Shown: positions 1 to 20,865 of the stretch, one piece after another
How positions within the stretch are numbered: position 1 is the stretch's first letter
How the letters are laid out: every line of letters begins with the position of its first letter
Virus genome (UHGV): UHGV-1781188
Source of the DNA: a virus
Strand: one strand, 5' to 3'
Length of the DNA: 20,865 bases
Notes under the pieces: generated by a model
What the model was told of the DNA's origin: nothing
Databases searched by the model: none
What the model saw: the letters and a program-made list of their open reading frames with translations, nothing else
Made by a program: the position numbers and the translations under genes

Positions 1-22
1 ACCACACAAAGAGAGAAAGAAA

Positions 23-241
23 ATGACAACCCGTAAAATTAAAGTTGTTTGCATTGAATCGACTGGGGGCGCTTTTGTAGTTGGTCAGGAATATAATGCG
101 GTTTTAATGGGTACGGATTGGAAGGTTAAAGGCCTTAATGGTTACGAGTACGGCACTACTTGCGGCTTGCGTGGTCGAATCGGATACGTGAGTTTAGACA
201 ATAAAGAAAAATTTGTTTTCGACACCCTTGTGAGTAAATAG
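23..241 (+). CDS. hypothetical protein (72 aa)
   Basis: ATG at 23 preceded by purine-rich SD-like stretch (agagagaaagaaa); intact ORF; no recognisable motif. Confidence 0.55.
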   Translation: MTTRKIKVVCIESTGGAFVVGQEYNAVLMGTDWKVKGLNGYEYGTTCGLRGRIGYVSLDNKEKFVFDTLVSK

Positions 242-318
242 CATGAATTGCTAAAGACTGATCTGCGAACTGCTGTATTATCAACTAATCAAAACGAACC
301 ACATAAAGAGGAAACATC

Positions 319-582
319 ATGAAACGTCTGGATCAGCTTAAATTAGTTCAGTACATGGCCTACAGAATTCTTGAAGTCCAAAAAGGTAGCAAAAAAGAGG
401 TTTGCGAGAAAGCTTATAAGATCTTTACCCGCAAAAAAGATGACTGGATGCTACGCCAGACCAAAAAGGCTGACATCTTGGGGTACCTGGAAGAAGAGAT
501 CCGCCTTGAAGAGCAAGAAGAGATCCGCCGTAGTGAGGCAGATTATCAGGCAGCTTGGGAAAGCTGGATGAGTAACAAATAA
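319..582 (+). CDS. hypothetical Lys/Glu-rich protein (87 aa)
   Basis: ATG at 319 with SD aaagagga about 7 nt upstream; charged helical-looking sequence. Confidence 0.6.
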   Translation: MKRLDQLKLVQYMAYRILEVQKGSKKEVCEKAYKIFTRKKDDWMLRQTKKADILGYLEEEIRLEEQEEIRRSEADYQAAWESWMSNK

Positions 583-597
583 TACAACAAGTTGCAC

Positions 598-626
598 GAT
601 CAGGGGGGCAATAAAGCCCCTTGATC
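598..626 (+). terminator. imperfect GC-rich hairpin downstream of CDS 319-582 (weak terminator candidate)
   Basis: gatcagggggg / ccccttgatc arms around a 7-nt loop; no clear U-tract. Confidence 0.25.
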
Positions 627-650
627 ACATAAAAATTATGCTATCCTTGG

Positions 651-679
651 TTGACAAGGATCGGCAGTTTTGCTATATT
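651..679 (+). promoter_or_regulatory. sigma70-type promoter
   Basis: TTGACA (651-656), 17-bp spacer, TATATT (674-679), about 50 nt upstream of CDS 729. Confidence 0.55.
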
Positions 680-728
680 CTTTTTTGAAGGGAAGTTGTA
701 AGAAAATTAACTAAGAGGTAAAAACACC

Positions 729-1148
729 ATGAACATTAAATCTAATAATCCGGCATATAGCTTTGATAACGCTTTTTGTCACGGTCCGGCGGCGAAAGGA
801 TTCGAAATCGATGGTAAACTAATTATTGTCAATGTTGACGGGGAAGAGGTTGCAGTATATCCGGTGGCAGACGTTAAAAGCCGTTTGCAATGCCGCATGG
901 ATGTTACCGCCTACCAGCTTGATCCGGTCCGCATAGTTGCCCTGGTCCTGGAGGAAGAGATCAAAGCCATGCATCATAGCAACAAGTTTATCGGTGACGC
1001 GCAAGATAATATGAAGGTATGCCGCTATAAAGTTAATGAAGTGCTTAAAGAATATGGCTTCAAAGATCTGATGATCAAGCGTGATGAAAAATTCCGTTAT
1101 CGTAACGACCTGGCAAATCGAATCTATGAAATATACGAATCATTATAA
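729..1148 (+). CDS. hypothetical protein (139 aa)
   Basis: ATG at 729 with SD taagaggt upstream; intact ORF followed by terminator. Confidence 0.65.
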   Translation: MNIKSNNPAYSFDNAFCHGPAAKGFEIDGKLIIVNVDGEEVAVYPVADVKSRLQCRMDVTAYQLDPVRIVALVLEEEIKAMHHSNKFIGDAQDNMKVCRYKVNEVLKEYGFKDLMIKRDEKFRYRNDLANRIYEIYESL

Positions 1149-1166
1149 TTTCTTAACTAAACTATC

Positions 1167-1199
1167 AGGGGCTTTAAAAGGCCCCTTTCTTTTTGTCTG
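1167..1199 (+). terminator. rho-independent terminator
   Basis: GGGGCTTTT / AAAAGGCCCC near-perfect hairpin followed by tttctttttgtc. Confidence 0.6.
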
Positions 1200-1802
1200 T
1201 ATTTCTCCTACCACAAACGGCCCAGCCTGGCAAGTGGAATAATTGACTAGCCATCAATCCAACACACTGTACAAACATACATGTAAAATAACTATTGCAT
1301 AATTTTTCATTGTGTGGTAGCAGGTCCATTTTTACCCGCTTTTCCTTCCAAAACTGCATGCAATTCCGCTATTGCACAAAATTTAACCTGATGCACAATA
1401 TCTCTTTCTTGTCAACAACTAAAAATCTTTATAAGTCATACACTTACATAACTACAAAAGCGTGTTCTACGTGAAAAATCGAGTATAACTATAGCCGCCA
1501 GATCTCAGAATTTACGTACGCTCACCATTCTATAGCCAGCTAAGTATTTATTCCGACCATAGAATAACGGAATAGTCAATATCTGCATAAAATAATTATT
1601 CGTGTAAACTGCATAACATAAATCAGCTCAGGTGTCAACATTTTTCGTAAACAGTCCGAAATTATCACGATGAGTTATCATAAACAGAGAAATCTTTAGT
1701 CGTCTAATGTTTACTGTACATTACTATACTGACTGGAATCATTAGATGACTAAGAGAAAGATAAGAAATAATTAATAGTGTAATTATTTTACCTGTAACA
1801 AT

Positions 1803-1980
1803 AAGGCAACTATGCAAACGAATGGCATGGCGCGACGGAGTCGCGACATAATATAAAAGCAGTAACCATCACCCCCGTGATAGTTTGTCTGCAATCTATT
1901 AATCAGATCATAGTTGCCTTGTATTTAGTTAATCATGACATAACAAGCAAGGCAACTATAGATCTTCTAATAGTTGCCCT
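1803..1980. repeat. 11-bp iteron AAGGCAACTAT, four copies in alternating orientation
   Basis: direct at 1803-1813 and 1949-1959; reverse-complement ATAGTTGCCTT at 1910-1920 and ATAGTTGCCCT at 1970-1980 (1 mismatch). Confidence 0.6.
1812..1831. repeat. 20-bp direct repeat, copy 1 (ATGCAAACGAATGGCATGGC)
   Basis: identical 20-mer recurs at 2073-2092. Confidence 0.7.
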
Positions 1981-1996
1981 GCTTTTATATTATGTC
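1845..1996. repeat. 18-bp perfect inverted repeat pair flanking the iteron cluster
   Basis: GACATAATATAAAAGCAG at 1845-1862 and its exact reverse complement CTGCTTTTATATTATGTC at 1979-1996. Confidence 0.7.
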
Positions 1997-2013
1997 ATAG
2001 AAACACCCGAAGG

Positions 2014-2030
2014 GGTGACCAAAGGTCACC
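2014..2030. repeat. perfect palindrome GGTGACC-AAA-GGTCACC
   Basis: 7-bp arms, 3-bp spacer; flanked by cccgaagggg. Confidence 0.6.
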
Positions 2031-2072
2031 TGGCATAGCCAGCGAAAGATTATTAACTTGCTAATCGTTATC

Positions 2073-2092
2073 ATGCAAACGAATGGCATGGC
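2073..2092. repeat. 20-bp direct repeat, copy 2 (ATGCAAACGAATGGCATGGC)
   Basis: identical to 1812-1831; followed by TTATAAT. Confidence 0.7.
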
Positions 2093-2183
2093 TTATAATT
2101 TTTGAGCAAATAGTCTATACGTGAACAGTGAGGCATGCAATAGTAACAATTGTTATTGTATCCAGTGTGTTGAGTATGCCCAG

Positions 2184-2221
2184 TGTGTCACTATTATGTC
2201 ATATTATGTCACAGTATGTCA
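2184..2221. repeat. four helically phased short repeats (TGTGTCA, then TATGTCA x3 at 10-bp period)
   Basis: TGTGTCA 2184-2190; TATGTCA at 2195, 2205, 2215; TGACATA (reverse) also at 1936-1942 and TATGTCA at 1991-1997. Confidence 0.6.
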
Positions 2222-3536
2222 GACAAGTTTTCCTCCTCTTTGTCAAGTGCTGCATGAAAAATTTACAAACTGGTATGGTAGCATTTTTGCGGCCCTGTTT
2301 ACATTCAGTAATGTATGTATAATCCTTGTTGTGTGGGCGTTTAGACGTCTAGACGGTCAGAAGTCCGCAGGTCAATAACTAATCTATCGGCTGCTAACTA
2401 TATCCCACACAAATAGTAAGAAATATAATTGTTATGTGTGTAAACAGTAACTCATGTTATCAATCCCTGTATGGATCGCCAGTGGTGCGCATAATGGGTA
2501 TTATGTTAAATTGCCCGTAATGATAACAGTTCTCACAATGATAGGTATTCTCATTCACCCCCACAAGATAGGTTGCAAATGTTGTGCCACTGTGTGAACG
2601 GCCTCACCTATTAATTTGCCTCACTGCCTCGATATTTGAGAATTGTTATAAGAATGAGAAGTATTCCCATTTCGTCCGCCTGGCAGCACTCCAGTCGCTA
2701 CCGGCTCCTGACAGGGAGGCACTCCTGTCGGTCAGGTCAAAATCATGGTATAACTGGACCTGTTCAGATATTTCTGGCTGGCTCTTCAGGTCTGTGTGGG
2801 AAAAGCCAACCTCTCAGGCGGGGCAGGGGGGTCATGACGGGAAAATTGCAGGTCAATTAAAAAATTTACGTGGTGTATGAAGCGCTCTTCAGGTAAGGCA
2901 TGTATTATGGGATGAAACCCTCTTCAGGCAATGATATTTGTGGGTGTGATATTTGCTGGAAAGCCAGATATGACGGGACTCCCGGCTGGGCAGGGGTAGT
3001 ACAGACAGGGGAAATATGGAGGATGTAGTTGGGTGAGTTGATCAGACAGGTTGGGTATAGATATGTTACAAGTATGTTAAATATGGAGGGTGAATATCTG
3101 TAGGATTTATGTGTAAAATCAAAGACTTAAGTGGTGTTGTGGTATTTTCTATAAATAATTCAAGTTTAATAGGTAATATTTGTCTCTGTCCGCTTTGTGT
3201 GGTAAGCAAATTCAGATGGTGTTGGTTTACAAGTGTATACATAATATACAAATTAAAGATACAAGAAACCCCCCTCCCCCTTCGGCTACCATTCACCTTT
3301 TCCTCTGACTGGTACTTAAACACTTATTCAGACTCTTCAGGTTATCACCCATATATCATATGGCAGTGACTGGTGTCCTCCGGCCCCTCTTTCGTCACCC
3401 GTCCGCTTCGCCATGCTAATGCCATAGCCAATGGTTCGGTTGTTCACCCTGTTCACTCAGGTGTATCTCCATACCCCTTCAAACCGAAGAGAACAGAAAA
3501 CCCGAATTACTCGGTAAAAGAAAAGAGAAGAACTTA

Positions 3537-3564
3537 ATTTTATCAGGATAGGCAAGAATGTCAA
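3537..3564 (-). promoter_or_regulatory. sigma70-like promoter directed into the non-coding region
   Basis: minus strand TTGACA (3564-3559), 16-bp spacer, TAAAAT (3542-3537); no convincing CDS downstream. Confidence 0.4.
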
Positions 3565-3691
3565 GGCATGACTGCTCACTAAACAAGCAAACAGTCATGT
3601 GTGGGAGGTAAGTGATTGTGGTGGTAGGAAATTTAGTTGAAAGATGTGTTATAGGTGCTTCCAGCACTTTAGCCGGGCAGCTAATTGTGTG

Positions 3692-3907
3692 TCAGTCCAG
3701 CGGTTCATCCTCTACTTCACTGAAATCAATGTTCATGGTCTCTTCCCAACCATCGATCTCAGCACAAGAGTGGAGTTCTTTAGGGTTTACTCCCAAAGCC
3801 TCAGCAACAGAGTCTATATTTAACACCTCTGGCAGGTATGATTCATCGAATTCAAGGTAAATCAGGCCACGAGTGTTGTCAGCTCCACCAAATATCTCTA
3901 TCTTCAT
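3692..3907 (-). CDS. small acidic protein (71 aa), MKIEI-type N-terminus
   Basis: ATG with SD agaggaga upstream; acidic C-terminus; N-terminus resembles other MK(I/V)(E/K)I genes in the block. Confidence 0.6.
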   Translation of the reverse strand: MKIEIFGGADNTRGLIYLEFDESYLPEVLNIDSVAEALGVNPKELHSCAEIDGWEETMNIDFSEVEDEPLD

Positions 3908-4026
3908 AAAATCTCCTCTGGGAATGAGAGTGTGAACAGGATTATACGTCCAAATGCGCAGGAATTATGCACGTTTGCCTCTTCAGGCCATGCTTTAGCA
4001 TGAGGAACCTGTGTGGGCTCGGTGCT

Positions 4027-4239
4027 TCATAGTCTACCACCTCTGAACTCTTCGTGCTCAGGCATAATAGAGAACCAGATATCTACGATGTCCTCCCACG
4101 TCAGGTCATCAGCCTCAGGATCTGTCTGGGACGAAGATGAAGAGTCCTCAGAATCTAAGTTTTCCTCTTTAACTGGCTCATCCAAGGGACATATGGTCAC
4201 TCCTTCGGATGTCTCTTCAGATGCATGTGTGTTGATCAT
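4027..4239 (-). CDS. highly acidic Ser/Asp/Glu-rich protein (70 aa)
   Basis: internal ATG of track ORF 4027-4440; ATGA overlap with the upstream small peptide; about 20 D/E versus 3 K/R. Confidence 0.5.
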   Translation of the reverse strand: MINTHASEETSEGVTICPLDEPVKEENLDSEDSSSSSQTDPEADDLTWEDIVDIWFSIMPEHEEFRGGRL

Positions 4240-4337
4240 GTTCCACCTGTGAGTATTCCGGCAACAGCCGCTATGGACGTAATGATCATCAGGATCACCA
4301 CTAAAACTTCGGACAATGTTCTCATAGTGTATTCCAT
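4236..4337 (-). CDS. small hydrophobic peptide (33 aa, one predicted TM helix)
   Basis: MEYTMRTLSEVLVVILMIITSIAAVAGILTGGT; SD ggaga 5 nt upstream; promoter 4358-4386 just upstream; stop overlaps the next start (ATGA). Confidence 0.45.
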   Translation of the reverse strand: MEYTMRTLSEVLVVILMIITSIAAVAGILTGGT

Positions 4338-4357
4338 ATTCTCCAAATGATGTGTGG

Positions 4358-4386
4358 ATATTATCACTGGAGCTGTAATGTGTCAA
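4358..4386 (-). promoter_or_regulatory. sigma70-type promoter
   Basis: minus strand TTGACA (4386-4381), 17-bp spacer, TAATAT (4363-4358). Confidence 0.55.
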
Positions 4387-4555
4387 TAGAAACGCCGCGA
4401 GGGTTTGGTTAAAATCCGAGCGTATGGTGATTTGGGTCAAAACGGACGTGCGTTCTCGCTACGCTCGAAATATGGAGTTGTTTGTAGGAAGCTCTTAAAC
4501 GCTCTGTAACGAGATTATCTGTCCAAGGTATGCAATCGTGCACCAGACAAAGAAA

Positions 4556-4575
4556 AGGACGCCACAGAGCGTCCT
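4556..4575 (-). terminator. rho-independent terminator
   Basis: aggacgc / gcgtcct stem, 6-nt loop; on the minus strand followed by ttttctttg; directly after CDS 4600-4899. Confidence 0.6.
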
Positions 4576-4599
4576 AGGTGTCTTAAATTTGATATTTTG

Positions 4600-4899
4600 C
4601 TATACCCATGAGGGCTTATCAAGGTTGGAGTAGCTAAAAGGTGTCAAAAGGTGACTGTCAAAATCTCTCAAACTATCCAAATCTTTTTCCTCGTCCTGAC
4701 ACCATCTGTGCCTACATTTATTGTTGTAGTGCATAGAATGCATAGCGTTCTGCAACTTAACAGGCACAAGTGATTCAGGAGTAGTTAGTATTGTTGGGTA
4801 TGCCAGAACCACCTCAAACAGTGGAAACACATCGAAACTAAAGTCTACCTCTGCAGAGGTTGATGGCATGTAGGAGTATTTAGCCGCCTTTGTAGACAT
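4600..4899 (-). CDS. hypothetical protein (99 aa)
   Basis: start moved to MSTKAAKY (SD gaggtgg upstream), which overlaps the stop of the upstream gene. Confidence 0.55.
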   Translation of the reverse strand: MSTKAAKYSYMPSTSAEVDFSFDVFPLFEVVLAYPTILTTPESLVPVKLQNAMHSMHYNNKCRHRWCQDEEKDLDSLRDFDSHLLTPFSYSNLDKPSWV

Positions 4900-4907
4900 A
4901 ATCCACC

Positions 4908-5240
4908 TCACACAGGTTTGATAATACCTTTACCGAATAACTCTTCGTATCTAATCTTGTCCGGATCCCACTCCTGGATAATTTCGAAGACAATATCCAA
5001 CCCGGGAACAATCACTTCTCCAGTGTCAAGCTTAGCAAGAACAAAACCGGAAGGTTGAATGGTTTCCCAGTTACGGCGATCAGAATAAAATACTTCGAAA
5101 ATATCGCCAACCTCAATCCGTTTCTGTTGCTCAAGATGCTCAAGGTTCTCTTTCATACGGATGCAGCGTATTTTTCGTGCAGGCCATAGACCACCTGCAT
5201 CACGTTCATTCAATTCTTTTACAGTGATCGGTATACCCAT
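4908..5240 (-). CDS. hypothetical protein (110 aa)
   Basis: start moved to MGIPITVKE (SD ggaggaga 6 nt upstream); the track start lies inside the terminator hairpin. Confidence 0.6.
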   Translation of the reverse strand: MGIPITVKELNERDAGGLWPARKIRCIRMKENLEHLEQQKRIEVGDIFEVFYSDRRNWETIQPSGFVLAKLDTGEVIVPGLDIVFEIIQEWDPDKIRYEELFGKGIIKPV

Positions 5241-5265
5241 CTCAAATCTCCTCCATAGATAGTAA

Positions 5266-5291
5266 AAAGAGGGGCCCAAGCCCCCCTCTTT
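5266..5291 (-). terminator. rho-independent terminator (possibly bidirectional)
   Basis: aaagaggggc / gcccccctcttt hairpin; on the minus strand followed by TTTTT; directly after CDS 5296-5601. Confidence 0.6.
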
Positions 5292-5295
5292 GTCA

Positions 5296-5601
5296 TTATT
5301 CTACAGAGCGTTTGAACAGAATGTCTGCCTCGGACATGTGCTCAACCTCTTCTTCGATTTTAGCTCGACGTTTTTCAGCCTCATAGCGAATATCAAACTC
5401 GGTAGCAACCAGAGATTTGATGAATTTAGGAGAATACAGGTGATCCTGCTTCTCAACGAGAATGATATCCTTAATGGCATCTTTCAGATCTTTAATCTGA
5501 AGTTGGAGTTCCACCAGTTCTTCGATTGTTTTGCGAAGGCGATCACGCTCTGCAGTGTCAGAAGGAAGAGAGGTGAACAGTTCAACTTTAGATTTAGCCA
5601 T
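5296..5601 (-). CDS. hypothetical charged coiled-coil protein (101 aa)
   Basis: ATG with SD aaggaga upstream; heptad-like charged sequence. Confidence 0.7.
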   Translation of the reverse strand: MAKSKVELFTSLPSDTAERDRLRKTIEELVELQLQIKDLKDAIKDIILVEKQDHLYSPKFIKSLVATEFDIRYEAEKRRAKIEEEVEHMSEADILFKRSVE

Positions 5602-5629
5602 AGTAAGAGTCTCCTTATGTTGTTTTAAA

Positions 5630-5881
5630 TTAACGTTCTACAAAAATACCGTTCAGTTCAATAACCAGGAATTTCTGGTCTTCACTATCGTCACGAGCCA
5701 GCACCTCACAGACGTAACGGTCATCTCCGTCATCATCACAGTCAAATACAAGACTGAGGACTTTATCATGATAAACCTTCGCCACTACCGCCTCGTAAGT
5801 ATTGCCGATTGTGAATCCAAGATAATCTCCAATGCATTTGACAACAACATGATCACCAGCATTCAAGTCAATCTTCGTCAT
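5630..5881 (-). CDS. hypothetical protein (83 aa)
   Basis: start moved to MTKIDLNAG (SD aaggagcg upstream); contains a DDDGDD acidic patch. Confidence 0.65.
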   Translation of the reverse strand: MTKIDLNAGDHVVVKCIGDYLGFTIGNTYEAVVAKVYHDKVLSLVFDCDDDGDDRYVCEVLARDDSEDQKFLVIELNGIFVER

Positions 5882-5984
5882 TACTGCGCTCCTTGGGTAA
5901 TAATACTGTATGTAAAACTTTAACCAGAGATGTGAATAACGCCCCAAAACACACCGATAGCGCTAAAACAGACAAGGCCATCAT
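5868..5984 (-). CDS. small hydrophobic peptide (38 aa)
   Basis: MMALSVLALSVCFGALFTSLVKVLHTVLLPKERSNDED; its stop overlaps the start region of the next gene; weak SD. Confidence 0.35.
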   Translation of the reverse strand: MMALSVLALSVCFGALFTSLVKVLHTVLLPKERSNDED

Positions 5985-6036
5985 TAAAGCTTCAGTAAAA
6001 TCAGTCACCCCTCACCTCTTGTTAGTCACTATACTG

Positions 6037-6300
6037 TCATTTATCCTTGCCGTCAAGAACTTTTTTAAATCTTTCAGGGATATCGCCTGTTCTTAGATAG
6101 CTCATGACCTCACAAGGTTCCCACTTAAATTTCTTACAAAGCAGGGCGGCTGAGATTGTTTCATTGCGAAAAGAAAGGATATTAATATCCCATTCTGAGA
6201 ACCCCAACTTCCGAAGGGTAGCTACAGAAATCCTCACCGCAACCCAGCAGCAAAAACATGCAACAAACGCCACTGCTATAACCCACATCAGGATGTTCAT
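6037..6300 (-). CDS. membrane protein (87 aa), N-terminal TM helix
   Basis: MNILMWVIAVAFVACFCCWVAV hydrophobic N-terminus; SD gaggtg upstream. Confidence 0.6.
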   Translation of the reverse strand: MNILMWVIAVAFVACFCCWVAVRISVATLRKLGFSEWDINILSFRNETISAALLCKKFKWEPCEVMSYLRTGDIPERFKKVLDGKDK

Positions 6301-6309
6301 ACAAGCACC

Positions 6310-6393
6310 TCACTGAAATACAAGACACAGTGTTAAGGTTACTGACCAGCAAATAATTAACAGTGCCGTTGCAACCTTGGCAAGATTTATCAT
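6310..6393 (-). CDS. small hydrophobic peptide (27 aa)
   Basis: MINLAKVATALLIICWSVTLTLCLVFQ; ATGA overlap with the stop of CDS 6390-6677; SD agaggc upstream. Confidence 0.4.
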   Translation of the reverse strand: MINLAKVATALLIICWSVTLTLCLVFQ

Positions 6394-6677
6394 AGTGCCT
6401 CTAAGATTTCATATCCTTCGGGTCGGAATACAAGCCACTCCGTGGCTCCGTTTGGTCGATACGCTTTATACAGAACAACCTGATCTCGGCACATGCACAT
6501 AGCTACATAGTTTTCATCCACACCTGCAGCCTGCATTGCAGCTTCTTCTCCGGCAACTGCTTTGCTTACAACCTCCTTGGTAGGCAGGTGTGCGATCAGC
6601 TCGTCACCATCATTAATTCCAAAATGACTGAGTTCTCCATTGGTATCTTTAATCTTAATCTTAACCAGATCTTTCAT
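6390..6677 (-). CDS. hypothetical protein (95 aa)
   Basis: TAATG overlap with the upstream gene. Confidence 0.7.
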   Translation of the reverse strand: MKDLVKIKIKDTNGELSHFGINDGDELIAHLPTKEVVSKAVAGEEAAMQAAGVDENYVAMCMCRDQVVLYKAYRPNGATEWLVFRPEGYEILEAL

Positions 6678-7006
6678 TAGTCTTCCTCCAGGTTCAAAGG
6701 CCCTAAGATTTCATATGCCAGATTAGAAGTTACCAGAGGGTCTTCTGCATCTTTAGTATTGTACCACCCGTGAATAACCAGAGTCCCACTTTGTTTCATG
6801 TCCAACTGGAACTCTTCTGCCGTTTCCTCATCCAGCTCCAAGATTTCCATGAGGTATTTGATGTTAGGAAGGTATGCAGCTGTTACAGTTCCCTCCACCA
6901 AACCTTCGGGCCAACCTACATCCGGATGACAAGTAGGAACCAAGTTGGTCAACTTAATGGTGTACGCTTTTTCTGCACGAGCCTTCAGTAACGGGTCAAT
7001 CTTCAT
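6677..7006 (-). CDS. hypothetical acidic protein (109 aa)
   Basis: TAATG overlap with the upstream gene; acidic C-terminus. Confidence 0.7.
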   Translation of the reverse strand: MKIDPLLKARAEKAYTIKLTNLVPTCHPDVGWPEGLVEGTVTAAYLPNIKYLMEILELDEETAEEFQLDMKQSGTLVIHGWYNTKDAEDPLVTSNLAYEILGPLNLEED

Positions 7007-7356
7007 TATTCGTCCTCCTCTTCGGTGCCTGCTTCCAGTAATAAGTTAAGAATATCTTCTGCACAAGGCTCATAGAACTCTTGGCCTTCATTATCGATGA
7101 TTTTGTAGTCATCTCCACGAATAATCAGTGGATCACTCTCAAAATTATCGAGACCTTTAACAACGACAACACGATCGATTGCCATCATTGTAAGAACTTT
7201 ATCGACATCTTCCTCTGCTACACCATACTGCAGCAGAATGTCTTTGGTAGGAGGAACAGCATCCACCACAACGCCGTTACCAAAACCTTCTGGAAGTTTA
7301 GCTAAAATATCTTCCGGAACCACATTCACATCAAAACCGGTAATTTCTACTTTCAT
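7006..7356 (-). CDS. small acidic protein (116 aa), related to family B
   Basis: MKVEITG N-terminus; shares a hydrophobic V-V-V-K-G core with 7357-7614 and 8781-9050; poly-acidic tail EAGTEEEDE. Confidence 0.7.
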   Translation of the reverse strand: MKVEITGFDVNVVPEDILAKLPEGFGNGVVVDAVPPTKDILLQYGVAEEDVDKVLTMMAIDRVVVVKGLDNFESDPLIIRGDDYKIIDNEGQEFYEPCAEDILNLLLEAGTEEEDE

Positions 7357-7614
7357 TTACAGCACCTCTTCGTCAACTACTTCATAAAAATGGCCTGGGA
7401 TTGCAATAGCGTTCTCACCTTCACCTACAAACACAGTTCCGTCAAGAATCAACATCATAAGAATGTCTGGAATATCCTCTTCCGGAACGTTGCCAAAACT
7501 TTTAATCAGTTTGTAGGTTGGAAGATTTACCTCTAAGATGTCACCATCTTTAGAACGGAAATCTACACCGTCCTGAATCTCTGCCGTTTCAAGGTTTTTC
7601 AATTTAATCTTCAT
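7357..7614 (-). CDS. small acidic protein (85 aa), paralog family B
   Basis: start at ATG 7614 (SD aggaga 7 nt upstream; track start 7617 is TTG); aligns with 8781-9050 at both termini. Confidence 0.7.
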   Translation of the reverse strand: MKIKLKNLETAEIQDGVDFRSKDGDILEVNLPTYKLIKSFGNVPEEDIPDILMMLILDGTVFVGEGENAIAIPGHFYEVVDEEVL

Positions 7615-7646
7615 CAATCAGTCTCCTGTCTTGTTAAGATGAAGGT

Positions 7647-7675
7647 ATTATTTCACACAGGGTTGGTGTTGTCAA
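7647..7675 (-). promoter_or_regulatory. sigma70-like promoter (weak -10)
   Basis: minus strand TTGACA (7675-7670), about 17-bp spacer, AATAAT. Confidence 0.35.
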
Positions 7676-7693
7676 CACCTGTGTGCAAGAAAA

Positions 7694-8089
7694 TTACTGA
7701 AACAGTGCGGATAAATTACCTTCTGGTGGGAACTTATCTGCCAAAAACGGTGTTAGCACAGTAGCCTTCTGAAGATCTGGGGTCCACTCGTTGTTCAGAA
7801 CATCCCAGTAGTACGCAATGTTACTGTGTGGGTGCCGCATTACGAACTTTTTCCATTCGTAGTCATCTGAAACCTCTACAGAAGAAATAACAACAGAATC
7901 TTCAAGGGTTTCTTCATAGAAAGATCCGCCTTCAAATTTCCAACGAGATGCAAGAGCCCCTGCCTTGAACGCTGCAGATAACGGACTGTCGGCAAGAACA
8001 TACATTTCTTGCACTCTGTCGCTGCGATCTTTGCTTCTTACGTTGTACACAGTATCTGAGCTATACTCAACACGGTATAGGCTTACCAT
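7694..8089 (-). CDS. hypothetical protein (131 aa), paralog family C
   Basis: SD gaggaggt upstream; shares an HP(D/H)S..YW...W.TP..L.. segment with 9896-10294. Confidence 0.7.
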   Translation of the reverse strand: MVSLYRVEYSSDTVYNVRSKDRSDRVQEMYVLADSPLSAAFKAGALASRWKFEGGSFYEETLEDSVVISSVEVSDDYEWKKFVMRHPHSNIAYYWDVLNNEWTPDLQKATVLTPFLADKFPPEGNLSALFQ

Positions 8090-8421
8090 TACCGCACCTC
8101 CTCAATAACTTCCACATCTGAACCCACCACAAATGCAAAAGGACAGGTTTCATGAAAGACATCCGGATCGCCGCCAAGCTTGCTAACAATTTCTCCACCA
8201 CTAATAAACACAAGCTCACCGATATTCATCAGATTGCTGAAATAGTATCCATAATGATTAAAGAATGCAGCAGGGTCAGGTAGACTAGTAGCCTCAAGTT
8301 CTACATCGGTTGAGATTACTTTCTTATCATAACCTCTCGCCTTCTGAGATGCAAGATCTGCAGAATCTTCAGGCGACCGGAGATGCACAGGAATTGTTTC
8401 ACCAATAAAGCGTACTTTCAT
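8089..8421 (-). CDS. small protein (110 aa), paralog family A
   Basis: start moved to MKVRFIG (SD ggtga upstream); shares LVF(I/V).G...L..G and VGSD.E.(I/V)EE with other family A members. Confidence 0.65.
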   Translation of the reverse strand: MKVRFIGETIPVHLRSPEDSADLASQKARGYDKKVISTDVELEATSLPDPAAFFNHYGYYFSNLMNIGELVFISGGEIVSKLGGDPDVFHETCPFAFVVGSDVEVIEEVR

Positions 8422-8425
8422 ATTA

Positions 8426-8689
8426 TCACCCAACAACCATAGCTTCAAAAGGGGTCATGAACGAATAAACGGCATCATCATCTGCTTCAGGGAATGCTCC
8501 CAAAGACTTCATGTCTGAGCCTTTGACAAATACAAGGTTTTGATCAAAAGCTTCTTGGGGGTCAATCCGATACATATTTCGTAGAATATCGCCTACCTCC
8601 TCATCAAGAGGTGAGTATGCTGTGCACGTTTTTCCGATCAAGCTTTGAGAATCAGGGTATCCACCTGAAGTTTTAAAATAAACAATCAT
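8426..8689 (-). CDS. small protein (87 aa), paralog family A
   Basis: GYPDSQSLIGK and LVFVKGSDMKSLGA match the family A core. Confidence 0.65.
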   Translation of the reverse strand: MIVYFKTSGGYPDSQSLIGKTCTAYSPLDEEVGDILRNMYRIDPQEAFDQNLVFVKGSDMKSLGAFPEADDDAVYSFMTPFEAMVVG

Positions 8690-8744
8690 ATAGTATCACC
8701 TATGGTAAGAGATTGGGATTCCTTTCCCACAAATAATTACAAAC

Positions 8745-8761
8745 CTTCCTTGTCGAGGAAG
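8745..8761 (-). terminator. short hairpin followed by a U-rich tract (weak terminator candidate)
   Basis: cttcct / aggaag 6-bp stem; on the minus strand followed by gtttgtaattatttg; downstream of CDS 8781-9050. Confidence 0.3.
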
Positions 8762-8780
8762 TATGCTAATCCAAGCAGGA

Positions 8781-9050
8781 TTATTCCTCTACAATCTCAT
8801 ACACATCCGGAGTTACAATCAACTCTTCTCCGTTACCTGGTGCAACAAACACCACCATTCCTTCAGGTGTGTGCTTTTTAGCCATCTCGATAACATCTTC
8901 TCGCAGAGCTGGCTCCATCAGATCAAAACCTTCACCCAGGGCATCACGAACCACCTTCATATAGTCAACTGGTTGTGCTTCGACAATCATGCCTTCAACC
9001 AGTCCACAGTTTTTGTCTGCCAGCTCAGTTTTGAATAATTTAATTTTCAT
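8781..9050 (-). CDS. small acidic protein (89 aa), paralog family B
   Basis: MKIKLFKTEL N-terminus and ...YEIVEE C-terminus parallel 7357-7614; SD gaggaga upstream. Confidence 0.7.
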   Translation of the reverse strand: MKIKLFKTELADKNCGLVEGMIVEAQPVDYMKVVRDALGEGFDLMEPALREDVIEMAKKHTPEGMVVFVAPGNGEELIVTPDVYEIVEE

Positions 9051-9076
9051 TTAGAGGTCTCCTCAATTATTTGATA

Positions 9077-9178
9077 TTAATAGCCGTAACCTAACACATT
9101 AACTACAACTGCGATTGCAAACATAATTTCAAAGCATGCAATCTCTACATTTGGGACTAGTTTCTTAATCACGCCCAT
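9077..9178 (-). CDS. small hydrophobic peptide (33 aa)
   Basis: MGVIKKLVPNVEIACFEIMFAIAVVVNVLGYGY; SD gaggtg upstream, overlapping the stop of the HPF-like gene. Confidence 0.4.
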   Translation of the reverse strand: MGVIKKLVPNVEIACFEIMFAIAVVVNVLGYGY

Positions 9179-9187
9179 TGTAGCACC

Positions 9188-9505
9188 TCATTCTCCAAAG
9201 TCAATCTTTACTTTGCCTTTCCCCTTACCTTTCTTTCCACCGCATTTAGCCAGCTGACGTGCTGCAACATCTACCATACGGTCAGTTGCCTCGTAAGCAT
9301 CACCACCTTTAGCCTTGGCAATAACTTCTTTTCCAGAATTGTCAAAAATGAGCGCCATAACTTCCTGGTGATCATTTTCAACTTTTACACTCACACGTGC
9401 ATAGTTGGCAGAGGGGTGCAAACGCTCCAGCTTAGACATTTTGTGGGAAATGAAAGACACCATACCTTCAGTGATTTCTACGTTGCCAGTGATTTCAATT
9501 TGCAT
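9188..9505 (-). CDS. hpf: ribosome hibernation promoting factor-like protein (HPF/RaiA/YfiA family) with Gly/Lys-rich tail
   Basis: N-terminus MQIEITGNVEITEGM and the segment KAKGGDAYEATDRMVDVAARQLAK match hallmark HPF/RaiA motifs as I remember the E. coli proteins (N-terminal ITG..(M/V)EIT and C-terminal D.Y.AI..L...L.RQL); SD aaagga upstream. Confidence 0.8.
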   Translation of the reverse strand: MQIEITGNVEITEGMVSFISHKMSKLERLHPSANYARVSVKVENDHQEVMALIFDNSGKEVIAKAKGGDAYEATDRMVDVAARQLAKCGGKKGKGKGKVKIDFGE

Positions 9506-9523
9506 AACGTGTTCCTTTTAAAG

Positions 9524-9544
9524 AAGAGGGAACCAAACCCTCTT
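9524..9544 (-). promoter_or_regulatory. hairpin in the leader of the HPF-like gene
   Basis: aagaggg / ccctctt 7-bp stem with a 7-nt loop, between promoter 9553-9581 and the hpf RBS. Confidence 0.35.
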
Positions 9545-9552
9545 TGAAAACA

Positions 9553-9581
9553 ATGATACTAAATCTGAAGCGTTGTGTCAA
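9553..9581 (-). promoter_or_regulatory. sigma70-type promoter upstream of the HPF-like gene
   Basis: minus strand TTGACA (9581-9576), 17-bp spacer, TATCAT (9558-9553). Confidence 0.5.
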
Positions 9582-9587
9582 CAGTTT

Positions 9588-9878
9588 TTACAGCTTGTTG
9601 TCGATAGTTTTTAAAATATCCACAGCAAGATCTGCCATTTTTCGAACATACTCTGCAAACTCAACAGGATCCTTGATCAAAGAATTCACAGGGTCGTACC
9701 CTAGAGCGTTTAAAATGGCTGCAGCATCTACAACCTTCTCATCATTTGCGAAGATCTCTCCGTCAAACTTGTAGGTCCATTTTGAGTCAACCTTAGCAGA
9801 GCAGGGTTTGTCCATGCTTGTTACACCATCGTCTTTAAACTCTCCTGCGTTATCAATATTTAGAATTAAATCCATCAT
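9588..9878 (-). CDS. hypothetical protein (96 aa)
   Basis: ATG-ATG start with SD gaggtg upstream. Confidence 0.65.
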   Translation of the reverse strand: MMDLILNIDNAGEFKDDGVTSMDKPCSAKVDSKWTYKFDGEIFANDEKVVDAAAILNALGYDPVNSLIKDPVEFAEYVRKMADLAVDILKTIDNKL

Positions 9879-9895
9879 GGTGACACCTCACTGTT

Positions 9896-10294
9896 TCAGT
9901 TTAGCTTTTCTTCAACAACCCCATAACTTGGGGCAGAGTCAAGAGCTTTCTGGTTTAAAAGTGGCGTAGCAGAATCTGCAAACGGTGTCCAAGTTTTTGT
10001 TCTGGCATTCCAGTAATGCTTCACTCTGGAATCTGGATGCACTATAACAAAAACTTTTTCACTTGTCAACACATTAATTTCTTCTACACCCTTGCTGATA
10101 ATTTCTCCGTCATAGCCCCCAGTCTGGTATCCTTCGTACCAGGTTCTTGCATAGGCATAGCCAGCCTGCCAGCATGCAGCCTCCTCCGAGGTGGAGACTA
10201 CGTAGAAGTCTTTCTCAAATTCTGGAATACGCCCTTGCTTTACGCTCCAAGCCCCGCGAATTTTCATTGTAACTTTAAACAGTTTATTTTTCAC
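9896..10294 (-). CDS. hypothetical protein (132 aa), paralog family C
   Basis: HPDSRVKHYWNARTKTWTPFADSATPLL aligns with 7694-8089; the track start is GTG and the true start is uncertain. Confidence 0.6.
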   Translation of the reverse strand: MKNKLFKVTMKIRGAWSVKQGRIPEFEKDFYVVSTSEEAACWQAGYAYARTWYEGYQTGGYDGEIISKGVEEINVLTSEKVFVIVHPDSRVKHYWNARTKTWTPFADSATPLLNQKALDSAPSYGVVEEKLN

Positions 10295-10306
10295 AACGGT
10301 TACCCA

Positions 10307-10561
10307 TCACAGCTCTACAATATCTGCATCTGACCCTACCCCAAAGGCATAATAGGACTCTTCCCCGAAATAGTATTCAGGTGCACCAGCGGTGATCAGG
10401 TCTGATCCCAAGATAAACACCACGTTGTGGCCTACATAGCTGTGATGTTGCCGCACAGGATCATCCCACGGCAACCCTTCAAAGTATACCGCAGGAACGA
10501 CCTTTCCCTTCAGGAAGGATTGTCCCAAGTAGATGTTAGAATCAAGAATTTTAACCTTCAT
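10307..10561 (-). CDS. small protein (84 aa), paralog family A
   Basis: MKVKILDSNIYLGQ...GSDLITAGAPE... closely parallels its neighbour 10551-10775; SD ggagga upstream. Confidence 0.7.
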   Translation of the reverse strand: MKVKILDSNIYLGQSFLKGKVVPAVYFEGLPWDDPVRQHHSYVGHNVVFILGSDLITAGAPEYYFGEESYYAFGVGSDADIVEL

Positions 10562-10775
10562 GATCGTCCTCCACTACCTCTACATCCTCGCCTAGGGCAA
10601 AGTTGTAGGTCCACTGACTGTCAAAGCAGTCCTGAGATGCACCAGCGGCAATAAGATCTGCCCCTTTTATTTTTAAAAGGTCAGGGTAATCTTCGTTAGG
10701 GACAGCAGTAAACACTTTTCCTACTAAAGGCTCCTGACCAATATAGAAGCTTGAATCTAAAACTTTAACTTTCAT
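10551..10775 (-). CDS. small acidic protein (74 aa), paralog family A
   Basis: start at ATG 10775 (ATGA overlap with upstream stop; track start 10778 is TTG); MKVKVLDSSFYIGQ...GADLIAAGASQ. Confidence 0.7.
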   Translation of the reverse strand: MKVKVLDSSFYIGQEPLVGKVFTAVPNEDYPDLLKIKGADLIAAGASQDCFDSQWTYNFALGEDVEVVEDDHEG

Positions 10776-11062
10776 CAACGGTCTCCATCAGGTGGTTGTG
10801 GGACGTAAACACTGTTACGAATATCGTCCGCAGTATAGTAATAAGTGTCTCCAACCCTATCTCTGGCTGCAATGTACTCTGCTATGCCAATAAGTGCCAT
10901 TGATTTGGTGGCGTATCTTCCCAACTCGTTAGCTCCCCAGTAGAATTTAGACCAATAGGGAATAAGACCGAACAAATATACCTTTTGACGAACTTCCCAG
11001 TAAGTGCCTTTCCCGACAAGTTTAAACTCGACTTCACCACTGTTAATCTTTTTCATTATCAA
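10775..11062 (-). CDS. hypothetical protein (95 aa)
   Basis: ATGA overlap with the upstream gene; Trp/Tyr-rich. Confidence 0.65.
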   Translation of the reverse strand: MIMKKINSGEVEFKLVGKGTYWEVRQKVYLFGLIPYWSKFYWGANELGRYATKSMALIGIAEYIAARDRVGDTYYYTADDIRNSVYVPQPPDGDR

Positions 11063-11355
11063 TCTCCCTCCACCGTGGTCGGATTGTCAGTAAGAAATTG
11101 AGCATTAGCTGGAGGCACACCTGACATTTTCCACACAACCATAAGTTTGTAACCAGGCACTCTATTAAGTGCAGATCGAGTAGAGTTTGTGCACGTATAT
11201 TTTCGCTTTCCAAACCCGTTCTCAAGCATGATCCAGTATCCCGTGTCTTTATCACCTGGAATTGGTAATCCCTCATCGTCCACCCATTGAATGGACCATG
11301 GCACGATGGCTACAGCTTTATATTTAAACTTTTTAAACCACTCAAAAAGTTTCAT
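11059..11355 (-). CDS. hypothetical protein (98 aa)
   Basis: SD gagg upstream; intact ORF. Confidence 0.65.
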   Translation of the reverse strand: MKLFEWFKKFKYKAVAIVPWSIQWVDDEGLPIPGDKDTGYWIMLENGFGKRKYTCTNSTRSALNRVPGYKLMVVWKMSGVPPANAQFLTDNPTTVEGD

Positions 11356-11358
11356 AAT

Positions 11359-11448
11359 TCAGCCTCGCATAGACATAATCACTATAAACAGGCAAACAAT
11401 GAATCCGAATGCCACGCCACCCATAAACGTTAATATTGATGCAATCAT
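11359..11448 (-). CDS. small hydrophobic peptide (29 aa)
   Basis: MIASILTFMGGVAFGFIVCLFIVIMSMRG; fills the gap between two genes; SD gagg inside the upstream gene end. Confidence 0.3.
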   Translation of the reverse strand: MIASILTFMGGVAFGFIVCLFIVIMSMRG

Positions 11449-11450
11449 AG

Positions 11451-11636
11451 TCAATCAGCCTCGCTTGGCAACTCTTCCACCTTAACATGCCGAAAAGTGT
11501 TACCGTAATGGTTGATCCATGACATCAGCTCACTTTCTTGCTCTTCCTCTGGGATGAACTCTCGAATACTGACAAGTTTTAAGAAAACCCAATCACAATC
11601 TGCACCCATTCTACCAGACAGACAATAGTGCTTCAT
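11451..11636 (-). CDS. hypothetical protein (61 aa)
   Basis: SD ggaggg 5 nt upstream of ATG. Confidence 0.55.
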   Translation of the reverse strand: MKHYCLSGRMGADCDWVFLKLVSIREFIPEEEQESELMSWINHYGNTFRHVKVEELPSEAD

Positions 11637-11655
11637 AAAAACCCTCCATCCTGGT

Positions 11656-11856
11656 TTAGAATACTGCCTCTTTTAATGATCCAAGGAGCAGCAGGTGTGA
11701 AATCTGATCCACATCCATGGTAGATTCAATCTCCTCTTTTTTGAAAGGTTCTCGGCAAAACAGTACTACATTTGGGTTTTCGCTACGCACTATATAATAC
11801 AGATCGTTCAAATCATTCTCATAGTAGGTATTAAATTTAAGAATTTTGTCACTCAT
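11656..11856 (-). CDS. hypothetical protein (66 aa)
   Basis: ATGA overlap with the upstream gene. Confidence 0.6.
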   Translation of the reverse strand: MSDKILKFNTYYENDLNDLYYIVRSENPNVVLFCREPFKKEEIESTMDVDQISHLLLLGSLKEAVF

Positions 11857-12140
11857 TTTCTAATCCTCTTCTTAGATTTTTGTGCAGAAACGCTTTCTGC
11901 AATACGAGACAGGCGTTCTTCTGAAGCTTTACCTACCCCAGGTTTCTTGAGCGGGTTATCTTTATGACCGCAATCCAATTGGATGCTAGATACCTCCCCA
12001 ACCTTGTAAGTCAATTCTAACAAAAGGTTGTCGTCCTTGTCAAATGTTTTTACGATAAATTTTTTATCGTTCTCCTGAACTTCATATCTGGTACCTGCAG
12101 TATACAGCATGGTGCCATCAGCATAGGATATCCAGATCAT
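11853..12140 (-). CDS. hypothetical protein (95 aa), basic C-terminus
   Basis: ATGA overlap with the upstream gene; C-terminal KSKKRIRK. Confidence 0.6.
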   Translation of the reverse strand: MIWISYADGTMLYTAGTRYEVQENDKKFIVKTFDKDDNLLLELTYKVGEVSSIQLDCGHKDNPLKKPGVGKASEERLSRIAESVSAQKSKKRIRK

Positions 12141-12484
12141 TGAGCCTCCTTTTGCTGCAACAGCATTAACTCTTTGTTAGAGATCTTTACTGCTGTTTTT
12201 ATTGTTCCATCTTCACGAAACCACGACCAGAACTCTACAGTGTCACCACTATCAAGTAAAGCATGCCCATGGTAAAAATCTTTGTCCTTAGACAGTTTCT
12301 CATCTATATCTGCATCAACACATTCGTGATCCATAGCATTTTGCCTGAACGCATCGGTTATGCCAATGCACGCCTTGCTCTCAAGACTGGTATATCCGAT
12401 ATCTTTTAATTCAGTTTCCCAAGTCCAGTACCCTATAAAAGCTAAAACAGCTACCCACAGTAATAACGTTTTAATCTTTGGCAT
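12137..12484 (-). CDS. secreted or membrane-anchored protein (115 aa)
   Basis: N-terminal MPKIKTLLLWVAVLAFIGYW hydrophobic segment (signal peptide or TM anchor); SD agaggtagagag upstream. Confidence 0.65.
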   Translation of the reverse strand: MPKIKTLLLWVAVLAFIGYWTWETELKDIGYTSLESKACIGITDAFRQNAMDHECVDADIDEKLSKDKDFYHGHALLDSGDTVEFWSWFREDGTIKTAVKISNKELMLLQQKEAQ

Positions 12485-12514
12485 TCTCTCTACCTCTTTC
12501 TTAGTTTATTTCAC

Positions 12515-12563
12515 TATGGCACATCCTTTGTGCCATATCTCAACTACTACTTAAATAGTAGTT
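12515..12563 (-). promoter_or_regulatory. two adjacent perfect hairpins / palindromes in the intergenic spacer
   Basis: TATGGCACA-tcctt-TGTGCCATA (12515-12537; 9-bp arms) and AACTACTA-cttaaa-TAGTAGTT (12542-12563; 8-bp arms, overlaps the stop of CDS 12547-13017). Confidence 0.5.
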
Positions 12564-13017
12564 CAAAATAGTGCAAAATTAACAGAAGTTGAACTACACC
12601 TAGTGCAACGGCGAGTATGTTAATCTTAGAATCGAAAAACTTCTTAACTTTTACTCTAAAAGGTTCCTTAATGTCCTTTACGATCCTATCTATAGATGAC
12701 CTCATATCTCTGATTACCATCCTGAACATTAAAGACGGATGCTCCCCCATCTCTGTAACGGAATCGAAAACATACTCTCTTCGGTCATAAGGGCCGCCAG
12801 CTCTGCGTATTAACCTCTCCACAGAGACCTCGAACGTCACACCTGTAACGTAATCATCTATAACAAGTCGTGACGGGTCTTTACCTTTACTATCAAGAGG
12901 TATCAAAGTTATCTTTCCAGATTTTGTTAAAATTTCCCCTTTTTCAAGCAAGGTGTACCAATGCTCTCTGCCAAGACTGTTGAGGCACGTTTTTACATAT
13001 TTAACAAACATCGTCAC
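12547..13017 (-). CDS. tail-anchored membrane protein (156 aa)
   Basis: C-terminal INILAVALGVVQLLLILHYFELLF hydrophobic helix; ATGA overlap with the upstream gene. Confidence 0.65.
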   Translation of the reverse strand: MTMFVKYVKTCLNSLGREHWYTLLEKGEILTKSGKITLIPLDSKGKDPSRLVIDDYVTGVTFEVSVERLIRRAGGPYDRREYVFDSVTEMGEHPSLMFRMVIRDMRSSIDRIVKDIKEPFRVKVKKFFDSKINILAVALGVVQLLLILHYFELLFK

Positions 13018-13199
13018 CCCTCATCGCACGTCTGATATAACCACTCTATAAAATCTTGATACCATTCGCCCTCTGAGCGCTCCGTAGGCCAATAATCTTC
13101 ACCCTCTCGTGCATTAAAATCTGAGTATTCAACTTTCCACTCCTTTACCAGCTCGTGGAGAAGGTTTTCAGCCTGCTCTAAAGATTTATTTTTTACCAT
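13014..13199 (-). CDS. hypothetical acidic protein (61 aa)
   Basis: start moved to MVKNKSL (SD aaggaga 6 nt upstream). Confidence 0.55.
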   Translation of the reverse strand: MVKNKSLEQAENLLHELVKEWKVEYSDFNAREGEDYWPTERSEGEWYQDFIEWLYQTCDEG

Positions 13200-13293
13200 T
13201 GCTGTCTCCTTTTTCAAGATAGTTATACATCAGAACTGCACCACCTAAGATGGCTACCAGTAACAATATCCCAGATAGCATCTCAATAAACAT
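13186..13293 (-). CDS. possible small hydrophobic peptide (35 aa)
   Basis: MFIEMLSGILLLVAILGGAVLMYNYLEKGDSNGKK; no clear SD; overlaps both neighbours. Confidence 0.25.
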   Translation of the reverse strand: MFIEMLSGILLLVAILGGAVLMYNYLEKGDSNGKK

Positions 13294-13435
13294 GGCTTGA
13301 AACACTGGAAGGTCTCCCTAAATTAACGCACCATTTTAAATACATGCTCTTTTCCCATAAAGGTGCCTGGCTAAGATCTGCGTAGAACGCAATCTCTTTA
13401 AGAACAGTATAGATAGTTTTAGGTGCGGTCTCCAT
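13283..13435 (-). CDS. hypothetical protein (50 aa)
   Basis: internal start METAPKT with SD aaggagag upstream; overlaps the end of 13419-13646. Confidence 0.4.
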   Translation of the reverse strand: METAPKTIYTVLKEIAFYADLSQAPLWEKSMYLKWCVNLGRPSSVSSHVY

Positions 13436-13646
13436 CCCTACTCTCCTTCCTGATATTCTTGTAGTAATCAACTAGGCACATTATTACGATGAAGATAACA
13501 ACAGGCCAAAAAGGTGCAGCAGTGATGATGGTGATAAAATCATCAAACTTCACCCTTCGTCTGGACACGATGCATACACCTGTCAAGAATACCGCTGTTA
13601 TAACGGACATTACCAGGTAACCTATTAGCACAACATTTATACTCAT
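13419..13646 (-). CDS. small membrane protein (75 aa, two predicted TM helices)
   Basis: two long hydrophobic stretches; SD agggagg upstream. Confidence 0.6.
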   Translation of the reverse strand: MSINVVLIGYLVMSVITAVFLTGVCIVSRRRVKFDDFITIITAAPFWPVVIFIVIMCLVDYYKNIRKESRDGDRT

Positions 13647-13676
13647 TGGTCCTCCCTTTGTAGGTTAAATTGTATA

Positions 13677-14201
13677 CTACAAATGGTCGCTGAGGGTGTC
13701 AAGAAAATTATCCCGTTCTTTCTCAGAGTTTTCATGTGTGTAGCTGAAAAACATATCGAGAATAACCTTATTGATATATTCCAGCTCCTCTGTGTTCAGA
13801 TGCTTAGCAGGATCTACAATGACATCCCAAATATCATACAGACCACACTCATGATACCCATAACGCCACTCAATTGTCAAGCTGAGCGGCAAATCTTTAC
13901 CTTCACAAACAACCTTCCATCTACATATGTTGGTATCTGGTCGTACCTGTGCACGGTACACCTGCACAAAATCCAATTTGAATTTGAGGTACTCGTCATA
14001 CAATTTAAGCACAAAGCTCTCGATTTGTGGAGACACTTTTGCAGCAAACTGTGCGTATTTGTACTTGCACTGGATGATCTTTCTGCGTTTTGCAGTTAAA
14101 TTTTTTGCCGCCAGTTGTTCTTCAGTGTATCTCCACCTACGATCAACAAACGCAACAGGGTCTTTGTCCCCATAGAGGTCTTCCCAGTTAATCAGAAGCA
14201 T
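13677..14201 (-). CDS. hypothetical protein (174 aa)
   Basis: start at ATG (MLLINWEDLY) with SD ggaggag upstream; the track start is GTG. Confidence 0.65.
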   Translation of the reverse strand: MLLINWEDLYGDKDPVAFVDRRWRYTEEQLAAKNLTAKRRKIIQCKYKYAQFAAKVSPQIESFVLKLYDEYLKFKLDFVQVYRAQVRPDTNICRWKVVCEGKDLPLSLTIEWRYGYHECGLYDIWDVIVDPAKHLNTEELEYINKVILDMFFSYTHENSEKERDNFLDTLSDHL

Positions 14202-14206
14202 ACCTG

Positions 14207-14440
14207 TCACTCCTCCACAACTTCAAGGCCTTTACCGCCTCGCTCTGGCAGATTACTTAAAGATAGGTAATACATATAATCAGGAGAGATCCTGCCAGAC
14301 TCTGCACCTGCAGCTAGTAAATCCTTCCCTTTAACCAGGACAACATTCTCGTTTGCAGATAGCCGTTTTGCTTCCACAATTTTACCAACACAGTCAACCA
14401 AGGAAGGGTACCCTAAATCTGTAAGAAATTTAACTTTCAT
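14207..14440 (-). CDS. small protein (77 aa), paralog family A
   Basis: MKVKFLTDLGYPSL...GKDLLAAGAESG...LEVVEE; SD aggaggt upstream. Confidence 0.7.
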   Translation of the reverse strand: MKVKFLTDLGYPSLVDCVGKIVEAKRLSANENVVLVKGKDLLAAGAESGRISPDYMYYLSLSNLPERGGKGLEVVEE

Positions 14441-14477
14441 GCTACCTCCTACCTACCGTCCCTGGTAAGATAAATTA

Positions 14478-14876
14478 TTACTGAACAGAGCGCGGTGCTG
14501 GGAAGGATAACTCTTCTAAAGAGAAGATTTCATTTCCTACCACCCAAGTTGCTGGGTCATCTGGATCAACAGGTTGGATAATCATTACCTCATCCGCCTC
14601 GCACACACGTTTCCCACCCATAGTAGCGTCAGCCACTAACATACGCGGCTCTTCAGAAATGCACAGGTAGCCACCTCGGCCCACTGTTCCTTCCACGGGA
14701 TCCTGCCCTTTGACCACAATGAATACCTTCTCTCCTGTGGAGATATTACTTTTCACACTAACAGTTTGACCAACTTTAGATGTACCGATCTTGGTGGCTT
14801 CAAACATTAAATCCCGAATTACTGTTGCATAGTTGCCGGACACTTTCTTACCTTCTTTAGTAATCTCAATCTTCAT
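14478..14876 (-). CDS. hypothetical protein (132 aa), MKIEIT-type N-terminus
   Basis: ATGA overlap with the upstream gene. Confidence 0.65.
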   Translation of the reverse strand: MKIEITKEGKKVSGNYATVIRDLMFEATKIGTSKVGQTVSVKSNISTGEKVFIVVKGQDPVEGTVGRGGYLCISEEPRMLVADATMGGKRVCEADEVMIIQPVDPDDPATWVVGNEIFSLEELSFPAPRSVQ

Positions 14877-15112
14877 AATCTAGGCTCCTTAAATGAATCT
14901 ATGTAATCAATTAAATCCCAAGCATCGCGATGGGCTGTCAGAGGGTATACTTCTCCGAGAGGGATCATAGCAATAAGTCTATCAAAAACCCAGTCTGGAC
15001 GCAACATTTTATGGTGATATTCCCACTCACCTTCCACAGATTTTTTCTGAGTGATCAGGATCTCTGTGTAGTGTTTCGCCTGTCTTGAGTAGATTGAAAA
15101 TGACTTGTACAT
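14873..15112 (-). CDS. hypothetical protein (79 aa)
   Basis: start moved to MYKSFSIY (SD aagaggggg 6 nt upstream). Confidence 0.55.
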   Translation of the reverse strand: MYKSFSIYSRQAKHYTEILITQKKSVEGEWEYHHKMLRPDWVFDRLIAMIPLGEVYPLTAHRDAWDLIDYIDSFKEPRL

Positions 15113-15136
15113 AAATGACCCCCTCTTGTTGAAAAC

Positions 15137-15165
15137 AACAATACACAACTACCAGGTTACTGTCA
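15137..15165 (-). promoter_or_regulatory. sigma70-like promoter
   Basis: minus strand TTGACA (15165-15160), 17-bp spacer, TATTGT (15142-15137); sits in the 3' end of the upstream gene. Confidence 0.35.
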
Positions 15166-15433
15166 AGTAGGCAACCGTATTATTTTTCTCTGGGGAGATG
15201 CCAACAACATCTACCTGCAGACCTCCTGCCCTTAAATCTCCAACAATGTGCGGGAAGTAATCTGAGAGATGCGAGGGTAGATTTATCGAAAATCCGCACC
15301 CCAGAAAGCCTGCTAACGCTTTATTTTGTATCTCCCCTACAATCGCATCATAAATGGAGTTAAGCTCGTCAGGGAGCGTTACAGGGCGTTTTAGCGCTAG
15401 CTGGTGTAATTTGTCCTTAGCACTCATTTTCAT
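15149..15433 (-). CDS. hypothetical protein (94 aa)
   Basis: start MKMSAKDKL in ATGA overlap with the methyltransferase stop. Confidence 0.55.
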   Translation of the reverse strand: MKMSAKDKLHQLALKRPVTLPDELNSIYDAIVGEIQNKALAGFLGCGFSINLPSHLSDYFPHIVGDLRAGGLQVDVVGISPEKNNTVAYLTVTW

Positions 15434-15963
15434 TTCAGGTCTACCTCTGGGGGTGCCAACCACATAAACGGCGGCAAGTCTAAACGGTTTTTCTTATCCC
15501 ACACAAAATATGCATATGCTTGCCCGTCAGTTCTGCCGTTTGATTGAAATGATGGACGCTTAGATATTGTGATCACAGTAGTAGGTGCATTATCAAGCCA
15601 CCATTCAAATCTGGCTTTGCTTTCCAGAAAATTAAGACGCAAAAGCATAATAACTACGTCAGCATCTTTCAACGCCTTGTCTACAAACTCACGAGCCAGG
15701 CTGTATGGTGGGTTGGTGATAATACAGTCAACATGGTTGTATTCTGTATTCAGATAGTCAACACCTTCTTGTATTTCTCCCCATGCAGATCCTAACGGCA
15801 TACGGGAGTAGAACACACCTGAGGCACTATTCCTGCAAGGCTCTAAGTAGGTCCAGTCTTCTGGGAACGGAATAAGGTCATACAGCCCTTCTGCACACCA
15901 CTCCGGTGTCACATACTCATCGTAGGCGTTACGTTGTTCATCAGGTTTTCTAGCACAAGTCAT
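15430..15963 (-). CDS. DNA N6-adenine methyltransferase, small phage Dam type (177 aa)
   Basis: DCIITNPPY matches catalytic motif IV (D/N/S)PP(Y/F) of amino-methyltransferases; size fits the short phage Dam family; SD ggag upstream. Confidence 0.7.
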   Translation of the reverse strand: MTCARKPDEQRNAYDEYVTPEWCAEGLYDLIPFPEDWTYLEPCRNSASGVFYSRMPLGSAWGEIQEGVDYLNTEYNHVDCIITNPPYSLAREFVDKALKDADVVIMLLRLNFLESKARFEWWLDNAPTTVITISKRPSFQSNGRTDGQAYAYFVWDKKNRLDLPPFMWLAPPEVDLK

Positions 15964-15981
15964 GCAAATCTCCAGATCATA

Positions 15982-16003
15982 AAAGCCCTCCGAAGAGGGC
16001 TTT
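15982..16003 (-). terminator. rho-independent terminator after the ClpP-like gene
   Basis: aaagccctc / gagggcttt 9-bp stem with a UUCG-type loop; on the minus strand followed by a 4-U tract. Confidence 0.5.
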
Positions 16004-16014
16004 AGAATTAATGT

Positions 16015-17064
16015 TTAAGCTTCTTCGACAATTCCTGCACCTAGGATTTTTTCATTGAGCTCTTTTGCTGTTTTAATAATATTGTCCACCAGACGCTTGC
16101 GAGTCTTATCTTTCACCTTAACCTCTTCACCGCCGTTCAGAGTAGTCTTCAATTGAGACAGAATATCCTGAAGTTCAACGACAGAGAATCTCTGCAGATC
16201 TTCTGAAGTAATCTCACTCAGGGCAATTCTGACGGTCTCGCCACTTTCCATCTGCAGATTCAGGAACACAGTGTGAACATCACCTTTCGAACCACCCGCT
16301 TTTGCAGATTCAACAGCATGAACTAACTCATCTAAAGATGTGCACTGGTGAATCTCCGGAAGACCTGCTTCACCTAACACGCCTTCTTCATCACCTTTTG
16401 CCAGAAGCTTTTTCGGTTTTTGTCCGTTCTGGATGCGTTGTATGTTGCCTTCATCCAGAATAATAGCTCCAGTGCGTGCTGCCAGCTCTTCTCCGTCCAA
16501 CCACACTTCGCCACCAGCTGTGATGGATGCGATCTCATCTTCTGTCAGCACCCCACCGTAGTATTTTTCGATCAGGCGTTCAAAACGTTTTTTCCAGTAG
16601 CTGACCTGAGTATTCATGTTCACACCGTTACCATAAGTGCCACCTTGATAGTAGTGGAACATAAACTCTGTGTCCGGAGCCACAGTACGTTCTTTACAAC
16701 CAAGCCATAAGATTGTTCCAGCAGAGCAGCACATCCCTTCAGCATGTGCAACAACGCTTGCCTGAGACTCTCGGAATGCCTGCAGATAAGCCATTGCAAT
16801 GTGCACGCAACCCCCAGGGCTATTGATGATCACCCGAATGCTTTCTTCCGGCTGAGCCATACGGATCGTCTGCAGACGAGACATATGATCTTGTAAGTCT
16901 TCCAAATCGTCGATATAAAGAACGTGGTCAACAACAGGTGTTGGGTAGCTGTATGTTTCCATGATACCGCCCGGCATACCAAACATTTTATTACTCATAG
17001 GTTCGAAACCGTTCTGTTTTTCTTTCATGCCGTGTACCATGGTGCTGCGAGGTGTTAAATTCAT
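16015..17064 (-). CDS. ClpP-family (S14/S49-like) serine protease with a ~130 aa C-terminal extension (349 aa)
   Basis: VIINSPGGCV (ClpP INSPGG motif), GMCCSAG (catalytic Ser context), FMFHYYQGG (catalytic His context); Lys/Glu-rich helical C-terminal region; SD aagga upstream. Confidence 0.8.
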   Translation of the reverse strand: MNLTPRSTMVHGMKEKQNGFEPMSNKMFGMPGGIMETYSYPTPVVDHVLYIDDLEDLQDHMSRLQTIRMAQPEESIRVIINSPGGCVHIAMAYLQAFRESQASVVAHAEGMCCSAGTILWLGCKERTVAPDTEFMFHYYQGGTYGNGVNMNTQVSYWKKRFERLIEKYYGGVLTEDEIASITAGGEVWLDGEELAARTGAIILDEGNIQRIQNGQKPKKLLAKGDEEGVLGEAGLPEIHQCTSLDELVHAVESAKAGGSKGDVHTVFLNLQMESGETVRIALSEITSEDLQRFSVVELQDILSQLKTTLNGGEEVKVKDKTRKRLVDNIIKTAKELNEKILGAGIVEEA

Positions 17065-17124
17065 GAGAAATCCTTAATATTGGAAGTTGAAAGCTATTTA
17101 TTTAAACCTGATTCACATTTACCT

Positions 17125-17436
17125 TTATTTAGCAATCACTATGGAATACTTACGATTGTCAGAAGCATCACAGCTCAATGATTGCCAGTCTACCACATAC
17201 CACGTATCATTGTCAACAATTACTTTATCGCCTGTTCTGTAGCAGGTGCTGCTTTCAATAATCCGAGACTCGATAAAGAATCTGTGTCGGCGCTCACGTA
17301 GCAACGCTAAGTTGATTATATTACCACCACTGTCCTTGATCCACACATTCTTGGATCCTTTATTTGCCAAAATTGTCTCGCCGTTATAGACAAACAGGCA
17401 GTATATTTTATTCAGTCTCTCTTGTATTGTAGCCAT
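17125..17436 (-). CDS. hypothetical protein (103 aa)
   Basis: SD aaggagaaggaga upstream; promoter 17467-17495 upstream. Confidence 0.6.
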   Translation of the reverse strand: MATIQERLNKIYCLFVYNGETILANKGSKNVWIKDSGGNIINLALLRERRHRFFIESRIIESSTCYRTGDKVIVDNDTWYVVDWQSLSCDASDNRKYSIVIAK

Positions 17437-17466
17437 ACTATCTCCTTCTCCTTGTCTTGTCCGATA

Positions 17467-17495
17467 ATAATATCTAAAGCTTACCTGTTTGTCAA
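17467..17495 (-). promoter_or_regulatory. sigma70-type promoter
   Basis: minus strand TTGACA (17495-17490), 17-bp spacer, TATATT (17472-17467). Confidence 0.5.
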
Positions 17496-17539
17496 CAACT
17501 GTTTTAGATATTTAAGGGTGGAATAACCACCCTTCTGTA

Positions 17540-18328
17540 TTACTCGGAAACAGGGGTCCAAATATGATTTGCACGATCCTCAATAAGATTGAGTGCAATC
17601 TGACGACCCAACCCGGAACGAACAACATCGTCTGGACTATCAAAGCTGATCATTCCAACCTCAGGGTCTGGATGACGAGTAAAGAAATCCGTCACCCATG
17701 CAAGGCCAGATTTACCAGGGATGTCACGTTGGCTATTATCGCCCATAATTACAAGGGTGGCCTGATCAGAGATCCTTGTGATAATTGACAACATTTCTTC
17801 AGGGTTAGTTTGCTGTGCCTCGTCAATCAGGACAAAGCATCGCTCATCGAAACTACGACCACGAATGCTTTCAACCTCACAAATCTCGATACGGCTGTTC
17901 TGACCGTCTCCCAGCATTGCGGCAAAAGCACCTTTGCCAACACGACGACAAATCGTGTCCATCATGCTTCGAAGATAGGGCCACAGTTTCTGCATTGCAT
18001 TTCCAGGTTTAAATCCTGAAGTCTTTCCTGTCTGAACGTAAGGACGTGCAACAATGATCTTATCAATCTCGTTCTTACGCAGAAGATCACCTGCATATGC
18101 AGATGCCATGAATGTCTTACCGGATCCAAACACACCGTTTACAATGATAATCTTACGTGACCCTAGATAATCAAGATACTTTTGCTGCTTCTTATTCATT
18201 GGTCGGAGAGCTGGAGCGGTGTGCGCTCTTTCGTCAGCAAATTTCTCAGCAGCCTTGCGCAGGCGATCAGATTTGCGAGCCTCTCTAGCTTCATCACGCA
18301 TGCGTTTTGTTTCTTTAGCTCGACCCAT
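17540..18328 (-). CDS. phoH: PhoH-like ATPase (262 aa)
   Basis: Walker A GVFGSGKT and Walker B VLIDEAQ in a PhoH-like arrangement; SD aaaggagt upstream. Confidence 0.85.
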   Translation of the reverse strand: MGRAKETKRMRDEAREARKSDRLRKAAEKFADERAHTAPALRPMNKKQQKYLDYLGSRKIIIVNGVFGSGKTFMASAYAGDLLRKNEIDKIIVARPYVQTGKTSGFKPGNAMQKLWPYLRSMMDTICRRVGKGAFAAMLGDGQNSRIEICEVESIRGRSFDERCFVLIDEAQQTNPEEMLSIITRISDQATLVIMGDNSQRDIPGKSGLAWVTDFFTRHPDPEVGMISFDSPDDVVRSGLGRQIALNLIEDRANHIWTPVSE

Positions 18329-18366
18329 GTTGGGACTCCTTTCAGATTGAGATGTGCCAAGTACTT

Positions 18367-18717
18367 TTACTGCAACAGTTTTTCAATAGCCGCTTCCATG
18401 CTGCTTGCAACAGCCTGAACTCGGATATTCATCTCTTCTTGGTGGATCAGCTCCTTAAGCTCTTTAATGGTAAATTCTTTAGAGAAACCTTCCACCATAA
18501 TCTTGTGTAAGGCTTCTTGCGTATCTACTTGCAAGAACTTTTCCAGTTTGTTGGCAGAGGCTTCTAAATCAGCCCGAATGCGAGGGTCATCTGTGCGATT
18601 CAGCATTAGGCGTAAGCCATCAAGATTAGTAGAAATAGCGTCTGCATGTTGAGTAACTAACCGTGGCAAAATGAGATCTACAAACTTATTAGCCAAATCG
18701 ATACGTTCTTGTGTCAC
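18367..18717 (-). CDS. hypothetical helical protein (116 aa)
   Basis: GTG start overlapping the stop of the small Lys-rich ORF (GTGA); no recognisable motif. Confidence 0.55.
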   Translation of the reverse strand: MTQERIDLANKFVDLILPRLVTQHADAISTNLDGLRLMLNRTDDPRIRADLEASANKLEKFLQVDTQEALHKIMVEGFSKEFTIKELKELIHQEEMNIRVQAVASSMEAAIEKLLQ

Positions 18718-18827
18718 TGTTGCACCCCCTCTTCATCCTCATGATGTTTCTTTTCACGCTTGTGTTTTTTCTTGAGCTCAAGCGCAATTTCTTTTTTGTA
18801 CGCCTTCTTCAAGGCTTTTTTAGCCAT
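18714..18827 (-). CDS. small Lys-rich basic peptide (37 aa)
   Basis: MAKKALKKAYKKEIALELKKKHKREKKHHEDEEGVQQ; SD aggagg upstream; promoter 18859-18888 immediately upstream. Confidence 0.4.
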   Translation of the reverse strand: MAKKALKKAYKKEIALELKKKHKREKKHHEDEEGVQQ

Positions 18828-18858
18828 TTGGCACCTCCTCTGCTTTCATTTTACGATA

Positions 18859-18888
18859 ATTATACCTATCTAAACAAAGCTTTGTCAA
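18859..18888 (-). promoter_or_regulatory. sigma70-type promoter
   Basis: minus strand TTGACA (18888-18883), 18-bp spacer, TATAAT (18864-18859). Confidence 0.5.
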
Positions 18889-18891
18889 CAG

Positions 18892-19365
18892 CTAGTCTAC
18901 CTGAACCCAACCGCCTGATACTTTTTTAAACATTCTTTGGTTATCACTGCCTCGGAACGGTTTCTTGGTTGGTAAATCTTTTACATACTTACCGTCAATG
19001 ATGATATCAGCCAGTTTAAGAACATCACTAGAGATATGGTCAAATGTGAACCCAGTATATACAAGAATAGTTTTCTTGTCACCAAATTTTTCCTTAATTT
19101 TCTCCATCAGGCTAATAATATCTGGCTCATTATAGTATGCTAAGGGTTCTCCACCCAGCAGAGAGATACCGCACACAGACGGGTTATCTAAATCTGACAA
19201 GATTTTTTGCAAGTCTTCTTCAGTAAACTCTCTCCCCTTATCTTTTGACCAAAATGCCTGATTAAAGCAACCAGGGCAAGCGTGTGGGCACCCAGATACC
19301 CATAAGGCAGTTCTAATACCTGGCCCTTCGGTGTAAGATATTTCTGTGTATCCGGCAATATTCAT
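18892..19365 (-). CDS. nrdG: anaerobic ribonucleoside-triphosphate reductase activating protein (radical SAM)
   Basis: CPHACPGC (CxxxCxxC radical-SAM cluster motif); GPGIRTALWVSGC, GISLLGGEPL and RGSDNQ parallel E. coli NrdG; ATGA overlap with the upstream small ORF. Confidence 0.9.
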   Translation of the reverse strand: MNIAGYTEISYTEGPGIRTALWVSGCPHACPGCFNQAFWSKDKGREFTEEDLQKILSDLDNPSVCGISLLGGEPLAYYNEPDIISLMEKIKEKFGDKKTILVYTGFTFDHISSDVLKLADIIIDGKYVKDLPTKKPFRGSDNQRMFKKVSGGWVQVD

Positions 19366-19478
19366 AGATACTCCGCATCACATTTAGGGCAATGCCAAAT
19401 AAAATCGTCCAGTGCCTTGCACCAACGAAGATTGCAACGACAACCACACTTGCAAATTTTATAAATACCTGTAGACAT
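19362..19478 (-). CDS. small Cys-rich protein (38 aa), putative zinc-binding
   Basis: MSTGIYKICKCGCRCNLRWCKALDDFIWHCPKCDAEYL; 8 Cys including a terminal CPKC; strong SD aggaggt upstream; coupled to nrdG. Confidence 0.5.
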   Translation of the reverse strand: MSTGIYKICKCGCRCNLRWCKALDDFIWHCPKCDAEYL

Positions 19479-19508
19479 ACTGTACCTCCTAGCTCACTGT
19501 GTGTCAAT

Positions 19509-19538
19509 AATATGCCACATCCTTGTGGCTTTTGTCAA
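19509..19538 (-). promoter_or_regulatory. sigma70-like promoter
   Basis: minus strand TTGACA (19538-19533), 18-bp spacer, CATATT. Confidence 0.3.
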
Positions 19539-19541
19539 GTA

Positions 19542-20837
19542 TCAGCAACCACAACTTCCGTAGTGCTTAACCCGTTCTATAACTTCCGCTTGCTTACCTT
19601 TATTGTAAGGACGGGAGTTTGGACTAGACAGGTACCCGGATACACGTCTGATCACACTGATCGTTCCCTCTTCATGGTTTCCACACTCTGGGCATACAAA
19701 GCCTTTAGCTGTTGCACTAAACTCACCAGAGAAACCACACTTGAGACATTTATCCACAGGTTGGTTAATACCAAAATACATAATGTGTTTATACCCGAAG
19801 TCAACAAGAGCCTCTAAAGCATCCAGGTTGTTTTTCAGATTTGGTGTCTCTACGTATCCGATGTTGCCACCAGAGGAGATCATAGCAAAACCTTCTTCAT
19901 ACTTCCACTTATCAAAAGGAGAGCTATTGATCCATACTGGCTGATGGAAACTGTTGGTGAGATATTCATGCTCGTGCTTCAACACTTCAGGATATTCACG
20001 ATCCAGACAGGTTGCAGCTTTATAGCATAGGCTCTCAGAAGGGGTGCCGTACAAGCTAAATGCTAGTCTACTTTCCTTCTTGTATCGCTCACAAGCATCT
20101 CTCATGTGCTGAAGGATTCCAAGAGCTAAAGCCTTGTCACCCTCTCTGCCCAAAATCTGACAGGTTTCATACACACCAATATACCCAATACTGATGGAAG
20201 CGTACCCGTCATAGAAGAGTTTATCAATACTCTCTTCAGGATCCAGGCGAGCAAGAGCGCCTTCACACCACATGATAGGGTTCTGCCCTGCCTTGGTGCC
20301 TTTCAGACGGTTAACCCTTACAAGGTGAGCCTCGTATGCAAGATCCAGATACTCGTCAAGAACGGCAAAGAAATCAACACCTTCCGTCTTAGCTTTTGCC
20401 GCAATCATTGGCAGGTTAAGACTAACAACACCCAAGTTGAATCTGCCGAGGTATTTCTCCTCGCCTGTTTCCAAGTCATTGTATTTGCTAAGAAAACTCC
20501 GGCAACCCATGCTCGTTACTTTACCATCTGTCGAGCCTGTCACTTTACGATTTAGTGGAACAGAAACAAAGTCAGGATAAATCCGCTCTGCAGAGCATTC
20601 CAGAGCTAATCGTTTCAAATCATAGTTAGGATCTCCAGGGTTCATGTTGACACCCTCTTCTAGGAAGAACAGCACTTTAGGGAACACAGGTGTGATACGT
20701 TCTTCACCAAGACCCATTTTGTGGACTTTCAGGTAGTTTTTGGTAATCATTCTACCAAAGACCGAGGTATCCAGTCCTAAACTCAATGTGATGAATGGAG
20801 TCTGCTGTCTCCTCCCTGTGTTTCCACAGGGCCAGAC
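19542..20837 (-). CDS. nrdD: anaerobic ribonucleoside-triphosphate reductase, C-terminal ~430 aa (5' end lost at contig edge)
   Basis: glycyl-radical motif RRVSGY near the C-terminus; C-terminal Cys cluster CLKC...CPEC; ITPVFPKV...EEGVN...DPNYD...LALEC parallels T4/E. coli NrdD; the frame stays open from 20786 to the adapter junction. Confidence 0.9.
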   Translation of the reverse strand, partial: VWPCGNTGRRQQTPFITLSLGLDTSVFGRMITKNYLKVHKMGLGEERITPVFPKVLFFLEEGVNMNPGDPNYDLKRLALECSAERIYPDFVSVPLNRKVTGSTDGKVTSMGCRSFLSKYNDLETGEEKYLGRFNLGVVSLNLPMIAAKAKTEGVDFFAVLDEYLDLAYEAHLVRVNRLKGTKAGQNPIMWCEGALARLDPEESIDKLFYDGYASISIGYIGVYETCQILGREGDKALALGILQHMRDACERYKKESRLAFSLYGTPSESLCYKAATCLDREYPEVLKHEHEYLTNSFHQPVWINSSPFDKWKYEEGFAMISSGGNIGYVETPNLKNNLDALEALVDFGYKHIMYFGINQPVDKCLKCGFSGEFSATAKGFVCPECGNHEEGTISVIRRVSGYLSSPNSRPYNKGKQAEVIERVKHYGSCGC

Positions 20838-20865
20838 AGATCGGAAGAGCGTCGTGTAGGGAAAG
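20838..20865. other. Illumina adapter sequence (sequencing/assembly artifact)
   Basis: AGATCGGAAGAGCGTCGTGTAGGGAAAG is the canonical Illumina adapter stem. Confidence 0.9.

Follow-up and report, generated by a model that had tools for sequence, protein, structure and literature searches.

What does a phage keep in some 2.5 kb of DNA that holds no genes? In the window analysed here, the whole 20,865-nucleotide stretch of the virus genome UHGV-1781188, the plus-strand open reading frame (ORF) on the left stops at 1148, and 3692 is where the nearest gene on the minus strand ends, with both gene blocks transcribed towards the junction and no ORF longer than 98 aa in the interval between them. The same gap is left empty in the curated records of navn, JohannBauhin (Bas53), rV5_ev158, rV5 and FV3, and the next-largest intergenic gap in the stretch of navn examined is ~360 nt. 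Composition changes across the interval: the left half is AT-rich, as the preliminary description of this DNA had said, with a GC content of 31-40% across 1350-2400, followed by 41-51% across 2550-3000 and a plus-strand GC skew that climbs to +0.48 at 2851-3150. This feature is mostly explained by what is already on record for related phages, to which a few new details are added here. Judged from sequence comparison, the gene-free stretch of this rV5-like E. coli phage is probably a genome-end, or concatemer-junction, module, for DNA packaged between fixed ends that carry a short direct terminal repeat (DTR).

A packaging region was among the roles first suggested for this locus, and the genome ends of close relatives support it, as the centre of the gap, 2222-2680, corresponds to their 459-bp terminal repeat. 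Firstly, positions 1-459 and 136567-137025 of the Gotham record are identical, meaning the same sequence stands at both ends, and this repeat, published as 459 bp (PMC7471380), aligns to 2680..2222 of the window at 459/459 positions, without gaps and at 95.6% identity. Secondly, EdH4 and HdK5 have been described as having "short terminal redundancies of 458 bp" (PMC6563267). Thirdly, some records open or close exactly at 2222 (ECP2303, YN3, EcoIv14a_Aya, Pr121LW and Gotham), and others exactly at 2680 (bov10K2, bov11CS3, bov22_2, bov25_3 and EdH4). Fourthly, the repeat is 457-460 nt long and essentially indel-free in 16 phages, with invariant boundary sequences, and in the whole region variability and indels are highest immediately beyond its two boundaries. 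The right boundary is, in addition, an island kept in a sister clade. The assembly has one copy of the repeat because its two ends collapsed, and the assignment of the DTR to the present phage is made by homology to the ends of its close relatives, so the ends at 2222 and 2680 are best called predicted. The terminase gene lies outside the window.

Statements on the termini of these phages differ. The rV5 genome has been described as circularly permuted (PMC3606486). The bov phages (in an announcement table) and BpE1AUH are also called circularly permuted or headful-packaged, and, as a separate observation, at least ten records from several laboratories open or close at 2222 or 2680. The disagreement between the permuted or headful descriptions and a DTR is a real conflict in the literature, which differences in library methods may explain. 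The Certrevirus and Septuagintavirus papers are silent on termini.

The repeat divides the gap into two arms, and the parts referred to below are as follows (a slash marks a DTR boundary).

1167 to 1186, plus strand: intrinsic-terminator-like hairpin, AGGGGCTTTAAAAGGCCCCT followed by a T run, closing the plus-strand gene block
1190 to 1795, no strand assigned: distal left arm, AT-rich (31-37% GC), non-coding and constrained, with 28% of columns variable
1796 to 1996, no strand assigned: branched (Y-shaped) palindromic element, with a very stable structure at 1845-1996
1812 to 1831, plus strand: copy 1 of the exact 20-nt direct repeat ATGCAAACGAATGGCATGGC (family D5)
1997 to 2048, no strand assigned: optional hairpin cassette, GGGGTGACC..GGTCACC, found in some relatives and missing in others
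2073 to 2092, plus strand: copy 2 of the exact 20-nt direct repeat (family D5), conserved in the alignment
2093 to 2221, plus strand: hypervariable arrays abutting the left DTR boundary and ending ...TGTCA/GACAAG
2222 to 2680, no strand assigned: predicted direct terminal repeat, with boundaries TGTCA/GACAAGTTTT and CGTCCGCC/TGGCAG, in single copy
2681 to 2870, plus strand: variable segment outside the right DTR boundary, with a GCACTCCWGT duplication and indels
2871 to 3265, plus strand: middle of the right arm, with same-strand repeats and 28.5% of columns variable
3266 to 3564, minus strand: predicted promoter and non-coding transcription unit, ultra-conserved, ending in G5AG6 then TTT
3571 to 3691, no strand assigned: spacer between the minus-strand gene stop (3692) and the promoter unit

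The region is carried by ~120 Vequintavirus (rV5-like) genomes at 87-95% identity, and a blastn search in "distant" mode returned no homologues beyond the same 122 Vequintavirus records. Motif scans of IMG/VR and metagenomes added one sister clade, at ~75% identity, and nothing more distant. The preliminary description would have been undermined by a region absent or variable in close relatives; it was found in all of them. About 28% of columns vary in the flanks, compared with 56% at third codon positions. The flanks, ~1 kb on each side of the DTR, are non-coding yet under selection, and they are modular. A 71-aa flanking protein is restricted to the genus. An origin from host DNA was considered and rejected, as the search for it gave no more than two short matches, one of 52 nt to small plasmids and one of 40 nt to chromosomal DNA.

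At the outer edge of the left arm, terminators are annotated in Murica and Alma at the position matching the 1167-1186 hairpin. Within the arm, an island at 1389-1498 is kept in the sister clade, and five copies of TGCAYAA, all on the plus strand, lie within 1296-1616. The short repeated motif TGCA(T/C)AA noticed at the outset is thus real as a local cluster, but is not enriched across the window, where 11 copies were found against 7.8 expected.

The iterons and nested palindromes reported from first inspection are also genuine, and far above chance. The motif ATAGTTGCC occurs six times against 0.13 expected, with four copies on alternating strands at 1805-1978. Four such iterons are carried by the long hairpin of a branched structure that also contains a small hairpin, ACCATCAC-CCCC-GTGATAGTT, and is closed by a perfect 18-bp outer stem pairing 1845-1862 with 1979-1996. 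Folded as single-stranded DNA, 1840-2000 gives z = -11.85; folded as RNA, the palindrome gives z = -10.1 for the plus strand and -7.9 for the minus strand. Its architecture is kept in L005 through compensated changes in the arms, and is common to the sister clade and to the Klebsiella phage KPP-1, the latter without sequence similarity. The two copies of ATGCAAACGAATGGCATGGC bracket the palindrome, and the sister clade has a homologous 30-nt repeat pair spaced 243 nt apart.

Between palindrome and repeat, the optional cassette at 1997-2048 holds a minus-strand terminator-like hairpin at 2017-2004, and has a 52-nt match, at 88%, to ~13.6 kb E. coli plasmids. The arrays at 2093-2221 comprise GTRAACAGT-type units, in 0-8 copies of one orientation with a period of ~16 nt, followed by TRTGTCA units with a period of 10 nt. 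Many indels occur here and 58% of ungapped columns vary, and the range in copy number from zero to eight implies that single units are dispensable.

On the other side of the repeat, the right arm is marked by repeats on one strand. The motif CTCTTCAGG stands at 2782, 2885, 2920 and 3333, and has six occurrences in all against 0.18 expected, while GATATTTG occurs twice on the same strand in the middle of the arm (2871-3265), and an island at 2912-3018 is kept in the sister clade. The degenerate direct repeats described earlier were recovered, with GGCGGGGCAGGGG at 2817 and GGCTGGGCAGGGG at 2984 (family D16), and ATGACGGGA at 2835 and 2971. A two-tract G run, G4CAG6, lies on the plus strand at 2820-2831.

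An ultra-conserved part of the region is the block at 3266-3564. Just 8.2% of its columns are variable, a lower share than at second codon positions, and it has 95-100% identity across 119 records. It begins on the minus strand with a predicted sigma-70 promoter near consensus (-35 TTGACA at 3564-3559, TG at 3545-3544 and -10 TAAAAT at 3542-3537), matching at 11/12 positions and having the extended -10 TG. A predicted start at ~3530 is followed by ~265 nt that end in a G5AG6 tract at 3280-3269, and the 20.8 kb contain just one other two-tract G run; the longer minus-strand motif GGGGGAGGGGGGTTT spans 3280-3266, lying ~250 nt downstream from the promoter, and conservation halts sharply right after GGGGGAGGGGGGTT. 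The sister clade keeps the promoter as TTGCAA..TG.TATAAT, together with the hairpins and both edges of the block, and has the tract as G5-6 T(A/G) G5-6. Of the whole gap, only this ~265-nt unit, which carries a promoter of its own, has the look of a transcript. A search of the literature on Vequintavirus transcription yielded nothing usable.

These parts could act together in forming genome ends. In the scheme we infer for the flanking elements, replication would produce head-to-tail concatemers with one copy of the repeat per junction, and the terminase would recognise sites within and beside that repeat. On the left, the candidate sites are the GTRAACAGT and TRTGTCA arrays, all of one orientation and closing with TGTCA/GACAAG, and candidate right sites are the conserved ...GATATTTGAGAAT...CGTCCGCC/T boundary and the CTCTTCAGG repeats. 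The enzyme would cut at 2222 and 2680 and the repeat would be duplicated, as in the T7 model. T7 sets the precedent: its terminal repeat has to be duplicated, and a hairpin was seen as an intermediate (PMC4281155, citing Chung & Hinkle 1990). For a step that uses a hairpin or is structure-specific, in this process or in end replication, the branched palindrome, ~225 nt from the repeat, would be the best candidate, and in the right arm one host-type promoter would drive the ~265-nt non-coding transcript towards the repeat.

Compatible with this genome-end explanation, though doubtful, is the proposal that the region is, or also holds, a replication origin. In one version, the origin would be the AT-rich left arm with its iteron-bearing palindrome; in another, RNA from the promoter at 3564-3537 would stop at G5AG6, stay hybridised and prime DNA synthesis. 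The first draws on the drop in GC content to 31-34% at 1500-1800, and on the four ATAGTTGCC iterons and the extremely stable palindrome, the former lying inside the latter. The second draws on the conservation of the block from promoter to G tract beyond that of codon position 2, on its sharp end, on the rarity of such tracts in the window, and on the near equality of G5AG6 to the human CSB II sequence, GGGGGAGGGGGGGTTTG. CSB II stops transcription and gives a replication primer, whatever the polymerase (PMC4176368). In the sister clade, the equivalent of the repeat also holds a cluster of 2-3 perfect DnaA boxes; against this, the present phage has none in its region, where a search of 1150-3700 found no perfect box (TTATCCACA) and a single match to the relaxed TTWTNCACA, at 3110-3118. 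The skew changes of the rV5 paper, at 104425-105475, map within the region, but coincide with the switch in transcription direction, as the rV5 authors note (PMC3606486). Nor is there a recognisable initiator gene adjacent, and KPP-1 is without a comparable promoter-plus-tract unit, its one tract matching instead the tract at 2820.

Also tentative is the reading in which an early, trans-acting non-coding RNA of ~265 nt with a host or phage target is encoded in 3266-3564, leaving the rest of the region as packaging DNA. Host RNA polymerase would then transcribe the unit right after injection, in keeping with the near-consensus sigma-70 promoter and its extended -10, conserved in the sister clade, and with a conserved block whose edges are the promoter and the G tract. 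A non-coding product fits the indels of 1, 2, 5 and 19-27 nt better than a coding one, and no ORF in 3266-3564 is common to both clades. The fold is stronger on the transcribed strand (-83 vs -54 kcal/mol), and hairpins change in compensatory fashion: CCGAG/UCGG is replaced by CCAGAA/UUCUGG, four double changes fall in helix 3, and a long-range UAUGGCA/UGCCAUA pairing becomes UAUCGCA/UGCGAUG. Seven pairs have double changes, compared with 1-2 in slid controls, in a comparison of two clades only with the structure taken from the same alignment; as the scans found a single sister clade, this covariation rests on one split. Other features speak against a structured RNA. The 265-nt unit folds with a z-score of just -1.3, its 3' edge has no canonical terminator and the U run there is not conserved. 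Rfam gave no match at gathering thresholds across the whole window, and with E up to 5 across 1100-3800 it gave three sub-threshold matches (E = 0.12-4.6), none in 3266-3564. A scan for tRNA and tmRNA found nothing relevant.

A more specific combination of these ideas is improbable. In it, 3266-3564 would be a transcription-primed origin, its RNA, begun by host RNA polymerase, stalling or ending at G5AG6TTT through an R-loop or RNA-DNA hybrid quadruplex and priming synthesis with its 3' end towards the repeat, while across the repeat the branched palindrome would serve repeat duplication. If true, bacterial viruses would have their own version of the primer-forming LSP/CSB II mechanism of mitochondria.

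It is very unlikely that the gap conceals unannotated protein-coding genes, or is decaying junk DNA. Small ORFs have been annotated here by some (Murica gp129, FFH2 ORF150, and 14-16 ORFs in PMBT16/NHEP1), but they shift place and strand between records. The window has 15 ORFs of at least 40 aa, most of which are disrupted by frameshifts or stops among 15 aligned relatives, and the few that stay open all lie within nearly invariant sequence. Three-base periodicity of substitutions is absent in every 240-nt window across 1190-3650 (p > 0.26), whereas four flanking genes used as a control are positive (p = 1e-6 to 1e-11). The longest ORFs in the gap have no Pfam match, and no part of 1150-3700 combines a conserved ORF with third-position substitutions. 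The periodicity and ORF-intactness tests thus found no conserved hidden gene, the discovery that would have overturned the initial account, and bear out its long protein-free convergent junction. Against junk, the region varies at half the rate of third codon positions and includes a nearly invariant block. Least probable of all is the suggestion, in the preliminary description, of a long structured non-coding RNA, here taken as a single RNA spanning the whole 2.5 kb: the region is long, ORF-free and conserved, and parts of it fold very stably, but the virion ends fall in its middle and split it in virion DNA, its stable part folds just as well on one strand as on the other, a behaviour typical of DNA palindromes, variable arrays and indel-bearing segments interrupt it, Rfam has no match, and the conserved block of its single strong promoter stops after ~265 nt.

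Recognising a genome-end module here has practical consequences. Isolates of rV5-like phages are common, and therapy and biocontrol cocktails include them. Their records open at arbitrary points and are often labelled "circularly permuted". The module would offer a natural coordinate origin for >100 genomes, would account for the spurious small ORFs in some annotations, and would mark DNA that engineering must leave intact. It would also supply a compact, testable set of cis elements through which a large myovirus could package DNA with fixed ends: arrays that end exactly at the cut site, a palindrome kept in shape rather than sequence across genera, and the promoter/CSB II-like unit.

The nearest precedents are the repeats of Gotham, EdH4 and HdK5, which are the same sequence as 2222-2680, and with which EdH4 and several other records begin. 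The reports on these phages give the length of the repeat only, with no link to the "non-coding" gap and no flanking elements. That gap was drawn by Kropinski et al. (2013) as a "non-coding" box without ORFs between genes 163 and 164 of rV5, and is the same locus, as rV5 104005-106616 aligns with window positions 3700-1150; unlike the present analysis, the rV5 paper gave the box no function and found no terminators at the junction (PMC3606486).

The right arm recalls the mitochondrial LSP-CSB II system: a few hundred nucleotides beyond its promoter, the non-template strand of the phage has G5AG6TTT, and conservation ends exactly at this tract. In human CSB II the sequence is G5AG7TTTG, and the likeness to the phage G5AG6TTT is one of sequence and layout only; the polymerase here would, in addition, be that of E. 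coli. Comparable transcription-primed systems are ColE1 RNA II and the R-loop origins oriF and oriG of T4.

As a packaging module, the locus resembles those of T7 and T3, which have a short direct repeat, fixed ends, and one copy per concatemer junction that is duplicated during cutting. Dunn and Studier reportedly noted in 1983 that short-repeat arrays adjoin the repeat of T7 and that transcription entering the junction is of importance for T7 processing. The differences are that T7 has a few hundred bp free of genes rather than ~2.5 kb, that its genes run through the junction one way whereas here they converge, that the promoter here is of host type rather than of the phage-polymerase type of T7, and that the present phage is a 137-kb myovirus.

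Closer in its layout is KPP-1 (Mydovirus, Vequintavirinae), for which a 514-bp DTR of T7 type was reported from doubled coverage and PhageTerm (PMC9862379). It has no nucleotide similarity to this region, and nothing corresponding to the promoter-plus-G5AG6 unit was found there. Its repeat nevertheless lies at a gene-poor convergent junction, and its elements stand in the same order: a 21-bp perfect inverted repeat (z = -11), ~310 nt, the repeat, ~135 nt, and a two-tract G run that is the only one in KPP-1, 135 nt outside the DTR.

The DNA between the plus-strand gene block, which ends at 1148, and the minus-strand block, which ends at 3692, is free of protein-coding genes, as the preliminary description had proposed. 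The longest ORF within it is 98 aa, most of those with 40 aa or more are disrupted among 15 aligned relatives, and Pfam gave no match for the longest ones. Three-base substitution periodicity across these relatives was absent from every 240-nt segment of 1190-3650 (p > 0.26), with four flanking genes positive as a control (p = 1e-6 to 1e-11). Careful annotations (navn, Bas53, rV5_ev158, rV5 and FV3) likewise leave the gap empty, and the small ORFs placed here by others are inconsistent in position and strand from record to record. The AT-rich left half, G+T-rich right half and named repeats noted previously were found as described. In the rV5 genome paper a grey box 'labeled non-coding' marks this locus, with no ORFs and no function given (PMC3606486); hence the gene-free stretch is already in print, but without explanation there.

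By megablast, 1150-3700 matched 122 phage records, all Vequintavirus (rV5-like E. coli myoviruses of ~137 kb), 99 of which span it at 91-95% identity; blastn in 'distant' mode returned the same 122 records, and no match outside Vequintavirus. Nineteen 'UNVERIFIED Campylobacter phage' records (MG0656xx; C. jejuni is the listed host of 17) are unremarkable Vequintavirus genomes that share 88-95% identity with coliphages over the gene-free region, and their host labels are doubtful. In an alignment of the window with the 15 relatives (16 phages), variable positions in flanking genes made up 55.7% of third, 14.8% of first and 10.5% of second codon positions.

Features of the gene-free region, with the percentage of variable alignment columns where calculated
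1167-1186, terminator-like hairpin after the plus-strand gene block
1190-1795, left arm, 28%
1845-1862 with 1979-1996, outer stem of a branched palindrome, perfect over 18 bp
2001-2221, arrays, 58%, plus many indels
2222-2680, repeat, 23.5%
2820-2831, plus strand, two-tract G run (G4CAG6) in a variable segment, 140 nt from the repeat boundary
2871-3265, right arm, 28.5%
3266-3570, ultra-conserved block, 8.2%

Outside the arrays, variability is low relative to third codon positions, and the gene-free region is therefore, on this comparative evidence, functional DNA rather than spacer.

The nature of that function is indicated by the ends of related genomes. Records starting or ending inside the region always do so at one of the same two positions in the blastn output: 2222 is a record end or start in ECP2303, YN3, Pr121LW and Gotham, and 2680 a record start in bov10K2 and bov22_2. 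The vB_EcoM_Gotham record annotates a repeat_region at 1-459 and 136567-137025, in two identical copies that match window 2680..2222 gaplessly at 95.6% identity. Exactly these 459 nt open the records of EdH4, bov11CS3, bov25_3 and EcoIv14a_Aya, and Korf et al. reported 'short terminal redundancies of 458 bp' in Vequintavirus EdH4 and HdK5 (PMC6563267). Hence 2222-2680 is, by homology to relatives' termini, a direct terminal repeat (DTR), and the earlier suggestion of a packaging region takes the specific form of a terminal-repeat junction, at which the left and right termini of the linear DNA would meet in a collapsed assembly or replicative concatemer. Publications describing rV5 and some relatives as circularly permuted or headful-packaged conflict with the DTR reports.

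Across the 16 aligned phages the repeat ranges only from 457 to 460 nt and has almost no indels. Pairwise identity is 0.88-0.95 within it, compared with 0.43-0.59 at 2001-2200 and 0.70-0.75 at 2701-2900, variability and indels peaking directly outside both boundaries. The left boundary reads ...TGTCA/GACAAGTTTT, with a small palindrome, TGTC-A-GACA; the right, ...CATTTCGTCCGCC/TGGCAG, is one of few islands still alignable in a sister clade of phages from IMG/VR and metagenomes, at ~75% identity. The motif TGTGTGGG occurs seven times in the window, against 0.67 expected, with four copies in the gene-free region and one just past it (2330, 2404 on the minus strand, 2793, 3598 and 4010); two form an imperfect inverted pair within the DTR (2314-2337 with 2404-2427).

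Arrays whose copy number varies from phage to phage adjoin the left boundary: GTRAACAGT-type units (0-8 copies, single orientation, period ~16 nt), then TRTGTCA units that recur every 10 nt, of which the window has 3.5 (2186-2221). The branched palindrome lies between two identical copies of a 20-nt direct repeat (at 1812 and 2073); inside its outer stem are a small hairpin and a longer one made of four ATAGTTGCC copies on alternating strands. Its fold is exceptionally stable, with a z-score of -11.85 for single-stranded DNA and, for RNA of the two strands, of -10.1 and -7.9. The sister clade's outer stem also pairs perfectly (17 bp), with the inner eight positions changed on both arms, and the small hairpin retains its CACCCCCGTG core on a different stem. 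The Klebsiella phage KPP-1 (Mydovirus, Vequintavirinae), in which no nucleotide similarity to the window was found, has a 514-bp DTR demonstrated by doubled coverage and PhageTerm (PMC9862379). This DTR lies in a gene-poor convergent junction, ~310 nt from a perfect 21-bp inverted repeat whose 164-nt loop is branched (z = -11.1). As the architecture is kept in both despite changed sequence, selection acts on the palindrome's shape. KPP-1's sole two-tract G run lies 135 nt from its DTR, on the side opposite its palindrome; therefore the order of palindrome, repeat and G tract is common to both phages. Adjacent to the palindrome, close relatives differ in whether they carry a hairpin cassette, at 1997-2048 in the window (GGGGTGACCAAAGGTCACC and a terminator-like hairpin on the minus strand). 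The cassette has a 52-nt match (88%) to E. coli plasmids of ~13.6 kb and is perhaps a small mobile or recombining element.

Right of the repeat, CTCTTCAGG is over-represented (six copies in the window against 0.18 expected), four copies lying at 2782-3341 on the same strand; GATATTTG has two same-strand copies, and an island at 2912-3018 is kept in the sister clade. Exact CTCTTCAGG copies beyond the region lie at 3979-3987, antisense to the minus-strand genes there, and 20232-20240, both on the plus strand. In one sister-clade phage, L005 (IMGVR_UViG_3300045988_159287), the otherwise gene-free genome-end region is interrupted by an inserted ORF of 256 aa (8716-9486) that includes an HNH_3 endonuclease domain (E = 1.6e-18), with the conserved island on one side and the promoter unit on the other.

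The analysis establishes the repeat and where it begins and ends, flanks that are constrained although they encode no protein, and an architecture that is conserved. By analogy with T7-type phages, each concatemer junction would hold one repeat, which would have to be duplicated when terminase cuts; a hairpin DNA intermediate is reported for T7 (PMC4281155, citing Chung & Hinkle 1990). Candidate recognition sites are the oriented arrays that run up to the cut site, the CTCTTCAGG repeats and the right boundary, which is conserved, while the palindrome could act in a structure-specific step, either when the repeat is duplicated or when the ends are replicated. A replication origin would be compatible with this genome-end role, given the AT-rich DNA and iterons of the region, and the perfect DnaA boxes in the sister clade's DTR-equivalent. 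However, this phage's region has no DnaA box, and GC-skew shifts in rV5 fall where transcription changes direction (PMC3606486). The sister-clade boxes (TTATCCACA) number two to three, 12-19 nt apart, at 7845-7884 in L005 and also in L022, L024, L027, L030, L034 and L036; the window has TGTATAAT and TGTGTGGGCG at these positions.

The most conserved element, 3266-3564 on the minus strand, is 95-100% identical across 119 records. It starts with the region's best predicted sigma-70 promoter (TTGACA, 16 nt including TG, TAAAAT) and ends in GGGGGAGGGGGGTTT (3280-3266), past which some relatives, and likewise the sister clade, have unrelated sequence. The sister clade keeps the promoter (TTGCAA..TG.TATAAT) and, with compensatory changes, the hairpins; indels of 1, 2, 5 and 19-27 nt separate its version from the window's, and no ORF is common to both. 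Both-side changes affect 7 of 44 pairs, against 1-2 in slid controls, across one two-clade split and in an RNAalifold structure that was itself predicted from this alignment; folding gives a z-score of just -1.3, and there is no Rfam match. The element is read as a predicted promoter-driven non-coding transcription unit. It could be a transcription-primed origin, as its 3' tract, one of just two of this kind in 20.8 kb, almost reproduces human mitochondrial CSB II (GGGGGAGGGGGGGTTTG), a resemblance to a sequence that stops transcription irrespective of polymerase (mitochondrial and T7 enzymes), with a replication primer resulting (PMC4176368). A trans-acting early RNA is about as likely. The invariant core of the predicted transcript at 3440-3456 (minus strand), GAGUGAACAG(G/C)GUGAACA, holds the GTGAACAG motif of the plus-strand arrays (2093-2221) in opposite orientation, a motif also within the DTR of both clades, which suggests a common binding protein or RNA-DNA pairing. 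A single 2.5-kb structured non-coding RNA, as initially suggested, is disfavoured by virion ends inside the region, assigned by homology; hidden genes are disfavoured by absent periodicity and broken ORFs, and junk by the constrained columns.

The last plus-strand gene is a 139-aa ORF at 729-1148, which FV3, Alma and WM lack or have replaced; in these phages identity falls to ~0.6 over 601-1200. Its protein is 92-93% identical in two more distant viral contigs, L005 and L006; besides this gene, only short islands of L005, and nothing in L006, align with the window. It has no Pfam match, and its GenBank names ('DNA translocase', 'Rel homology domain') appear to be guesses passed on from record to record. 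On the other side, the longest mechanical ORF at 4027-4440 (minus strand; 137 aa, TTG start) is probably not the real gene, because it has no codon periodicity (34/24/33) and relatives annotate shorter genes there.

Hence the gene-free region is a real feature largely explained by known biology, as the terminal-repeat junction of a fixed-end phage, with the shape-conserved palindrome and the promoter-plus-G-tract unit as two sub-elements worth experiments. It is in its size and architecture that this junction differs from the T7 paradigm.

Follow-up and report, generated by a model that had tools for sequence, protein, structure and literature searches.

A conserved multi-hairpin DNA element, capable of cruciform formation, next to the terminal repeat in rV5-like phages

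A conserved, cruciform-capable multi-hairpin DNA element, made up of a small hairpin, an 18-bp stem, and two or three inner hairpins, was found in the genome of a Vequintavirus (rV5-like) phage. This phage is the source of the 20,865-nt stretch of DNA analyzed here (UHGV virus genome UHGV-1781188; hereafter, the window). The hairpin cluster is set in a 2.5-kb gap without genes, which is the concatemer junction of the genome. Judging from its position and structure, the element may act in cis on DNA in end formation or packaging, a reading to which we give a probability of roughly 45%. The gap was labelled just "non-coding" in the rV5 paper, and the literature searched on rV5-, phAPEC8-, and phi92-type phages describes the gap or the element only in that way. 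The multi-hairpin element, therefore, appears to be new to the literature.

Results

The junction gap is the sole long gene-free region of the rV5 genome. In the window, its left non-coding arm (1190..1802) spans the interval between the terminator of the last + strand gene and the hairpin module and is AT-rich, with a GC content of 0.31-0.37. A terminator-like hairpin lies at 1167-1186, 3' of the last + strand gene, and the flanking gene (ORF164-type) is found at 729-1148. The left arm has no annotated gene in relatives and shows a pairwise identity of 0.88-0.98 among nine genomes. GC content is 0.31-0.34 at 1501-1800, and the 600 bp adjacent to the module rank with the longer low-GC tracts in rV5. 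The right non-coding arm (2681..3691), which belongs to the other genome end, is conserved, G-rich and then C-rich, carries CTCTTCAGG repeatedly, and has no annotated gene in most relatives. Both flanking operons terminate at the junction gap, with no genes downstream. The flanking proteins had no Pfam domain and matched only PHROGs of unknown function, and a PHROG 'transcriptional regulator' is encoded at 5296-5601, 3.3 kb from the module. An 87-aa neighbor is annotated as an 'FtsK DNA translocase', but this label had no Pfam or PHROG support and, thus, a link to two GGGCAGGG (KOPS-like) motifs was dropped.

The initial annotation of this DNA had described nested inverted repeats enclosing a cluster of four 11-bp iterons, and all of the repeats it listed were confirmed. 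The outer inverted repeat is a perfect 18 bp, with a left arm GACATAATATAAAAGCAG (1845..1862) and a right arm CTGCTTTTATATTATGTC (1979..1996) that are 100% complementary across the 116 nt between them. The 11-mer AAGGCAACTAT is present at 1803(+), 1910(-), and 1949(+), and a one-mismatch copy, AGGGCAACTAT, is present at 1970(-). Copy A1 (1803..1813, +) is outside the structured core and overlaps the first 20-mer by two bases; the others are A2 (1910-1920, -), A3 (1949-1959, +), and A4 (1970-1980, -). The palindrome around a GATC-containing spacer (1945-1959 and 1970-1984) is 93% complementary with a 10-nt spacer. The 20-bp direct repeat ATGCAAACGAATGGCATGGC is perfect, and its copies C1 (1812..1831, +) and C2 (2073..2092, +) form the left and right flanks of the module. 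The palindrome GGTGACC-AAA-GGTCACC is present at 2014-2030.

Three features were missed by the initial annotation: the TATTATGTCA motif, a long imperfect inverted repeat, and a small hairpin at 1831-1845. The small hairpin, CGCGAC-GGA-GTCGCG (1831..1845), stands directly before the outer repeat and is predicted by the DNA fold. Between the outer arms, inner hairpin 1, AACCATCAC-CCCC-GTGATAGTT (1864..1885), is followed by the long imperfect inverted repeat (1891..1977, arms at about 1891-1921 and 1948-1977), which holds A2, A3, and most of A4, plus two GATC sites. The conserved block stops at the right outer arm. Beyond it, a variable cassette (1997..2072) carries hairpins at 2004-2017 and 2014-2030 and a terminator-like site on the - strand (2017-2004); other lineages have unrelated sequence here, with a pairwise identity of 0.37 and 37% gaps. 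To the right of C2 is a hypervariable stretch (2093..2191) in which GTRAAYAGT units recur about every 17 bp in variable number; one is clear in the window (2121-2129), compared to about 11 in rV5 and about 9 in Murica. The tandem 10-bp units TATTATGTCA, TATTATGTCA, and CAGTATGTCA (2192..2221, +) then end exactly at the left boundary of the direct terminal repeat (DTR). TATTATGTCA is the outer part of the 18-bp arms and is seen again at 1936(-), 2192, 2202, and 2212.

A similar repeat density in shuffled sequence, named by the initial annotation as grounds for rejecting its reading, was not observed. When up to one mismatch was allowed, AAGGCAACTAT had five matches in the window compared to 0.59 expected, and none of 100 shuffles reached five. 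For the 20-mer direct repeat, the number expected by chance was 0. When arms of 12 nt or more and loops of up to 200 nt were required, the 138-kb rV5 genome had only five perfect inverted repeats, three of which, including the longest (18 nt), are in the module. The longest perfect inverted repeat in 20 random genomes of rV5 size was at most 15 nt. A single-strand DNA fold of 1831-2010 was the most stable among 690 window segments (z = -6.1), and the module fold had a z of -9.65 against its own shuffles. All the motifs are confined to one locus in the rV5 genome, and they are absent from 5,426 E. coli genomes.

The module is carried at the same position by 118 of 119 genomes, the lone exception being FV3. 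The left outer arm is unchanged in 13 of 14 relatives and C1 was found in all relatives. Indels in the module fall in loops, and the 33 extra bp that rV5 has between two 11-mers are in the 26-nt loop. The FV3 deletion runs exactly between the 20-bp direct repeats, and a single 20-mer and copy A1 are left. Since FV3 lacks the module, the element is not strictly essential; FV3 is propagated without the inverted-repeat module, so that the element is either not needed under laboratory conditions or redundant there. Another possible explanation is that the FV3 deletion arose during sequencing or cloning and was induced by the palindrome.

Inverted repeats inside direct repeats, together with an 'empty' site with a single 20-mer in FV3, could also reflect a MITE-like insertion with terminal inverted repeats and a 20-bp target duplication, or an invertible switch between the 18-bp repeats. 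Both are highly improbable. A check for target-site duplications showed gaps of 13 bp (left) and 76 bp (right) between the 20-mers and the 18-bp arms, so that the direct and inverted repeats are not contiguous. There is one copy per genome with no match in the E. coli genomes, its place is the same throughout the genomes that carry it, and a homologous and syntenic element is found in another subfamily. An inversion is also opposed by the single orientation of the module relative to its flanks, identical in roughly 28 relatives examined, and no recombinase was seen among the neighbors. We, therefore, agree with the initial annotation that a small mobile element is the less likely alternative.

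In L158, a divergent Vequintavirus-like contig, the outer repeat is a perfect 17 bp and its inner half is different. The outer arm reads GACATAATAACGCTGAG and is compensated on the opposite arm; hairpin 1 is compensated as well (GACAATAACAC-CCCC-GTGTTATTATC), and a co-varied 30-nt direct repeat flanks the module. The 11-mer AAGGCAACTAT had no match in L158 at up to one mismatch. The expectation that the iteron would recur in related phages holds within Vequintavirus but not for L158, where the structure is kept. Otherwise, scans of IMG/VR added few contigs, and a loose pattern, AACCATCNNNGATGGTT, returned 120 unrelated loci, none of which was useful. Gene conversion between the arms could keep them perfect without selection on function.

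A covariance model, R1, was built from Stephanstirmvirinae only (phAPEC8- and phi92-like phages). R1 matched the window at 1820-1999 (+) with 40.9 bits (E about 5e-10, model positions 1-166), compared to 8.9 bits for its second-best match in the window. There was one match per Vequintavirus locus, which was the sole match in the 138 kb of rV5. In the alignment fitted to R1, 42 of the 49 model pairs form in the window, and 17 of these have both bases changed relative to the commonest Stephanstirmvirinae pair. The small hairpin aligns with the first helix of the model and the left outer arm with its 15-bp outer stem. Hairpin 2 is made up of A2 and the 5' part of A3, and hairpin 3 is made up of the 3' part of A3 and A4. 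The 11-mer "iterons" are stems, not independent binding repeats.

Watson-Crick pairs filled 573 of 586 cells (97.8%), compared to 20-36% for slid partners. Two-sided compensatory changes were seen in 14 of 49 pairs within Stephanstirmvirinae and in 25 of 49 across families, and the helix equivalent to 1831..1845 had them in three of seven pairs in Stephanstirmvirinae. The 15-bp outer arm exists there in four variants, each of which is 15/15 complementary. At the level of the sequences compared, these data show that base-pairing is under selection in two phage subfamilies.

The common order in both subfamilies is flanking gene, terminator, about 600 bp, element, about 115-226 bp, and DTR, and the element has the same orientation in both. 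In Schickermooser, the gene is at 2501-2920, the element is at 3483-3645, and the DTR starts at 3849; the order of gene, element, and DTR is likewise kept in L159. The Stephanstirmvirinae element resembles that of the window in having a small hairpin, a perfect outer stem, and inner hairpins (Schickermooser hairpin 1 is ATAACCATC-GGT-GATGGTTAT), and it has the same flanking gene, with 92% amino-acid identity. The first bases of the DTR are also similar between the two, GACAAGTT... compared to AGCAAGTT.... In contrast, the primary sequences of the elements cannot be aligned by BLAST. The outer stem is 15 bp in Stephanstirmvirinae compared to 18 bp in the window, the loop of hairpin 2 is 3 nt compared to 26 nt, and the 20-bp flanking direct repeat and AAGGCAACTAT are specific to Vequintavirus.

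A strong conserved secondary structure with covariation is also a property of a structured non-coding RNA gene, which could be transcribed from the junction. A sigma-70-like site at 2222-2193 (-) and terminator-like hairpins at 2017-2004 and 1885-1864 (-) agree with such a gene. However, the pairing is almost entirely Watson-Crick, the numbers of G.T and A.C cells show no consistent strand bias, and perfect arms of 15-18 bp are more typical of DNA palindromes. The candidate - strand promoter is weak or non-conserved; it lies in the hypervariable repeats and, by eye, is not kept in EdH4-type sequences. A search of Rfam gave nothing at the gathering threshold. An RNA gene, therefore, seems quite improbable. 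As judged from these pairing patterns, with almost no G.T cells, the structure probably acts as DNA and not as RNA.

The covariation also bears on whether the palindromes are protein-binding sites in duplex DNA, without extrusion, for a regulator, a nucleoid-type protein, or the small terminase subunit. The candidate site, GCAACTAT-N10-ATAGTTGC, is present twice, in palindromic units of roughly 29 bp each that are 63 bp apart, and the 'transcriptional regulator' is encoded 3.3 kb away. Lambda cosB and P1 pac contain terminase sites in opposite orientation, and protein binding would be compatible with a packaging role. Against this, at least four separate helices covary together, with loops of 3-4 nt and an 18-bp stem that spans 116 nt. 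Several binding specificities would have to co-evolve with these changes, and base-pairing is the simpler explanation. The half-site sequence is not conserved in L158, and a regulator would have no downstream genes to control since both flanking operons end at the gap. Duplex protein sites are, for these reasons, an improbable explanation.

The position of the element was then compared with the physical ends of the genome. The first 459 nt of the EdH4 record are identical to its last 459 nt and map to window positions 2222-2680, which gives a DTR (2222..2680) of 459 bp in EdH4 coordinates with ends at 2222 and 2680. Terminal redundancies of 458 bp have been reported in EdH4 and HdK5 (Korf et al. 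2019). The records of EdH4, HdK5, and four bov phages start at the reverse complement of 2680; among the bov records, the base-level check of this start was made on bov10K2. In CM1, the 523 bp of 2158-2680 are duplicated perfectly in tandem, and the left DTR boundary may be 2158 in this lineage. The boundary at 2222 was placed by using EdH4 together with the terminus of the Pr121LW record. The DTR, thus, starts 130 bp to the right of the second 20-mer repeat and 226 bp from the outer stem.

Two genome announcements describe vequintaviruses as circularly permuted or headful on the basis of PhageTerm output, which conflicts with fixed ends; one of the two records begins precisely at the repeat boundary. 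The possibility that the record starts reflect an assembly convention was abandoned because of the exact CM1 duplication, the common start at 2680, and the statement of Korf et al. (2019). An extra 546 bp in I29 was considered as a terminal repeat, but it has a 60-bp palindromic junction and other boundaries and was taken to be an assembly artefact. The large terminase matched only the generic Terminase_6N/6C families, which are uninformative on packaging mode.

The initial annotation had likened the architecture to iteron-type origins or multi-operator sites. The part of this comparison that stands is a unique, non-coding, cis-acting site; the repeated protein sites are at odds with the comparative data, in which the 11-mers align as hairpin stems. 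The most likely function also changes because the genome end and the DTR lie 130 bp away. A replication origin or priming signal is, nonetheless, the main rival to a role in packaging. The hairpins could load a T7-like primase-helicase or prime synthesis near the end, or the palindromes could bind an initiator beside the AT-rich region. The element shares clustered short repeats, a unique non-coding site, an AT-rich neighbor (the adjacent 600 bp), and GATC, here two sites within the module, with the iteron origins of lambda (ori), P1 (oriR), and plasmids. rV5 encodes a polymerase and a primase-helicase of the T7 type, and one of its genes carries the annotation of a replication initiation protein. 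The loss of the module in FV3 would be tolerable if other origins or recombination-dependent replication exist. In T7, promoters near the ends serve as secondary origins, and packaging of plasmids by T7 reportedly required an origin plus the junction.

On the other hand, iteron origins have at least three direct repeats in helical phase, whereas the copies in this element alternate in orientation and pair with each other as stems. Their spacings are irregular and variable (107, 39, and 21 bp in the window; 107, 72, and 21 bp in rV5, a 33-bp change), and the repeat sequence is not conserved with the structure, as the 11-mer is gone in L158 while the structure persists. Neither a DnaA box (up to one mismatch) nor an IHF consensus was found in 1190-2222, and no LexA or CRP box was seen by eye. 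No initiator gene lies beside the element, and the annotated replication initiation gene of rV5 is about 40 kb away. GC/AT skew over the whole rV5 genome follows the transcription units and is uninformative on the origin, as the rV5 authors likewise found. Also, the tight link to the DTR boundary in two subfamilies is not demanded of an origin. Taken together, an origin or priming signal is possible but doubtful.

Discussion

For a role in end formation or packaging, the following steps can be proposed. Each concatemer junction would hold one DTR, and processing has to duplicate it and cut it at two fixed positions. Extrusion of a hairpin or cruciform next to the DTR could mark the junction for terminase or for a structure-specific nuclease. 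Alternatively, the hairpin could fold back and prime copying of the DTR. The TATTATGTCA motif, common to the outer stem and to the three tandem units at the cut site 2221|2222, would tie the structure to the point of cleavage. A more specific version, which we regard as rather unlikely, is that a cruciform or fold-back element marks the junction throughout the large clade of virulent rV5-, phAPEC8-, and phi92-like myoviruses and primes duplication of the DTR in a parvovirus-like manner. The arms would then be recopied in each cycle, and the direct repeats and TATTATGTCA would position the cuts.

Recognition of the junction and duplication of the DTR are understood, and incompletely, for T7 and T3 only. 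Across two subfamilies, a strongly conserved DNA structure is now seen beside the DTR in about 250 or more sequenced genomes, and the carriers include many candidate phages for therapy against, or biocontrol of, E. coli, Klebsiella, and Citrobacter. A testable function can replace the label "non-coding". The true genome ends have also been located; most database records are arbitrarily permuted, and headful packaging is stated for some. The ends need to be right when synthetic genomes are rebooted, when phages are engineered, and when the risk of transduction is assessed. In addition, a palindrome within direct repeats is prone to deletion, as FV3 illustrates, and assemblies are likely to break there.

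The element can be compared to several known systems. The Ff intergenic region is gene-free, and its DNA hairpins combine packaging and replication signals. The rV5-like element is similar in being a series of DNA hairpins in a gene-free region; however, Ff genomes are single-stranded circles whose hairpins act in single-stranded DNA, and Ff is another type of virus with no homology to the phages studied here. The AAV inverted terminal repeat is similar in that a long outer palindrome surrounds small inner ones near a genome end and may serve as a fold-back primer. The AAV genome is single-stranded and terminates in its hairpin, which contains a Rep-binding element as well as a nicking site. 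In contrast, the rV5-like element is internal, with about 685 bp between it and the physical terminus of a duplex genome of 137 kb, and no flip and flop orientations were found among about 30 genomes.

The junction of T7 and T3 is also comparable. T7 does not have a nested multi-hairpin element with a long perfect outer stem, R1 had no match in T7, and no homologous element was found there. The T7 junction works with the phage's own RNA polymerase and promoters, which the rV5-like myoviruses lack. During T7 infection, hairpin DNA that includes the terminal repeat has been reported, and models of repeat duplication make use of it (Chung and Hinkle 1990). Both kinds of phage have fixed ends and a short DTR, of 459 bp here and 160 bp in T7. 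A palindrome within about 200 bp of the terminal repeat is also present in T7, where it is imperfect (19 nt, 39568-39608). Short tandem arrays abut the DTR in both, with 10-bp and about 17-bp units here and 13-bp units at 175-341 in T7. The rV5-like junction resembles the T7/T3 type in its fixed ends with a short DTR, in an element within a few hundred bp of the boundary, and in the repeat arrays (2093-2221) between the two.

A structured element in a gene-free gap

The window comes from a Vequintavirus (rV5-like myovirus, ~137 kb), and phage PDX (96.7% identity) is its closest record. The repeats studied here lie inside a gene-free gap of ~2.5 kb (~1190-3691) at the meeting point of two convergent gene clusters: on the + strand the genes end with a terminator (1167-1186), and on the - strand they stop at 3692. 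In rV5 the gap separates ORF163 from ORF164, and the rV5 paper draws it merely as a grey box "labeled non-coding". The skew analysis in that paper did not locate the origin, and no description of the gap beyond the "non-coding" label was found in the literature searched. The last gene before the gap, 729-1148 (+), is rV5 ORF164 and belongs to a PHROG of unknown function. An 87-aa product (319-582, +) is called 'DNA translocase FtsK' in the navn/isim/nomine records; this name was rejected, as the product had no Pfam hit and its PHROG is of unknown function.

The initial annotation described nested repeats around an iteron cluster at this locus, and the repeats themselves were borne out. The 18-bp inverted repeat (1845-1862 / 1979-1996) is perfect, as is the 20-mer direct repeat that flanks the structure (1812-1831 / 2073-2092). 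Four copies of the 11-mer AAGGCAACTAT (A1-A4, at 1803, 1910, 1949, and 1970) alternate in orientation, the fourth (1970-1980) with one mismatch. A palindrome around a GATC-containing spacer spans 1945-1984, and GGTGACC-AAA-GGTCACC was located at 2014-2030. We refer to the multi-hairpin structure at ~1820-1999 as the module.

The repeat features of the module are not due to chance. In the window, 5 matches to the 11-mer with at most one mismatch were found vs 0.59 expected, and 2 matches to the 20-mer vs 0 expected. Counting perfect inverted repeats only (arms of at least 12 nt, loops of up to 200 nt), the complete rV5 genome (138 kb) has five, and three of these, including the longest, are inside the module; in a control of 20 random genomes, perfect arms reached at most 15 nt. 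Every motif family of the module was confined to this locus when the whole rV5 genome was searched. Folded as single-stranded DNA, 1831-2010 ranked first in stability among 690 windows across the stretch (z = -6.1), with a z-score of -9.65 against its own shuffles.

The gap is the concatemer junction

Several records indicate that the ends of the virion DNA are fixed and that a terminal repeat (DTR) of ~459 bp lies at 2222-2680. In Shigella phage CM1, 523 bp equal to window 2158-2680 are duplicated in tandem with 100% identity (L014 2075-3120), probably a terminal repeat left twice after rotation of the record. The records of bov10K2 and three siblings, EdH4, and HdK5, which come from two laboratories, all map to start at the reverse complement of 2680 (checked at base level for bov10K2 and EdH4). 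Terminal redundancies of 458 bp were reported in EdH4 and HdK5 (Korf et al. 2019); positions 1-459 of the EdH4 record equal its last 459 nt and map to 2222-2680, and the Pr121LW record ends at 2221. The gap is, therefore, the concatemer junction. In the CM1 lineage, the left DTR boundary may lie at 2158. A 546-bp duplication in I29 (L020 2280-3419) was also considered as a terminal repeat and is probably an assembly artefact, given its 60-bp palindromic junction and boundaries unlike those of CM1. The physical genome ends fall within the window, and GenBank records of the genus are mostly permuted arbitrarily. On the basis of PhageTerm output, two genome announcements described vequintaviruses as circularly permuted or headful. 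We regard these calls as less reliable because one of those records starts exactly at the repeat boundary, yet the conflict with fixed ends stands.

Since the left DTR boundary is placed at 2222, the module lies 130 bp (second 20-mer) to 226 bp (outer stem) from it. Three tandem TATTATGTCA-type units (2192-2221) stop exactly at this boundary, and the TATTATGTCA motif is common to these units and the outer part of the 18-bp arms.

The non-coding arm to the right of the terminal repeat has repeats of its own. CTCTTCAGG occurs six times in the window vs 0.18 expected (2782, 2885, 2920, and 3333, all +, and also 3979 and 20232), and four of the copies are in this arm, just past the terminal repeat. 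Two copies of GGGCAGGG (2821, 2988) are weakly above chance. Strand composition is extreme over 2700-3450, with G-runs followed by C-runs, and the GC skew reaches +0.48 at 2851-3150 and is negative at 3151-3600. The stretch 3301-3600, in which no gene is annotated, is ~100% identical across nine vequintaviruses. A sigma-70-like site close to consensus lies there on the - strand (3564-3537, TTGACA-16-TAAAAT with TG), with a small terminator-like hairpin (3514-3502) downstream of it. This stretch could be a tiny transcript or a further cis element.

Conservation within Vequintavirus

The block 1803-1996 was almost invariant, with identical spacing, in 13 of the 14 relatives fetched, and its pairwise identity (0.96-1.00) is the highest of the left arm. 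The adjoining 1997-2200 is an indel-rich hot spot with identities of 0.06-0.37 and alternative cassettes. Within the gap, indels are densest at 2093-2191, between module and DTR; a GTRAAYAGT array of variable copy number and ~17-bp period lies here, with 1-2 units in the window, ~9 in Murica, and ~11 in rV5 (105,440-105,640). Within the module, the 26-nt loop between A2 and A3 is lengthened by a 33-bp insertion in rV5 (105,736-105,948), and VEcB and KP2025 have palindromic insertions within the loop of hairpin 3. The loops tolerate indels and the stems remain paired. At this locus, 18 records named 'Campylobacter phage' (MG0656xx), with C. jejuni given as host, share 91-96% identity with E. 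coli vequintaviruses; they look like mislabelled or co-isolated phages of E. coli.

Among 119 genomes, the module is absent from FV3 alone. In this phage (L013, NC_019517; 1924-1960), the first 20-mer joins directly to the sequence beyond the second and ~261 bp are gone, a clean deletion between direct repeats. Such a junction is typical of slippage across a palindrome; the deletion could be real or an artefact of cloning or sequencing. Because FV3 lacks it, the module is dispensable for laboratory growth, barring a palindrome-induced artefact in the record.

In L158, a divergent Vequintavirus-like metagenomic contig, the flanking protein is 93% identical and the non-coding arm is barely alignable to that of the window. 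The outer repeat of L158 is a perfect 17-bp one (GACATAATAACGCTGAG / CTCAGCGTTATTATGTC), hairpin 1 is compensated with its CCCC loop unchanged, and the module is flanked by a co-varied 30-nt direct repeat. AAGGCAACTAT was not found in this contig. Since L158 keeps the stems without AAGGCAACTAT, conservation extends to the structure but not to the "iteron" sequence. The proposal of iterons or operators in the initial annotation is only partly supported: the repeats are inverted and irregularly spaced, and the 11-mer is lost in L158. The same points speak against a classical iteron origin, for which neither DnaA and IHF consensus sites (in 1190-2222) nor an adjacent initiator gene were found.

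The same element in Stephanstirmvirinae

The ORF164-type gene has ~92% amino-acid identity with homologues in Phapecoctavirus, which belongs to the subfamily of phAPEC8-/phi92-like phages (Stephanstirmvirinae). In Phapecoctavirus, too, no other gene lies between it and the terminal repeat, and the record ends ~1.2 kb away. This similarity across subfamilies suggests that the terminal module as a whole has been either exchanged or strongly conserved. In Schickermooser, the first 329 nt of the record are repeated as the last 329 nt (328 bp in Korf et al. 2019). Going from the gene towards this repeat, one first meets a small hairpin and then a 15-bp inverted repeat with perfect arms, whose ~98-nt interior holds three hairpins; the remaining distance to the terminal repeat is 208 bp. 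BLAST of Schickermooser against the window found no DNA similarity beyond the gene. The outer repeat is perfect at 15/15 positions in all eight phages compared (Phapecoctavirus, Justusliebigvirus, and Klebsiella and Citrobacter relatives), with four arm variants, each compensated on the opposite arm. RNAalifold predicted 49 pairs from the eight-phage alignment, 13 with two-sided changes. With 12 distinct sequences, two-sided covariation was seen at 14 of the 49, and 573/586 cells were Watson-Crick vs 20-36% when partners were slid by 1-3 columns.

A covariance model built from the eight Stephanstirmvirinae sequences only was searched against the whole window with filters off. It matched 1820-1999 (+) over the full model length at 40.9 bits (rough E-value ~5e-10); the runner-up scored 8.9 bits. 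Model helix 1 falls on the small hairpin at 1831-1845, the outer stem on the 18-bp repeat, hairpin 2 on A2 with the 5' part of A3, and hairpin 3 on the 3' part of A3 with A4. The window forms 42 of the 49 model pairs, 17 of them unlike the commonest Stephanstirmvirinae pair on both sides; since the alignment of the window was itself fitted to the model, independent support comes from the score gap and not from these counts. The model search identifies the window module as a homologue of the Stephanstirmvirinae element. It gave zero matches in FV3 and T7, one in the whole rV5 genome, and one per Vequintavirus locus, always in the same orientation; a mobile or invertible element is a less likely reading.

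DNA or RNA

Non-canonical cells were rare and their strand bias was inconsistent, with 2 G.T vs 8 A.C in Stephanstirmvirinae and 19 G.T vs 0 A.C in Vequintavirus. An Rfam search of the window returned no family at the gathering threshold, and no conserved promoter for the module was evident. Pure Watson-Crick symmetry and perfect long arms are the pattern of a DNA palindrome, whether it forms a cruciform or folds as a hairpin in one or the other single strand, and not of an RNA gene. A non-coding RNA is accordingly less likely. Palindromes bound by protein as duplex are also a less likely reading.

Possible function

The structure, its uniqueness, its position beside the terminal repeat, and the selection for pairing across two subfamilies are established. 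We infer, at a probability of roughly 45%, that the module acts in cis in junction recognition or end formation. Each concatemer junction holds one copy of the terminal repeat, and this copy needs to be recognised and duplicated as well as cut at two fixed sites. From ~200 bp away, a stable structure able to extrude could mark the junction for terminase or a structure-specific nuclease or, alternatively, could fold back and prime copying of the terminal repeat. The motif common to the outer stem and the units abutting the cut site would tie the structure to that site.

The main rival, which we consider less likely, places a replication origin or a priming signal at the end of the genome. The flank is AT-rich, T7-type replisome genes are present, and the skew analysis in the rV5 paper located no origin, all of which fit such a role. 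An origin and a packaging or end-formation role could also coexist.

The element appears to be undescribed so far, and the category that suits it best is cis-acting structured DNA at a phage concatemer junction. It makes the formation of genome ends directly testable in a phage clade that is large and of practical importance. T7 is a partial precedent: hairpin DNA that includes the T7 terminal repeat has been reported and features in models of repeat duplication. In T7, short tandem repeats also abut the terminal repeat, and an imperfect palindrome lies ~170 bp away.

Follow-up and report, generated by a model that had tools for sequence, protein, structure and literature searches.

A phased TRTGTCA repeat array abutting the direct terminal repeat of a Vequintavirus genome: a candidate terminase recognition and cleavage signal

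The stretch of viral DNA analyzed here (20,865 nucleotides of UHGV virus genome UHGV-1781188, hereafter the window) carries four direct units of 10-11 bp with a TRTGTCA core, which fill positions 2181-2221 of the plus strand with start-to-start spacings of 11, 10 and 10 bp and end to the base at the boundary of a direct terminal repeat (DTR) mapped in relatives of the phage. It is this abutment to the base that points to a role of the array in packaging and end formation. With a probability of roughly 55%, the array would represent a terminus-adjacent short-repeat array belonging to the signal by which the terminase recognizes and cleaves the DNA, and a packaging-signal role appears the most likely one in comparison with a replication or regulatory site.

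The window belongs to a Vequintavirus, i.e., an rV5-like myovirus, as its positions 1500-3000 are matched by 121 phage records, almost without exception at 90-95% identity. Both the array and the DTR reside in a 2.5-kb gap on which transcription converges (Table 1), and several motif families are confined wholly or mainly to this gap. In the rV5 genome paper the stretch 104013-106618 was described as having 'no observable ORFs' and marked 'non-coding', no function being given (PMC3606486). The six ORFs flanking the gap gave no Pfam match and may encode small unknown proteins; the largest ORF in the window is NrdD, a widespread protein. Two plus-strand ORFs running through the array (2121-2378 and 2128-2322) were rejected as coding, since the 10-/11-bp unit and larger indels among the relatives break their frame and the curated annotations of navn and JohannBauhin also leave the region empty. 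The 'repeat_region' annotated in navn was likewise rejected as a counterpart of the TGTCA array, being a tandem repeat of 18 bp that lies within the DTR (window 2518-2553).

Table 1. Features of the array, the terminal repeat and their surroundings (window coordinates).
Feature	Sequence	Position	Strand	Remarks
ORF-free gap, 2.5 kb		~1149..3691		plus-strand genes to the left, minus-strand genes to the right (navn and JohannBauhin annotations)
Distal inverted copy	TATGTCA	1936..1942	-	~280 bp from the boundary; flanked by inverted AAGGCAACTAT repeats
Distal direct copy	TATGTCA	1991..1997	+	directly after a hairpin with a 15-bp stem (1945-1984) and a T-run
Unit 1	CAGTGTGTCA	2181-2190	+	TGTGTCA at 2184
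Unit 2	CTATTATGTCA	2191-2201	+	TATGTCA at 2195
Unit 3	TATTATGTCA	2202-2211	+	TATGTCA at 2205
Unit 4 (boundary unit)	CAGTATGTCA	2212-2221	+	TATGTCA at 2215
Boundary site	TGTCA|GACA	2217..2225		4+4 inverted repeat with one central base (TGTC-A-GACA)
DTR equivalent, 459 bp		2222..2680		one copy in the window, the arrangement of a circularised assembly or concatemer junction
Element inside the DTR	TTGTCAAG	2240..2247	+	19-26 bp inside the DTR; further TGTCA core; common to Vequintavirus and Mydovirus KPP-1
Other DTR boundary	GTCCGCC|TGGCAGCACT	2674..2690		mapping in Gotham, HdK5 and KPP-1

The motif positions, their 11/10/10-bp phasing and the further copies at 1936 and 1991 had been reported in an earlier note on this DNA, and all of them were borne out by exact searches. 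The exact matches to TATGTCA in the window comprise the three in the array and the two distal copies, all five within 286 bp, and TGTGTCA is found in unit 1. As to the enrichment of the motif across the genome, by which the earlier note had proposed to check its observation, the frequency turned out to be ordinary: the 5 copies of TATGTCA in the window do not exceed chance (3.8 expected), and in the complete PDX genome, that of a close relative (138,427 bp), 19 copies compare with about 23 predicted by base composition. It is the phased cluster that is unique: a run of at least three TRTGTCA copies spaced by 10-11 bp appeared in none of 3000 sequences of the window length simulated with a first-order Markov model, the observed run being of four. 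The counter-scenario named in the earlier note, a motif just as frequent elsewhere but unphased, therefore applies only by half. In PDX, where TRTGTCA occurs 43 times in total, the homologous array is the sole phased run on either strand of the whole genome, and the 300-bp interval richest in motif copies (five) is the same locus. The region of the distal copy at 1936 is conserved at 0.95, and its ATGTCA core is kept in Gotham; the distal copy at 1991 is conserved in Gotham as well. Read by eye, the array units are devoid of A-tracts and contain phased TA steps.

The coordinates of the DTR are deduced from records of related phages. In Gotham (MT682716.1), a 459-bp repeat_region is annotated at 1-459 and 136567-137025, that is, at both ends of the linear record, and alignment of these ends to the window places the repeat at 2222-2680, its right-end copy starting with GACAAGTTTT at the base that follows the last TATGTCA. 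In HdK5 (MK373780.1), the first and the last 459 bp of the record are identical, and the two boundaries of this repeat agree with those of Gotham; on the other strand the repeat starts with GGCGGACG and ends as ...AAAACTTGTC|TGACATAATG, with CTTGTC at the edge. In EdH4 the repeat is present at 1-459 and in a second place. Terminal redundancies of 458 bp were reported for both HdK5 and EdH4 (Korf 2019, PMC6563267). The unrelated record OX460980.1 begins exactly at GACAAG. The record of bov11CS3 shares its starting base with those of Gotham and HdK5; it was not counted as independent evidence, since this genome was called permuted in the original paper and the deposited record represents a later version that differs in length (135,883 vs 135,960 nt). 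The DTR-homologous 459 bp of the window are 93-98% identical to 120 records, and the exact 24-mer from the DTR start was found in two IMG/VR contigs only. Judging from these ends, which were mapped in relatives and not in reads of this phage, the end-forming cut would fall between 2221 and 2222, and a second cut is predicted between 2680 and 2681.

The same boundaries emerge, independently of any method of sequencing, from a conservation profile calculated in 40-bp bins over an alignment of 18 Vequintavirus loci. At 2222 the column conservation steps from about 0.65 to 0.99, and throughout the DTR it is kept at 0.93-0.99 with almost no indels (2222-2661), the bin spanning the far boundary showing 0.89. 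Right of 2680 it goes down to 0.63 within approximately 20-60 bp, with 51 inserted columns at 2702-2741. The outer flanks on both sides exhibit conservation of 0.61-0.70 and 17-79 inserted columns per bin. The DTR stands out as an island of conservation with sharp edges, bordered on the left by a hypervariable flank of which the array occupies the innermost portion. No TGTCA array was found in the right flank of the DTR (2681 onward), where about ten conserved bases are followed by an indel-rich stretch, and a single TGT(A/C)GGTCAGGTC-like element lies further out; this flank also carries other motifs such as CTCTTCAGG.

Variation of the array was followed in 21 genomes. In all 21, RTGTCA ends exactly at the DTR boundary, and the junction TGTCA|GACAAGTTTT is invariant. 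Within the 100 bp preceding the boundary, the count of exact RTGTCA copies varies from one (bov11CS3, FV3) to six (A141), successive copies being spaced by 10 bp in 21 cases and by 11 bp in 10 cases; spacings of about 20 bp occur where a middle unit has decayed to TGTCT, GGTCA, TGTGC or TGTAT. The boundary unit is always perfect while many upstream units are decayed, and the locus of bov11CS3 equals that of the window minus three units. Since bov11CS3 and FV3, both known from isolated, sequenced phages, are natural variants with one perfect unit, multiple copies seem to be dispensable. The earlier note had proposed cooperative binding of a protein to sites on one DNA face; the general idea of a phased protein-binding array remains reasonable, whereas cooperativity across many sites is weakened by these two variants. 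A second array, built of GTRAAYAGT units with a period of about 15 bp, is located further upstream in rV5, Murica, A141 and two IMG/VR contigs, and remnants of it are left in the window. Outside this group, exact matches to three phased TATGTCA copies were retrieved from IMG/VR at 17 loci, all of them perfect tandem repeats in unrelated contigs without flanking similarity, and were rejected as non-homologous.

Such variability might also be explained if only the boundary unit mattered, as part of the cleavage site, and the upstream units were a neutral minisatellite arisen by slippage or unequal recombination and playing no role in binding. The range of one to six exact copies among genomes that are approximately 95% identical in the adjacent DTR is in line with this explanation, as are the decay of many upstream units next to an ever-perfect boundary unit, the absence of three units from bov11CS3 and of the whole array from the Mydovirus KPP-1 (see below), and the identical TATTATGTCA 10-mer shared by units 2 and 3, as for a recent duplication. 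Yet decayed units have not disturbed the 10-11-bp register, amplification in the same flank has also affected a second repeat family (GTRAAYAGT), and two conserved ATGTCA copies are situated 225-285 bp upstream; these three facts count mildly against neutrality. In addition, the terminal repeat of phage T7 is flanked by comparable arrays on either side. On balance, we regard the upstream units as rather unlikely to be neutral.

The proposal that the array belongs to a terminase signal can be formulated as follows. Along the replicating concatemer, left unique DNA is followed by the TRTGTCA array, one DTR copy and right unique DNA. The end-forming cut would be made at TGTCA|GACAAG, directly 3' of the last unit, and the units would be candidate sites, exposed on one DNA face, for an end-recognition protein; this would most probably be the small terminase subunit. 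Because a cut at 2221|2222 would make a genome end starting with the repeat, the array would be separated from the DNA packaged with this end, and the end-recognition protein would sit on the non-packaged side, like SPP1 gp1 at pacL. The nuclease of the large subunit might then be positioned by the bound protein so as to cleave at the edge of the array. The boundary unit together with the first DTR bases would constitute the indispensable site, the extra units being redundant or affinity-raising copies gained and lost by slippage. Binding of a protein, its identity and any role of the array in cleavage are inferred here. In SPP1, the small terminase gp1 binds pacR as well as pacL, the latter being on the non-encapsidated side, and it places the non-specific large-subunit nuclease for a cut between them (PMC6316719). 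The pacL-pacC-pacR arrangement may be regarded as the closest worked-out mechanism and served as the model for our proposal, although SPP1 performs headful packaging from a single pac cut, has no exact DTR, and its pac overlaps the terminase gene, unlike the site of the array in a 2.5-kb non-coding gap. Only tentatively can a more specific version be put forward, in which the array would act as a pacL-like loading platform for the small terminase, variable in copy number, that sets the DTR start to the base, turnover of the units tuning packaging efficiency. If so, the same logic would explain the SRL/SRR-type arrays beside T7-like terminal repeats, and the array would be the first defined packaging/cleavage signal for rV5-like myoviruses, a group in wide use in phage therapy and biocontrol, and would help to settle the conflicting 'headful' and 'DTR' calls in the literature.

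These calls disagree for rV5-like phages. An independent comparison is offered by the more distant relative KPP-1 (Mydovirus), for which a 514-bp DTR and 'T7 type' packaging were derived from doubled (2x) coverage and PhageTerm (PMC9862379). In our alignments the DTR of KPP-1 sits in the same convergent gap, and its boundaries correspond to window positions 2680|2681 (exactly) and 2222/2223, with a common block TTGTCAAG...AAATTTACAAA inside the repeat. No array was found at the KPP-1 boundary, where one AGTATGTA-like unit lies about 5 bp outside. A 'fixed' terminus is unexpected for T4-like phages from what is known of T4 biology. The PhageTerm analysis that called four bovine Vequintaviruses 'circular permutated' also lists T4-like phages as 'fixed' in its table (PMC8407724). 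Headful packaging was inferred in a 2026 study (PMC13211470), and circular permutation was reported for PhiTE and PVP-SE1, rV5-like phages of other genera, on the basis of restriction and Bal-31 analysis (PMC3475682). A 328-bp repeat is on record for Schickermooser (Phapecoctavirus). Split as the literature is, fixed termini at the positions equivalent to 2221|2222 and 2680|2681 are the better-supported reading for Vequintavirus, considering two records with exact repeats, one annotated record, one record starting at the boundary, the PhageTerm result from another genus and the step in conservation.

Among the known systems, the short repeats of T7 provide the structural precedent for the array. 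Allowing one mismatch, CCTAAAG-like heptamers recur in T7 with a 13-bp period at nucleotides 175-338, after the 160-bp terminal repeat (positions 175, 188, 201, 213, 226, 239 ... 332), and a second set precedes the right repeat; the two sets contain 23 and 17 matches vs 3.8 and 2.9 expected. These short-repeat arrays flanking the 160-bp terminal repetition are said to owe their names, SRL and SRR, to Dunn & Studier in 1983, and to our knowledge their function is unproven. In both cases, a 7-bp motif in one orientation and with a fixed period is placed, at the concatemer junction of a virulent phage, just outside a short exact terminal repeat. The differences are that the motif is TRTGTCA and not CCTAAAG, that the period is 10-11 bp vs 13 bp and the copy number 4 (1-6 in relatives) vs about 12, that our array touches the boundary whereas that of T7 starts 15 bp away, and that it is found on one side of the DTR only, while T7 has arrays on both sides; besides, the Vequintavirus is a 137-kb myovirus without an RNA polymerase of its own. 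Recognition of PacB in T7 has been attributed to gp18, and cleavage at PacC to gp19 (PMC9860248).

Other systems resemble the array in part. The R-sites of lambda cosB and the hexamer repeats of P1 pac are short repeats of terminase motifs beside the cleavage site, and in our case, too, repeated motifs lie directly beside the mapped end, at which the last unit stops in 21/21 genomes; unlike the array, however, those of lambda and P1 belong to cohesive-end and headful systems, differ in motifs and spacing, and involve the host factors IHF and Dam methylation. The mode in which a phased 10-11-bp array can work is exemplified by direct repeats of the parC type in plasmid R1, which are of the same length and are bound cooperatively by ribbon-helix-helix proteins forming a filament or ring on one DNA face. 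Unlike the array, parC serves partition, and neither a ParR-like gene near the array nor sequence similarity was found.

The helical phasing of the array could be invoked in favor of a replication element, namely iteron-like initiator sites or start sites for a gp4-like primase-helicase priming from the DTR edge into the genome. A 2.5-kb gap is an obvious place for cis-acting sites, and the T7 replication promoter phiOL is located just past the left array. One of the recognition sequences of the T7 primase is 5'-GTGTC-3', which is present in unit 1; GTC-containing 5-mers are, though, common genome-wide, and TRTGTCA has the 43 occurrences in PDX given above. A gp4-type primase-helicase and a PolA-type polymerase are encoded by rV5 (PMC3606486). 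The array shares with the iteron origins (lambda ori, P1 oriR, plasmid iterons) the clustering of direct repeats in a non-coding region. Iterons usually measure 17-22 bp and occur together with DnaA boxes, an AT-rich unwinding element and the gene of their cognate initiator. The units of the array, being of 10-11 bp, are shorter than typical iterons; no DnaA box occurs within about 900 bp of them (the nearest match to TTWTNCACA is at 3110), GC content around the array is 0.37-0.40 with no distinct AT-rich block, no initiator-like neighbor was found in the Pfam search, and the copy number is not conserved. The turn of GC skew at the array region coincides with the change in transcription direction, and such a correspondence of skew turns to transcription was described for rV5 (PMC3606486). 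Considering these facts, we find a replication function improbable. The earlier note had named replication initiators, nucleoid proteins and phage regulators as examples of such binding, and none of these gained support: the flanking ORFs have no Pfam match to DNA-binding or any other proteins, no DnaA box or AT-rich unwinding element adjoins the array, and the units are not of iteron size.

A regulatory function of the array seems very improbable. On the minus strand the units read TGACATAAT, with a -35-like TGACA and a -10-like CATAAT, and might act as a promoter for host RNA polymerase or as repressor sites; indeed, the promoter scan retrieved CTGACA-N18-CATAAT with an extended TG (10/12 matches) at 2222-2193 of this strand. 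The number of promoter-like matches in the gap is nevertheless at chance level (11 vs 9.9 expected), which also speaks against the phage regulator mentioned before, and no gene lies downstream on the minus strand. In arrays of the Gotham/HdK5 type, read by eye, no equivalent pair of hexamers was found. Neither does the region behave as a structured RNA, a candidate that was rejected, since no Rfam match at the gathering threshold was obtained for the whole window and the fold energy of 2120-2300 is ordinary (z = -0.39). Single-strand folding of the same interval showed the small TGTC-A-GACA inverted repeat as the only hairpin signal at the boundary.

As regards novelty, the DTR of Vequintavirus and the non-coding gap are already published; of the array and its exact abutment to the repeat boundary, no description was found in the searchable literature. 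The array is of a known kind, that of short repeats or terminase sites beside a phage genome end, and does not represent a new type of system. It provides a second, independent example of T7-style short repeats adjoining a terminal repeat and, being placed at the DTR edge, a concrete candidate for the packaging/cleavage signal of rV5-like phages, which are among the most often isolated myoviruses of E. coli and are candidates for therapy and biocontrol. The landmarks TGTCA|GACAAGTTTT and GTCCGCC|TGGCAG can be used to orient the genomes deposited so far (about 120), the majority of which are permuted in an arbitrary way.

One further candidate concerned the surroundings of the DTR. The navn homolog of ORF 319-582 is labelled 'DNA translocase FtsK', and a link to FtsK and KOPS was considered and dropped, there being no Pfam support for this label. 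KOPS-like GGGCAGGG is present at 2821 and 2988, and the motif is weakly enriched (4 vs 1.5 expected).

Alignment of 18 Vequintavirus loci revealed an abrupt change of conservation at both edges of the segment equivalent to the direct terminal repeat (DTR). Within this segment (2222-2680) conservation amounted to 0.93-0.99 and indels were nearly absent, while the outer flanks (2102-2221 and 2702-2741) displayed values of 0.61-0.70 and accommodated 50-80 inserted alignment columns. The DTR equivalent behaves like an island that is homogenised or under strong constraint. Each of the two inferred cut sites falls at or beside the middle base of a short inverted repeat of odd length (Table). Inspection by eye of the DTR boundaries of the Mydovirus KPP-1 detected no comparable symmetry, and for this reason the symmetry at both cut sites may be a coincidence.

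Table. Repeats, motifs and the largest open reading frame, in window coordinates
Feature	Position	Strand	Remark
AAGGCAACTAT, four copies	1803-1813, 1910-1920, 1949-1959, 1970-1980		alternating orientation
Perfect inverted repeat, 18 nt	1845-1862 / 1979-1996		brackets this region
Perfect direct repeat ATGCAAACGAATGGCATGGC, 20 nt, two copies	1812-1831, 2073-2092		261 bp apart
GTRAAYAGT	1647-1655, 2121-2129, 2440-2448		
Inverted repeat TGTC-A-GACA	2217-2225		inferred cut after central A
Tandem repeat, 18 bp, two units, TAATGATAACAGTTCTCA / CAATGATAGGTATTCTCA	2518-2553		inside terminal repeat
Inverted repeat GCC-T-GGC	2678-2684		inferred cut before central T
CTCTTCAGG	2782, 2885, 2920, 3333, 3979	+	
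GGGCAGGG, two copies	2821-2828, 2988-2995		fits FtsK KOPS consensus GGGNAGGG
Largest ORF	19542-20786	-	match to the annotated large subunit of class III anaerobic ribonucleotide reductase (NrdD)

To the left of the terminal repeat, the last pair of AAGGCAACTAT copies forms a hairpin (1945-1984) with a 15-bp stem, which is followed by TTTTAT and represents a terminator-like structure on the + strand. This region is strongly conserved in the Vequintavirus locus alignment (0.95), and the whole-genome count performed for the close relative PDX confined every exact copy of the 11-mer to the homologous region. The 20-nt direct repeat is kept in the related phage Gotham and, according to a whole-genome search, is absent from the rest of the PDX genome. 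As for the 18-bp tandem repeat inside the terminal repeat, it is this element, and not the TGTCA array, that corresponds to the repeat_region annotation of the relative navn.

The second repeat family, GTRAAYAGT, is represented in the window by four copies (0.75 expected), one of which is located inside the terminal repeat. Some relatives carry it as a tandem array, repeated about every 15 bp, just upstream of the TGTCA array; long arrays of this kind were found in Murica, rV5 and A141, as well as in two IMG/VR contigs (L022 and L023). In 17 unrelated IMG/VR viral contigs (L003-L019), including giant-virus bins, units of 10-11 bp that contain TATGTCA were also arranged as perfect tandem arrays, and the unit of one of them, TATTATGTCA in L011, is identical to a unit of the window array. 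The flanking sequences of these 17 contigs had no similarity to the TGTCA locus of the window.

The motif CTCTTCAGG occurs six times in the window, against 0.18 copies expected, and five of the six copies lie on the far side of the terminal repeat from the TGTCA array, some of them adjoining G-rich GGC(G/T)GGGCAGGGG blocks. In PDX, half of the genome-wide copies (4 of 8) fall within the junction region; KPP-1 likewise carries CCTCTTCAGG inside its terminal repeat. A link to FtsK and KOPS was considered for GGGCAGGG and for the ORF at 319-582, the navn homologue of which is labelled 'DNA translocase FtsK'. This link is unsupported, since the ORF gave no Pfam match and enrichment of the motif is marginal (4 copies found, 1.5 expected).

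Across this region, about 18 phage records of the searched collection that are named 'Campylobacter phage' (host Campylobacter jejuni) share 90-98% identity with E. coli Vequintaviruses; examples are MG065655.1 and MG065672.1, the latter marked UNVERIFIED. The naming looks like mislabelling or contamination, not true host range. The NrdD ORF has homologues in approximately 2900 phage records.

Follow-up and report, generated by a model that had tools for sequence, protein, structure and literature searches.

The DNA analysed here (the window) is a stretch of 20,865 nt from a Vequintavirus, an rV5-like myovirus of E. coli. Phages of this kind (Vequintavirinae) have been widely isolated and are candidates for therapy and biocontrol. 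Between two convergent gene blocks, the window contains a gene-free terminal region (Table 1) that corresponds to the box labelled 'non-coding' on the rV5 map (PMC3606486, Figure 2 legend), and this block has been unexplained since the rV5 genome paper. The genome termini can now be placed there. The repeat_region of the complete relative Gotham (1-459 and 136567-137025) mapped to the direct terminal repeat (DTR) of the window with 95.6% identity, and seven independent records, Gotham and six others, began or ended exactly on the DTR block. Terminal repeats of 459 bp with the same start sequence in all virions have been described (PMC7471380). Reports on the packaging mode within the subfamily conflict, with phiTE and PVP-SE1 described as circularly permuted and one Vequintavirus as headful. 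Inside the DTR lies a dif-like Xer site with the full layout of a dif-type site, namely an 11-bp XerC arm, a 6-bp centre and an 11-bp XerD arm. It matched E. coli dif at 26 of 28 positions; both arms were identical and the two differences fell in the central region. The E. coli dif string is confirmed in the literature, and 5403 of 5426 E. coli genomes had a single matching place. The dif-like site was kept across Vequintavirinae genera. Beyond one DTR boundary lies an array of five copies of a 9-mer, which is the subject of this analysis. No Pfam domains were found in the nine ORFs adjoining the array, PHROGs gave a function to only one of them, and a tRNA scan and an Rfam scan of positions 1-5000 returned nothing relevant.

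Table 1. Coordinates of the features in and around the gene-free terminal region of the window
Feature	Position	Strand	Context	Sequence
Gene-free terminal region	1149..3691		between convergent gene blocks; ~2.5 kb, contains the DTR	
Tandem 10-mers	2193..2222	+	abut the left DTR boundary; copy number differs between genomes	ATTATGTCAN x3
Direct terminal repeat (DTR), 459 bp	2222..2680		single copy in the window, as a concatemer or circular assembly would show	
dif-like Xer site	2484..2511	+	inside the DTR	GGTGCGCATAA-TGGGTA-TTATGTTAAAT
9-mer copy 1	2782..2790	+	102 bp beyond the right DTR boundary	exact CTCTTCAGG
9-mer copy 2	2885..2893	+	first unit of a 35-bp tandem duplication (2877-2946)	exact CTCTTCAGG
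9-mer copy 3	2920..2928	+	second unit of the duplication (2877-2946)	exact CTCTTCAGG
9-mer copy 4	3333..3341	+	within an almost invariant non-coding block (3275-3650)	exact CTCTTCAGG
9-mer copy 5	3979..3987	+	upstream of the minus-strand gene 3907-3692	exact CTCTTCAGG

Exact matches to CTCTTCAGG were found six times on the plus strand of the window and not once on the minus strand, and five of the six are clustered. All five lie 102-1299 bp outside the same DTR boundary, three of them within 250 bp and the other two at 653 and 1299 bp. The array is on the XerD-arm side of the dif-like site, with the first 9-mer 270 bp away. Neither in the window nor in Klebsiella DP was a copy found inside the DTR or beyond its other boundary. 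The sequence-only reading had reported the five clustered copies at their correct coordinates, and its count held for the cluster; it missed the sixth match, which lies outside the range it described, at 20232-20240 within a 414-aa ORF (19542-20786), and which looks like a chance occurrence. Its placing of four copies in the ORF-free gap and one upstream of the gene 3907-3692 was borne out, and its distance of 'about 35 bp' from the last copy to a minus-strand TATAAT was accurate (TATAAT at 3946->3941, 32 nt from copy 3979). Its judgement that five copies are unlikely by chance also stood, as 100 dinucleotide-preserving shuffles of the window contained 0.18 copies on average and two at most, and none reached six. 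In an unbiased count, CTCTTCAGG topped the repeat counts among all 9-mers of the gene-free gap. The clustered copies are spaced by 103, 35, 413 and 646 bp without helical phasing, and no conserved flanking positions common to the five copies, and hence no extended motif, were found. The suggestion of a longer degenerate repeat unit was correct for copies 2885 and 2920 only.

A high genome-wide frequency of the motif had been named beforehand as the result that would speak against it. The complete Gotham genome (137,025 bp) contained eight copies in the orientation of the cluster and one in the opposite orientation, compared to about one expected per strand. Five of the nine were within 1.2 kb beside the right-end terminal repeat and the remaining four were all intragenic, so composition or codon usage does not explain the cluster. 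Another word, TGTGTGGG, was locally co-enriched with the array, yet it was common genome-wide (20 copies).

Within the genus, variants were compared among 14 Vequintavirus genomes. Only 3 of 45 columns in the motif were variable. Variation was more frequent in the flanks, with 62 of 266 columns (p=0.009), and in the non-coding DNA around them, with 352 of 1084 (p=1e-4). Copy 1 was unchanged in all 14 genomes, and the adjacent positions -1 (G/A) and +1 (T/C) varied. Copies 2, 3 and 5 each had a variant in one genome (ATCTTCAGG in L005, CTCTTCAGA in L009 and CCCTTCAGG in L010, respectively), and copy 5 was intact in L006 despite an abutting 46-bp insertion. The non-coding block around copy 4 was almost invariant. 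These results showed that the five 9-mers are under purifying selection.

For distant relatives, the dif-like site served as the anchor, and copies were scored by their side and strand relative to dif. Two other anchors were dropped, since the 71-aa neighbouring protein gave only three loci and the predicted regulator phrog_639 failed because synteny differs in other genera. Strict CWCTTCAGG copies that share the side and strand of the array with respect to dif numbered five in the window (P 7e-11), four in the Salmonella phage GEC_vB_MG (P 5e-9) and three in Klebsiella DP (P 2e-7). Variants of CWCTTCAGG were found at the array position in Serratia ChuuTotoro, phiTE and Av-05. Instead of the strict motif, Av-05 and TH18 had the shifted variant CCTTCAGAG; the forms of the motif include CTCTTCAGG, CACTTCAGG, CTCTTTAGG and this shifted one. 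An independent IMG/VR set comprised 120 loci carrying dif-type sites. The 14 loci with the Vequintavirinae-type dif held 17 strict copies in the array quadrant and 0, 0 and 1 in the other three quadrants, and the 106 loci with other dif-type sites held no strict copy in the array quadrant. An IMG/VR scan for paired 9-mers 15-45 nt apart gave matches at about the number expected by chance.

Seunavirus, Mydovirus and related IMG/VR contigs had CWCTTCAGG arrays with this side and strand. The genes beside the array of Serratia ChuuTotoro lie on the opposite strand, and the motif copies have not changed strand with them; the orientation of the array thus follows the DTR and dif rather than the neighbouring genes. 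Around the array, alignment between genera was possible only at the dif site and at one edge of the DTR. In at least three genera with unalignable flanks, the CWCTTCAGG family keeps one position with respect to the DTR and dif, and this kept position identifies the array as a genuine, conserved genome-end signal. Two cross-genus elements therefore stand out in otherwise unalignable DNA, a host-type dif in the DTR and a polar, one-sided 9-mer array, and assemblies can be oriented by them. Although copies 2885 and 2920 lie within a tandem duplication, it is hardly credible that the 9-mers arose by chance or are a residue of local duplications and have no function, since the shuffles and whole-genome statistics, the lower variability than in the flanks and the position and strand kept across genera effectively refute this.

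The regulator site that had been proposed was assessed from the promoters around the copies. A phage or host regulator would bind CCTGAAGAG on the minus strand and control promoters firing toward the genome end, and such an operator would cover the promoter of the gene 3907-3692 and possibly a non-coding transcript. In Klebsiella DP, two of the three strict copies are within good sigma70-like promoters (TTGACCTGAAGTG-N10-TATTCT/TATACT). In the window, a CATAAT is found 10 nt downstream of copy 2920, which overlaps a weak minus-strand sigma70-like promoter (TTGCCT-16-CATAAT), and 9 nt downstream of copy 3979, which also stands upstream of the TATAAT preceding the gene 3907-3692. Copy 3333 lies in the path of a strong minus-strand promoter at 3564->3537, and phrog_639, which is conserved and found across the subfamily, is encoded 1.3 kb away. 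However, a -10-like hexamer at a spacing of 9-10 nt accompanied only 4 of 12 strict copies across genera and was absent from the other eight. A sigma70 element or operator would be expected at a fixed distance from the -10 at every copy and at other promoters too; in Gotham (137 kb, with many predicted promoters) the motif was in no other intergenic or promoter region. The strand of the motif does not follow the flanking genes in Serratia ChuuTotoro, and the phrog_639 gene is not linked to the terminal region in other genera. The overlap with sigma70-like promoters at 4 of 12 copies thus spoke for the proposed regulator site and the missing occurrences elsewhere in Gotham against it, and we regard regulation as an unlikely role for the array.

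There is a slim chance that the motif acts at the RNA level, as CCUGAAGAG in non-coding transcripts toward the genome end, where it might be a protein-binding or processing signal. Transcripts from the promoter at 3564->3537 would include copy 3333 and perhaps also copies 2920-2782, and the almost invariant block 3275-3650 would fit such a role. One copy each in Klebsiella DP and the Salmonella phage is the loop of a GGAGCC/GGCUCC hairpin, and the context of copy 5 in the window is a small 4-bp palindrome (GCCTCTTCAGGC). But the hairpin context was absent at most copies, and copy 3979 is upstream of the candidate minus-strand transcript (3532->3255) rather than within it. This transcript gave no fold signal (z = -1.1), and Rfam returned only a weak, unrelated suhB match (1133-1201) for positions 1-5000 at E<=1. 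Three further candidates were rejected. A hammerhead core (CUGANGA on the minus strand) had no Rfam match and neither GAAA nor a stem context. In phage lambda, boxB of nutL contains CCCTGAAGAAGGG and boxA is CGCTCTTA; a usable stem was found only at 3979 and at one copy each in Klebsiella DP and the Salmonella phage, no boxA/boxB pairing was present, and we attribute the likeness to coincidence. The overlap with CTCTTC and CTGAAG, which we take to be the EarI and Eco57I sites, does not explain a one-sided cluster.

Clustered and co-oriented copies in a large gene-free region with AT-rich stretches could also suggest iterons of a replication origin, and other DTR phages are known to have origins close to their genome ends. 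Iterons would be expected as phased units of 17-22 bp with an AT-rich element and an initiator gene, whereas the units here are 9 bp long and irregularly spaced, and no initiator gene adjoins the array. The change in GC skew coincides with the switch in transcription direction (also PMC3606486), and an origin is in our view very unlikely.

Of the options raised by the sequence-only reading, the location of the array favoured a packaging or recombination signal, because the array abuts the DTR and the dif-like site, is one-sided and polar, and keeps its position across genera. As a recombination signal, the 9-mers would serve the dif-like site of the phage as accessory or orienting elements. 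On the XerD-arm side they would load or orient a factor such as an Xer activator, an FtsK-like translocase or an architectural protein, so that the pair of dif sites carried by the DTRs would recombine to give a circularised genome or processed junctions without the host-type control. The 9-mers are polar, and no elements of the gap other than the array and the dif-like site are kept across genera. In every case the array stands on the XerD-arm side, and it accompanies only the Vequintavirinae-type dif (17 copies, compared to none at the 106 other loci). FtsK activates Xer recombination from the XerD side, and KOPS are polar with respect to dif, as are the 9-mers, which all lie on one side of the dif-like site. 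The 9-mer is, however, unrelated to KOPS (GGGNAGGG). KOPS themselves occurred 10 times on the plus and 8 times on the minus strand of Gotham, compared to 8.4 expected per strand, and the local copies were not conserved. The accessory sequences of cer and psi adjoin the XerC arm within about 200 bp and contain sites for ArgR/ArcA and PepA, whereas the array is 270-1500 bp off on the XerD-arm side. The array is also outside the repeat, so just one of the two dif copies in virion DNA has it, and we know of no precedent. With this evidence on both sides, the 9-mers are rather unlikely to serve Xer recombination.

A broader proposal, which we put forward with considerable doubt, is that the array and the dif-like site of the DTR work together as a single module, with which virulent rV5-like myoviruses would make use of the Xer/FtsK machinery that resolves dimers in the host. 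Recombination of the DTR-borne dif pair would close the injected genome into a circle or process concatemer junctions, with the polar CWCTTCAGG copies on the XerD-arm side as phage-specific loading, orienting or accessory sites, and the altered central hexamer would block recombination with the host chromosome. Phage P1 has its Cre/loxP site in terminally repeated DNA, and recombination between the two direct copies on each injected linear molecule yields a circle. The dif-like site in the DTR is likewise a candidate recombination site within terminally repeated DNA, but P1 encodes its own recombinase, whereas an rV5-like phage would need to rely on the host XerCD. Use of the dif site would make this the first example found of host Xer exploitation by a virulent tailed phage. 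The dif site and the array are in any case concrete, mutable targets for studying how the genome end is recognized and processed.

The reading that we prefer, tentatively and as a serious possibility, is that the array consists of polar sites to which a protein binds and which flag the concatemer junction for packaging or for processing of the terminus. The sites themselves exist, are clustered, one-sided and co-oriented, and lie outside the DTR; that a protein binds them, and that terminus recognition or packaging is the process served, we infer. A putative protein would read the polar CTCTTCAGG sites on one flank of the junction, the flank just outside the 459-bp DTR on the XerD-arm side of the dif-like site. 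Its most likely use would be in recognition by the terminase or small terminase, or in processing of the concatemer junction during packaging. Short repeats beside an end-defining cleavage site are known from the R sites of lambda cosB, the pacL/pacR boxes of SPP1 and the pac hexamers of P1. The array resembles these in being a repeated short word near the genome end, with three of five copies within 250 bp of the DTR. It differs from them in having copies at 0.65 and 1.3 kb and in its orientation and spacing patterns, and its recognition by a small terminase is putative. Several observations weigh against packaging. The copies at 653 and 1299 bp are far off for terminase recognition, sigma70-like promoters or hairpins coincide with some copies and would not be needed by a signal for packaging alone, the reports on packaging mode conflict, Av-05 and TH18 have the shifted variant rather than the strict motif, and the array is one-sided and absent from the DTR, unlike that of T7.

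T7 nevertheless provides the closest analogue, with its CCTAAAG short repeat arrays (SRL/SRR) in and around the 160-bp terminal repeat; by our count, 16 of the 22 plus-strand CCTAAAG copies are in or abut the terminal repeats. Both phages have a short, exact DTR with fixed ends, and in both a co-oriented, short asymmetric word is crowded at the repeat boundary (5 of 5 copies on the plus strand here). The arrays of T7 are on both sides of the repeat with three copies inside it and are tightly spaced (13-54 bp), whereas the array here is on one side with no copy inside and is spaced by 35-646 bp. The other side of the DTR has a different tandem 10-mer here. T7 has, to our knowledge, no dif-like site. 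A tblastn search of the complete Gotham genome found no homologues of T7 gp18 or gp19 (best E-value 0.67-1.8), so the likeness may be convergence or coincidence. As far as we know, no function has been established for the T7 arrays, and the comparison therefore offers no mechanism; nothing usable was found in the literature on SRL/SRR function or on pacB. The words themselves are alike at their core, CCTAAAG in T7 and CCTGAAG(AG) on the minus strand here, both in non-coding DNA. This likeness suggests that polar short repeats beside terminal repeats may be general in phages with short DTRs. In phiTE, the variant CCTAAAGAG matches the T7 copy at 39700 exactly.

The clustering of the 9-mer CTCTTCAGG was far from chance. 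All five same-orientation copies listed by the sequence-only reading were found on the plus strand (table below), and none was present on the minus strand of the window. Four copies lay in an ORF-free stretch and the fifth upstream of a minus-strand gene (3907-3692), with a minus-strand TATAAT at a measured distance of 32 nt from the copy at 3979, as that reading had described. It had overlooked a sixth exact plus-strand copy at 20232-20240, within a 414-aa ORF (19542-20786). The counterpart of this ORF in Gotham, a complete 137-kb relative, is annotated as the large subunit of an anaerobic ribonucleotide reductase and holds the homologous copy. The sixth copy is intragenic, like the three remaining scattered ones of Gotham, and is probably a chance occurrence. 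Shuffling the window with its dinucleotide composition preserved gave 0.18 copies on average and two at most, which bore out the claim that five would be unlikely by chance, and an unbiased word count returned CTCTTCAGG as the top repeated 9-mer of the gene-free gap. In Gotham (137,025 bp), five of the nine copies made up the cluster and four were intragenic, three in the cluster orientation and one inverted, against approximately one copy per strand expected under Markov models. Thus, the motif is not common genome-wide, as it would have had to be for the cluster to be refuted on the terms of the sequence-only reading.

About 120 GenBank records are 87-98% identical to the window, which comes from an rV5-like E. 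coli myovirus of the genus Vequintavirus. Convergent gene blocks enclose a stretch of about 2.5 kb without genes (window ~1149-3691), and the motif cluster lies in it; the rV5 genome paper shows this stretch as a grey 'non-coding' box and offers no explanation (PMC3606486). The termini of the virion DNA lie within the same stretch. The Gotham annotation has a 459-bp direct terminal repeat (DTR) at both ends, which mapped to the window with 95.6% identity, and six more records from other laboratories start or end exactly on this repeat. The window is therefore a view of the concatemer junction, in the order right-arm genes, motif array, DTR, left-arm non-coding DNA and left-arm genes. All five copies pointed in one direction on one side of the DTR, with none inside it and none in 1 kb of non-coding DNA across its other boundary.

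Features of the terminal region and of the corresponding loci in other genera (window coordinates, except positions with a plus sign, which are counted from the dif-like site of each locus)
Feature	Position	Strand	Remark
Motif copies 1-5, CTCTTCAGG	2782, 2885, 2920, 3333, 3979	+	102, 205, 240, 653 and 1299 bp beyond the DTR boundary at 2680
DTR	2222-2680		459 bp
dif-like Xer site, GGTGCGCATAA-TGGGTA-TTATGTTAAAT	2484-2511		inside the DTR
Tandem 10-mer ATTATGTCAN, three units	2193-2222		hypervariable; ends exactly at the left DTR boundary, 2222
Near-100% invariant non-coding block	3275-3650		14 genomes; neighbouring genes only 92-97% conserved
Strong sigma70-like promoter, TTGACA-16-TAAAAT with TG	3564->3537	-	within 3275-3650; reads toward the DTR
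Second near-invariant non-coding block	1800-2000 and 2073-2092		other side of the DTR; dense inverted repeats
Klebsiella DP, CACTTCAG(G)	+549, +903, +1330, +1382		top repeated 8-mer
Salmonella GEC_vB_MG, CACTTCAGG or CTCTTCAGG	+406, +776, +800, +828
Serratia ChuuTotoro, CTCTTAAGG, CTCTTTAGG, CTCTTCAGG
phiTE, CTCTTTAGG			two copies
Av-05, CCTTCAGAG			shifted variant; three copies

A finding that may be more surprising than the array is the dif-like site in the DTR. E. coli dif, the chromosome dimer-resolution site, reads GGTGCGCATAA-TGTATA-TTATGTTAAAT in the literature (including PMC3025954), and the phage site has both 11-bp Xer-binding arms identical to it and two changes in the central hexamer. 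A 56-nt query matched a single place in 5403 of 5426 complete E. coli genomes, and the arms were unchanged in all 14 aligned phage genomes. Related sites were found in other Vequintavirinae, namely phiTE, Av-05, TH18 and phages of Salmonella, Serratia and Klebsiella, with an invariant XerD arm, the XerC arm RGTGCGYATAA and the central hexamer CGTGTA, CGTGTT or GGTGTA, never the host TGTATA. In every one of these cases the site lay in a gene-free gap of 1.5-2 kb, and in Klebsiella phage DP it was within the annotated 514-bp terminal repeat. Every virion DNA has two directly repeated dif-like copies, through which XerCD could turn it into a circle, much as Cre/lox does for P1. The arrangement suggests that a virulent myovirus may use XerCD for circularisation or for processing junctions, and the changes in the central hexamer would make recombination with the host chromosome less likely. 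No paper containing the phage dif-like strings was found in the searchable literature, where exploitation of Xer/dif was found only for filamentous, gokusho- and non-tailed phages. The 10-mers at the left DTR boundary have TATTATGT in common with the XerD arm; they differed strongly in number and sequence among genomes otherwise 95% identical, and an extra copy was present at window 1988.

Selection was tested in an alignment of 14 Vequintavirus genomes. The five copies were kept in nearly all of them, with three single-genome point changes in total. Variable columns made up 3/45 of the motif, compared to 62/266 in the 30 nt to each side (Fisher p=0.009) and 352/1084 in the surrounding non-coding DNA (p=1e-4). 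Positions immediately beside the motif were polymorphic, and a 46-bp insertion in one relative (L006, alignment column 3978) directly adjoined copy 5 and left it unaltered; insertions of about 50 bp occurred at alignment column 2832 in two relatives (L006 and L013). The low variation of the motif columns, together with the conservation across genera, contradicts an array without function, which we regard as extremely improbable. With such insertions, the spacing between copies 1 and 2 ranged from 82 to 157 bp, so the exact spacing is not conserved. The unit length and the spacing of the array are wrong for origin iterons, and such a role is very unlikely. No conserved flanks were common to the copies and the 9-mer is therefore the whole unit, except that copies 2885 and 2920 both lie in a 35-bp tandem duplication. 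Only for these two did the proposed degenerate longer repeat hold.

The invariant block at 3275-3650 may be a non-coding RNA or some other element acting in cis, but Rfam gave no match for it and folding no signal (z = -1.1). For the array itself, a motif acting in RNA is hardly to be expected given that Rfam gave no match, a fold signal was lacking and the hairpin contexts were inconsistent.

BLAST at 'distant' sensitivity found the terminal region within Vequintavirus only. Besides the dif-like site, the only sequence alignable across genera was the first ~45 bp of the DTR (window 2222-2269, Salmonella phage 2733-2776, DP 1-40), where TTGTCAAG sits about 20 nt away from the boundary; that end may therefore carry a conserved sequence for cleavage or recognition. 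When the loci were oriented on the dif-like site, the 9-mer word family recurred on the same strand and on the XerD-arm side. Poisson probabilities for CWCTTCAGG, the strict form, were 7e-11 in the window, 5e-9 in the Salmonella phage and 2e-7 in DP, and none of these three loci had a copy on the opposite strand or the other side. In DP, which has defined ends, there were no copies in 2.5 kb past the other DTR boundary. An independent scan of IMG/VR for dif-type sites yielded 120 loci. The 14 with a Vequintavirinae-type hexamer had 17 strict copies on the XerD-side plus strand and 0, 0 and 1 in the remaining combinations of side and strand, and the 106 with host-type or other hexamers had 0 copies on the XerD-side plus strand across 122 kb. 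Thus, the array is a subfamily-wide, polar and one-sided companion of the DTR/dif region. Its exclusive association with phage-type dif and its XerD-side polarity would suit Xer-accessory or translocase-orienting sites, but we consider this quite unlikely, as it has no known precedent, the 9-mer is unlike KOPS and KOPS counts were at expectation.

Operator or promoter-linked sites were also considered and appear unlikely. Two DP copies lie within TTGACCTGAAGTG-N10-TATTCT/TATACT promoters, and CATAAT follows window copies 2920 and 3979 by 10 and 9 nt. However, the promoter feature is missing from 8 of 12 strict copies, the word occurs at no other promoter in the genome, and the strand of the copies in Serratia ChuuTotoro tracks the DTR/dif and not the adjacent genes.

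The nearest documented pattern is that of T7, whose sequence has CCTAAAG 22 times on the plus strand and 3 times on the minus strand. Each 160-bp terminal repeat has three copies; a further eight follow immediately to the right of the left repeat (175-332), and two immediately precede the right repeat. Of these last two, one reads CCTAAAGAG, the phiTE 9-mer on its minus strand. The rV5 family reads CCTGAAGAG or CCTGAAGTG on the minus strand, and the core CCTRAAG is therefore common with T7. The array belongs with the polar short repeats beside a phage terminal repeat but differs from those of T7: it is one-sided with no copies within the repeat, and its unit is longer and coupled to a dif-like site. 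To our knowledge, the function of the T7 arrays is unsettled.

The unit is short and asymmetric and its flanks are unshared; the array is strictly polar and one-sided, sits immediately beyond the repeat, is missing from the rest of the genome and is conserved even where the DNA cannot be aligned. All of this points to a DNA-level site that a protein would read in some process connected with the genome end; we infer both the binding and the process. Together with the likeness to T7, these facts lead us to favour, tentatively and at somewhat less than even chances, a terminus or packaging-junction signal. A packaging or recombination signal was the best fit among the options of the sequence-only reading. 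Caution is warranted, as two copies lie as far as 0.65 and 1.3 kb from the DTR boundary and the array departs from the T7 pattern in two respects: it is one-sided with no in-repeat copies, and relatives of T7 gp18 and gp19 were not detectable in Gotham. Furthermore, reports on the packaging mode within the subfamily disagree. On the basis of restriction digests, phiTE and PVP-SE1 are described as circularly permuted with terminal redundancy, and PhageTerm led to a description of one Vequintavirus as headful, whereas Gotham and at least six other records have fixed, identical 459-bp repeats (PMC3475682, PMC13211470, PMC7471380).

Several minor elements were observed in the same regions. A minus-strand composite is homologous between DP (1600-1700) and GEC_vB_MG (3750-3850) and consists, in order, of a GGAGCC-TGAAGT-GGCTCC hairpin with one motif copy, TCTAAAGWG-GCACATC... 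and a TTGAC -35 box, which in DP overlaps another copy (TTGACCTGAAGTG-N10-TATACT) just upstream of a gene. The word TGTGTGGG was locally enriched (2330, 2793, 3598 and 4010 on the plus strand, 2404 on the minus strand) and trailed motif copies 1 and 5 by no more than 3 and 22 nt. In Gotham, this word is common (12 plus, 8 minus) and therefore much less specific than the 9-mer. The block at 1800-2000 contained an inverted pair matching at 18/18 positions (1845-1862 / 1979-1996) and pairs of 12-15 nt around 1910-1984, and a perfect 20-nt direct repeat, ATGCAAACGAATGGCATGGC, was located at window 1812 and 2073.

Follow-up and report, generated by a model that had tools for sequence, protein, structure and literature searches.

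The DNA analysed here, 20,865 nucleotides of the UHGV virus genome UHGV-1781188 (the window), belongs to a Vequintavirus, ie an rV5-like E. coli myovirus, and carries an element with sharp boundaries that is new for this phage genus and unannotated. It consists of a strong minus-strand promoter at 3564-3537 followed by a non-coding unit that varies far less than the genes beside it. The unit is most likely an undescribed non-coding RNA, either free-standing or acting as a replication primer. The reading that we tentatively prefer, with a probability of about 0.45, is that 3564-3537 would be the promoter of an unannotated, Vequintavirus-specific non-coding RNA gene, the product of which would be a stable RNA acting in trans.

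The promoter lies at the right edge of a 2.5-kb region of rV5 which was drawn in the rV5 genome paper as a grey "non-coding" box, with "no observable ORFs" at 104013-106618 (PMC3606486). The window is oriented in reverse to the rV5 reference, and the rV5 region corresponds to a gene-free stretch at about 1190-3690, on which two gene blocks converge. The plus-strand genes end at 1148 and are followed by an intrinsic terminator at 1167-1186. The minus-strand genes end at 3692, with the promoter beyond the last of them, as the sequence-only reading had placed it. The 2.5 kb around the promoter matched 122 phage records at 90-99% identity, nearly all of them Escherichia Vequintavirus. The conserved unit is situated within the only large non-coding region of the genome, beside clusters of repeats and inverted repeats. 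A 9-mer, CCTGAAGAG/CTCTTCAGG, occurs five times, once in the unit (3341-3333), three times just downstream and once upstream. The GenBank records examined do not annotate the unit as a feature and have at most non-conserved 'hypothetical protein' ORFs there; among the records listed, the promoter and the first 100 nt carry no feature.

A consensus scan returned TTGACA-N16-TGaTAAAAT on the minus strand at 3564-3537, matching 11 of the 12 consensus bases and flagged for the TG of an extended -10. These are exactly the coordinates at which a near-consensus promoter had been proposed from the letters. The 20.9-kb window has three matches to TTGACA-N15-18-TANAAT where 100 dinucleotide shuffles give an expectation of 0.10, none of the shuffles containing as many as three. 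Among the 32 distinct sequences from the three lineages described below, eight different spacers of 16 or 18 nt lie between unchanged hexamers. Between the -10 and the conserved block lie six bases that likewise vary by lineage (TAAGTT vs GAAGGC), and conservation resumes at CUUCUC, the expected point of initiation; promoter geometry would put the start at 3531-3529. By every sequence criterion, 3564-3537 is confirmed as a real extended -10 sigma-70 promoter. Nine sites in the window score at least 11/12 and all are oriented like the local genes, which places 3564-3537 at the end of a run of strong early-type promoters; in the minus-strand gene block, strong promoters of the same sense recur about every 2 kb.

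The sequence TGATAAAAT at the -10 is also found in the published rV5 promoter P074, and the extended -10 sigma-70 early promoters of rV5 have the same architecture, TTGACA and TGnTAAAAT/TATAAT, at the same spacing (Kropinski et al. 2013, Table S4). Unlike the listed promoters, 3564-3537 has no gene after it, and it is missing from the published list because that search covered only regions upstream of ORFs. The palindrome just upstream of the -35 keeps its arms, with a different 17-nt centre in L044 and in lineage C. An operator is one possible role; another is protection of the 3' end of the upstream mRNA by a hairpin. The palindrome lacks a following U-tract and so does not qualify as a canonical terminator. 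The searchable literature on Vequintavirus transcriptomics, start sites and ncRNA contained nothing on the promoter locus, and no transcript, 5'-end or 3'-end data for any Vequintavirus.

Diversity was determined in an alignment of 18 related loci covering 7.3 kb. Within lineage A, 13 of the 260 columns at 3265-3524 are polymorphic (5%), compared to 1124 of 3509 (32%) in the flanking genes (Fisher p = 2e-25), and pi is 0.014 compared to 0.087. No other 260-nt window across the 7.3-kb alignment is less diverse. Over 3251-3600 identity to the window is 97-100%; for the protein genes most 50-nt bins give 88-97%. The unit is thereby shown to be under much stronger constraint than the neighbouring protein genes, and at 3530-3269 it displays purifying selection without coding potential. 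The conserved block itself had not been mentioned in the sequence-only reading. It is present in a single copy in the window (nhmmer).

Further loci were gathered from public assemblies by means of a neighbouring 71-aa protein and by pattern scans, giving a total of 44 loci with the element (32 distinct sequences) in three lineages. Lineage A is the ordinary GenBank type, lineage B comprises L003, L027-L032 and L044, and lineage C comprises L023-L026, found only in Logan assemblies (DRR842905/06/11, SRR23924973). In lineage B the unit is 97.7-98.9% identical and the adjacent genes 80-88%; this lineage has its own spacer and its own two insertions, and the remainder of the unit is about 98-100% identical. 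In lineage C the adjacent genes are 73-79% identical and the first 100 nt of the unit about 85%; those 100 nt and both terminal tracts are kept, and the rest is rewritten and shortened. The ends of the unit are the same throughout, ie a start around 3530 and a stop at GAAGGGGGAGGGGGG (3283-3269) plus UU. In every lineage that tract forms the 3' end of the unit; every lineage A sequence has it 247-261 nt from the predicted start. Its G run shows slippage variants (G5AG5, G6AG6, G5AG7, G5TG5-6). Beyond it, L016, L039 and lineage C carry unrelated sequence. The alleles of the unit differ mostly in the hypervariable patch at 3434-3427 and in a loop at 3357-3355. The coordinates of the features are given in Table 1.

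Table 1. Features of the promoter, the conserved unit and the adjoining DNA (window coordinates; RNA motifs in the sense of the predicted transcript).
Feature	Coordinates	Strand	Remarks
Palindrome/hairpin ATGACTG-N17-CAGTCAT	3568..3598	-	ends 3 nt upstream of the -35
-35 hexamer TTGACA	3559..3564	-	6/6 consensus; invariant in 32/32 distinct sequences from 44 loci
Promoter spacer TTCTTGCCTATCCTGA	3543..3558	-	16 nt in the window, 18 nt in lineage B
Extended -10 TGaTAAAAT	3537..3545	-	TAAAAT 5/6 consensus (3542-3537); TG at 3545-3544; invariant in all lineages
Conserved non-coding unit (predicted RNA)	3269..3530	-	~262 nt in the window, 289 nt in lineage B, 206 nt in lineage C
5' pyrimidine tract CUUCUCUUUUCUUUU	3516..3530	-	kept in three lineages; one extra U in lineage C
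Small hairpin CCGA-loop-UCGG (3514-3502), then U-rich run	3488..3514	-	terminator-like scan match
7-bp complement UUCGGUU (3488-3482)/AACCGAA (3441-3435)	3435..3488	-	both strands identical in 32/32 sequences
Hairpin GUAU-GGAG-AUAC inside the 7-bp complement	3463..3474	-	substitutions in the loop
Hypervariable patch CCAUUGGC	3427..3434	-	at least 7 alleles among lineage A and B sequences; block otherwise invariant
Hairpin CCAUAU-GAU-AUAUGG	3349..3363	-	stem kept; loop varies (GAU, AGU, GGU)
3' purine/G tract GAAGGGGGAGGGGGG (G5AG6)	3269..3283	-	present in all lineages; conservation stops there
C-rich, G-poor zone, putative Rho-utilisation/termination (about 70% A+T in first 200 nt)	2750..3266	-	composition

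The two terminal tracts of the predicted RNA are complementary. Of the 15 nt of the CU tract, the first 11 can pair with 11 nt of the 3' purine tract, with 98% of cells paired, and this closing helix was recovered in independent MFE folds of all three lineages. About half of its pairs are G-U, so that the helix can form only in minus-strand RNA. Near the 5' end, the hairpin at 3514-3502 together with the U-rich run resembles an attenuator or a weak terminator; its lineage C changes fall in the loop, apart from an A to C change at 3515 which adds a C-G pair. We infer pairing between UUCGGUU and AACCGAA, and can only infer it because covariation there is zero. Substitutions cluster in the predicted loops and in one linker patch, the helices having been chosen by hand after the variation had been seen. 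A long 5' hairpin given by MFE and RNAalifold was discarded, six of its pairs being broken in lineage C. On these models, a multi-helix fold of the unit RNA is what we would infer.

In the hand-built structure no pair changes on both sides, and 500 of 500 shuffles match the observed covariation score, the 32 sequences being nearly identical. With the same near-identical sequences RNAalifold gave a covariation term of +0.59 and one two-sided pair, which depends on the alignment. Folding z-scores of the sense strand were -2.0 for the window, -0.85 for L027 and -0.8 for L023, ie only marginally better than shuffles. Antisense z-scores ranged from -0.6 to -1.0, the window giving -0.6, and the alignment-fold energy was -154 for the sense and -121 for the antisense strand. 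The structure and covariation analysis of the downstream DNA which the sequence-only reading had called for returned a closing helix common to three lineages, an uninformative covariation signal and weak z-scores. Its suggestion of a non-coding RNA gains strongly, by comparison, from the invariant hexamers, from the 262 nt being the most conserved of the locus, from their sharp ends and from the lack of an ORF; the covariation is uninformative on this point and the folding energy marginal.

The unit falls outside every described RNA family, and we assign it neither to the stand-alone non-coding RNAs nor to the R-loop primer class. In three scans the best matches among the Rfam 15 families reached 11-13 bits, compared to gathering thresholds of 45-109, and ARAGORN found no tRNA or tmRNA. 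A CsrA-type GGA decoy was considered and dropped: a hand count gave 6 GGA where composition predicts about 6, and several isolates have lost the loop GGA. The unit is absent from 5,426 complete E. coli genomes, and a 21-base core pattern from 185,579 species genomes; in IMG/VR and the JGI metagenomes the pattern occurs only in contigs of Vequintavirus size or their fragments. LTH01, a more distant member of the Vequintavirinae with the same convergent junction and a gene-free region of 1.75 kb, has no homologue of the unit. LTH01 does carry a G5AG5AG5 run. Around the shared regulator gene of 4MG, PVP-SE1, KNP2 and CR3 (Seunavirus, Mydovirus, Certrevirus) nhmmer found no homologue; these loci differ in synteny and lack a large non-coding region.

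The G/T-biased segment into which the promoter had been said to fire begins further on than was proposed. The first 260 nt (3530-3269) are not G/T-biased; the bias is found at about 2750-3250, after the conserved block, with a GC skew of +0.385 on the plus strand. On the transcribed strand this corresponds to a C/G ratio of 1.7-3.7 over about 500 nt after the unit in the window, and of 1.4-6.8 over the first 400-500 nt after it in L016, L023 and L027. The first 200 bp past the G run are 63-74% A+T in four lineage representatives (the window average is about 57%). There is no BLAST similarity between window 3432-2694 and lineage C (L023), so composition is kept here without the sequence being kept, which is the pattern expected of a Rho-utilisation zone. 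In the G-rich segment some assemblies have a 208-aa ORF; it was rejected as spurious, being split across frames in the window and in other relatives, and its sequence is not protein-like.

No local hairpin terminator was found at 3300-3260, and L016, L039 and lineage C have no U-tract behind the G run; the 3' end of the unit does not have the form of an intrinsic (Rho-independent) terminator. A Rho-dependent terminator calls for at least 80 nt of C-rich, G-poor and poorly structured transcript; in composition the zone after the unit agrees with this, and it looks like a Rho-termination zone. Bidirectional terminators had been expected by the rV5 authors between genes 163 and 164, and none were found (PMC3606486). 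A Rho zone would account for the missing intrinsic terminators at the convergent junction.

In the reading that we prefer, host RNA polymerase would initiate near 3530 in the early phase of infection. The transcript would pair its CU-rich 5' end with its G-rich 3' end, by many G-U pairs and in the minus-strand RNA only, and this helix would close a multi-helix RNA with the first 100 nt as its conserved core. Polymerases running on, from this promoter or from the upstream minus-strand operon, which lacks an intrinsic terminator, would enter about 500 nt of C-rich, G-poor RNA and be stopped by Rho. Trimming of the 3' end would then go no further than the closing helix, and this would account for a conservation boundary that falls exactly at the G run. 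Once mature, the RNA would be a stable molecule that acts in trans during infection by binding protein or RNA.

Near-total identity, loops included, exceeds the needs of secondary structure, and would fit a DNA element or a recent exchange of a module as well as an RNA. A small protein gene would be another source of constraint. ORFs of 39-56 aa are present in lineage A; one of 39 aa at 3598-3479 (-) is annotated in the GenBank records HMD-6 and NHEP1, and one of 54 aa lies at 3373-3537 (+). That either is a gene is hardly credible. The 39-aa ORF begins upstream of the promoter, has no Shine-Dalgarno sequence, and loses its frame in lineage B to the +2 spacer and in lineage C to two 1-nt insertions. 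On neither strand of the unit is any ORF common to the three lineages, since no frame survives the indels of the spacer, body and G run, and there is no third-position variation pattern, the block being simply invariant. The conserved small protein that had been named as evidence against an RNA was looked for and not found, and the statement that no credible ORF follows the promoter holds across lineages. It is distinctly improbable that the locus makes no dedicated product, ie that the promoter merely adds transcription at the end of an early operon, feeding Rho termination or opposing rightward transcription over the convergent junction, and that the identity reflects recent spread of a module by recombination. 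The regular recurrence of strong promoters in the block would agree with this, as would the mosaic nature of Vequintavirus genomes around the locus (L023 has 92% identity in the left flank and 68-80% in the right). However, the edges of the block match functional landmarks in every lineage, and the private spacer and insertions of lineage B, within a unit otherwise so nearly identical, would not be expected from recent transfer. A cis element acting as DNA, through protein-binding sites or as a packaging, recombination or partition-like site, with the promoter incidental or modulating access, is somewhat easier to entertain and still quite unlikely. It would explain the identity of the predicted loops and the zero covariation, and it draws further on the adjoining palindrome and on the 9-mer copies in and around the unit. 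Against it, the conserved block begins at the predicted start and does not extend evenly across the promoter, the spacer being free to change; the complementarity of the ends needs G-U pairs, which have meaning only in the minus-strand RNA; and the manner in which lineage C keeps the 5' 100 nt and the terminal tracts and rewrites the middle is a modularity typical of RNA. Several GenBank records start or stop inside the 2.5-kb non-coding region, but by coordinates worked out by hand their break points are scattered, and so give no indication of a pac or cos site.

The main rival, a replication primer or origin-activating transcript, is possible though doubtful; origin activation had also been raised in the sequence-only reading. 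The G5AG6 end of the RNA would stay bound to the C-run template at 3283-3269 as an RNA-DNA hybrid or a hybrid G-quadruplex, and its 3' end or the displaced strand would start DNA synthesis or load a helicase in the A+T-rich DNA beyond. As at R-loop origins, a strong promoter is aimed at a G-rich RNA on a C-rich template, here a G run split by a single A, with 200 bp of easily unwound DNA, 69-72% A+T, past it in all lineages. Conservation stops exactly where the switch from RNA to DNA would fall, and the situation in the only large non-coding region, beside repeats and the five 9-mers, would suit an origin. The rV5 authors were unable to place the replication origin; one of the skew inflections that they report falls within the non-coding region, and a PIF1-like helicase is encoded by the phage (PMC3606486). 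The G-run mechanism is documented for CSB II (PMC3488243). On the other hand, L016, L039 and lineage C do not share the sequence of the DNA past the G run, the skew runs from + to -, a polarity that suits a terminus or convergent transcription and not an origin, and all skew inflections were ascribed by the rV5 authors to changes in the direction of transcription (PMC3606486). Five DnaA boxes were found compared to 3.07 expected, neither enriched nor clustered. No plus-strand promoter-like site of at least 9/12 lies within 3260-3600, ie there is no RNA I-type antisense promoter, although an antisense regulator RNA is a property of ColE1-type origins only. C-rich RNA past the G run would disfavour extension of an R-loop, and a primer leaves unexplained the need for 250 nt of almost invariant sequence. 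Reasoning by analogy, the unit might be an origin switch of rV5-like phages, in which a folded primer RNA would form a G5AG6 R-loop or hybrid G-quadruplex and be followed by the PIF1-like helicase and the replisome, the 5' CU end competing for the G run and so deciding between priming and release; we consider this unlikely.

The rV5-like phages are among the most often isolated phages of E. coli, and are used in O157 typing, in biocontrol and in the BASEL collection. A region drawn as an empty "non-coding" box since 2013 now has at its edge a unit with its own promoter and sharp boundaries, which surpasses every neighbouring gene in conservation and offers a target of about 330 bp for mutation. 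The predictions are an early RNA of about 262 nt, Rho-dependent control of read-through, and an effect on replication or on the success of infection. If the RNA acts in trans, as we prefer to think, it would add a new family to the phage non-coding RNAs; if instead it is a primer, a large lytic coliphage would here be using host polymerase to drive an R-loop/G-run origin of replication.

Among known systems, the Rho-dependent terminators (rut regions) at the ends of operons and sRNA genes share with the locus about 500 nt in which C greatly exceeds G, here right after the unit, a likeness of composition in which the bias could also serve the opposite strand. R-loop primers (ColE1 RNA II, T4 oriF/oriG, and human mitochondrial LSP to CSB II) share a dedicated promoter leading to a short G-rich element and then to easily melted DNA. 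ColE1 RNA II and the middle-promoter transcripts of T4 oriF and oriG are primer transcripts at R-loop origins, and CSB II is in general made up of two G runs split by one A. The conserved unit likewise ends at its G-rich element. Unlike ColE1, it has no antisense promoter of the RNA I type; unlike R-loop primer systems, its downstream DNA is not conserved across lineages and its skew is terminus-like; and its polymerase would be the host sigma-70 RNA polymerase, not a single-subunit enzyme. At CSB II the nascent G-rich RNA terminates and forms a replication R-loop, and Pif1 has been proposed to resolve the hybrid (PMC3488243).

For a free-standing RNA, the nearest comparisons are the PhiTE pseudo-ToxI, the phi29 pRNA and T4 RNAs C and D, each, like the unit, a discrete, promoter-driven and untranslated phage unit. 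The unit is unrelated to them in sequence, with no Rfam match, pRNA included, and unlike the PhiTE ToxI it lacks 36-nt tandem ToxI-like repeats. The 5' and 3' ends of phi29 pRNA pair with each other, and such pairing of the ends is also possible in the unit RNA. PhiTE, which was itself described as rV5-like, expresses the functional non-coding RNA pseudo-ToxI from a non-coding locus (PMC3475682).

Automatic annotation places short 'hypothetical proteins' across the gene-free region between the converging gene blocks (positions 1476-3899 in phage NHEP1 (L006), where 16 are called, and 5248-5874 in the related locus L031), and a 208-aa call appears in some assemblies. None of these ORFs is conserved between relatives, and they look spurious. 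Across the region, 19 GenBank entries (MG0656xx) that bear the name 'Campylobacter phage' and list Campylobacter as their host match E. coli Vequintavirus at 92-99% identity. These labels probably reflect contamination or misattributed hosts.

The segment at 2750-3266, beyond the unit (the conserved non-coding block behind the promoter), was called G/T-biased in the sequence-only reading. The bias is there, and for the transcribed strand it takes the form of a C-rich, G-poor composition. Because this composition is kept in a lineage where the sequence itself is unrelated, the comparison suggests that composition in this segment is under selection, making it a putative Rho-loading zone. Minus-strand transcription would travel about 1.25 kb past the unit before reaching a reasonably good intrinsic-terminator-like site (Table).

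Two elements accompany the promoter. The palindrome on its upstream side has conserved arms and a variable centre, and could serve a phage regulator as its operator or form the 3' hairpin of the upstream mRNA. Early in the predicted transcript there is a weak hairpin with a U-run, which is retained and slightly strengthened in lineage C (four divergent loci from Logan assemblies), and which could mediate transcription attenuation. The 9-mer CTCTTCAGG occurs six times in the window against 0.18 expected, in a single orientation throughout. All but one of the copies fall inside the 1.2 kb surrounding the unit, that at 3333 being within the unit itself, and at the position corresponding to that copy lineage C retains CCTGAAG. 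CTCTTCAGG may be considered a candidate protein-binding repeat.

Table. Sequence elements in and around the gene-free region (window coordinates).
Element	Position	Strand	Remark
Palindrome, 7 bp, ATGACTG-N17-CAGTCAT	3568-3598		upstream of the -35, with a 3-nt gap
Weak hairpin with U-run	3488-3514		17-43 nt into the predicted transcript
9-mer CTCTTCAGG	2782-2790, 2885-2893, 2920-2928, 3333-3341, 3979-3987, 20232-20240	+	
Hairpin CACCC-UUCG-GGUG, then UUUCU	2004-2017	minus	intrinsic-terminator-like
Dense repeat cluster	1796-2092		

Several relatives (L002, L009, L010, L012 and L017) lack the 139-aa gene (729-1148) that adjoins the gene-free region, which makes the region's left border variable. 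Identity between the window and L023, of lineage C, is 92% left of about 2118 and only 68-80% right of the non-coding region, a drop which indicates a recombination breakpoint within the gene-free region. A different Vequintavirinae phage, LTH01 (L050), has at the same convergent junction a 1.75-kb gene-free region unrelated to that of the window, with a G5AG5AG5 run on the minus strand at about 8888-8910.

Further into the gene-free region, (A/C)TATTATGTCA(T/C)A occurs three times at close spacing in 2191-2214, two of the three as an overlapping tandem. The dense repeat cluster contains four occurrences of ATAGTTGCCTTG-type 12-mers, in both orientations, a perfect 18-nt inverted repeat (1845-1862/1979-1996) and the perfect 20-nt direct repeat ATGCAAACGAATGGCATGGC, at 1812 and 2073. 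Its sequence is kept at 92% identity even against lineage C, and its architecture resembles that of an origin or iteron array.

Follow-up and report, generated by a model that had tools for sequence, protein, structure and literature searches.

Six short reading frames of an rV5-like coliphage as probable genes for single-helix membrane peptides

Analysis of a window of 20,865 nucleotides (the whole stretch of UHGV-1781188 that was analysed) indicated six short ORFs, m1–m6, at least five of which are very probably real protein-coding genes for membrane peptides. Comparison with related genomes supported the view that selection maintains both the frames and the hydrophobicity of their products. 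The window derives from an rV5-like phage of the genus Vequintavirus (96–98% identity to FFH2 and rV5), which is a virulent coliphage. All six ORFs, as located in a preliminary description, were confirmed by conceptual translation and lie on the minus strand, as do the surrounding genes without exception. Start codons that had been assigned at 5984 and 13293 were, however, too far downstream, the likely starts being at 6008 and 13305.

4236–4337, minus strand: m1, 33 aa, MEYTMRTLSEVLVVILMIITSIAAVAGILTGGT; TM helix VLVVILMIITSIAAVAGIL
5868–6008, minus strand: m2, 46 aa from GTG; the ATG at 5984 is internal
6310–6393, minus strand: m3, 27 aa, MINLAKVATALLIICWSVTLTLCLVFQ; TM helix VATALLIICWSVTLTLCLV
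9077–9178, minus strand: m4, 33 aa, MGVIKKLVPNVEIACFEIMFAIAVVVNVLGYGY
11359–11448, minus strand: m5, 29 aa, MIASILTFMGGVAFGFIVCLFIVIMSMRG; nearly all hydrophobic, ending in MRG
13186–13305, minus strand: m6, 39 aa from GTG; the ATG at 13293 is internal

The predicted products, of 27–46 residues, comprise little beyond one TM helix each. The mean Kyte-Doolittle hydropathy over 19 residues (KD19) reached 2.27–2.95 in every one (2.95 for m1, 2.39 for m3), bearing out the single hydrophobic helix first proposed. A six-frame translation of the window contained 145 ORFs of 25–50 aa; a KD19 of at least 1.9 occurred in 10 of these, six of which were m1–m6. About 3% of other small ORFs reached this value. 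A comparable hydrophobic segment was present in 3 of the 41 larger genes of the array. Hydrophobicity of small ORFs can in part mirror base composition (PMC11188072). The six sequences are mutually unrelated.

Sequences GGAG, GAGG or GGTG were found 5′ of all six ORFs, in agreement with the Shine-Dalgarno motifs claimed for most of them. Tight coupling to neighbouring genes was upheld. Stops and starts overlap at m1, whose stop overlaps (ATGA) the ATG of a downstream acidic 70-aa gene (4027–4239), and at m3, whose ATG overlaps the upstream stop (ATGA) and whose own stop lies 9 nt before an 87-aa membrane protein gene (6037–6300). Overlaps also occur at m2 (14 nt with the start of the next gene) and m6 (23 nt with the upstream ORF and 14 nt with the downstream gene). 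The other two abut their neighbours: m4 is separated from them by 9 and 26 nt, with a phage HPF/RaiA gene (9188–9505) directly upstream, and for m5 the distance is 2 nt to the upstream stop and 3 nt to the next ATG. The annotation of rV5 places sigma-70 promoters in the region that holds the micro-ORFs. Nine promoter-like sites scoring at least 10/12 were identified, all on the minus strand, some of them immediately 5′ of m1 and m2.

4358–4386, minus strand: sigma-70-like promoter, TTGACA-17-TAATAT with TG, directly 5′ of m1
4556–4575: terminator-like hairpin upstream of the m1 promoter
6028–6056, minus strand: promoter-like site 5′ of m2

The ORFs had been described as unannotated. This is true for all six only relative to an ORF track limited to 60 aa; against GenBank it holds for m3 alone, since m1, m2, m4, m5 and m6 are CDSs in deposited relatives. 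Counterparts include rV5 ORF156 (m2), ORF145 (m4) and ORF131 (m6), and bas48_0137 (m1), 0143, 0153, 0161 (m5) and 0168 of the BASEL phage CarlMeissner; m1 is also SYGMH1_95 and JES2013 ORF152, and m4 is a 'putative membrane protein' in I29. The same five peptides of the window are already in public protein collections, with deposited hypothetical proteins in their 90%-identity clusters. Four matched PHROG profiles over the full length (E = 4e-21 to 4e-36): m1 phrog_34195 (E = 4e-21), m2 phrog_16755 (E = 4e-36), m4 phrog_15151 (E = 4e-26) and m6 phrog_15251 (E = 1e-30). PHROGs lists all four families as of unknown function, so membership is silent on mechanism. Searches of Pfam, NCBIfam and PADLOC gave no significant hit for the six peptides, no homologues of m1–m4 and m6 were found outside the genus and its near relatives, and no ribosome profiling or proteomics on these ORFs was found in the literature. 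The finding is a modest one. Five of the six are already catalogued as hypothetical proteins and m3 has never been annotated; new are the m5 cassette with its direct repeat, the occurrence of m5 in mEp021-group phages, and a dead seventh micro-ORF.

Conservation of the frames and the pattern at synonymous sites in relatives had been proposed as the means of refuting a coding role, and the outcome favoured coding. The window was compared with 11 relatives at 88–97% identity (12 genomes) and, at greater distance, with L026 (~80% identity); apart from prophage alleles of m5, the comparisons are confined to a single genus and its close relatives. The frames were intact in the 11 relatives except for absence of the whole m5 cassette, one 70-nt insertion that breaks m1 in one phage, and one ATA start, at m4. 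Variable sites pooled over the six ORFs were distributed 20/16/52 by codon position (52 of 88 at third positions; binomial p = 6.6e-7), and 266/162/882 in 25 neighbouring genes. Small indels were absent from the six ORFs, while 5.3% of columns were gapped in 11 true spacers; variable columns made up 13% and 22%, respectively. Against L026, pN/pS was 0.07–0.59 for m1–m4 and m6, and 0.03–0.23 for neighbouring genes.

The individual loci differed in the strength of this signal. For m6, 17 of 22 variable sites were at third positions (p = 3e-5), with pN/pS of 0.06 among genus members and 0.07 in the comparison with L026, and the ORF was found in 118 records; its TM helix, IEMLSGILLLVAILGGAVL, is followed by a Lys-rich C-tail. 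In m2, an acidic N-terminus precedes the TM helix ALMMALSVLALSVCFGALF and a charged C-tail; identity to L026 was 78% in amino acids (pN/pS 0.30). Start codons alternate between GTG and ATG at both loci. Codon 6008 of m2 and codon 13305 of m6 are GTG in the window and ATG in six and seven of the 11 relatives, respectively, each with a well-spaced Shine-Dalgarno motif, so that products of 46 and 39 aa are likely. The m4 peptide has a basic N-terminus (KK), a hydrophobic core with two conserved Glu (VEIACFEIMFAIAVVVNVL) and a GYGY tail. It is the sole open frame at its locus in all 12 genomes (pN/pS 0.20), with 88% amino acid identity to L026 (pN/pS 0.19); within the genus, third positions accounted for 2 of 9 variable sites, which is no excess. 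For m1, pN/pS was 0.17 among genus members and 0.39 in the comparison with L026. Translation of m1 may start at Met5 (4325), giving 29 aa, as in the divergent relative L026; L026 and L028 also carry a TTGACA-17-TAGTAT element 5′ of the gene.

The unannotated m3 is probably a real gene for a membrane peptide as well. It was intact in 118 Vequintavirus records, was missing from all ten annotated record tables examined, matched no PHROG, and none of its eight alleles occurred in a collection of 15 billion proteins. L028 and L026 both have a 26-aa homologue of m3 at this position. That of L028 shows an in-frame codon indel; that of L026 keeps slot, length, coupling and hydrophobicity (KD17 = 2.64) despite only 40% identity. 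The pN/pS of m3, about 0.6 (0.59 against L026), is only weakly below neutrality, with second codon positions changing least. The position of m3 directly upstream of the 87-aa membrane protein is an example of a possible neighbouring contact.

The m5 ORF, which has no PHROG family, lies in a cassette with a copy of the 10-nt direct repeat GCGAGGCTGA on either side; the repeat combines a Shine-Dalgarno motif with a stop.

11455–11464, minus strand: upstream copy of GCGAGGCTGA, 5′ border of the m5 cassette
11359–11368, minus strand: downstream copy of GCGAGGCTGA, encoding the C-terminal residues of m5 and its stop

The downstream copy supplies the Shine-Dalgarno motif of the next gene (11059–11355). 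Of about 120 genus records, about 91 contain the cassette and about a quarter, Murica and HMD-6 among them, lack it; it is also missing from L026. The Murica junction consists of precisely one copy of the repeat followed by ATTATG. Homologues in E. coli prophages and IMG/VR contigs show 77–97% nucleotide identity and have 29 codons in every case. Between diverged alleles pN/pS was 0.27–0.29 (pS about 0.5 and pN about 0.14 in unrelated prophage contexts); between near-identical alleles it was 0.3–0.6, on 3–7 differences only. In temperate mEp021-group phages and prophages the cassette (up to 97% identity) heads a chain of 8–10 similar tiny membrane ORFs, in an accessory slot between lysis and packaging genes. 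We infer that m5 is a mobile cassette, gained and lost by recombination between the 10-nt repeats and exchanged with temperate phages.

A further micro-ORF has decayed in the window: a 39-aa single-helix ORF, intact in L026, has lost its start (ATG to CTG) and about 74 nt, and frameshifting indels at this locus differ among relatives. It provides an internal example of a non-coding remnant in the same alignment.

8737–8778, minus strand: relic of the seventh micro-ORF

Could the six ORFs instead be chance frames in regulatory or spacer DNA, with hydrophobicity a by-product of base composition? They are very short, few stops are expected anyway at the low within-genus divergence, and m4 lacks a third-position excess while m3 is weakly constrained. 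This explanation was nevertheless already disfavoured and appears highly improbable, given the pooled codon-position bias, the restriction of small indels to spacers, the start-codon switching at m2 and m6, pN/pS well below 1 at ~20% divergence, the conservation of m5 across unrelated genomes, and the quite different appearance of the truly dead micro-ORF. Scarcely credible is the view that the real genes are other frames, such as rV5 ORF162 across m1 or plus-strand antisense ORFs (I29_147 over m1; 5893–6096 over m2). Such frames are annotated in rV5 and I29, and antisense frames share the wobble position: over m1 the antisense frame is open in all 12 within-genus genomes (pN/pS 0.11 vs 0.17 for sense), over m2 it is open in the window and L026 (0.35 vs 0.29), and over m5 every genome with the cassette has it open (0.37 vs 0.30), along with a second frame on the same strand as m5. 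Only in L026 does the antisense frame across m1 have a stop; there the m1 frame is the only one open across the locus, and hence neither the ORF162 frame nor the antisense ORF is conserved. The length of the plus-strand ORF also varies, from 41 aa in the window to 94 aa in I29. With antisense frames open over m1, m2 and m5, the strand call rests on the conserved start codons and Shine-Dalgarno motifs of the minus-strand ORFs and on the orientation of their neighbours, together with the L026 stop for m1 and the prophage alleles for m5.

Two explanations accept translation and differ on the peptides. The ORFs might serve as bridges, their translation carrying ribosomes across gaps to the next start and preventing Rho-dependent polarity, with functionless products. 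They do occupy their gaps almost completely, the final codons of m3 and m5 double as the Shine-Dalgarno motif of the gene that follows, m3 evolves fast, and clean removal of m5 leaves a coupled junction. We consider this quite unlikely, however: the amino acid sequences of m6, m4, m2 and m1 are constrained (pN/pS 0.07–0.39), a transmembrane-like segment occurs in all six and in about 3% of other small ORFs, and even fast-evolving m3 keeps its hydrophobic residues. The phage moreover tolerates an untranslated 90-nt spacer (8690–8780) at the decayed seventh ORF, and further spacers of 60–90 nt. Alternatively, the peptides could be membrane-damaging toxins or lysis-timing factors (type I toxin or holin/antiholin-like) that depolarise or permeabilise the inner membrane for host shut-off or tuning of lysis. 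Their size and composition resemble those of single-helix toxins such as DinQ (PMC3567139), m1 and m2 each have their own promoter-like site, and the mEp021-group homologue of m5 and its chain lie just downstream of holin-endolysin-spanin genes. Yet a 180-aa gene parts that chain from the lysis genes in prophages, no endolysin or holin lies near the six ORFs in the window, and m3, m4 and m5 are coupled in operons rather than solitary with long structured leaders. Rfam returned no significant match to an antitoxin or other RNA family in the window, nor did toxin models of PADLOC, Pfam and NCBIfam match. We consider a toxin or lysis role unlikely.

We lean towards genuine genes whose membrane peptides act as accessory modulators. 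The ORFs lie on the coding strand, within operons marked with sigma-70 promoters by the annotators of relatives. Through their own Shine-Dalgarno motifs and abutting or overlapping stops or starts, ribosomes ending the upstream gene could reinitiate on the micro-ORF or, alternatively, those ending the micro-ORF could reinitiate on the downstream gene. The peptides would then insert into the host inner membrane, where acidic N-termini and basic C-termini suggest an N-out/C-in orientation for m2, m5 and m6, and basic N-termini suggest N-in for m3 and m4. There they might attach to a larger membrane protein of host or phage and adjust its activity, by analogy with bacterial small membrane proteins; modulation of a membrane partner is a tentative assignment of mode of action. 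In this way they would probably help to take over the host, exclude other phages or counter a membrane-based defence. Gain and loss of m5, disruption of m1 in one phage and decay of the seventh ORF suggest that the micro-ORFs may be individually dispensable, with fast turnover. Overall, accessory inner-membrane modulators made via translational coupling in early operons would seem most likely.

Bacteria encode small regulators of the inner membrane no longer than 50 aa, among them AcrZ, MgrB, MgtS and CydX. In Enterobacteriaceae, most intergenic smORFs that evolve under purifying selection specify hydrophobic microproteins with the potential to span the membrane, and for some an interaction with the products of adjacent genes is predicted (PMC11188072). 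The six ORFs resemble both in size, single hydrophobic helix and short charged flanks, are likewise under purifying selection, and adjoin larger genes as possible contacts. They differ in sharing no sequence similarity with them and in being phage-encoded, in early operons, and translationally coupled. In T4, Imm and Sp are exclusion proteins. For the ac product of T4, the AcrAB-TolC pump is the assumed target (PMC13250531). Like these, the six would be short membrane proteins that a large virulent myovirus encodes outside its structural regions and does not need for growth; they show no homology to the T4 proteins, most of which are larger. TisB and Hok are type I toxin peptides. With these and DinQ the six share a single hydrophobic helix in about 27–50 residues, but type I toxins are independently and tightly repressed, whereas no antisense RNA family was detected in the window and stop/start overlaps tie most of the six into operons. 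Temperate phages carry morons and accessory cassettes, which m5 resembles in its presence/absence polymorphism, its occurrence in otherwise unrelated phage genomes and its accessory slot. Unlike morons, the m5 cassette is only ~100 nt long, lacks its own promoter and terminator, is flanked by a repeated Shine-Dalgarno-plus-stop motif, and is inserted in a virulent phage.

All six short open reading frames (ORFs) in the preliminary description were found on the minus strand of this rV5-like coliphage (Vequintavirus) DNA, encoding the hydrophobic peptides described, and the overlaps and close junctions claimed for them were confirmed:

m1, 4236-4337, minus strand; its stop and the next start share ATGA
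m2, 5868-6008, minus strand; neighbour overlaps, with those of m6, of 14-23 nt
m3, 6310-6393, minus strand; its start and the upstream stop share ATGA
m4, 9077-9178, minus strand; gaps of 9 nt and 26 nt to its neighbours
m5, 11359-11448, minus strand; 2 nt after the upstream stop and 3 nt before the next ATG
m6, 13186-13305, minus strand; neighbour overlaps in the same range as m2

A GGAG, GAGG or GGTG motif was present 5′ of all six. The arrangement, with starts and stops overlapping or within a few nucleotides of each other and a Shine-Dalgarno motif, is that of translational coupling, and it was also kept in L026, a divergent relative, and L028, a third lineage. The starts of m2 and m6 had been placed at ATG codons at 5984 and 13293. 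Codon 6008 is GTG in the window and ATG in six relatives, codon 13305 changes from GTG to ATG in seven, and Shine-Dalgarno motifs are well spaced for both; m2 is therefore 46 aa and m6 39 aa, in agreement with the rV5 annotation.

Membrane character was assigned with the Kyte-Doolittle hydropathy scale as sole measure, as the mean over a 19-residue window (KD19). Values were 2.27-2.95 across m1-m6, each peptide having one hydrophobic segment of about 19 residues, the length that spans a bilayer. The six frames of the window contain 145 ORFs with lengths of 25-50 aa. Only 10 reached a KD19 of 1.9, and m1-m6 made up six of them; the remaining four lie opposite genes on the other strand or in non-coding DNA. 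A comparable segment occurred in 3 of the 41 larger genes of the array, and six of the nine membrane-type proteins in the 17-kb early region were shorter than 50 aa.

The region from 4000 to 13500 matched Escherichia phages FFH2, rV5 and more than 100 other Vequintavirus records over its full length (96-98% identity). From about 4000 to the right end, all annotated genes of the relatives lie on the window's minus strand; they include many small hypothetical genes and a ribosome hibernation factor homologue and, farther along in the annotation of phage CarlMeissner (bas48), a ClpP-like protease, a PhoH-like ATPase and NrdG/NrdD. Sigma-70 promoters are annotated in the region in the rV5 record, and a consensus scan picked out nine minus-strand sites, and none on the plus strand, with 10 or more of 12 positions matched. 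This promoter set is consistent with early or middle operons driven by host RNA polymerase, and it is likely that the six ORFs sit in early operons. No tRNA and no Rfam family was found in the window.

Several other features of the DNA were recorded. Directly upstream of m4 lies an HPF/RaiA gene (Pfam Ribosomal_S30AE, 9188-9505), with homologues in 118 rV5-group phage records by tblastn (92-100% identity); this search, meant to reveal synteny beyond the genus, otherwise returned one bacterial hpf and no other phage. Acidic neighbour proteins of 74-95 aa starting MK[VI]K are encoded at 6390-6677, 7357-7614, 8781-9050, 10307-10561 and 10551-10775 and look like mutual paralogues, the last two being the clearest pair. 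Between convergent gene blocks, about 2.5 kb (1150-3690) has no annotated CDS in rV5 or CarlMeissner, is stop-rich in all six frames, and holds several ATAGTTGCC-type repeats as well as a perfect inverted repeat of 18 nt (1845-1862 / 1979-1996), with no Rfam family or tRNA. The surrounding stretch (297-4122) is 82-89% identical to L026, coding regions 79-86%, so the two are equally conserved; 1150-3690 may serve as an origin, act in cis in some other way, or encode RNA. The last 27 nt of the window (20839-20865, AGATCGGAAGAGCGTCGTGTAGGGAAAG) match the Illumina TruSeq adapter, indicating that the window ends at a contig end with adapter read-through. Its right end falls inside an nrdD-like ORF.

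To assess coding, the window was aligned with 11 relatives (88-97% identity). The frames were intact in all 11, with three exceptions: phage HMD-6 lacked the whole m5 cassette, m1 was truncated in phage ECP26 by a 70-nt insertion (a 58-nt insert flanked by a 12-nt duplication, GTTGCCGGAATA), and the m4 start was ATA in one unverified record. The ECP26 insertion, at a position homologous to about 4250 of the window, contains a hairpin (ATCGACA / TGTCGAT) and then a T-run, and because of these resembles a tiny mobile element or a terminator. Variable columns at codon positions 1/2/3 numbered 20/16/52 in the six ORFs pooled and 266/162/882 in 25 neighbouring genes. The micro-ORFs had no small indels and 13% variable columns, while 11 true spacers were 5.3% gapped and 22% variable. 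Taken singly, m6 gave a strong coding signal, m1 and m2 a nominal one and m3 and m5 a marginal one; m4 gave none within the genus.

A wider comparison was provided by L026 (about 80% nucleotide identity), which was reached through a protein search with m2.

Amino acid identity and pN/pS between the window and L026
m6: 95%, pN/pS 0.07
m4: 88%, pN/pS 0.19
m2: 78%, pN/pS 0.30
m1: 67%, pN/pS 0.39
m3: 40%, pN/pS 0.59
Neighbouring genes: 78-97%, pN/pS 0.03-0.23

By substitution pattern, m3 is the weakest case. Its slot in both L026 and L028 holds a 26-codon ORF with a strongly hydrophobic core, whose start overlaps the upstream stop and whose stop lies just 5′ of the next gene's Shine-Dalgarno motif. 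The L028 and window versions differ by an in-frame one-codon indel, and change in m3 was least at second codon positions. Conservation of the frames and synonymous-site patterns in relatives, the grounds on which the preliminary description had proposed to be judged, favoured coding (third-position excess, binomial p = 6.6e-7; pN/pS 0.07-0.59). No ribosome footprints, peptide detection or transcripts for the rV5 group were found in the literature. From these alignments, the inference that the six ORFs are coding is well supported.

Antisense frames that share wobble positions gave similar or lower pN/pS for m1, m2 and m5, so periodicity alone cannot fix the strand. For m1 this was settled by L026, where the frame of m1 is the sole open one; the rV5 ORF162 frame and all antisense frames across m1 are ruled out there by stops. 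The antisense frame of m2 remains open, and its strand was assigned from the switching of its start between GTG and ATG, from its Shine-Dalgarno motif and from the orientation that all genes here share. That of m5 rests on prophage alleles that conserve the 29 codons in unrelated contexts; 11454 was considered as a TTG start for m5 and rejected, as that start is missing in the prophage alleles. Annotations of 4027-4440 are in conflict: rV5 has one 101-aa ORF162, phage I29 a plus-strand ORF, and CarlMeissner, JES2013 and Murica a 70-aa gene plus m1. The L026 comparison favours the split annotation as the probable one.

The six genes had been called unannotated, which was wrong for five of them: the exact m1, m2, m4, m5 and m6 peptides are deposited as hypothetical proteins of rV5, FV3, JES2013, Murica and BASEL phages. 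Full-coverage PHROG matches were found for m1 (34195, E = 4e-21), m2 (16755, 4e-36), m4 (15151, 4e-26) and m6 (15251, 1e-30), all listed as of unknown function. In the same search m3 had no match and m5 only a weak partial one (E = 0.005), indicating that neither belongs to a PHROG family. For m3 the claim held: it had no entry in the ten annotation tables consulted, and none of eight alleles of this 84-nt ORF occurred in a 15-billion-protein collection, although 118 Vequintavirus records carry the ORF intact. No significant match came from Pfam, NCBIfam or PADLOC. Searching 50,697 phage records by tblastn with m3, m5 and m6 returned Vequintavirus alone and four weak chance matches to m5; the m2 protein search found relatives of at least 78% identity and nothing beyond; and DNA of 5600-13400 (m2-m6) matched no phage outside the genus. 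Concatenated m1-m4 and m6 DNA had no match in 5,426 E. coli genomes.

The m5 module, by comparison of its junctions, had the features of a moron or mobile accessory cassette: presence/absence polymorphism, clean junctions and occurrence in unrelated genomes. It is bracketed by a direct repeat:

11455-11464, minus strand, first copy of the 10-nt repeat GCGAGGCTGA
11359-11368, minus strand, second copy of GCGAGGCTGA

Both copies contribute a TGA stop as well as a Shine-Dalgarno motif, GAGG. In Murica, with 96.6% overall identity, m5 is missing, and the junction consists of exactly one copy of the repeat and then ATTATG. HMD-6 and L026 also lack m5, with different empty junctions; about 91 of about 120 genus records carry it. 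Of 5,426 complete E. coli genomes, 10 contained a 109-114-nt m5 module, as did 8 IMG/VR contigs; nucleotide identity was 77-97% and the flanks were unrelated. One prophage allele differs from the window at 3 of 90 nt, and diverged alleles keep the 29 codons (pS ~0.5, pN ~0.14). A promoter-like 10/12 match at 11444-11471 overlaps the m5 start, where the Gotham record has a promoter annotated. No terminator was found for m5, which is coupled on both sides.

The prophages bearing m5 belong to the temperate mEp021 (mEpimmI) group (cf. PMC11893012). In this group a 180-aa HExxH protein is encoded downstream of holin-endolysin-spanin (Rz) genes; the m5 homologue comes next and heads a chain of 8-10 ORFs of 22-47 aa that reaches the small terminase gene. 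Chain members start with ATG, encode one hydrophobic helix, are translationally coupled, and have a Shine-Dalgarno motif formed around the preceding stop. Phages differ in which members they carry, some of which resemble diverged duplicates. In a paralogy test, m1-m6 were unrelated to each other and, m5 excepted, to the chain members. The chain is not mentioned in the mEpimmI paper (PMC11893012). It was located as follows:

L015, 4470-5970, chain of small ORFs in a mEp021-group phage or prophage
L016, likewise
L021, 5357-6858, likewise
L022, likewise
L027, 1502-3033, likewise

A seventh ORF has decayed. The spacer at 8690-8780 (remnant at 8737-8778, minus strand) is the relic of a 39-aa single-helix ORF, MLDLAYFLTVIGTPFVAAYGVWMVMERNTLKDFLVKKGL, which is intact in L026 (7154-7273) and a few other contigs of up to about 142 kb. 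Its ATG has become CTG in the window and in each of the 11 relatives, with about 74 nt deleted internally, and frameshifting indels of 1, 4 and 5 nt separate the lineages. The remnant is a useful internal contrast to the six intact ORFs.

With that contrast and the substitution pattern, the sequence comparisons support conserved coding ORFs, each predicted to form one hydrophobic helix and to be coupled to its neighbours. Chance ORFs in spacers are disfavoured as an explanation, as is the suggestion that other reading frames, the rV5 ORF162 frame and the antisense ORFs, are the real genes. Amino-acid constraint and the hydrophobicity common to all six contradict the idea of bridge ORFs, in which the peptide itself would be irrelevant. 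Membrane disruptors of a toxin- or holin-like kind are still a live alternative, given the position of the prophage chain beside lysis genes; against them, neither an antitoxin RNA nor lysis neighbours were found in the window. No Rfam family reached its gathering threshold anywhere in the window, although a novel antisense RNA is conceivable, and the corresponding regions of rV5 and CarlMeissner carry no endolysin or holin annotation. Comparison of genomes also supports at least some of the genes being dispensable, namely m5, m1 in ECP26 and the dead seventh ORF.

It is conceivable, though as a whole we think it improbable, that tiny single-helix membrane-protein genes constitute a so far unrecognised class of coliphage accessory cassettes, with fast turnover. 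In this joint proposal, units of ~70-140 nt would carry the next gene's ribosome-binding site in their own 3′ end, and would be gained and lost within a coupled operon by recombination at repeated Shine-Dalgarno-plus-stop motifs, as m5 with its GCGAGGCTGA repeats would illustrate. Virulent Vequintaviruses and temperate mEp021-group phages would trade such units, and the mEp021 chain of 8-10 between lysis and packaging genes would be a diversifying battery against, for example, competing phages or defences anchored in the membrane.

Annotation of phage genomes systematically under-calls small membrane proteins, and the window shows the size of the gap. What is new here is m3 as a gene; the m5 cassette, the decay of a seventh ORF and the chains in prophages add some new natural history. 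Testable handles are a peptide gene moving as a 100-nt cassette between virulent and temperate phage groups and a temperate group with chains of such tiny genes; rV5 and Murica form a natural pair with and without m5 for a phenotype screen, and FFH2 (with) and navn (without) likewise differ by the cassette.

Beyond these handles, the genes are ordinary conserved hypotheticals of a kind already known, the small phage membrane proteins. The peptides would insert into the inner membrane, where each would tune a larger host or phage membrane protein; candidate adjacent partners are an 87-aa membrane protein (6037-6300) 9 nt downstream of m3 and two membrane proteins (12547-13002 and 12137-12484) downstream of m6. 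As to a holin or antiholin role, the mEp021-group m5 homologue lies downstream of holin-endolysin-Rz, but a 180-aa gene stands between. Three analogies suggest the modulator role: bacterial small membrane proteins, the hydrophobic microproteins encoded between genes in Enterobacteriaceae (PMC11188072), and T4 Ac, whose assumed target is AcrAB-TolC (PMC13250531).

Follow-up and report, generated by a model that had tools for sequence, protein, structure and literature searches.

The window analysed here is a stretch of 20,865 nucleotides of viral DNA (UHGV-1781188) from a Vequintavirus, an rV5-like coliphage that is 99.6% identical to phage navn. On its minus strand, ~1.0–1.8 kb from the right physical genome end, lies a small cassette built around a gene for a strongly acidic protein of 70 amino acids, which is preceded by an intrinsic terminator, a promoter and a gene for a short hydrophobic peptide. 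The cassette occupies the last-but-one gene position ahead of the 459-bp direct terminal repeat. A tblastn search of 50,697 phage records recovered the acidic coding sequence in each of the 118 records containing the region and from no other phage, a distribution that, across the records searched, shows the acidic family to be confined to one phage genus.

The upstream transcription unit is closed by an intrinsic terminator (4556..4575, minus strand), which consists of an 8-bp GC-rich stem followed by TTTTCTTTG. No relative, not even the most divergent, shows a change in the hairpin or T-run, and the terminator is also annotated in phages Murica, Gotham and HdK5. Downstream of it lies a conserved sigma-70-type promoter with an extended -10 element (4358..4386, minus strand), which has 10 of 12 consensus matches plus the TG. 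Its TTGACA hexamer (4386-4381), 17-nt spacer containing the TG (4366-4365) and TAATAT hexamer (4363-4358) would place the transcription start near 4351-4353. A promoter scan by itself is not above chance, with 10 sites in 3 kb compared with 6.2 ± 2.8 expected; sites with at least 10 of 12 matches number 21 in the window, 19 of them on the transcribed strand. The -35 element is invariant in all aligned relatives, and the -10 element keeps the form TA(A/G)TAT, but reads TATGCT in NHEP1. The same promoter was independently predicted as P162 (rV5 paper of 2013, Table S4), and PhagePromoter predicted it in Gotham.

Two conserved non-coding blocks, both entered as genes in some GenBank records, flank the promoter and genes. 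The first (4388..4470, minus strand), directly upstream of the -35 element and present as a single copy in the window, contains a 10-bp stem formed by TTCGAGCGTA ... TACGCTCGGA. Its identity is at least 95% in 118 of 118 phage records, while that of the surrounding 701 nt drops to 78%; compared with the relatives L006 and L024 it is 0.88–0.92, against 0.58–0.75 for the flanks. The second is a spacer 3' of the acidic gene (3962..4026, minus strand) that carries the palindrome CATGCTAAAGCATG and, at 3987-3979, one copy of the motif CCTGAAGAG, which occurs 6 times against 0.21 expected; the spacer is nearly invariant in all relatives. Neither the ORF annotated in the first block in some records nor the 32-aa ORF annotated in the spacer has a codon signal. 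The possibility that the blocks hold a structured RNA element was considered and rejected, with no Rfam match even at E ≤ 10 and fold z-scores of only -1.5 for the first block and -0.98 for the spacer; the blocks show too little variation for covariation to be seen. A hammerhead-like interpretation of CUGAAGAG was likewise unsupported by any Rfam hammerhead model. No terminator-like site lies within 4027-3907, 3' of the acidic gene, so transcription probably runs on into the next gene.

The first gene of the cassette (4236..4337, minus strand) encodes a hydrophobic peptide of 33 amino acids, MEYTMRTLSEVLVVILMIITSIAAVAGILTGGT, if translation begins at ATG 4337, or of 29 amino acids if it begins at ATG 4325. 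The start is ambiguous in the window: ATG 4337 has GGAG at a distance of just 3 nt, and the universally conserved ATG 4325 has just a weak GGAA ahead of it. The peptide has one clear transmembrane segment, with a highest 19-residue Kyte-Doolittle mean of 2.95, and is a full-length match to PHROG 34195 (E = 4.3e-21; residues 5-33 on profile positions 1-29 of 29). Third codon positions in its frame are variable at 17 of 29 sites, as against 6 and 8 at the other two positions. The peptide is kept with 0–3 substitutions in 15 of the 17 relatives, shows several substitutions in L023 and L024, and changes conservatively even in the most divergent genomes.

The TGA of the peptide gene overlaps the ATG of the acidic gene as ATGA at 4239-4236, and GGTGG lies 3 nt upstream of that ATG (-5.9 kcal/mol against the anti-Shine-Dalgarno sequence), an arrangement that suggests translational coupling of the two genes. 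The overlap is kept in 15 of the 17 relatives and in L023. In L006 and L024 it is absent: the C-terminus of the peptide is altered, its stop lies 10 nt short of the acidic gene, and that gene comes with a Shine-Dalgarno sequence of its own. In NHEP1 the peptide is deleted and the acidic gene and promoter are kept. Given this loss and these two uncoupled arrangements, neither coupling nor an obligate partnership would be universal.

In the ORF track of the window, the whole of this interval appears as a single frame of 137 codons (4027-4440). The earlier note resolved that frame into a promoter plus two coupled genes, a model that is fully supported by frame breaks, codon variants and curated annotation; the promoter at 4358-4386, the 33-aa peptide, the 70-aa protein starting at 4239 and the count of 20 Asp/Glu against 3 Lys/Arg all hold. 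The two-gene model is preferred because the long frame is interrupted in relatives and codon statistics favor the short frames. Stops or a frameshift break the long frame in 10 of 17 relatives. Over the peptide region, codon variants in the long frame are 6 synonymous versus 23 non-synonymous, compared with 16 versus 12 in the peptide frame, and the upstream part of the extension, with 5 versus 17, likewise lacks a coding signature. Coding-type substitution patterns are restricted to the two short frames and, among the relatives compared, show purifying selection on both. The last 40 nt of the block upstream of the promoter had also been read as codons of the long ORF. On this comparative evidence, the 137-codon ORF is an artefact.

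This gene structure is already in the public record. Curated records of Murica, the BASEL phages and JES2013 carry both short genes separately, at the same position and with the promoter and overlap. The two genes are labeled “hypothetical” in several GenBank records, belong to PHROG 16356 and PHROG 34195, and go by family names such as rV5 ORF162, Murica gp148/gp147 and bas48_0136/0137. The promoter and both genes are already on record, and the window genes are ordinary members of their families. In some GenBank records, including that of the type phage rV5, the gene model here is wrong, extended or missing. Since the finding is for the most part a correct re-annotation that is already public, it changes little by itself. 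For neither product did the literature yield transcript, ribosome-profiling or proteomic data, the rV5 proteome covering virions only, and it yielded no transcriptome, functional screen or anti-defence study naming the acidic gene.

The acidic protein, MINTHASEE...RGGRL, is encoded at 4239-4027 on the minus strand and has a pI of 4.05. With a net charge per residue of -0.243 it ranks first in acidity among the 47 proteins annotated in the region (mean -0.045, sd 0.078); values of -0.15 to -0.18 are found there for several other small proteins. It is a full-length match to PHROG 16356 (E = 5e-49; residues 1-70 on profile positions 1-70 of 70), and its two parts evolve in different ways. Residues 1-38 (4126..4239), which are acidic, Ser/Thr-rich and predicted to be disordered, vary about equally at the three codon positions (16/18/16 variable columns; 12 synonymous versus 40 non-synonymous variants), while their own frame is stop-free and indels preserve it. 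Among homologues this N-terminal part ranges from 14 to 38 amino acids with 2–10 Asp/Glu, and in some it is reduced to 14 residues with 2 Asp/Glu; in the window it holds 10 Asp/Glu and 1 Lys in 37 residues, or ~28% Asp/Glu. Residues 39-70 and the stop (4027..4125) form a conserved C-terminal module, DPEADDLTWEDIVDIWFSIMPEHEEFRGGRL, in which a Trp/Phe helix is followed by a tail. Here variants are 17 synonymous versus 14 non-synonymous, third positions are variable at 16 of 32 sites versus 8 and 5 at the others, and the columns from D40 to L70 are invariant or nearly so.

Structure prediction draws the same boundary. The AlphaFold2 model of the acidic protein has a mean pLDDT of 62.8 and a pTM of 0.27, with the N-terminal part as coil at pLDDT 50–62 and a sole helix at residues 48-58 with pLDDT ~80. 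This helix is amphipathic (hydrophobic moment 0.51 over WEDIVDIWFSI) and presents W48, I51, V52, W55, I58 and M59 on its hydrophobic face. The protein is predicted to be intrinsically disordered, although the underlying alignment is shallow (hhalign Neff 1.45), so that a fold formed solely in an oligomer or complex could be missed. A homologue search returned 43 clusters of close homologues, each of them on contigs of vequintavirus size, and searches with the whole protein and with its C-terminal 44 residues gave nothing beyond the family itself. Against 1.84 billion representatives, phmmer found two family members and two long low-complexity proteins, none a true outside relative, and searches of Pfam, NCBIfam and PDB sequences returned nothing relevant. 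A likeness to Pup, which is also disordered and acidic with a helix and a C-terminal GG, was rejected at an hhalign probability of 0.1% against the Mtb Pup sequence. The segment DDLTWEDIVD also occurs in ~300-aa proteins on three unrelated IMG/VR contigs (L007-L009, PHROG 23027); these hits were preselected by a 7-residue search pattern and their score is essentially that pattern, so they serve as a lead only.

The earlier note had taken the acidic composition, with its Ser-rich stretch, as typical of DNA-mimic anti-restriction proteins or phospho-regulated host inhibitors, and neither suggestion fares well in that form. Conservation within the protein is lowest in just this Ser-rich acidic stretch. 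AlphaFold2 predicts no fold beyond helix 48-58 (pTM 0.27), and a compact helical fold with a fixed B-DNA-like array of carboxylates was not found in this model, which rests on a shallow alignment, nor is one suggested by the variable acidic segment. A Pfam-A scan at E ≤ 1 gave solely a chance GET2 match (E = 0.11) and no Ocr homology, a profile search of PDB sequences returned nothing relevant, and no ArdA or ArdA-domain homology appeared among Pfam or NCBIfam matches at E ≤ 1. A rigid DNA mimic is not supported by the sequence comparisons or the model. Similarly, the Ser/Thr cluster that phospho-regulation would use as acceptor is not conserved: the SSSSS run is confined to the sublineage of the window, and other members have SLSQS, SPSSL or TLLQS, or lack the segment.

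The gene that follows the spacer (3692..3907, minus strand) encodes a second acidic protein of 71 amino acids, belongs to PHROG 12108, and is the last gene before the genome end. With 19 Asp/Glu and 3 Lys/Arg, its product is the second most acidic of the region (-0.225 net charge per residue). It has a strong Shine-Dalgarno sequence, GAGGAG (-9.1 kcal/mol), and is uniformly conserved, with a mean column identity of 94%; its AlphaFold2 model is of low confidence (pLDDT 49). It is probably co-transcribed with the acidic gene of the cassette.

The preferred reading, to which a probability of about one half is given, is that the locus is a small accessory cassette whose disordered acidic protein docks by means of its C-terminal helix and has a role in host takeover or counter-defence. 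Host RNA polymerase would read the cassette, which follows the terminator that closes the preceding unit, and the conserved sigma-70 promoter with its extended -10 element would direct an mRNA that probably covers three genes, with expression likely to be early. The first product would be the single-pass membrane peptide of 29 or 33 residues, and because its stop overlaps the acidic start, ribosomes finishing the peptide would re-initiate on the 70-aa protein. The working part of that protein would be the 33 conserved residues at its C-terminus, comprising an amphipathic helix rich in Trp/Phe and a short EEFRGGRL tail, which most likely fold on binding a partner, be it a host protein or further copies of the same protein. 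Binding would proceed through helix 48-58, and the variable acidic N-terminal part may be merely a flexible polyanionic tail. Host takeover or counter-defence would operate by protein binding and not by rigid B-DNA mimicry. Among phage ORFans the acidic protein is a clear case in which constraint falls solely on a helix-plus-tail module of 33 residues, and with constraint limited in this way, the hunt for its partner by pull-down or complex prediction becomes straightforward.

The C-terminal helix could instead serve membrane binding or self-association, and it is conceivable, if unlikely, that the transmembrane peptide and the amphipathic helix assemble as a pair at the inner membrane and act on a membrane target. 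Such a pair might mediate superinfection exclusion or, in the manner of small membrane proteins of bacteria, modulate a transporter or protease in the membrane. The ATGA coupling suggests equimolar synthesis of the two products, whose genes lie side by side in 19 of the 20 genomes compared, and the clear transmembrane segment of the one and the hydrophobic face of the other are consistent with assembly. Nevertheless, NHEP1 dispenses with the peptide, L006 and L024 separate the two genes, and no co-variation was seen between peptide and helix variants.

Raw plating data from the BASEL collection bear on anti-restriction. The vequintaviruses Bas48-59 carry 9–17 EcoKI sites and 4–6 EcoCFT_I sites and plate at an EOP of 0.25–1.2 on EcoKI and 0.4–1.25 on EcoCFT_I, whereas EcoRI reduces them to 1e-4 to 1e-3 and EcoRV allows no plaques. 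In the same assay Bas01, with just 3 EcoKI sites, falls to ~1e-4 on EcoKI. The main text of the BASEL study describes these phages as “exceptionally susceptible to RM systems,” which according to the raw EOP tables is true for type II and III only. Because Bas48-59 are unrestricted by EcoKI and EcoCFT_I despite their sites, some anti-type-I function exists in these phages. The numbers matter in showing an evasion by vequintaviruses that is specific to type I restriction and that no known gene explains; in the 72.5 kb of NHEP1 inspected, no anti-restriction gene is annotated. The acidic protein is among the few acidic, presumably early proteins that are open to direct testing.

It is accordingly worth asking how far the acidic protein, alone or with its 71-aa neighbor, might block type I enzymes by nucleic-acid mimicry, whether as a helix-anchored flexible polyanion or as a helix-bundle oligomer that displays acidic tails. 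This seems rather doubtful. The escaping phages carry the gene, Bas48 encodes a 97%-identical protein, and the charge density of the protein (the most negative in the window), its strong host-type promoter and its place adjoining the genome end would all suit such a role, for which very short mimics (sArdA; PMC12548430) and a disordered acidic one (SPO1 Gp44; PMC8208478) offer precedents. Yet the acidic segment is the unconserved part and is far less acidic than the mimic domain of Gp44, no fold is predicted for the protein, and no similarity to Ocr, ArdA, ArdB or KlcA turned up. The case for several other small acidic ORFans is just as good, and nothing ties this gene specifically to the phenotype. 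Improbable too is a narrower version, in which the acidic protein, possibly with the 71-aa neighbor, is the vequintavirus factor for type I insensitivity and acts by a mechanism unlike that of Ocr or ArdA, in which a short conserved docking or oligomerisation helix would deliver a disordered acidic tail, with expression from the cassette nearest the genome end.

There is very little to recommend the view that the acidic ORF is a decaying or functionless remnant, its DNA being kept for other constraints such as the genome end and the conserved non-coding blocks. It could appeal to an N-terminal half that evolves without codon bias and to adjoining non-coding DNA that is itself highly conserved, but the C-terminal 32 codons vary chiefly at third positions and never gain a stop, and the coding sequence is found in every record that holds the region. 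An ATG in frame with the C-terminal module and frame-preserving indels are present in 19 of 20 aligned relatives, the sole exception, IMG/VR contig L005, having a 2-nt insertion just past the ATG. Scarcely credible is a single 137-aa protein made from the TTG at 4440: its frame is open in the window and 7 of 17 relatives and extended forms stand in GenBank (101 aa in rV5 ORF162, 119 aa in phiWec191, 129 aa in HMD-6), but its translation would begin within a conserved non-coding block and then cross the promoter, its extension lacks a coding signature and is interrupted in most relatives, and the PHROG profile covers just residues 68-137.

The preferred reading, a cassette whose acidic protein docks through a short helix, can be set beside several known systems. 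The peptide resembles the small membrane proteins AcrZ, MgrB and KdpF and the type I toxins in being a single-pass protein of ~30 amino acids with a single hydrophobic helix; it differs from them in that no sequence relationship links it to any and that at least one phage, NHEP1, can do without it. Ocr and ArdA are both dimers with a rigid fold. The acidic protein shares with T7 Ocr (gp0.3) and ArdA/sArdA a small size, a strongly acidic composition, a host-type promoter, a position near the genome end and host phages that escape type I restriction, whereas it has no sequence similarity, predicted compact fold or conserved carboxylate array in common with Ocr and ArdA, and its acidic part varies and contains many indels. 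The sArdA proteins are homologues of ArdA domains and act as very short DNA mimics (PMC12548430). SPO1 Gp44, an early host-takeover protein of 27 kDa, is a disordered acidic ssDNA-like inhibitor of RNA polymerase, with a folded DNA-binding N-terminal domain and an acidic middle domain of 57% Asp/Glu and no basic residues (PMC8208478). A negatively charged segment (disordered in Gp44, predicted to be so in the window protein), a location near the genome terminus and host-type promoters are common to the two proteins; in the latter, which has no homology to Gp44, the tail is much shorter, unconserved and only ~28% Asp/Glu, and the conserved element is instead a helix with a hydrophobic face.

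The 137-codon open reading frame at 4027-4440 (minus strand, with a TTG start at 4440) was held by the earlier note to be a promoter followed by two coupled genes, and each of the elements named there lies where it was placed, on that strand. The locus was aligned across 17 relatives (13 GenBank phages, three IMG/VR contigs, and Escherichia phage navn), to which two more divergent metagenomic genomes were later added, and distinct codon variants were counted in each reading frame. In 10 of the 17 relatives, stops or a frameshift break the long frame upstream of Met-68. Where the long frame runs over the peptide DNA, it shows 6 synonymous and 23 non-synonymous variants and 2 stops, while the peptide's own frame shows 16 and 12, with variable third positions at 17 of 29 codons vs. 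6 and 8 elsewhere; the portion upstream of the promoter has 5 synonymous vs. 17 non-synonymous variants. PHROG profiles coincide exactly with the two short products. The interruptions, the codon counts, and the profile limits together argue against the 137-aa frame as a real gene and mark it as an accident of the window's lineage, which also accounts for the over-long annotations rV5 ORF162 (101 aa), phiWec191 (119 aa), and HMD-6 (129 aa). The two-gene model is thus right but already public, as the 70-aa gene and the peptide are annotated in the curated records of Murica, JES2013, and the BASEL phages.

All 118 records matching positions 3600-5000 are of Vequintavirus, rV5-like myoviruses of ~137 kb, with navn 99.6% identical and the 117 others 85-98%. 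Eighteen records, 88-98% identical to this locus of an E. coli phage, carry the label “Campylobacter phage”; the one inspected is marked UNVERIFIED with host C. jejuni, and these records appear to be vequintaviruses, either mislabelled or co-isolated.

A strong intrinsic terminator (4575-4556, minus strand) precedes the cassette, whose promoter consists of TTGACA (4386-4381), a 17-nt spacer with a TG at 4366-4365, and TAATAT (4363-4358) on the same strand. A consensus scan found 10 sites vs. 6.2 expected in 3 kb, weak evidence when taken alone. In every aligned relative, the -35 element is invariant, the -10 element is TAnTAT (TATGCT in the vequintavirus NHEP1), and the upstream TG is kept; NHEP1 retains the promoter despite a sequence replacement immediately downstream. 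Moreover, 19 of the 21 sites in the whole window with at least 10 of 12 matches lie on the transcribed strand, and the homologous site is promoter P162 in Table S4 of the rV5 paper, so that conservation, strand bias, and the published assignment agree on this element. That paper finds sigma-70-type promoters spread over the whole genome and proposes a separate T4-late-like motif upstream of late genes 27-66. The genes around the cassette are on the minus strand throughout and fall in the long transcription unit of genes 82-163 in the same paper. The promoter type suggests early expression of the cassette; a literature search for a transcriptome covering it found none. Three genes upstream, a 101-aa protein (5296-5601) is a homologue of PVP-SE1 gp115 and bears the Pharokka label “transcriptional regulator” in NHEP1.

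The first gene of the cassette encodes the peptide M(EYTM)RTLSEVLVVILMIITSIAAVAGILTGGT, which runs from 4337 or 4325 to 4236 (minus strand; 33 or 29 residues, two in-frame ATGs after a GGAG) and contains one clear transmembrane segment, with a best 19-residue hydropathy mean of 2.95. Of the two starts, that at 4325 is universally conserved; in many relatives it is preceded at 6 nt by GGAG, where the window has GGAA, and the window's GGAG lies only 3 nt before ATG 4337. The peptide is kept with 0-3 substitutions in 15 of the 17 relatives and is also kept in the metagenomic contig L023. The peptide TGA overlaps the ATG of the 70-codon gene (ATGA, 4239-4236), as coupling would have it. In contigs L006 and L024, the hydrophobic core is preserved with conservative Ile/Val/Ala exchanges, but the peptide ends differently, 10 nt before an acidic gene that has its own GAGG; NHEP1 no longer has it, owing to a 36-nt deletion and replaced sequence. 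The peptide is therefore a real gene that is not indispensable, and its presumed coupling to the acidic gene is common without being universal.

The second gene (4239-4027, minus strand, 70 codons) encodes a protein whose acidic composition was correctly noted, with 20 Asp/Glu, 3 Lys/Arg, and a pI of 4.05. Its homologues form 43 clusters at 90% identity, those on long contigs (120-141 kb) being vequintavirus-sized and the others on short fragments. A phmmer search run exhaustively over 1.84 billion representatives added only two long low-complexity proteins, tblastn detected the gene in the 118 phage records already described and in no others, and no relatives were found in Pfam, NCBIfam, or PDB; on these searches, the protein is a genus-restricted ORFan. 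Its two parts evolve differently. Residues 39-70 (DPEADDLTWEDIVDIWFSIMPEHEEFRGGRL) show little or no variation, and their codons change mainly at the third position (17 synonymous vs. 14 non-synonymous variants). Residues 1-38 lack this bias (12 vs. 40) and never gain a stop, and vary in length by in-frame indels, so that across homologues this part has 14-38 residues, 2-10 of them acidic. AlphaFold2, run with the family alignment, predicts a single helix, W48-I58, at pLDDT ~80, the rest being coil at 50-62 (pTM 0.27). The helix is amphipathic (hydrophobic moment 0.51), one face carrying W48, I51, V52, W55, I58, and M59 and the opposite face E49, D50, and D53. In our reading, the locus is an ordinary accessory cassette, in which a membrane micropeptide is paired with an acidic protein modelled as disordered that would act through its conserved C-terminal helix module.

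Two sporadic features of this gene deserve mention. In contig L005, two nucleotides are inserted directly behind the ATG (window 4232), so that the start and the conserved C-terminus are in different frames; this reflects either an error of sequencing or a natural knock-out. The string DDLTWEDIVD also occurs within an acidic stretch of three related ~300-aa proteins (PHROG 23027) on the unrelated IMG/VR contigs L007-L009 (around 2000-2130), followed there by LYDDIEL and a very basic C-terminus; the matches were pre-selected by the search pattern, and the sharing may reflect chance or a short common motif.

The earlier note had proposed a DNA-mimic anti-restriction protein or a phospho-regulated inhibitor. 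By analogy with SPO1 Gp44, the protein might conceivably be a flexible polyanion, although the Gp44 tail is far more acidic and the tail here is not maintained in length. A rigid DNA mimic is unlikely on the structural model: the classical mimics Ocr, ArdA, and sArdA (short relatives of ArdA) are folded proteins with carboxylates in a fixed pattern, whereas the Ser-rich acidic stretch here is the least constrained part and AlphaFold2 predicts no fold, which places the protein outside that group. Phospho-regulation finds no conserved cluster of phospho-acceptors, the SSSSS run being confined to the window's sublineage.

An anti-restriction role can also be approached through plating data for the BASEL vequintaviruses Bas48-59 (PMC8594841, supplementary files 5 and 7), of which Bas48 encodes a near-identical acidic protein. 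These phages have 9-17 EcoKI and 4-6 EcoCFT_I sites and plate at efficiencies of 0.25-1.2 on EcoKI and 0.4-1.25 on EcoCFT_I; by the same source, EcoRI reduces them to 1e-4 to 1e-3, EcoRV allows no plaques, and type III systems restrict them partially to completely. Bas01, which has just 3 EcoKI sites, plates at ~1e-4 in that assay (PMC8594841). The raw tables thus indicate that vequintaviruses evade type I restriction specifically, and for type I they contradict a main-text statement that could be used against anti-restriction; the text of PMC8594841 does not discuss type-I-specific escape. The 72.5 kb of NHEP1 inspected, as annotated by Pharokka, include no gene labelled anti-restriction; three DNA methyltransferases are present there, but vequintaviruses are still sensitive to EcoRI and EcoRV. 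The type I evasion keeps the anti-restriction reading testable. It does not single out the 70-aa gene; several other small window proteins have net charges of -0.15 to -0.23 per residue. One is the neighbouring 71-aa protein (3692-3907), which ranks second in acidity in the region (19 D/E, 3 K/R) and is better conserved than the 70-aa protein, uniformly so at 94% column identity. It too is a genus-restricted ORFan, with a low-confidence AlphaFold2 model (pLDDT 49), and as a candidate DNA mimic it is no weaker than the 70-aa protein.

The cassette lies between two non-coding blocks. The 83 nt directly upstream of the -35 element (4470-4388) keep an identity of at least 95% across all 118 records; in the ~700 nt around them, it falls to 78%. 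This block, present in a single copy in the window and without an Rfam match, includes a 10-bp stem with unvarying arms, the few substitutions falling in loops. A 44-52-aa frame annotated over it in rV5 (ORF161), FV3, HdK5, and BASEL (bas48_0138) lacks a coding signature (7 synonymous, 53 non-synonymous, 3 stops). On codon counts (5 synonymous vs. 21 non-synonymous), a 32-aa frame at 3942-4040 that overlaps the end of the acidic gene (e.g., bas48_0135; some BASEL and NHEP1 records) is probably not a gene. The nearly invariant block between the acidic gene and the next (4026-3962) holds a palindrome and one copy of the 9-mer CCTGAAGAG; as it contains no terminator, the 71-aa gene (3907-3692) is probably co-transcribed. 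Six minus-strand copies of CCTGAAGAG occur vs. 0.21 expected, five within 2782-3987 (terminal non-coding region and spacer after the acidic gene) and another at 20232-20240; no larger repeat unit common to them was seen. The two most divergent relatives, L006 and L024, carry AAGAG-flanked, GC-rich, hairpin-forming insertions of ~46 and ~120 nt directly after the CCTGAAGAG copy that follows the acidic gene (window 3979); a small mobile element could account for them, or the other lineages may have undergone a deletion.

The linear HdK5 record has an identical 459-bp repeat at its start and end, its right end falling at window 2222 and its left start at 2680, and other records break exactly at one or the other position, defining a direct terminal repeat at 2222-2680. 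Hence the ORF-free “non-coding” box on the rV5 paper's map is the terminal region, and the window spans the physical genome ends. A near-consensus promoter (3564-3537; TTGACA, 16 nt, TGnTAAAAT) points into this non-coding DNA; a small T-run hairpin (3514-3502) lies beyond it. From 3564 to 2222, the sequence is 97-100% identical to L006 over most of its length, with a few divergent stretches and identical runs of 171, 141, and 96 nt, whereas adjacent L006 genes are ~75% identical. A search of 2222-3564 for tRNA and Rfam families found none; the region may act in cis in packaging or replication, or may encode a non-coding RNA. Abutting the repeat boundary at 2222 is a tandem array of a 10-bp unit (TGTCATATTA, 3.5 copies, 2186-2221), a candidate site of recognition by terminase or in replication. 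Of all genes, the peptide/acidic cassette and the 71-aa gene lie closest to the right end. In T7, T5, and SPO1, early host-takeover modules occupy a terminal position, and the terminal place of the cassette may, by analogy, recall those modules.

Follow-up and report, generated by a model that had tools for sequence, protein, structure and literature searches.

Three families of small paralogous genes in a Vequintavirus array, with a possible role as host-specific accessory factors

The DNA analysed here, referred to as the window, comprises 20,865 nucleotides of virus genome UHGV-1781188. It corresponds to the early region of a Vequintavirus, that is, an rV5/FFH2-like coliphage, and shares 99.3% identity with phage FFH2. 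Twelve small genes on its minus strand belong to three paralogous families (A, B, and C), and are named below by their lower coordinate. A preliminary description of the sequence had already distinguished at least three families, slightly understating their size at 'at least ten' genes. The open reading frames that it listed are confirmed in position and strand, and correspond to annotated coding sequences in FFH2 and in phage Bas54/MaxBurger, whose orthologous proteins are 94–100% identical in amino acid sequence to those of the window. A census of the whole FFH2 genome (1876 open reading frames) recovered five A, five B, and two C genes with no extra copies, and all 12 are confined to a single segment of approximately 8 kb.

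Family A comprises exactly the five genes originally proposed. A hidden Markov model trained solely on distant, non-Vequintavirus homologs and searched against 303 six-frame open reading frames retrieved these five, while the next frame scored an E-value of only 0.9. Two members lie in tandem: 10551..10775 (74 aa, bas54_0159, E = 1.7e-24) and 10307..10561 (84 aa, bas54_0158, E = 7.9e-16), the latter with 14 additional residues inserted between β2 and β3. Their pairwise Smith–Waterman z-score is 24.6, and P0014 is a natural in-frame recombinant of the two. An outlier, 14207..14440 (77 aa, bas54_0166, E = 2e-20), sits 3.4 kb upstream, outside the main array. The remaining two belong to a cassette of three genes (A-A-C), which is opened by 8426..8689 (87 aa, bas54_0152, E = 6.2e-8). 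This protein has a helical insertion and matches the distant family A profile with an hhalign probability of 97.5%. It is followed by the most divergent member, 8089..8421 (110 aa, bas54_0151, E = 3.3e-5, or 2e-4 genome-wide). The profile match is full-length for 10551, 14207, 10307, and 8426, and restricted to the C-terminal half for 8089. The family consensus is MKVKLL..GGY..GK..G.DLI.AGA..Y.F..E.EVIEE. Residues Y11, G19-K20, G38, D40-L41, G45-A46, and Y57 (14207 numbering) are invariant or nearly so in the A4 alignment, and the same motif residues are conserved across 38 diverse sequences; in 8089 the motif is degenerate over the N-terminal half.

Family B is also genuine, although its limits had been drawn too narrowly: it has five genes rather than three. 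Four are in tandem, led by 7357..7614 (85 aa, bas54_0149) and continuing with 7006..7356 (116 aa, net charge −21, bas54_0148), which is the hub member, and with 6677..7006 (109 aa, bas54_0147) and 6390..6677 (95 aa, bas54_0146), both previously missed. The fifth, 8781..9050 (89 aa, bas54_0153), stands apart from the others. Leave-one-out models retrieve each gene (E = 3.5e-7, 3.5e-9, 2.7e-3, 1.1e-5, and 3.6e-4, respectively), with the next open reading frame at E > 1.9, and every B sequence ranks above 302 composition-matched shuffles. In pairwise alignments, several B pairs are individually non-significant. These include the pair named in the preliminary description, 7357 and 8781, whose z-score of about 4 against shuffled sequences is not significant after correction.

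Family C consists of 7694..8089 (131 aa, bas54_0150), which ends the A-A-C cassette and whose start overlaps the stop of 8089, and 9896..10294 (bas54_0157; 132 aa, reduced to 123 aa if the Bas54 start is used). Their pairing was confirmed by a Smith–Waterman z-score of 17.6 against shuffles, reciprocal model E-values of 3–5e-9, an hhalign probability of 94%, and shared membership of phrog_7379. A WW domain was considered for the C-terminal motif HP.S...YW....W.TP, and isolated C-terminal segments gave no Pfam WW match at E ≤ 10.

The PHROGs database contains part of this classification. Window proteins align with their PHROGs profiles over the entire length (E = 1e-32 to 1e-76), and the database already pairs the two C genes and places 10307, 10551, and 14207 in phrog_5009, all labelled 'unknown function'. 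It links 8426 to the latter group only weakly, does not connect 8089 to family A, and assigns the five B genes to singleton phrogs (12794, 12457, 12155, 12359, and 11868) without a link among them.

The similarities might in principle have arisen from chance or composition, through shared acidity, MK starts, and Glu codons that encode Shine–Dalgarno sequences, or the frames might not be genes. The shared C-terminal E-V-V-E-E motif does coincide in part with the Shine–Dalgarno sequence of the next gene, and the B pairs that fail singly also point this way. Nevertheless, this explanation is already refuted. The independent model retrieves family A, the leave-one-out models and composition-matched shuffles support family B, and the acidic neighbours 3692, 5630, and 9588 yield no cross-hits. 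The frames behave as real genes, with dN/dS values of 0.02–0.22 against two divergent relatives, confident AlphaFold2 models, and transposon-insertion phenotypes. The acidity attributed to the proteins holds for 11 of the 12 (pI 4.05–5.4), the exception being 9896, which is neutral (pI about 7.8–7.95). Many neighbouring genes outside the families are just as acidic. The MK(V/I)(K/E) start is present in approximately seven to eight of the 12 genes, and the rest deviate from it.

The arrangement of the genes fits the early-region context that had been suggested, as the 12 best sigma70-like promoter matches all lie on the coding strand. Putative promoters on the minus strand include 7647..7675 (TTGACA-17-AATAAT with a TG extension, 11/12 positions), in the gap that precedes the B block, upstream of 7357; 9177..9204 (10/12, TG extension), preceding 8781; and 9553..9581 (11/12), preceding a gene at 9188..9505. 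A terminator-like hairpin (8745..8761, minus strand) separates 8781 from the A-A-C cassette. Translational coupling had been claimed for most of the genes. It is plausible at six array junctions, where the spacing ranges from −11 to +4 nt and the genes thus overlap or adjoin, but the remaining gaps measure 12–137 nt, and several of these hold promoter-like sites. Within the array, 10551 and the gene that follows it share 11 nt, the gap between 8426 and 8089 is 4 nt, and 8089 overlaps 7694 by 1 nt. Overlaps also join family to non-family genes, with 14207 overlapping the downstream gene 13677 by 4 nt, and 10551 overlapping 10775 by 1 nt. Promoters matching the E. coli consensus occur throughout the rV5 genome (PMC3606486). 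Together, the promoter-like sites and coupling fit early operons transcribed by the host RNA polymerase. Judging from sequence, the array genes are probably expressed early, as short operons read by the host sigma70 enzyme and tightly coupled in translation, in which codons for the acidic C-terminus of one gene product would supply the Shine–Dalgarno sequence of the next gene.

The gene at 9188..9505 (minus strand) encodes a homolog of the ribosome hibernation factor HPF/RaiA (Pfam PF02482, E = 1.6e-12). It is located within the array, outside all paralog families, and its Bas54 counterpart is non-essential (10.1101/2025.11.20.689424). Orthologs of the adjacent gene 8781 carry an S30AE/HPF label in HMD-6 and other GenBank records. 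The window protein has no PF02482 match at E ≤ 1, and the label looks like spill-over from 9188..9505.

Structural models provide a fold class for ten of the proteins. AlphaFold models of family A (pLDDT 94; 94.4 for 14207) and family B (pLDDT 78) both match small beta-barrels of the SH3/KOW type, with the five-strand topology of solved SH3/KOW domains. The five proteins of each family are thus predicted to be single-domain SH3/KOW-like barrels of 74–116 aa, with family B and some A members carrying a helical segment inserted between the second and third strands. The closest fold class is that of the small SH3/KOW barrel domains, examples of which are the KOW domains of NusG or Spt5, uL24, OapB, and the PhnA C-terminal domain. 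The shared fold, together with a weak profile match at the N-terminus (hhalign 38%), hints that A and B might be distantly related. The absence of a recognisable enzyme motif was borne out, since Pfam, NCBIfam, and PADLOC searches were negative for the family proteins. No Pfam match was obtained for A, B, or C proteins at E ≤ 1, with SH3 and KOW profiles included, and sequence searches of the PDB gave no matches. The DNA-mimic fold raised as a structure to look for was not found. For families A and B, an Ocr- or Arn-like anti-restriction mimic can be set aside, as the models lack both an elongated helical or DNA-like array of carboxylates and similarity to known mimics.

The array had also been described as a product of diversifying duplication. 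This is not supported. The paralogs are anciently diverged (about 25–40% identity), and each is a stable ortholog under strong purifying selection, its dN/dS (0.02–0.22) resembling that of PhoH and ClpP. All 12 genes are present in each of four genomes compared (Aya, HMD-6, FFH2, and Bas54), and the block is found at ≥90% identity and ≥80% coverage in 117 of 121 Vequintavirus records. A rapidly diversifying accessory arsenal would be expected to show variable presence and elevated dN/dS, and neither is seen among relatives. Such a conserved, genus-wide block is unusual for classic anti-defence islands.

Published transposon data are available for the Bas54 orthologs. The HIDEN-SEQ data considered here contrast E. 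coli K-12 with one clinical host, CFE311 (Extended Data Table 8; 10.1101/2025.11.20.689424). On K-12, all 12 orthologs tolerate insertions (nine Non-essential, three Intermediate), with TA saturation of 0.69–1.0 and of 0.71–0.73 for 8089 and 8426 (10.1101/2025.11.20.689424). Dispensability on a defence-poor host, as expected of anti-defence genes, therefore extends to the whole set. On CFE311, the three cassette genes bas54_0150, 0151, and 0152 drop to zero reads (log2FC −6.2 to −7.2, q = 0), with insertions falling from 142 to 0 in 8426, 71 to 0 in 8089, and 108 to 0 in 7694 (10.1101/2025.11.20.689424). The second C gene, 9896, is also depleted (log2FC −2.14, q = 0), while both of its neighbours are unaffected (10.1101/2025.11.20.689424). 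Of the others, 8781 is Intermediate on K-12 and changes non-significantly on CFE311 (log2FC −2.78), and 14207 is non-essential on K-12 and unchanged on CFE311 (10.1101/2025.11.20.689424). In total, eight of the 12 genes (all B, 10307, 10551, and 14207) have no significant phenotype on either host. Four orthologs are therefore required on a whole strain, which is not an isogenic defence construct. The proposed role in host takeover or anti-defence is thus backed by these data for a minimum of two genes and a maximum of four, but not for family B and three A members.

The most probable interpretation, to which a probability of about 0.6 may be assigned, is that the genes encode host-specific accessory factors, which most likely have no enzymatic activity and neutralise strain-specific host proteins by binding them. 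The array would be accessory in that no gene is essential on K-12, while purifying selection would retain each gene for its value on certain hosts. On CFE311, the cassette 8426–8089–7694 and the C paralog 9896 do become required. The proteins would most likely bind, in stoichiometric amounts, strain-specific host proteins that belong to a defence system or to some other barrier to infection, with different paralogs directed at different targets. Both the binding mechanism and the anti-defence purpose are plausible extrapolations from these patterns. In the same gene block, approximately 1.5 kb downstream, bas54_0140 (window 4600–4911) was validated as an anti-DS-28 gene, and is one of only two genes validated in that study, along with 0063 (10.1101/2025.11.20.689424). 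It likewise encodes a small protein, is non-essential on K-12, and loses insertions on CFE311, as the four depleted family genes do; unlike them, it has a validated target, and it shows no cross-match to the A, B, or C models.

Other readings of the CFE311 phenotype deserve consideration. Depletion of the upstream genes 8426 and 8089 could be polar on 7694, in which case only family C would matter on this strain, and the A and B genes would have no role yet observed. Coupling within the cassette (4 nt between 8426 and 8089, and an overlap of 1 nt between 8089 and 7694) favours this somewhat unlikely possibility, as do the independent hits in both C paralogs and their absence from family B and from A genes outside the cassette. 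The depletion of 7694 itself cannot be polar on a downstream member, as it is the last gene of the unit. However, the HIDEN-SEQ authors consider polarity uncommon while allowing for locus-specific effects, and report that the phage usually tolerates insertions located upstream of essential genes (10.1101/2025.11.20.689424). The reduced K-12 saturation of 8089 and 8426 hints at effects of their own, and the directly upstream 8781 is depleted only weakly and non-significantly, as expected for a separate unit.

It is less likely that the requirement reflects features of CFE311 other than immunity, although it could stem from surface structures such as O-antigen or capsule biosynthesis, from physiology or metabolism, or from prophage exclusion. 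The comparison of whole strains leaves room for this, and many unannotated genes are co-depleted, as are tail-fibre genes according to the paper (10.1101/2025.11.20.689424). Conversely, the proteins are small and cytoplasmic, without signal peptides or enzyme domains, a validated anti-defence gene lies close by, and prophage exclusion would itself count as defence. A general takeover function is improbable. Here, the KOW/SH3-like proteins and the embedded HPF/RaiA homolog would act on ribosomes or transcription–translation coupling in any E. coli host, for example by mimicking the KOW domains of NusG or uL24, rather than counter the immunity of particular strains.

[quoted passage not shown] The window array resembles these modules in such general features. 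It differs in having no sequence relationship to them, in the single fold class common to ten of its genes, and in its conservation throughout the genus.

These findings matter because rV5-like phages are broad-host-range candidates for therapy and biocontrol, with roughly two thirds of their genes unannotated. A 4.4-kb stretch of 'hypothetical proteins' now resolves into three defined families, with a predicted fold class for ten genes. An existing dataset ties a three-gene cassette and one paralog to growth on a clinical uropathogenic strain, yielding four specific genes that can be cloned as candidate determinants of host range or counter-defence. A bolder and doubtful extension of the binder interpretation is that the A/B barrel superfamily is a reusable scaffold, each paralog countering a different barrier, and that the A-A-C cassette with 9896 forms a new multi-component counter-defence against a system of the uropathogen CFE311. 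If so, the wider family A would represent a widespread, unrecognised anti-defence family. Family A is part of a far larger uncharacterised family, with about 60 clusters distributed over T4-like, lambdoid, and other phages. These distant relatives occupy accessory small-gene arrays of unrelated phages, sometimes again in tandem, in settings that include the Q–holin moron slot of a lambdoid prophage and positions beside RecT, PolA, primase, and RepO/RdgC.

Twelve small genes of this early region form three ancient paralog families, which lack catalytic signatures and are under purifying selection. They are dispensable on Escherichia coli K-12, whereas a cassette of two family A genes and one family C gene (8426-8089-7694, genes being named by their window start coordinates) and the second family C paralog (9896) are required on one clinical strain. 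The 4.4-kb array region shares 99.3–99.6% identity with Vequintavirus genomes such as rV5 and FFH2, and 117 of 121 Vequintavirus records cover at least 80% of it at 90% identity or more. Every gene in window 3692-20786 lies on the minus strand. Genes for NrdD, NrdG, PhoH, a ClpP-like protease and a DNA methyltransferase are found upstream of the array, and an HPF/RaiA homolog lies within it (9188-9505; Pfam PF02482, E 1.6e-12). In public records, the sole annotation of array genes is ‘hypothetical protein’. Several GenBank records do name orthologs of 8781-9050 ‘sigma 54 modulation factor’, like the adjacent true HPF gene (e.g., HMD-6 locus L025, 10726-10995). Pfam gives this label no support and it was rejected; it is probably annotation spill-over.

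Families were delimited from all-against-all BLASTP and Smith–Waterman comparisons of 38 small proteins (703 pairs) with shuffled controls. The strongest pairs were 10307~10551 (z = 24.6), 7694~9896 (z = 17.6) and 14207~10551 (z = 16.6), followed by 8089 with 10307 and 10551 (z about 8), 7006~7357 (z 7.8), and 8426 with 14207 and 10307 (z about 6). The pair 7357~8781, on which the preliminary description had based family B, scored a z of about 4 and was lost after multiple-test correction. For family A, a hidden Markov model was built from distant members only, leaving out all Vequintavirus sequences, and was run against 303 six-frame window ORFs. It returned 10551 (1.7e-24), 14207 (2e-20), 10307 (7.9e-16), 8426 (6.2e-8) and, over its C-terminal half only, 8089 (3.3e-5), with the next ORF at E 0.9. 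These are exactly the five genes that the preliminary description had grouped by eye, recovered by a test independent of that observation.

Family B is also real, and larger than the preliminary description had it: 6390 and 6677 join 7006, 7357 and 8781. Ortholog profiles of all five have another of the five as their top non-self match, and the acidic controls 3692, 5630 and 9588 gave nothing comparable in the same profile comparison. When a four-member profile was searched against the fifth member, E values were 1.1e-5 (6390), 2.7e-3 (6677), 3.5e-9 (7006), 3.5e-7 (7357) and 3.6e-4 (8781). The next ORF was always above 1.9, and each real sequence scored above all 302 of its composition-preserving shuffles. 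Four members are consecutive at 6390-7614, with 8781 apart and 7006 as the hub. The proposed family C pair, 7694 and 9896, holds by alignment score, by reciprocal profile searches (E 3–5e-9), by hhalign (probability 94%) and by shared membership of phrog_7379. Chance is excluded as the source of the array similarities.

Across the whole 139-kb FFH2 genome (1876 six-frame ORFs), the census is five A, five B and two C genes in one segment of roughly 8 kb, and no further copies were found elsewhere in that complete genome. Between families, hhalign found no relation of C to A or B. It gave 38% for B against A over 29 N-terminal columns, which is insufficient for a sequence link, and the B–A connection therefore rests on fold class. 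PHROGs already catalogues these sequences as ‘unknown function’, with 10307, 10551 and 14207 (and 8426 as a weak match) in phrog_5009. What is new is that the families are now fully delimited (particularly B, with its five members), and that a shared SH3/KOW-like fold class, a broad distribution of family A and a link to an existing phenotype have been recognised.

Scans of all family members against Pfam, NCBIfam and PADLOC gave no matches, in agreement with the earlier statement that none carries a recognisable enzyme motif. Sequence-profile searches of the PDB with A, B and C yielded chance matches only. Designed ankyrin repeats were rejected as relatives because their match comes from an ‘LL.AGAD’-like motif, and a WW domain at the family C C-terminus (HP.S...YW....W.TP) was unsupported by search. 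AlphaFold2 models of one member each of A and B place the ten genes of these families in an SH3/KOW-like beta-barrel fold class. The model of 14207 (family A; pLDDT 94.4) runs beta1, short helix, beta2, beta3, a helix bearing the G.DL..AGA motif, beta4 and beta5. That of 7006 (family B; pLDDT 77.5, core 80–89) keeps this strand order; two inserted helices separate beta2 from beta3, and the C-terminus forms an acidic helix. Family A members 8426 and 10307 carry an insertion at the same beta2–beta3 position. Foldseek comparison with viral models retrieved uncharacterised small proteins only, from highly diverse phages (RB49, Merlin, Sf20, SRT8 and VpV262) and including one labelled ‘putative early protein’, and literature searches found nothing on these array genes.

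All 12 family genes are present in two divergent Vequintavirus genomes, Aya and HMD-6, against which dN/dS is 0.02–0.22, the same range as for PhoH, the ClpP-like protease and the methyltransferase. Paralogs are about 25–40% identical and orthologs 80–100%, so the duplications are ancient, with every copy retained as a gene in its own right. This contradicts the suggestion of ongoing ‘diversifying’ evolution, and also shows that these ORFs are genuinely protein-coding. The tandem copies do, however, recombine. In metagenomic Vequintavirus contigs of up to 133 kb, the protein P0014, corresponding to window 10307-10775, is a 70-aa in-frame chimera of about 47 N-terminal residues from 10551 and about 23 C-terminal residues from 10307. 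Here unequal recombination has reduced the tandem pair to one gene.

Phenotypic data come from HIDEN-SEQ, a 2025 preprint that applied transposon-insertion sequencing to the Vequintavirus Bas54 (Escherichia phage MaxBurger) (10.1101/2025.11.20.689424). Bas54 proteins are 94–100% identical to those of the window. In family B, 6390, 6677, 7006 and 7357 correspond to bas54_0146-0149 and 8781 to bas54_0153; in family A, 8089, 8426, 10307, 10551 and 14207 correspond to bas54_0151, 0152, 0158, 0159 and 0166; in family C, 7694 and 9896 correspond to bas54_0150 and 0157. The HPF gene 9188, of no family, is bas54_0155. On K-12, all 12 family orthologs tolerate insertions, nine being ‘Non-essential’ (TA saturation 0.81–1.0) and bas54_0151, 0152 and 0153 ‘Intermediate’ (0.69–0.73) (10.1101/2025.11.20.689424).

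On the uropathogenic isolate CFE311, relative to K-12, mean reads fell from 142 to 0 in bas54_0152 (log2FC -7.2), from 71 to 0 in bas54_0151 (-6.2) and from 108 to 0 in bas54_0150 (-6.8), all with q = 0 (10.1101/2025.11.20.689424). These are the top CFE311 depletions within genes 0080-0227. Reads in bas54_0157 fell from 256 to 57 (log2FC -2.14, q = 0) with both neighbours unchanged. Depletion of bas54_0153 was weak and non-significant, and the four tandem B genes, HPF, 0158, 0159 and 0166 were unchanged (10.1101/2025.11.20.689424). The clinical-host phenotype of the family genes covers one isolate, CFE311. In the supplement (Extended Data Table 8), sheet S6, ‘resampling_K-12_vs_CFE303’, contains the CFE311 console command and numbers and is identical to S7, in what looks like a copy error. 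The preprint does not discuss the family genes. The phenotype, which its authors left without follow-up, provides four concrete candidate genes.

The same study validated two genes, bas54_0063 and bas54_0140, as necessary against DS-28, a predicted defence system of CFE311 (10.1101/2025.11.20.689424). The bas54_0140 ortholog (98% identity) lies at 4600-4911 on the minus strand, about 1.5 kb downstream of the array in the same gene block, and shows no Pfam, PADLOC or family A, B or C relationship.

Which genes act on CFE311 depends on how the cassette is read. Since bas54_0152-0151-0150 are translationally coupled, the two upstream family A depletions could be polar effects, although the HIDEN-SEQ authors argue that polarity is uncommon (10.1101/2025.11.20.689424). 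Depletion of 7694, last of its unit, and of the separate 9896 is gene-specific; on this host, therefore, both members of family C matter. That family C alone is functional there is a doubtful but serious alternative, and one compatible with the model preferred here.

In that model, to which we assign a probability of about 0.6, these are accessory, coupled early genes whose products bind strain-specific host proteins. Host RNA polymerase would transcribe them early from short coupled operons, and the proteins would bind stoichiometrically to components of a defence system or other barrier, different paralogs being aimed at different targets. A counter-defence role specifically, as the neighbouring bas54_0140 might suggest, is less certain. 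Adaptation to a non-immune feature of the host would fit the same strain-dependent depletions, and is unlikely. Less probable still is that the genes form a general takeover module directed against ribosomes or the transcription machinery. Large lytic phages are well known to carry arrays of small, dispensable early genes, and this is not a new kind of system.

Eleven of the 12 family proteins are acidic (pI 4.05–5.4, net charge -1 to -21), but 9896 is neutral and acidity is frequent among non-family neighbours. At six junctions within the array the genes overlap or lie end to end (-11 to +4 nt); the rest have gaps of 12–137 nt. Several gaps hold sigma70-like promoters with a perfect TTGACA, and within 3500-15500 each of the 12 top promoter matches lies on the coding strand. 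The rV5 genome paper, which makes no mention of the paralogs, reports E. coli-consensus promoters and puts the array region within the transcription unit of genes 82-163 (PMC3606486). At 14207/14210, 10775, 10551-10561, 8089, 7356/7357, 7006 and 6677, GAG/GAA codons of an acidic C-terminus (...VVEE, ...EEEDE, ...LEED) double as the GAGG/GGAGG Shine–Dalgarno sequence of the next overlapping gene. Such dual coding may reinforce the common ‘...EVVEE’ ending and conserve acidic tails.

Family A extends well beyond the genus. When 1.84 billion cluster representatives were searched exhaustively with HMMER, 63 clusters emerged, mostly of 65–85 aa (MKVKLLNDGGY.G...V.GK...A...I.G.DLI.AGA....F....Y.F..G.E.EVIEE), and all of them lack Pfam domains. 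In a few, the domain occurs two or three times per chain, and one is a fusion with DUF3310; the giant PKD-repeat matches P0059 and P0086 were judged repeat-inflated false positives. With distant members as queries, tblastn matched proteins annotated as ‘hypothetical’ from the T4-like Moonvirus and Krischvirus, and from phages of Proteus, Morganella, Salmonella and Klebsiella; the family A consensus gave no phage matches. The nearest relative outside the genus is present once, flanked by the Q antiterminator and holin genes of a lambdoid E. coli prophage, the classic moron slot. More distant relatives, among them those from a locus search with a tighter subgroup alignment, occur in small-gene arrays beside RecT and a C5-methylase, a primase-polymerase, PolA, or RepO and RdgC, and tandem copies (two or three) were seen in three unrelated contigs.

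Between divergently transcribed gene blocks, window 1149-3691 comprises roughly 2.5 kb without a convincing ORF, and looks like an origin or control region. It is 92–95% identical to the bas54_0134-bas54_0135 interval, which had zero transposon insertions (10.1101/2025.11.20.689424). The sequence is AT-rich around 1000-2000 (GC 0.35), with direct and inverted copies of ATAGTTGCC(T/C)TG at 1796-1814, 1909-1927, 1945-1959 and 1970-1987 and a 20-nt sequence repeated exactly at 1812 and 2073; Rfam and tRNA searches of 1149-3691 gave no match. The block on its opposite side, bas54_0123-0134, includes the window plus-strand genes at 23-1148. Its small unannotated genes bas54_0123, 0126, 0127, 0132, 0133 and 0134 are depleted on CFE311 (log2FC -2.2 to -5.2, q < 0.05) (10.1101/2025.11.20.689424), and thus both flanks hold host-specific accessory genes.

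Unlike the conserved paralog array, the stretch between it and 14207 (11059-13646) differs in gene content and sequence among Vequintavirus genomes, and is where the block truly varies. Identity in HMD-6 is 51–67% for 11656-11856, 13419-13646 and 13677-14210 (and 64% in Aya for 11656-11856), and the matching stretch of Bas54 (locus L029, 1567-2296) has fewer small ORFs. Upstream, window 19542-20786 is the downstream part of nrdD (anaerobic ribonucleotide reductase), a gene that in FFH2 is split by an HNH homing-endonuclease insertion (ORF105a/ORF106/ORF105b, 86.3–88.5 kb).

Follow-up and report, generated by a model that had tools for sequence, protein, structure and literature searches.

Hibernation promoting factor (HPF)-family genes in phages are already known. 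In the GenBank record of phage rV5 (DQ832317), the gene is ORF 144, a "sigma 54 modulation factor" with the legacy wording [quoted passage not shown] and an annotated "Sigma70-type promoter; P144" stands immediately before it. The gene goes by hpf, ribosome hibernation factor, or RaiA in other records. The rV5 genome paper predicted 33 sigma70 promoters and assigned this gene to transcription unit 82-163, which also holds genes for nucleotide metabolism and replication (PMC3606486). Mizuno et al. 2019 identified rV5 HPF (ABI79209, 105 aa) as a ribosome-associated protein of cultivated phages and placed it among gammaproteobacterial sequences (PMC6375957). Mathieu et al. 2020 mention the gene again (PMC6969025).

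A single published experiment bears on the hibernation hypothesis for this gene, and it came out negative without deciding the matter. Specifically, Mizuno et al. expressed rV5 HPF from pBAD in E. coli. Mass spectrometry recovered its peptides from the crude extract and none from high-salt-purified 70S or 100S ribosomes, and 100S levels moved neither up nor down. In the tested cells, ribosomes were nearly all 70S monosomes, with a small 100S fraction. The authors named growth phase, true loss of binding, or dissociation in the salt wash as possible reasons, and their ribosome test does not settle binding. Their proposal is that the viral HPF may compete with the host protein and thereby prevent hibernation (PMC6375957).

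Cellular relatives supply the framework for comparison. One is the E. coli short HPF (YhbH; 2rql, 4v8h, 6h4n), a single domain of ~100 aa. In Staphylococcus aureus HPF, ribosome binding is abolished only by joint mutation of K27, R30, K84, and R87 (PMC4889938). In E. coli RaiA (YfiA, protein Y), a largely disordered C-terminal tail heads to the RMF site (bioRxiv 10.1101/2025.10.07.680626). A phage gene that manipulates ribosome hibernation would tie infection to host dormancy and starvation physiology and would also bear on defenses that act by translational arrest.

Here, we analyze a copy of this gene in a stretch of 20,865 nucleotides from the UHGV virus genome UHGV-1781188, called the window below. 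A first-pass annotation of the window had implied that the gene was new. It is not: the gene and P144 are annotated in the rV5 record, and the gene was tested in 2019 (PMC6375957) and noted in 2020 (PMC6969025), so our analysis adds no new object. What it adds are data on selection, distribution, age, binding residues, the tail, and hairpin conservation. The features of the locus are as follows.

9188..9505, minus strand: HPF-family coding sequence, equivalent of rV5 ORF144 (gp144); ATG start, 105 aa, stop codon included
9242..9505, minus strand: core HPF domain, residues 1-88, from the AlphaFold2 model and Foldseek
9191..9241, minus strand: C-terminal basic tail, residues 89-105, GGKKGKGKGKVKIDFGE; net charge +4, predicted disordered
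9513..9517, minus strand: Shine-Dalgarno-like AAGGA, 7 nt before the ATG, read from the sequence
9524..9544, minus strand: leader hairpin AAGAGGG-TTTGGTT-CCCTCTT, arms 9544-9538 and 9530-9524
9553..9581, minus strand: sigma70-type promoter, the equivalent of rV5 P144; -35 TTGACA (9581-9576), 17-nt spacer, -10 TATCAT (9558-9553)
9077..9178, minus strand: 33-aa hydrophobic ORF, MGVIKKLVPNVEIACFEIMFAIAVVVNVLGYGY, equivalent of rV5 ORF145; starts 9 nt after the HPF stop

The open reading frame encodes exactly the 105-aa protein that the first-pass annotation had quoted, and the assignment to the HPF/RaiA family is borne out. Pfam PF02482 (Ribosomal_S30AE, "sigma 54 modulation protein / S30EA") matches at E=1.6e-12, with 48.4 bits against a gathering score of 23.7; the match joins protein residues 3-88 to profile positions 1-83 of 88. 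TIGR00741 ("HPF/YfiA family") scores 45 bits against a cutoff of 40.9. The best PDB sequence matches are the E. coli HPF entries 2rql, 4v8h, and 6h4n (E ~1e-11, residues 1-89). Profile and fold both place the phage protein in the HPF/RaiA superfamily. The narrower models score below their cutoffs: NF007780, the gammaproteobacterial short HPF equivalog, gives 55 bits against 125, and NF007654, the RaiA/YfiA equivalog, gives 17.2 bits against 158. Judged by these two missed cutoffs, the protein is an equivalog of neither E. coli HPF nor RaiA. No Pfam family besides PF02482 matches the 105-aa protein at E up to 10. We also considered a long-form HPF, in which a second dimerization domain of ~60 aa follows a linker, and rejected it: the protein has 105 aa only, and residues 91-105 are predicted to be disordered. 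The window allele carries L52 (not F) and G68 (not S) relative to most other Vequintavirus copies examined, an allele common to phiWec191 and three "Campylobacter phage" records.

Structure prediction leads to the same family. [quoted passage not shown] In a Foldseek search of the PDB, the first 36 matches are all HPF/RaiA/pY proteins, the best having target-normalized TM scores of 0.87-0.93. The model superposes on V. cholerae HPF (4hei) with an RMSD of 1.0 A and on ribosome-bound E. coli HPF (6h4n_x) with one of 1.1 A.

Beyond the last helix, the model continues into the tail, where pLDDT falls below 50 for residues 91-105. The tail makes the phage protein basic: its pI is 8.7, against 6.5 for E. 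coli HPF, and it has 17 residues of Lys/Gly character where the E. coli HPF tail has 7 residues. Within the genus, the tail codons are as constrained as those of the core (dN 0.025-0.027 versus dS 0.36-1.3), and variation is confined to the last two or three residues. The copy in a sister lineage (described below) has a different basic tail, YSKSKGIDKRTAKWDY in place of GGKKGKGKGKVKIDFGE. Thus, the Gly/Lys-rich tail singled out in the first-pass annotation is present, but its conservation stops at the genus, the sister lineage having another basic tail.

The basic residues of alpha1 and alpha2 that mediate ribosome binding in S. aureus HPF are mostly retained. In an alignment whose S. aureus sequence was verified against 6qbz, S. 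aureus K27, R30, K84, and R87 fall on phage K25, R28, V80, and R83, so three of the four basic residues are kept. The exception, the position of E. coli K80 and S. aureus K84, is V80 in the phage protein and T80 in the sister lineage. This column lies in alpha2, in a DKLxRQL motif, and is K in 16 of 19 aligned cellular homologs. A second departure is the nearly universal DMY motif, which reads DAY; both phage lineages have Ala at a position otherwise occupied by M or L. The family signatures K22, K25, R28, R83, and K87 are retained, as are the KLER and RQL motifs.

Measured against E. coli HPF, the phage protein belongs to the same Pfam and TIGR families, is likewise a single domain, and is 40% identical over residues 1-89, sharing the MQ(L/I)xITG-NVEIT N terminus and the KLE and RQL motifs. 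It differs in K80->V, R17->V, and DMY->DAY, in a one-residue deletion in the beta1-alpha1 loop, and in a one-residue insertion in the beta3-beta4 turn. Unlike that of E. coli HPF, its gene lies in the early/middle region of a phage, behind a sigma70 promoter that looks constitutive, and unlike E. coli HPF, which promotes 100S dimers jointly with RMF, rV5 HPF when expressed did not promote 100S formation (PMC6375957). With RaiA, the phage protein shares family, fold, and a C-terminal extension past alpha2, and the unchanged 100S level would fit a RaiA-like behavior that stabilizes 70S ribosomes without dimerizing them. However, identity to RaiA is 21%, and the tails are unrelated, RaiA having an acidic end (net -3) and the phage protein a Lys/Gly-rich one (net +4). 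Given the unrelated tail and the missed RaiA cutoff, the RefSeq name "RaiA" on phage copies is generic and not specific.

Other phages carry proteins of this fold. The jumbo-phage HPFs of Cronobacter phage GAP32 and Escherichia phage PBECO4 (phrog_8990) and the protein of Xanthomonas phage XaC1 are, like the one studied here, phage-borne single-domain S30AE proteins. The jumbo-phage proteins nonetheless fall in a separate PHROG: the window protein matches phrog_12469 at 1e-69 and phrog_8990 at E=2e-6. Structure-based identity is just 20-25%, and they are missed by tblastn when the rV5-type protein is the query. The rV5-type and jumbo-phage HPFs are probably independent acquisitions, as Mizuno et al. 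concluded too (PMC6375957). Finally, T7 Gp1.2, an inhibitor of the E. coli dGTPase, is a weak structural match (Foldseek E ~3e-3, TM 0.41-0.48, 13% identity), and its inter-helix angle differs from that of HPF.

The gene is a fixture of one phage genus. The 2-kb region around it is 100% identical to Escherichia phage phiWec191 and 90-100% identical to 119 phage records; those opened belong to the genus Vequintavirus, rV5-like myoviruses of ~137 kb. Each of the 118 matching Vequintavirus records carries the HPF gene. A tblastn search of 50,697 phage records confined the rV5-type protein to Vequintavirus records, the sole further match being a mislabelled Salmonella contig with a host hpf; at least 80% of the query was covered in 119 of 119 records. 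When E. coli HPF served as query, only about a dozen further phage records proved to have a family member, the Xanthomonas jumbo phage XaC1 among them. A scan of IMG/VR gave two loci, and divergent copies were taken individually from GenBank records; every copy examined (13 loci) has an open reading frame. The sister copy (P0004; gene at 4001-4312), 64% identical in protein sequence, comes from contigs of uncultured rV5-like phages, ~125 kb long (L004-L007, Logan/ENA). There, too, the HPF gene sits in a similar block of small same-strand ORFs, in synteny and with the same -35 context. No HPF of the sister type was found among the isolates in the 50,697-record collection. Thus, the rV5-type gene is confined to one genus and an uncultured sister lineage.

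Selection on the gene is strong and purifying, and it extends to the Lys/Gly tail. Between the window and other Vequintavirus copies, dN/dS (Nei-Gojobori) is 0.05-0.18, with dS up to 0.69; the copy in phage inoa, near-identical with 2 synonymous and 6 nonsynonymous differences, lies outside this range. Between the two phage lineages, synonymous sites are saturated. A word-indexed protein search returned 5 near-identical proteins only, and phmmer, run exhaustively against 1.84 billion cluster representatives, produced just 23 matches at E <=1e-3. The best true family member after the sister copy is an enterobacterial HPF variant at 45% identity (E=5e-7). Two apparent multi-domain HPF arrays among the matches, P0006 and P0016, are Chlamydia-PMP or beta-propeller repeat proteins and were rejected as spurious, even though P0006 outscored the HPF variant. 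The GC and GC3 of the HPF gene are phage-typical (z = +0.29 and -0.62, respectively). We therefore rejected recent transfer from a host: cellular matches are at most 45% identical, at E of 5e-7 or weaker, and this distance together with the phage-typical composition argues that acquisition was not recent. These results are in keeping with the gammaproteobacterial origin that Mizuno et al. proposed.

The copy in inoa (MN850593, 246-545) has lost 18 nt in frame, a deletion that removes GNVEIT, residues 7-12, in beta1. Two 10-nt direct repeats, GAAATCACTG, flank it near the start of the gene (window 9470-9505), and the repeat makes this spot prone to slippage. Phages of the slur16 type read GNNVEIT there, as does E. 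coli HPF. Because inoa is viable as an isolate despite the deletion, the intact protein may be dispensable in the laboratory.

The claim that the gene has its own promoter stands: TTGACA-N17-TATCAT is present, conserved across lineages, and annotated in rV5 as P144. The promoter is intergenic, with the upstream gene's stop codon (9588-9590) just before it, and matches the consensus at 11 of 12 positions; its -35 box starts 76 nt upstream of the ATG. The -35 box with its context, AAACTGTTGACACA (flanks AAACTG...CA), is invariant in six of six aligned sequences, including those of the lineage whose protein is just 64% identical. The promoter is one of a regular series and not special to the HPF gene. 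Specifically, the whole window has 19 sigma70-like sites with at least 10 of 12 matches on the coding (minus) strand and 2 on the other, against an expectation of 3.4 +/- 1.9 under a first-order Markov model. This strand-biased series is in line with a suggestion made for rV5, namely that the host RNA polymerase is perhaps not modified for different promoter classes (PMC3606486). Several intergenic sigma70-like sites in the window share a TG immediately before TTGACA. One further TG-extended site, TTGACT-16-TACAAT (10/12, 9177-9204, minus strand), spans the last HPF codons and the beginning of the 33-aa ORF; were it active, it would serve as a promoter for the 89-aa gene downstream.

The leader is less conserved. 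The hairpin noted in the first-pass annotation exists, with a 7-bp stem, a 7-nt loop, and -9.9 kcal/mol, but it is statistically ordinary and not conserved. No stability beyond that of shuffled sequence was found (z=-0.49; 55 of 200 shuffles are equally or more stable), the hairpin is not in the sister lineage (L004, L006), and it is rearranged in one of the IMG/VR loci (L002). A role as a regulatory element was rejected because the energy is not above chance and, while close relatives are nearly identical, distant ones have no hairpin. We likewise discarded a role as terminator of the upstream gene, given that the hairpin is absent from the output of the terminator scan and that its position is downstream of the promoter. 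Judging by the distance of ~7 nt after the -10 box, transcription would start at ~9546-9545, and the hairpin would begin ~2 nt later. At such an extreme 5' end of the mRNA, the hairpin could conceivably serve as a stabilizer. In the sister lineage, whose leader is 26 nt shorter, GAGGG, which forms part of the 5' hairpin arm in the window, sits 6 nt before the ATG and is likely the ribosome-binding site.

Ahead of the HPF gene in transcription order, the window holds the following genes, among others.

15430-15963, minus strand: DNA methyltransferase-like ORF
16015-17064, minus strand: ClpP-like protease
17540-18328, minus strand: PhoH-like ATPase
18892-19365, minus strand: NrdG, the NrdD activase
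19542-20786, minus strand: NrdD, anaerobic ribonucleotide reductase, truncated by the window end

These results narrow the question that the gene poses. Selection is strong, residence in phages is ancient, most binding residues are kept, and one family-typical lysine is lost; the basic tail is selected yet lineage-specific. The residual interest lies in whether the protein binds ribosomes, in the direction in which it pushes hibernation, and in its phage-specific sequence features. The first-pass annotation went further, taking a hibernation factor in a virus to suggest deliberate control of host ribosome state. That step outruns the data, since the sole experiment found no rV5 HPF on salt-washed 70S or 100S ribosomes and an unaffected 100S level (PMC6375957).

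The reading we tentatively favor, at somewhat less than an even chance, is that Vequintavirus phages keep an early-expressed, diverged short-form HPF that binds the 30S decoding channel of idle ribosomes. Host RNA polymerase would transcribe the gene from its own sigma70-type promoter, in an early/middle block that also holds the nrdDG, phoH-like, and clpP-like genes. The protein would bind the 30S head-body channel, in the A/P-site region, as cellular HPF and RaiA do, with contacts made through the basic faces of both helices (K22, K25, R28, R83, and K87). Binding would park and protect nontranslating host 70S ribosomes during infection. The disordered Lys/Gly tail, ~10 residues longer than that of E. 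coli HPF, may add nonspecific rRNA contacts, and it may run, RaiA-like, toward the RMF site, favoring 70S monomers over 100S dimers. Our data show the family membership, the fold, the selection, the promoter conservation, and the retained residues; the ribosome binding, the timing of expression, the 70S-versus-100S consequence, and the benefit to the phage are inferred. Several lines of evidence favor the reading: profile matches above cutoffs and greater identity to E. coli HPF than to RaiA; a fold that superposes on ribosome-bound HPF, with three of four binding residues kept; low dN/dS and carriage by all the matching Vequintavirus records and the syntenic sister lineage; a conserved promoter in a strand-biased series, with P144 inside rV5 transcription unit 82-163; and the path of the RaiA tail to the RMF site, with the lack of a 100S rise fitting a nondimerizing role. 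Against this reading stand the absence of rV5 HPF from purified 70S and 100S ribosomes despite its presence in crude extract (PMC6375957), the change of the alpha2 lysine to Val or Thr and of DMY to DAY, the missed NF007780 cutoff, and the viability of inoa with a 6-residue deletion. A literature search found no infection-time transcriptome or proteome data for the HPF gene.

Several of the same observations can be read in other ways. The proposal of Mizuno et al. turns the protein into an anti-hibernation decoy: weak or reversible competition with host HPF, RaiA, or RMF would prevent or dissolve 100S dimers, leaving ribosomes available to translate phage mRNAs, such as in starved hosts or under an RMF-driven dormancy defense (PMC6375957). 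The lysine lost in both phage lineages belongs to a pair reported to be critical for dimerization of S. aureus HPF (PMC4889938), and loss in the high-salt wash without a rise in 100S fits weak binding (PMC6375957). The extended tail could clash with RMF, as is thought for the RaiA tail (bioRxiv 10.1101/2025.10.07.680626), and RMF rises in DRT2-mediated defense, according to a review. Yet translation is also blocked by whatever occupies the A/P-site channel, and a benefit would therefore demand fast off-rates; 100S did not fall either when rV5 HPF was expressed (PMC6375957); and competition is supported by no direct evidence. We regard the decoy as rather unlikely. A related conjecture, to which we assign a low probability, is that a phage-adapted variant, marked by the lost alpha2 lysine, DAY, and the Lys/Gly tail, does not silence ribosomes but blocks RMF/HPF-driven 100S formation or shields the decoding center from ribosome-targeting defenses. 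If this is true, the protein would be a viral anti-hibernation or anti-defense factor, a transient binder and hence one missed in salt-washed ribosomes.

Alternatively, ribosome binding could have been lost altogether and the fold, which is dsRBD-like, repurposed along with the tail to bind other RNA or a host protein. The negative association test (PMC6375957), the lineage-specific changes K80->Val/Thr and DMY->DAY, and the shift in pI from 6.5 in E. coli HPF to 8.7 all suit this idea. We nevertheless find it distinctly doubtful because, unlike Gp1.2, the phage protein keeps the sequence-level signatures of its family (K22, K25, R28, R83, K87, KLER, and RQL). Host RMF, HPF, and YfiA are also lost in high-salt washes. 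The wash applied to rV5 HPF was meant to strip loose proteins, and the authors name dissociation as one explanation for their result (PMC6375957). A transcriptional role, in which the protein tunes RpoN-dependent host transcription as a sigma-54 modulation factor, is implied by the historical name and by many GenBank records and draws on that legacy annotation alone. The "sigma-54 modulation" name stems from the position of the gene beside rpoN. All solved relatives from the PDB searches are ribosome-bound or ribosome-associated hibernation factors and nothing points to RNA polymerase, which makes this role highly improbable. Finally, the in-frame deletion in inoa and the lack of detected activity (PMC6375957) might suggest a neutral passenger or decaying gene with no phage function. 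The dN/dS values within the genus refute that view, the ORF is open in 13 of 13 loci, the query is at least 80% covered in 119 of 119 records, and the gene is retained with synteny where dS is saturated; we attach an almost negligible probability to it.

The 33-aa ORF that follows the HPF gene has a GGAG that overlaps the HPF gene end. It is an annotated CDS in rV5, FV3, and others, and a "putative membrane protein" in A51.2 and I29; no Pfam family matches it. It is probably co-transcribed with the HPF gene, a neighbor and not part of HPF. The 89-aa ORF beyond it (8781-9050) was considered as a second HPF copy and rejected, having no Pfam match and no similarity to HPF. Wrong annotations have passed from record to record here: ECP32 and inoa call this ORF "sigma 54 modulation factor," and the label appears two times in certain other records, navn among them. 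The HPF gene itself is misnamed "ATP-dependent protease La type I" in bov* and SA_NWU phages; the genuine ClpP-like protease lies 6.5 kb away. Elsewhere in the window, a GC-rich palindrome, AAAGAGGGGCCCAAGCCCCCCTCTTT (5266-5291), scores as a terminator on both strands, which makes it a putative bidirectional terminator inside the block of small ORFs. Finally, 18 GenBank records titled "UNVERIFIED: Campylobacter phage ..." (MG0656xx, host C. jejuni; L010 and L011 among them) are 93-100% identical to E. coli Vequintavirus over 8500-10500, and NCBI classifies them as Vequintavirus. Their C. jejuni host label looks doubtful and may stem from contaminating coliphages.
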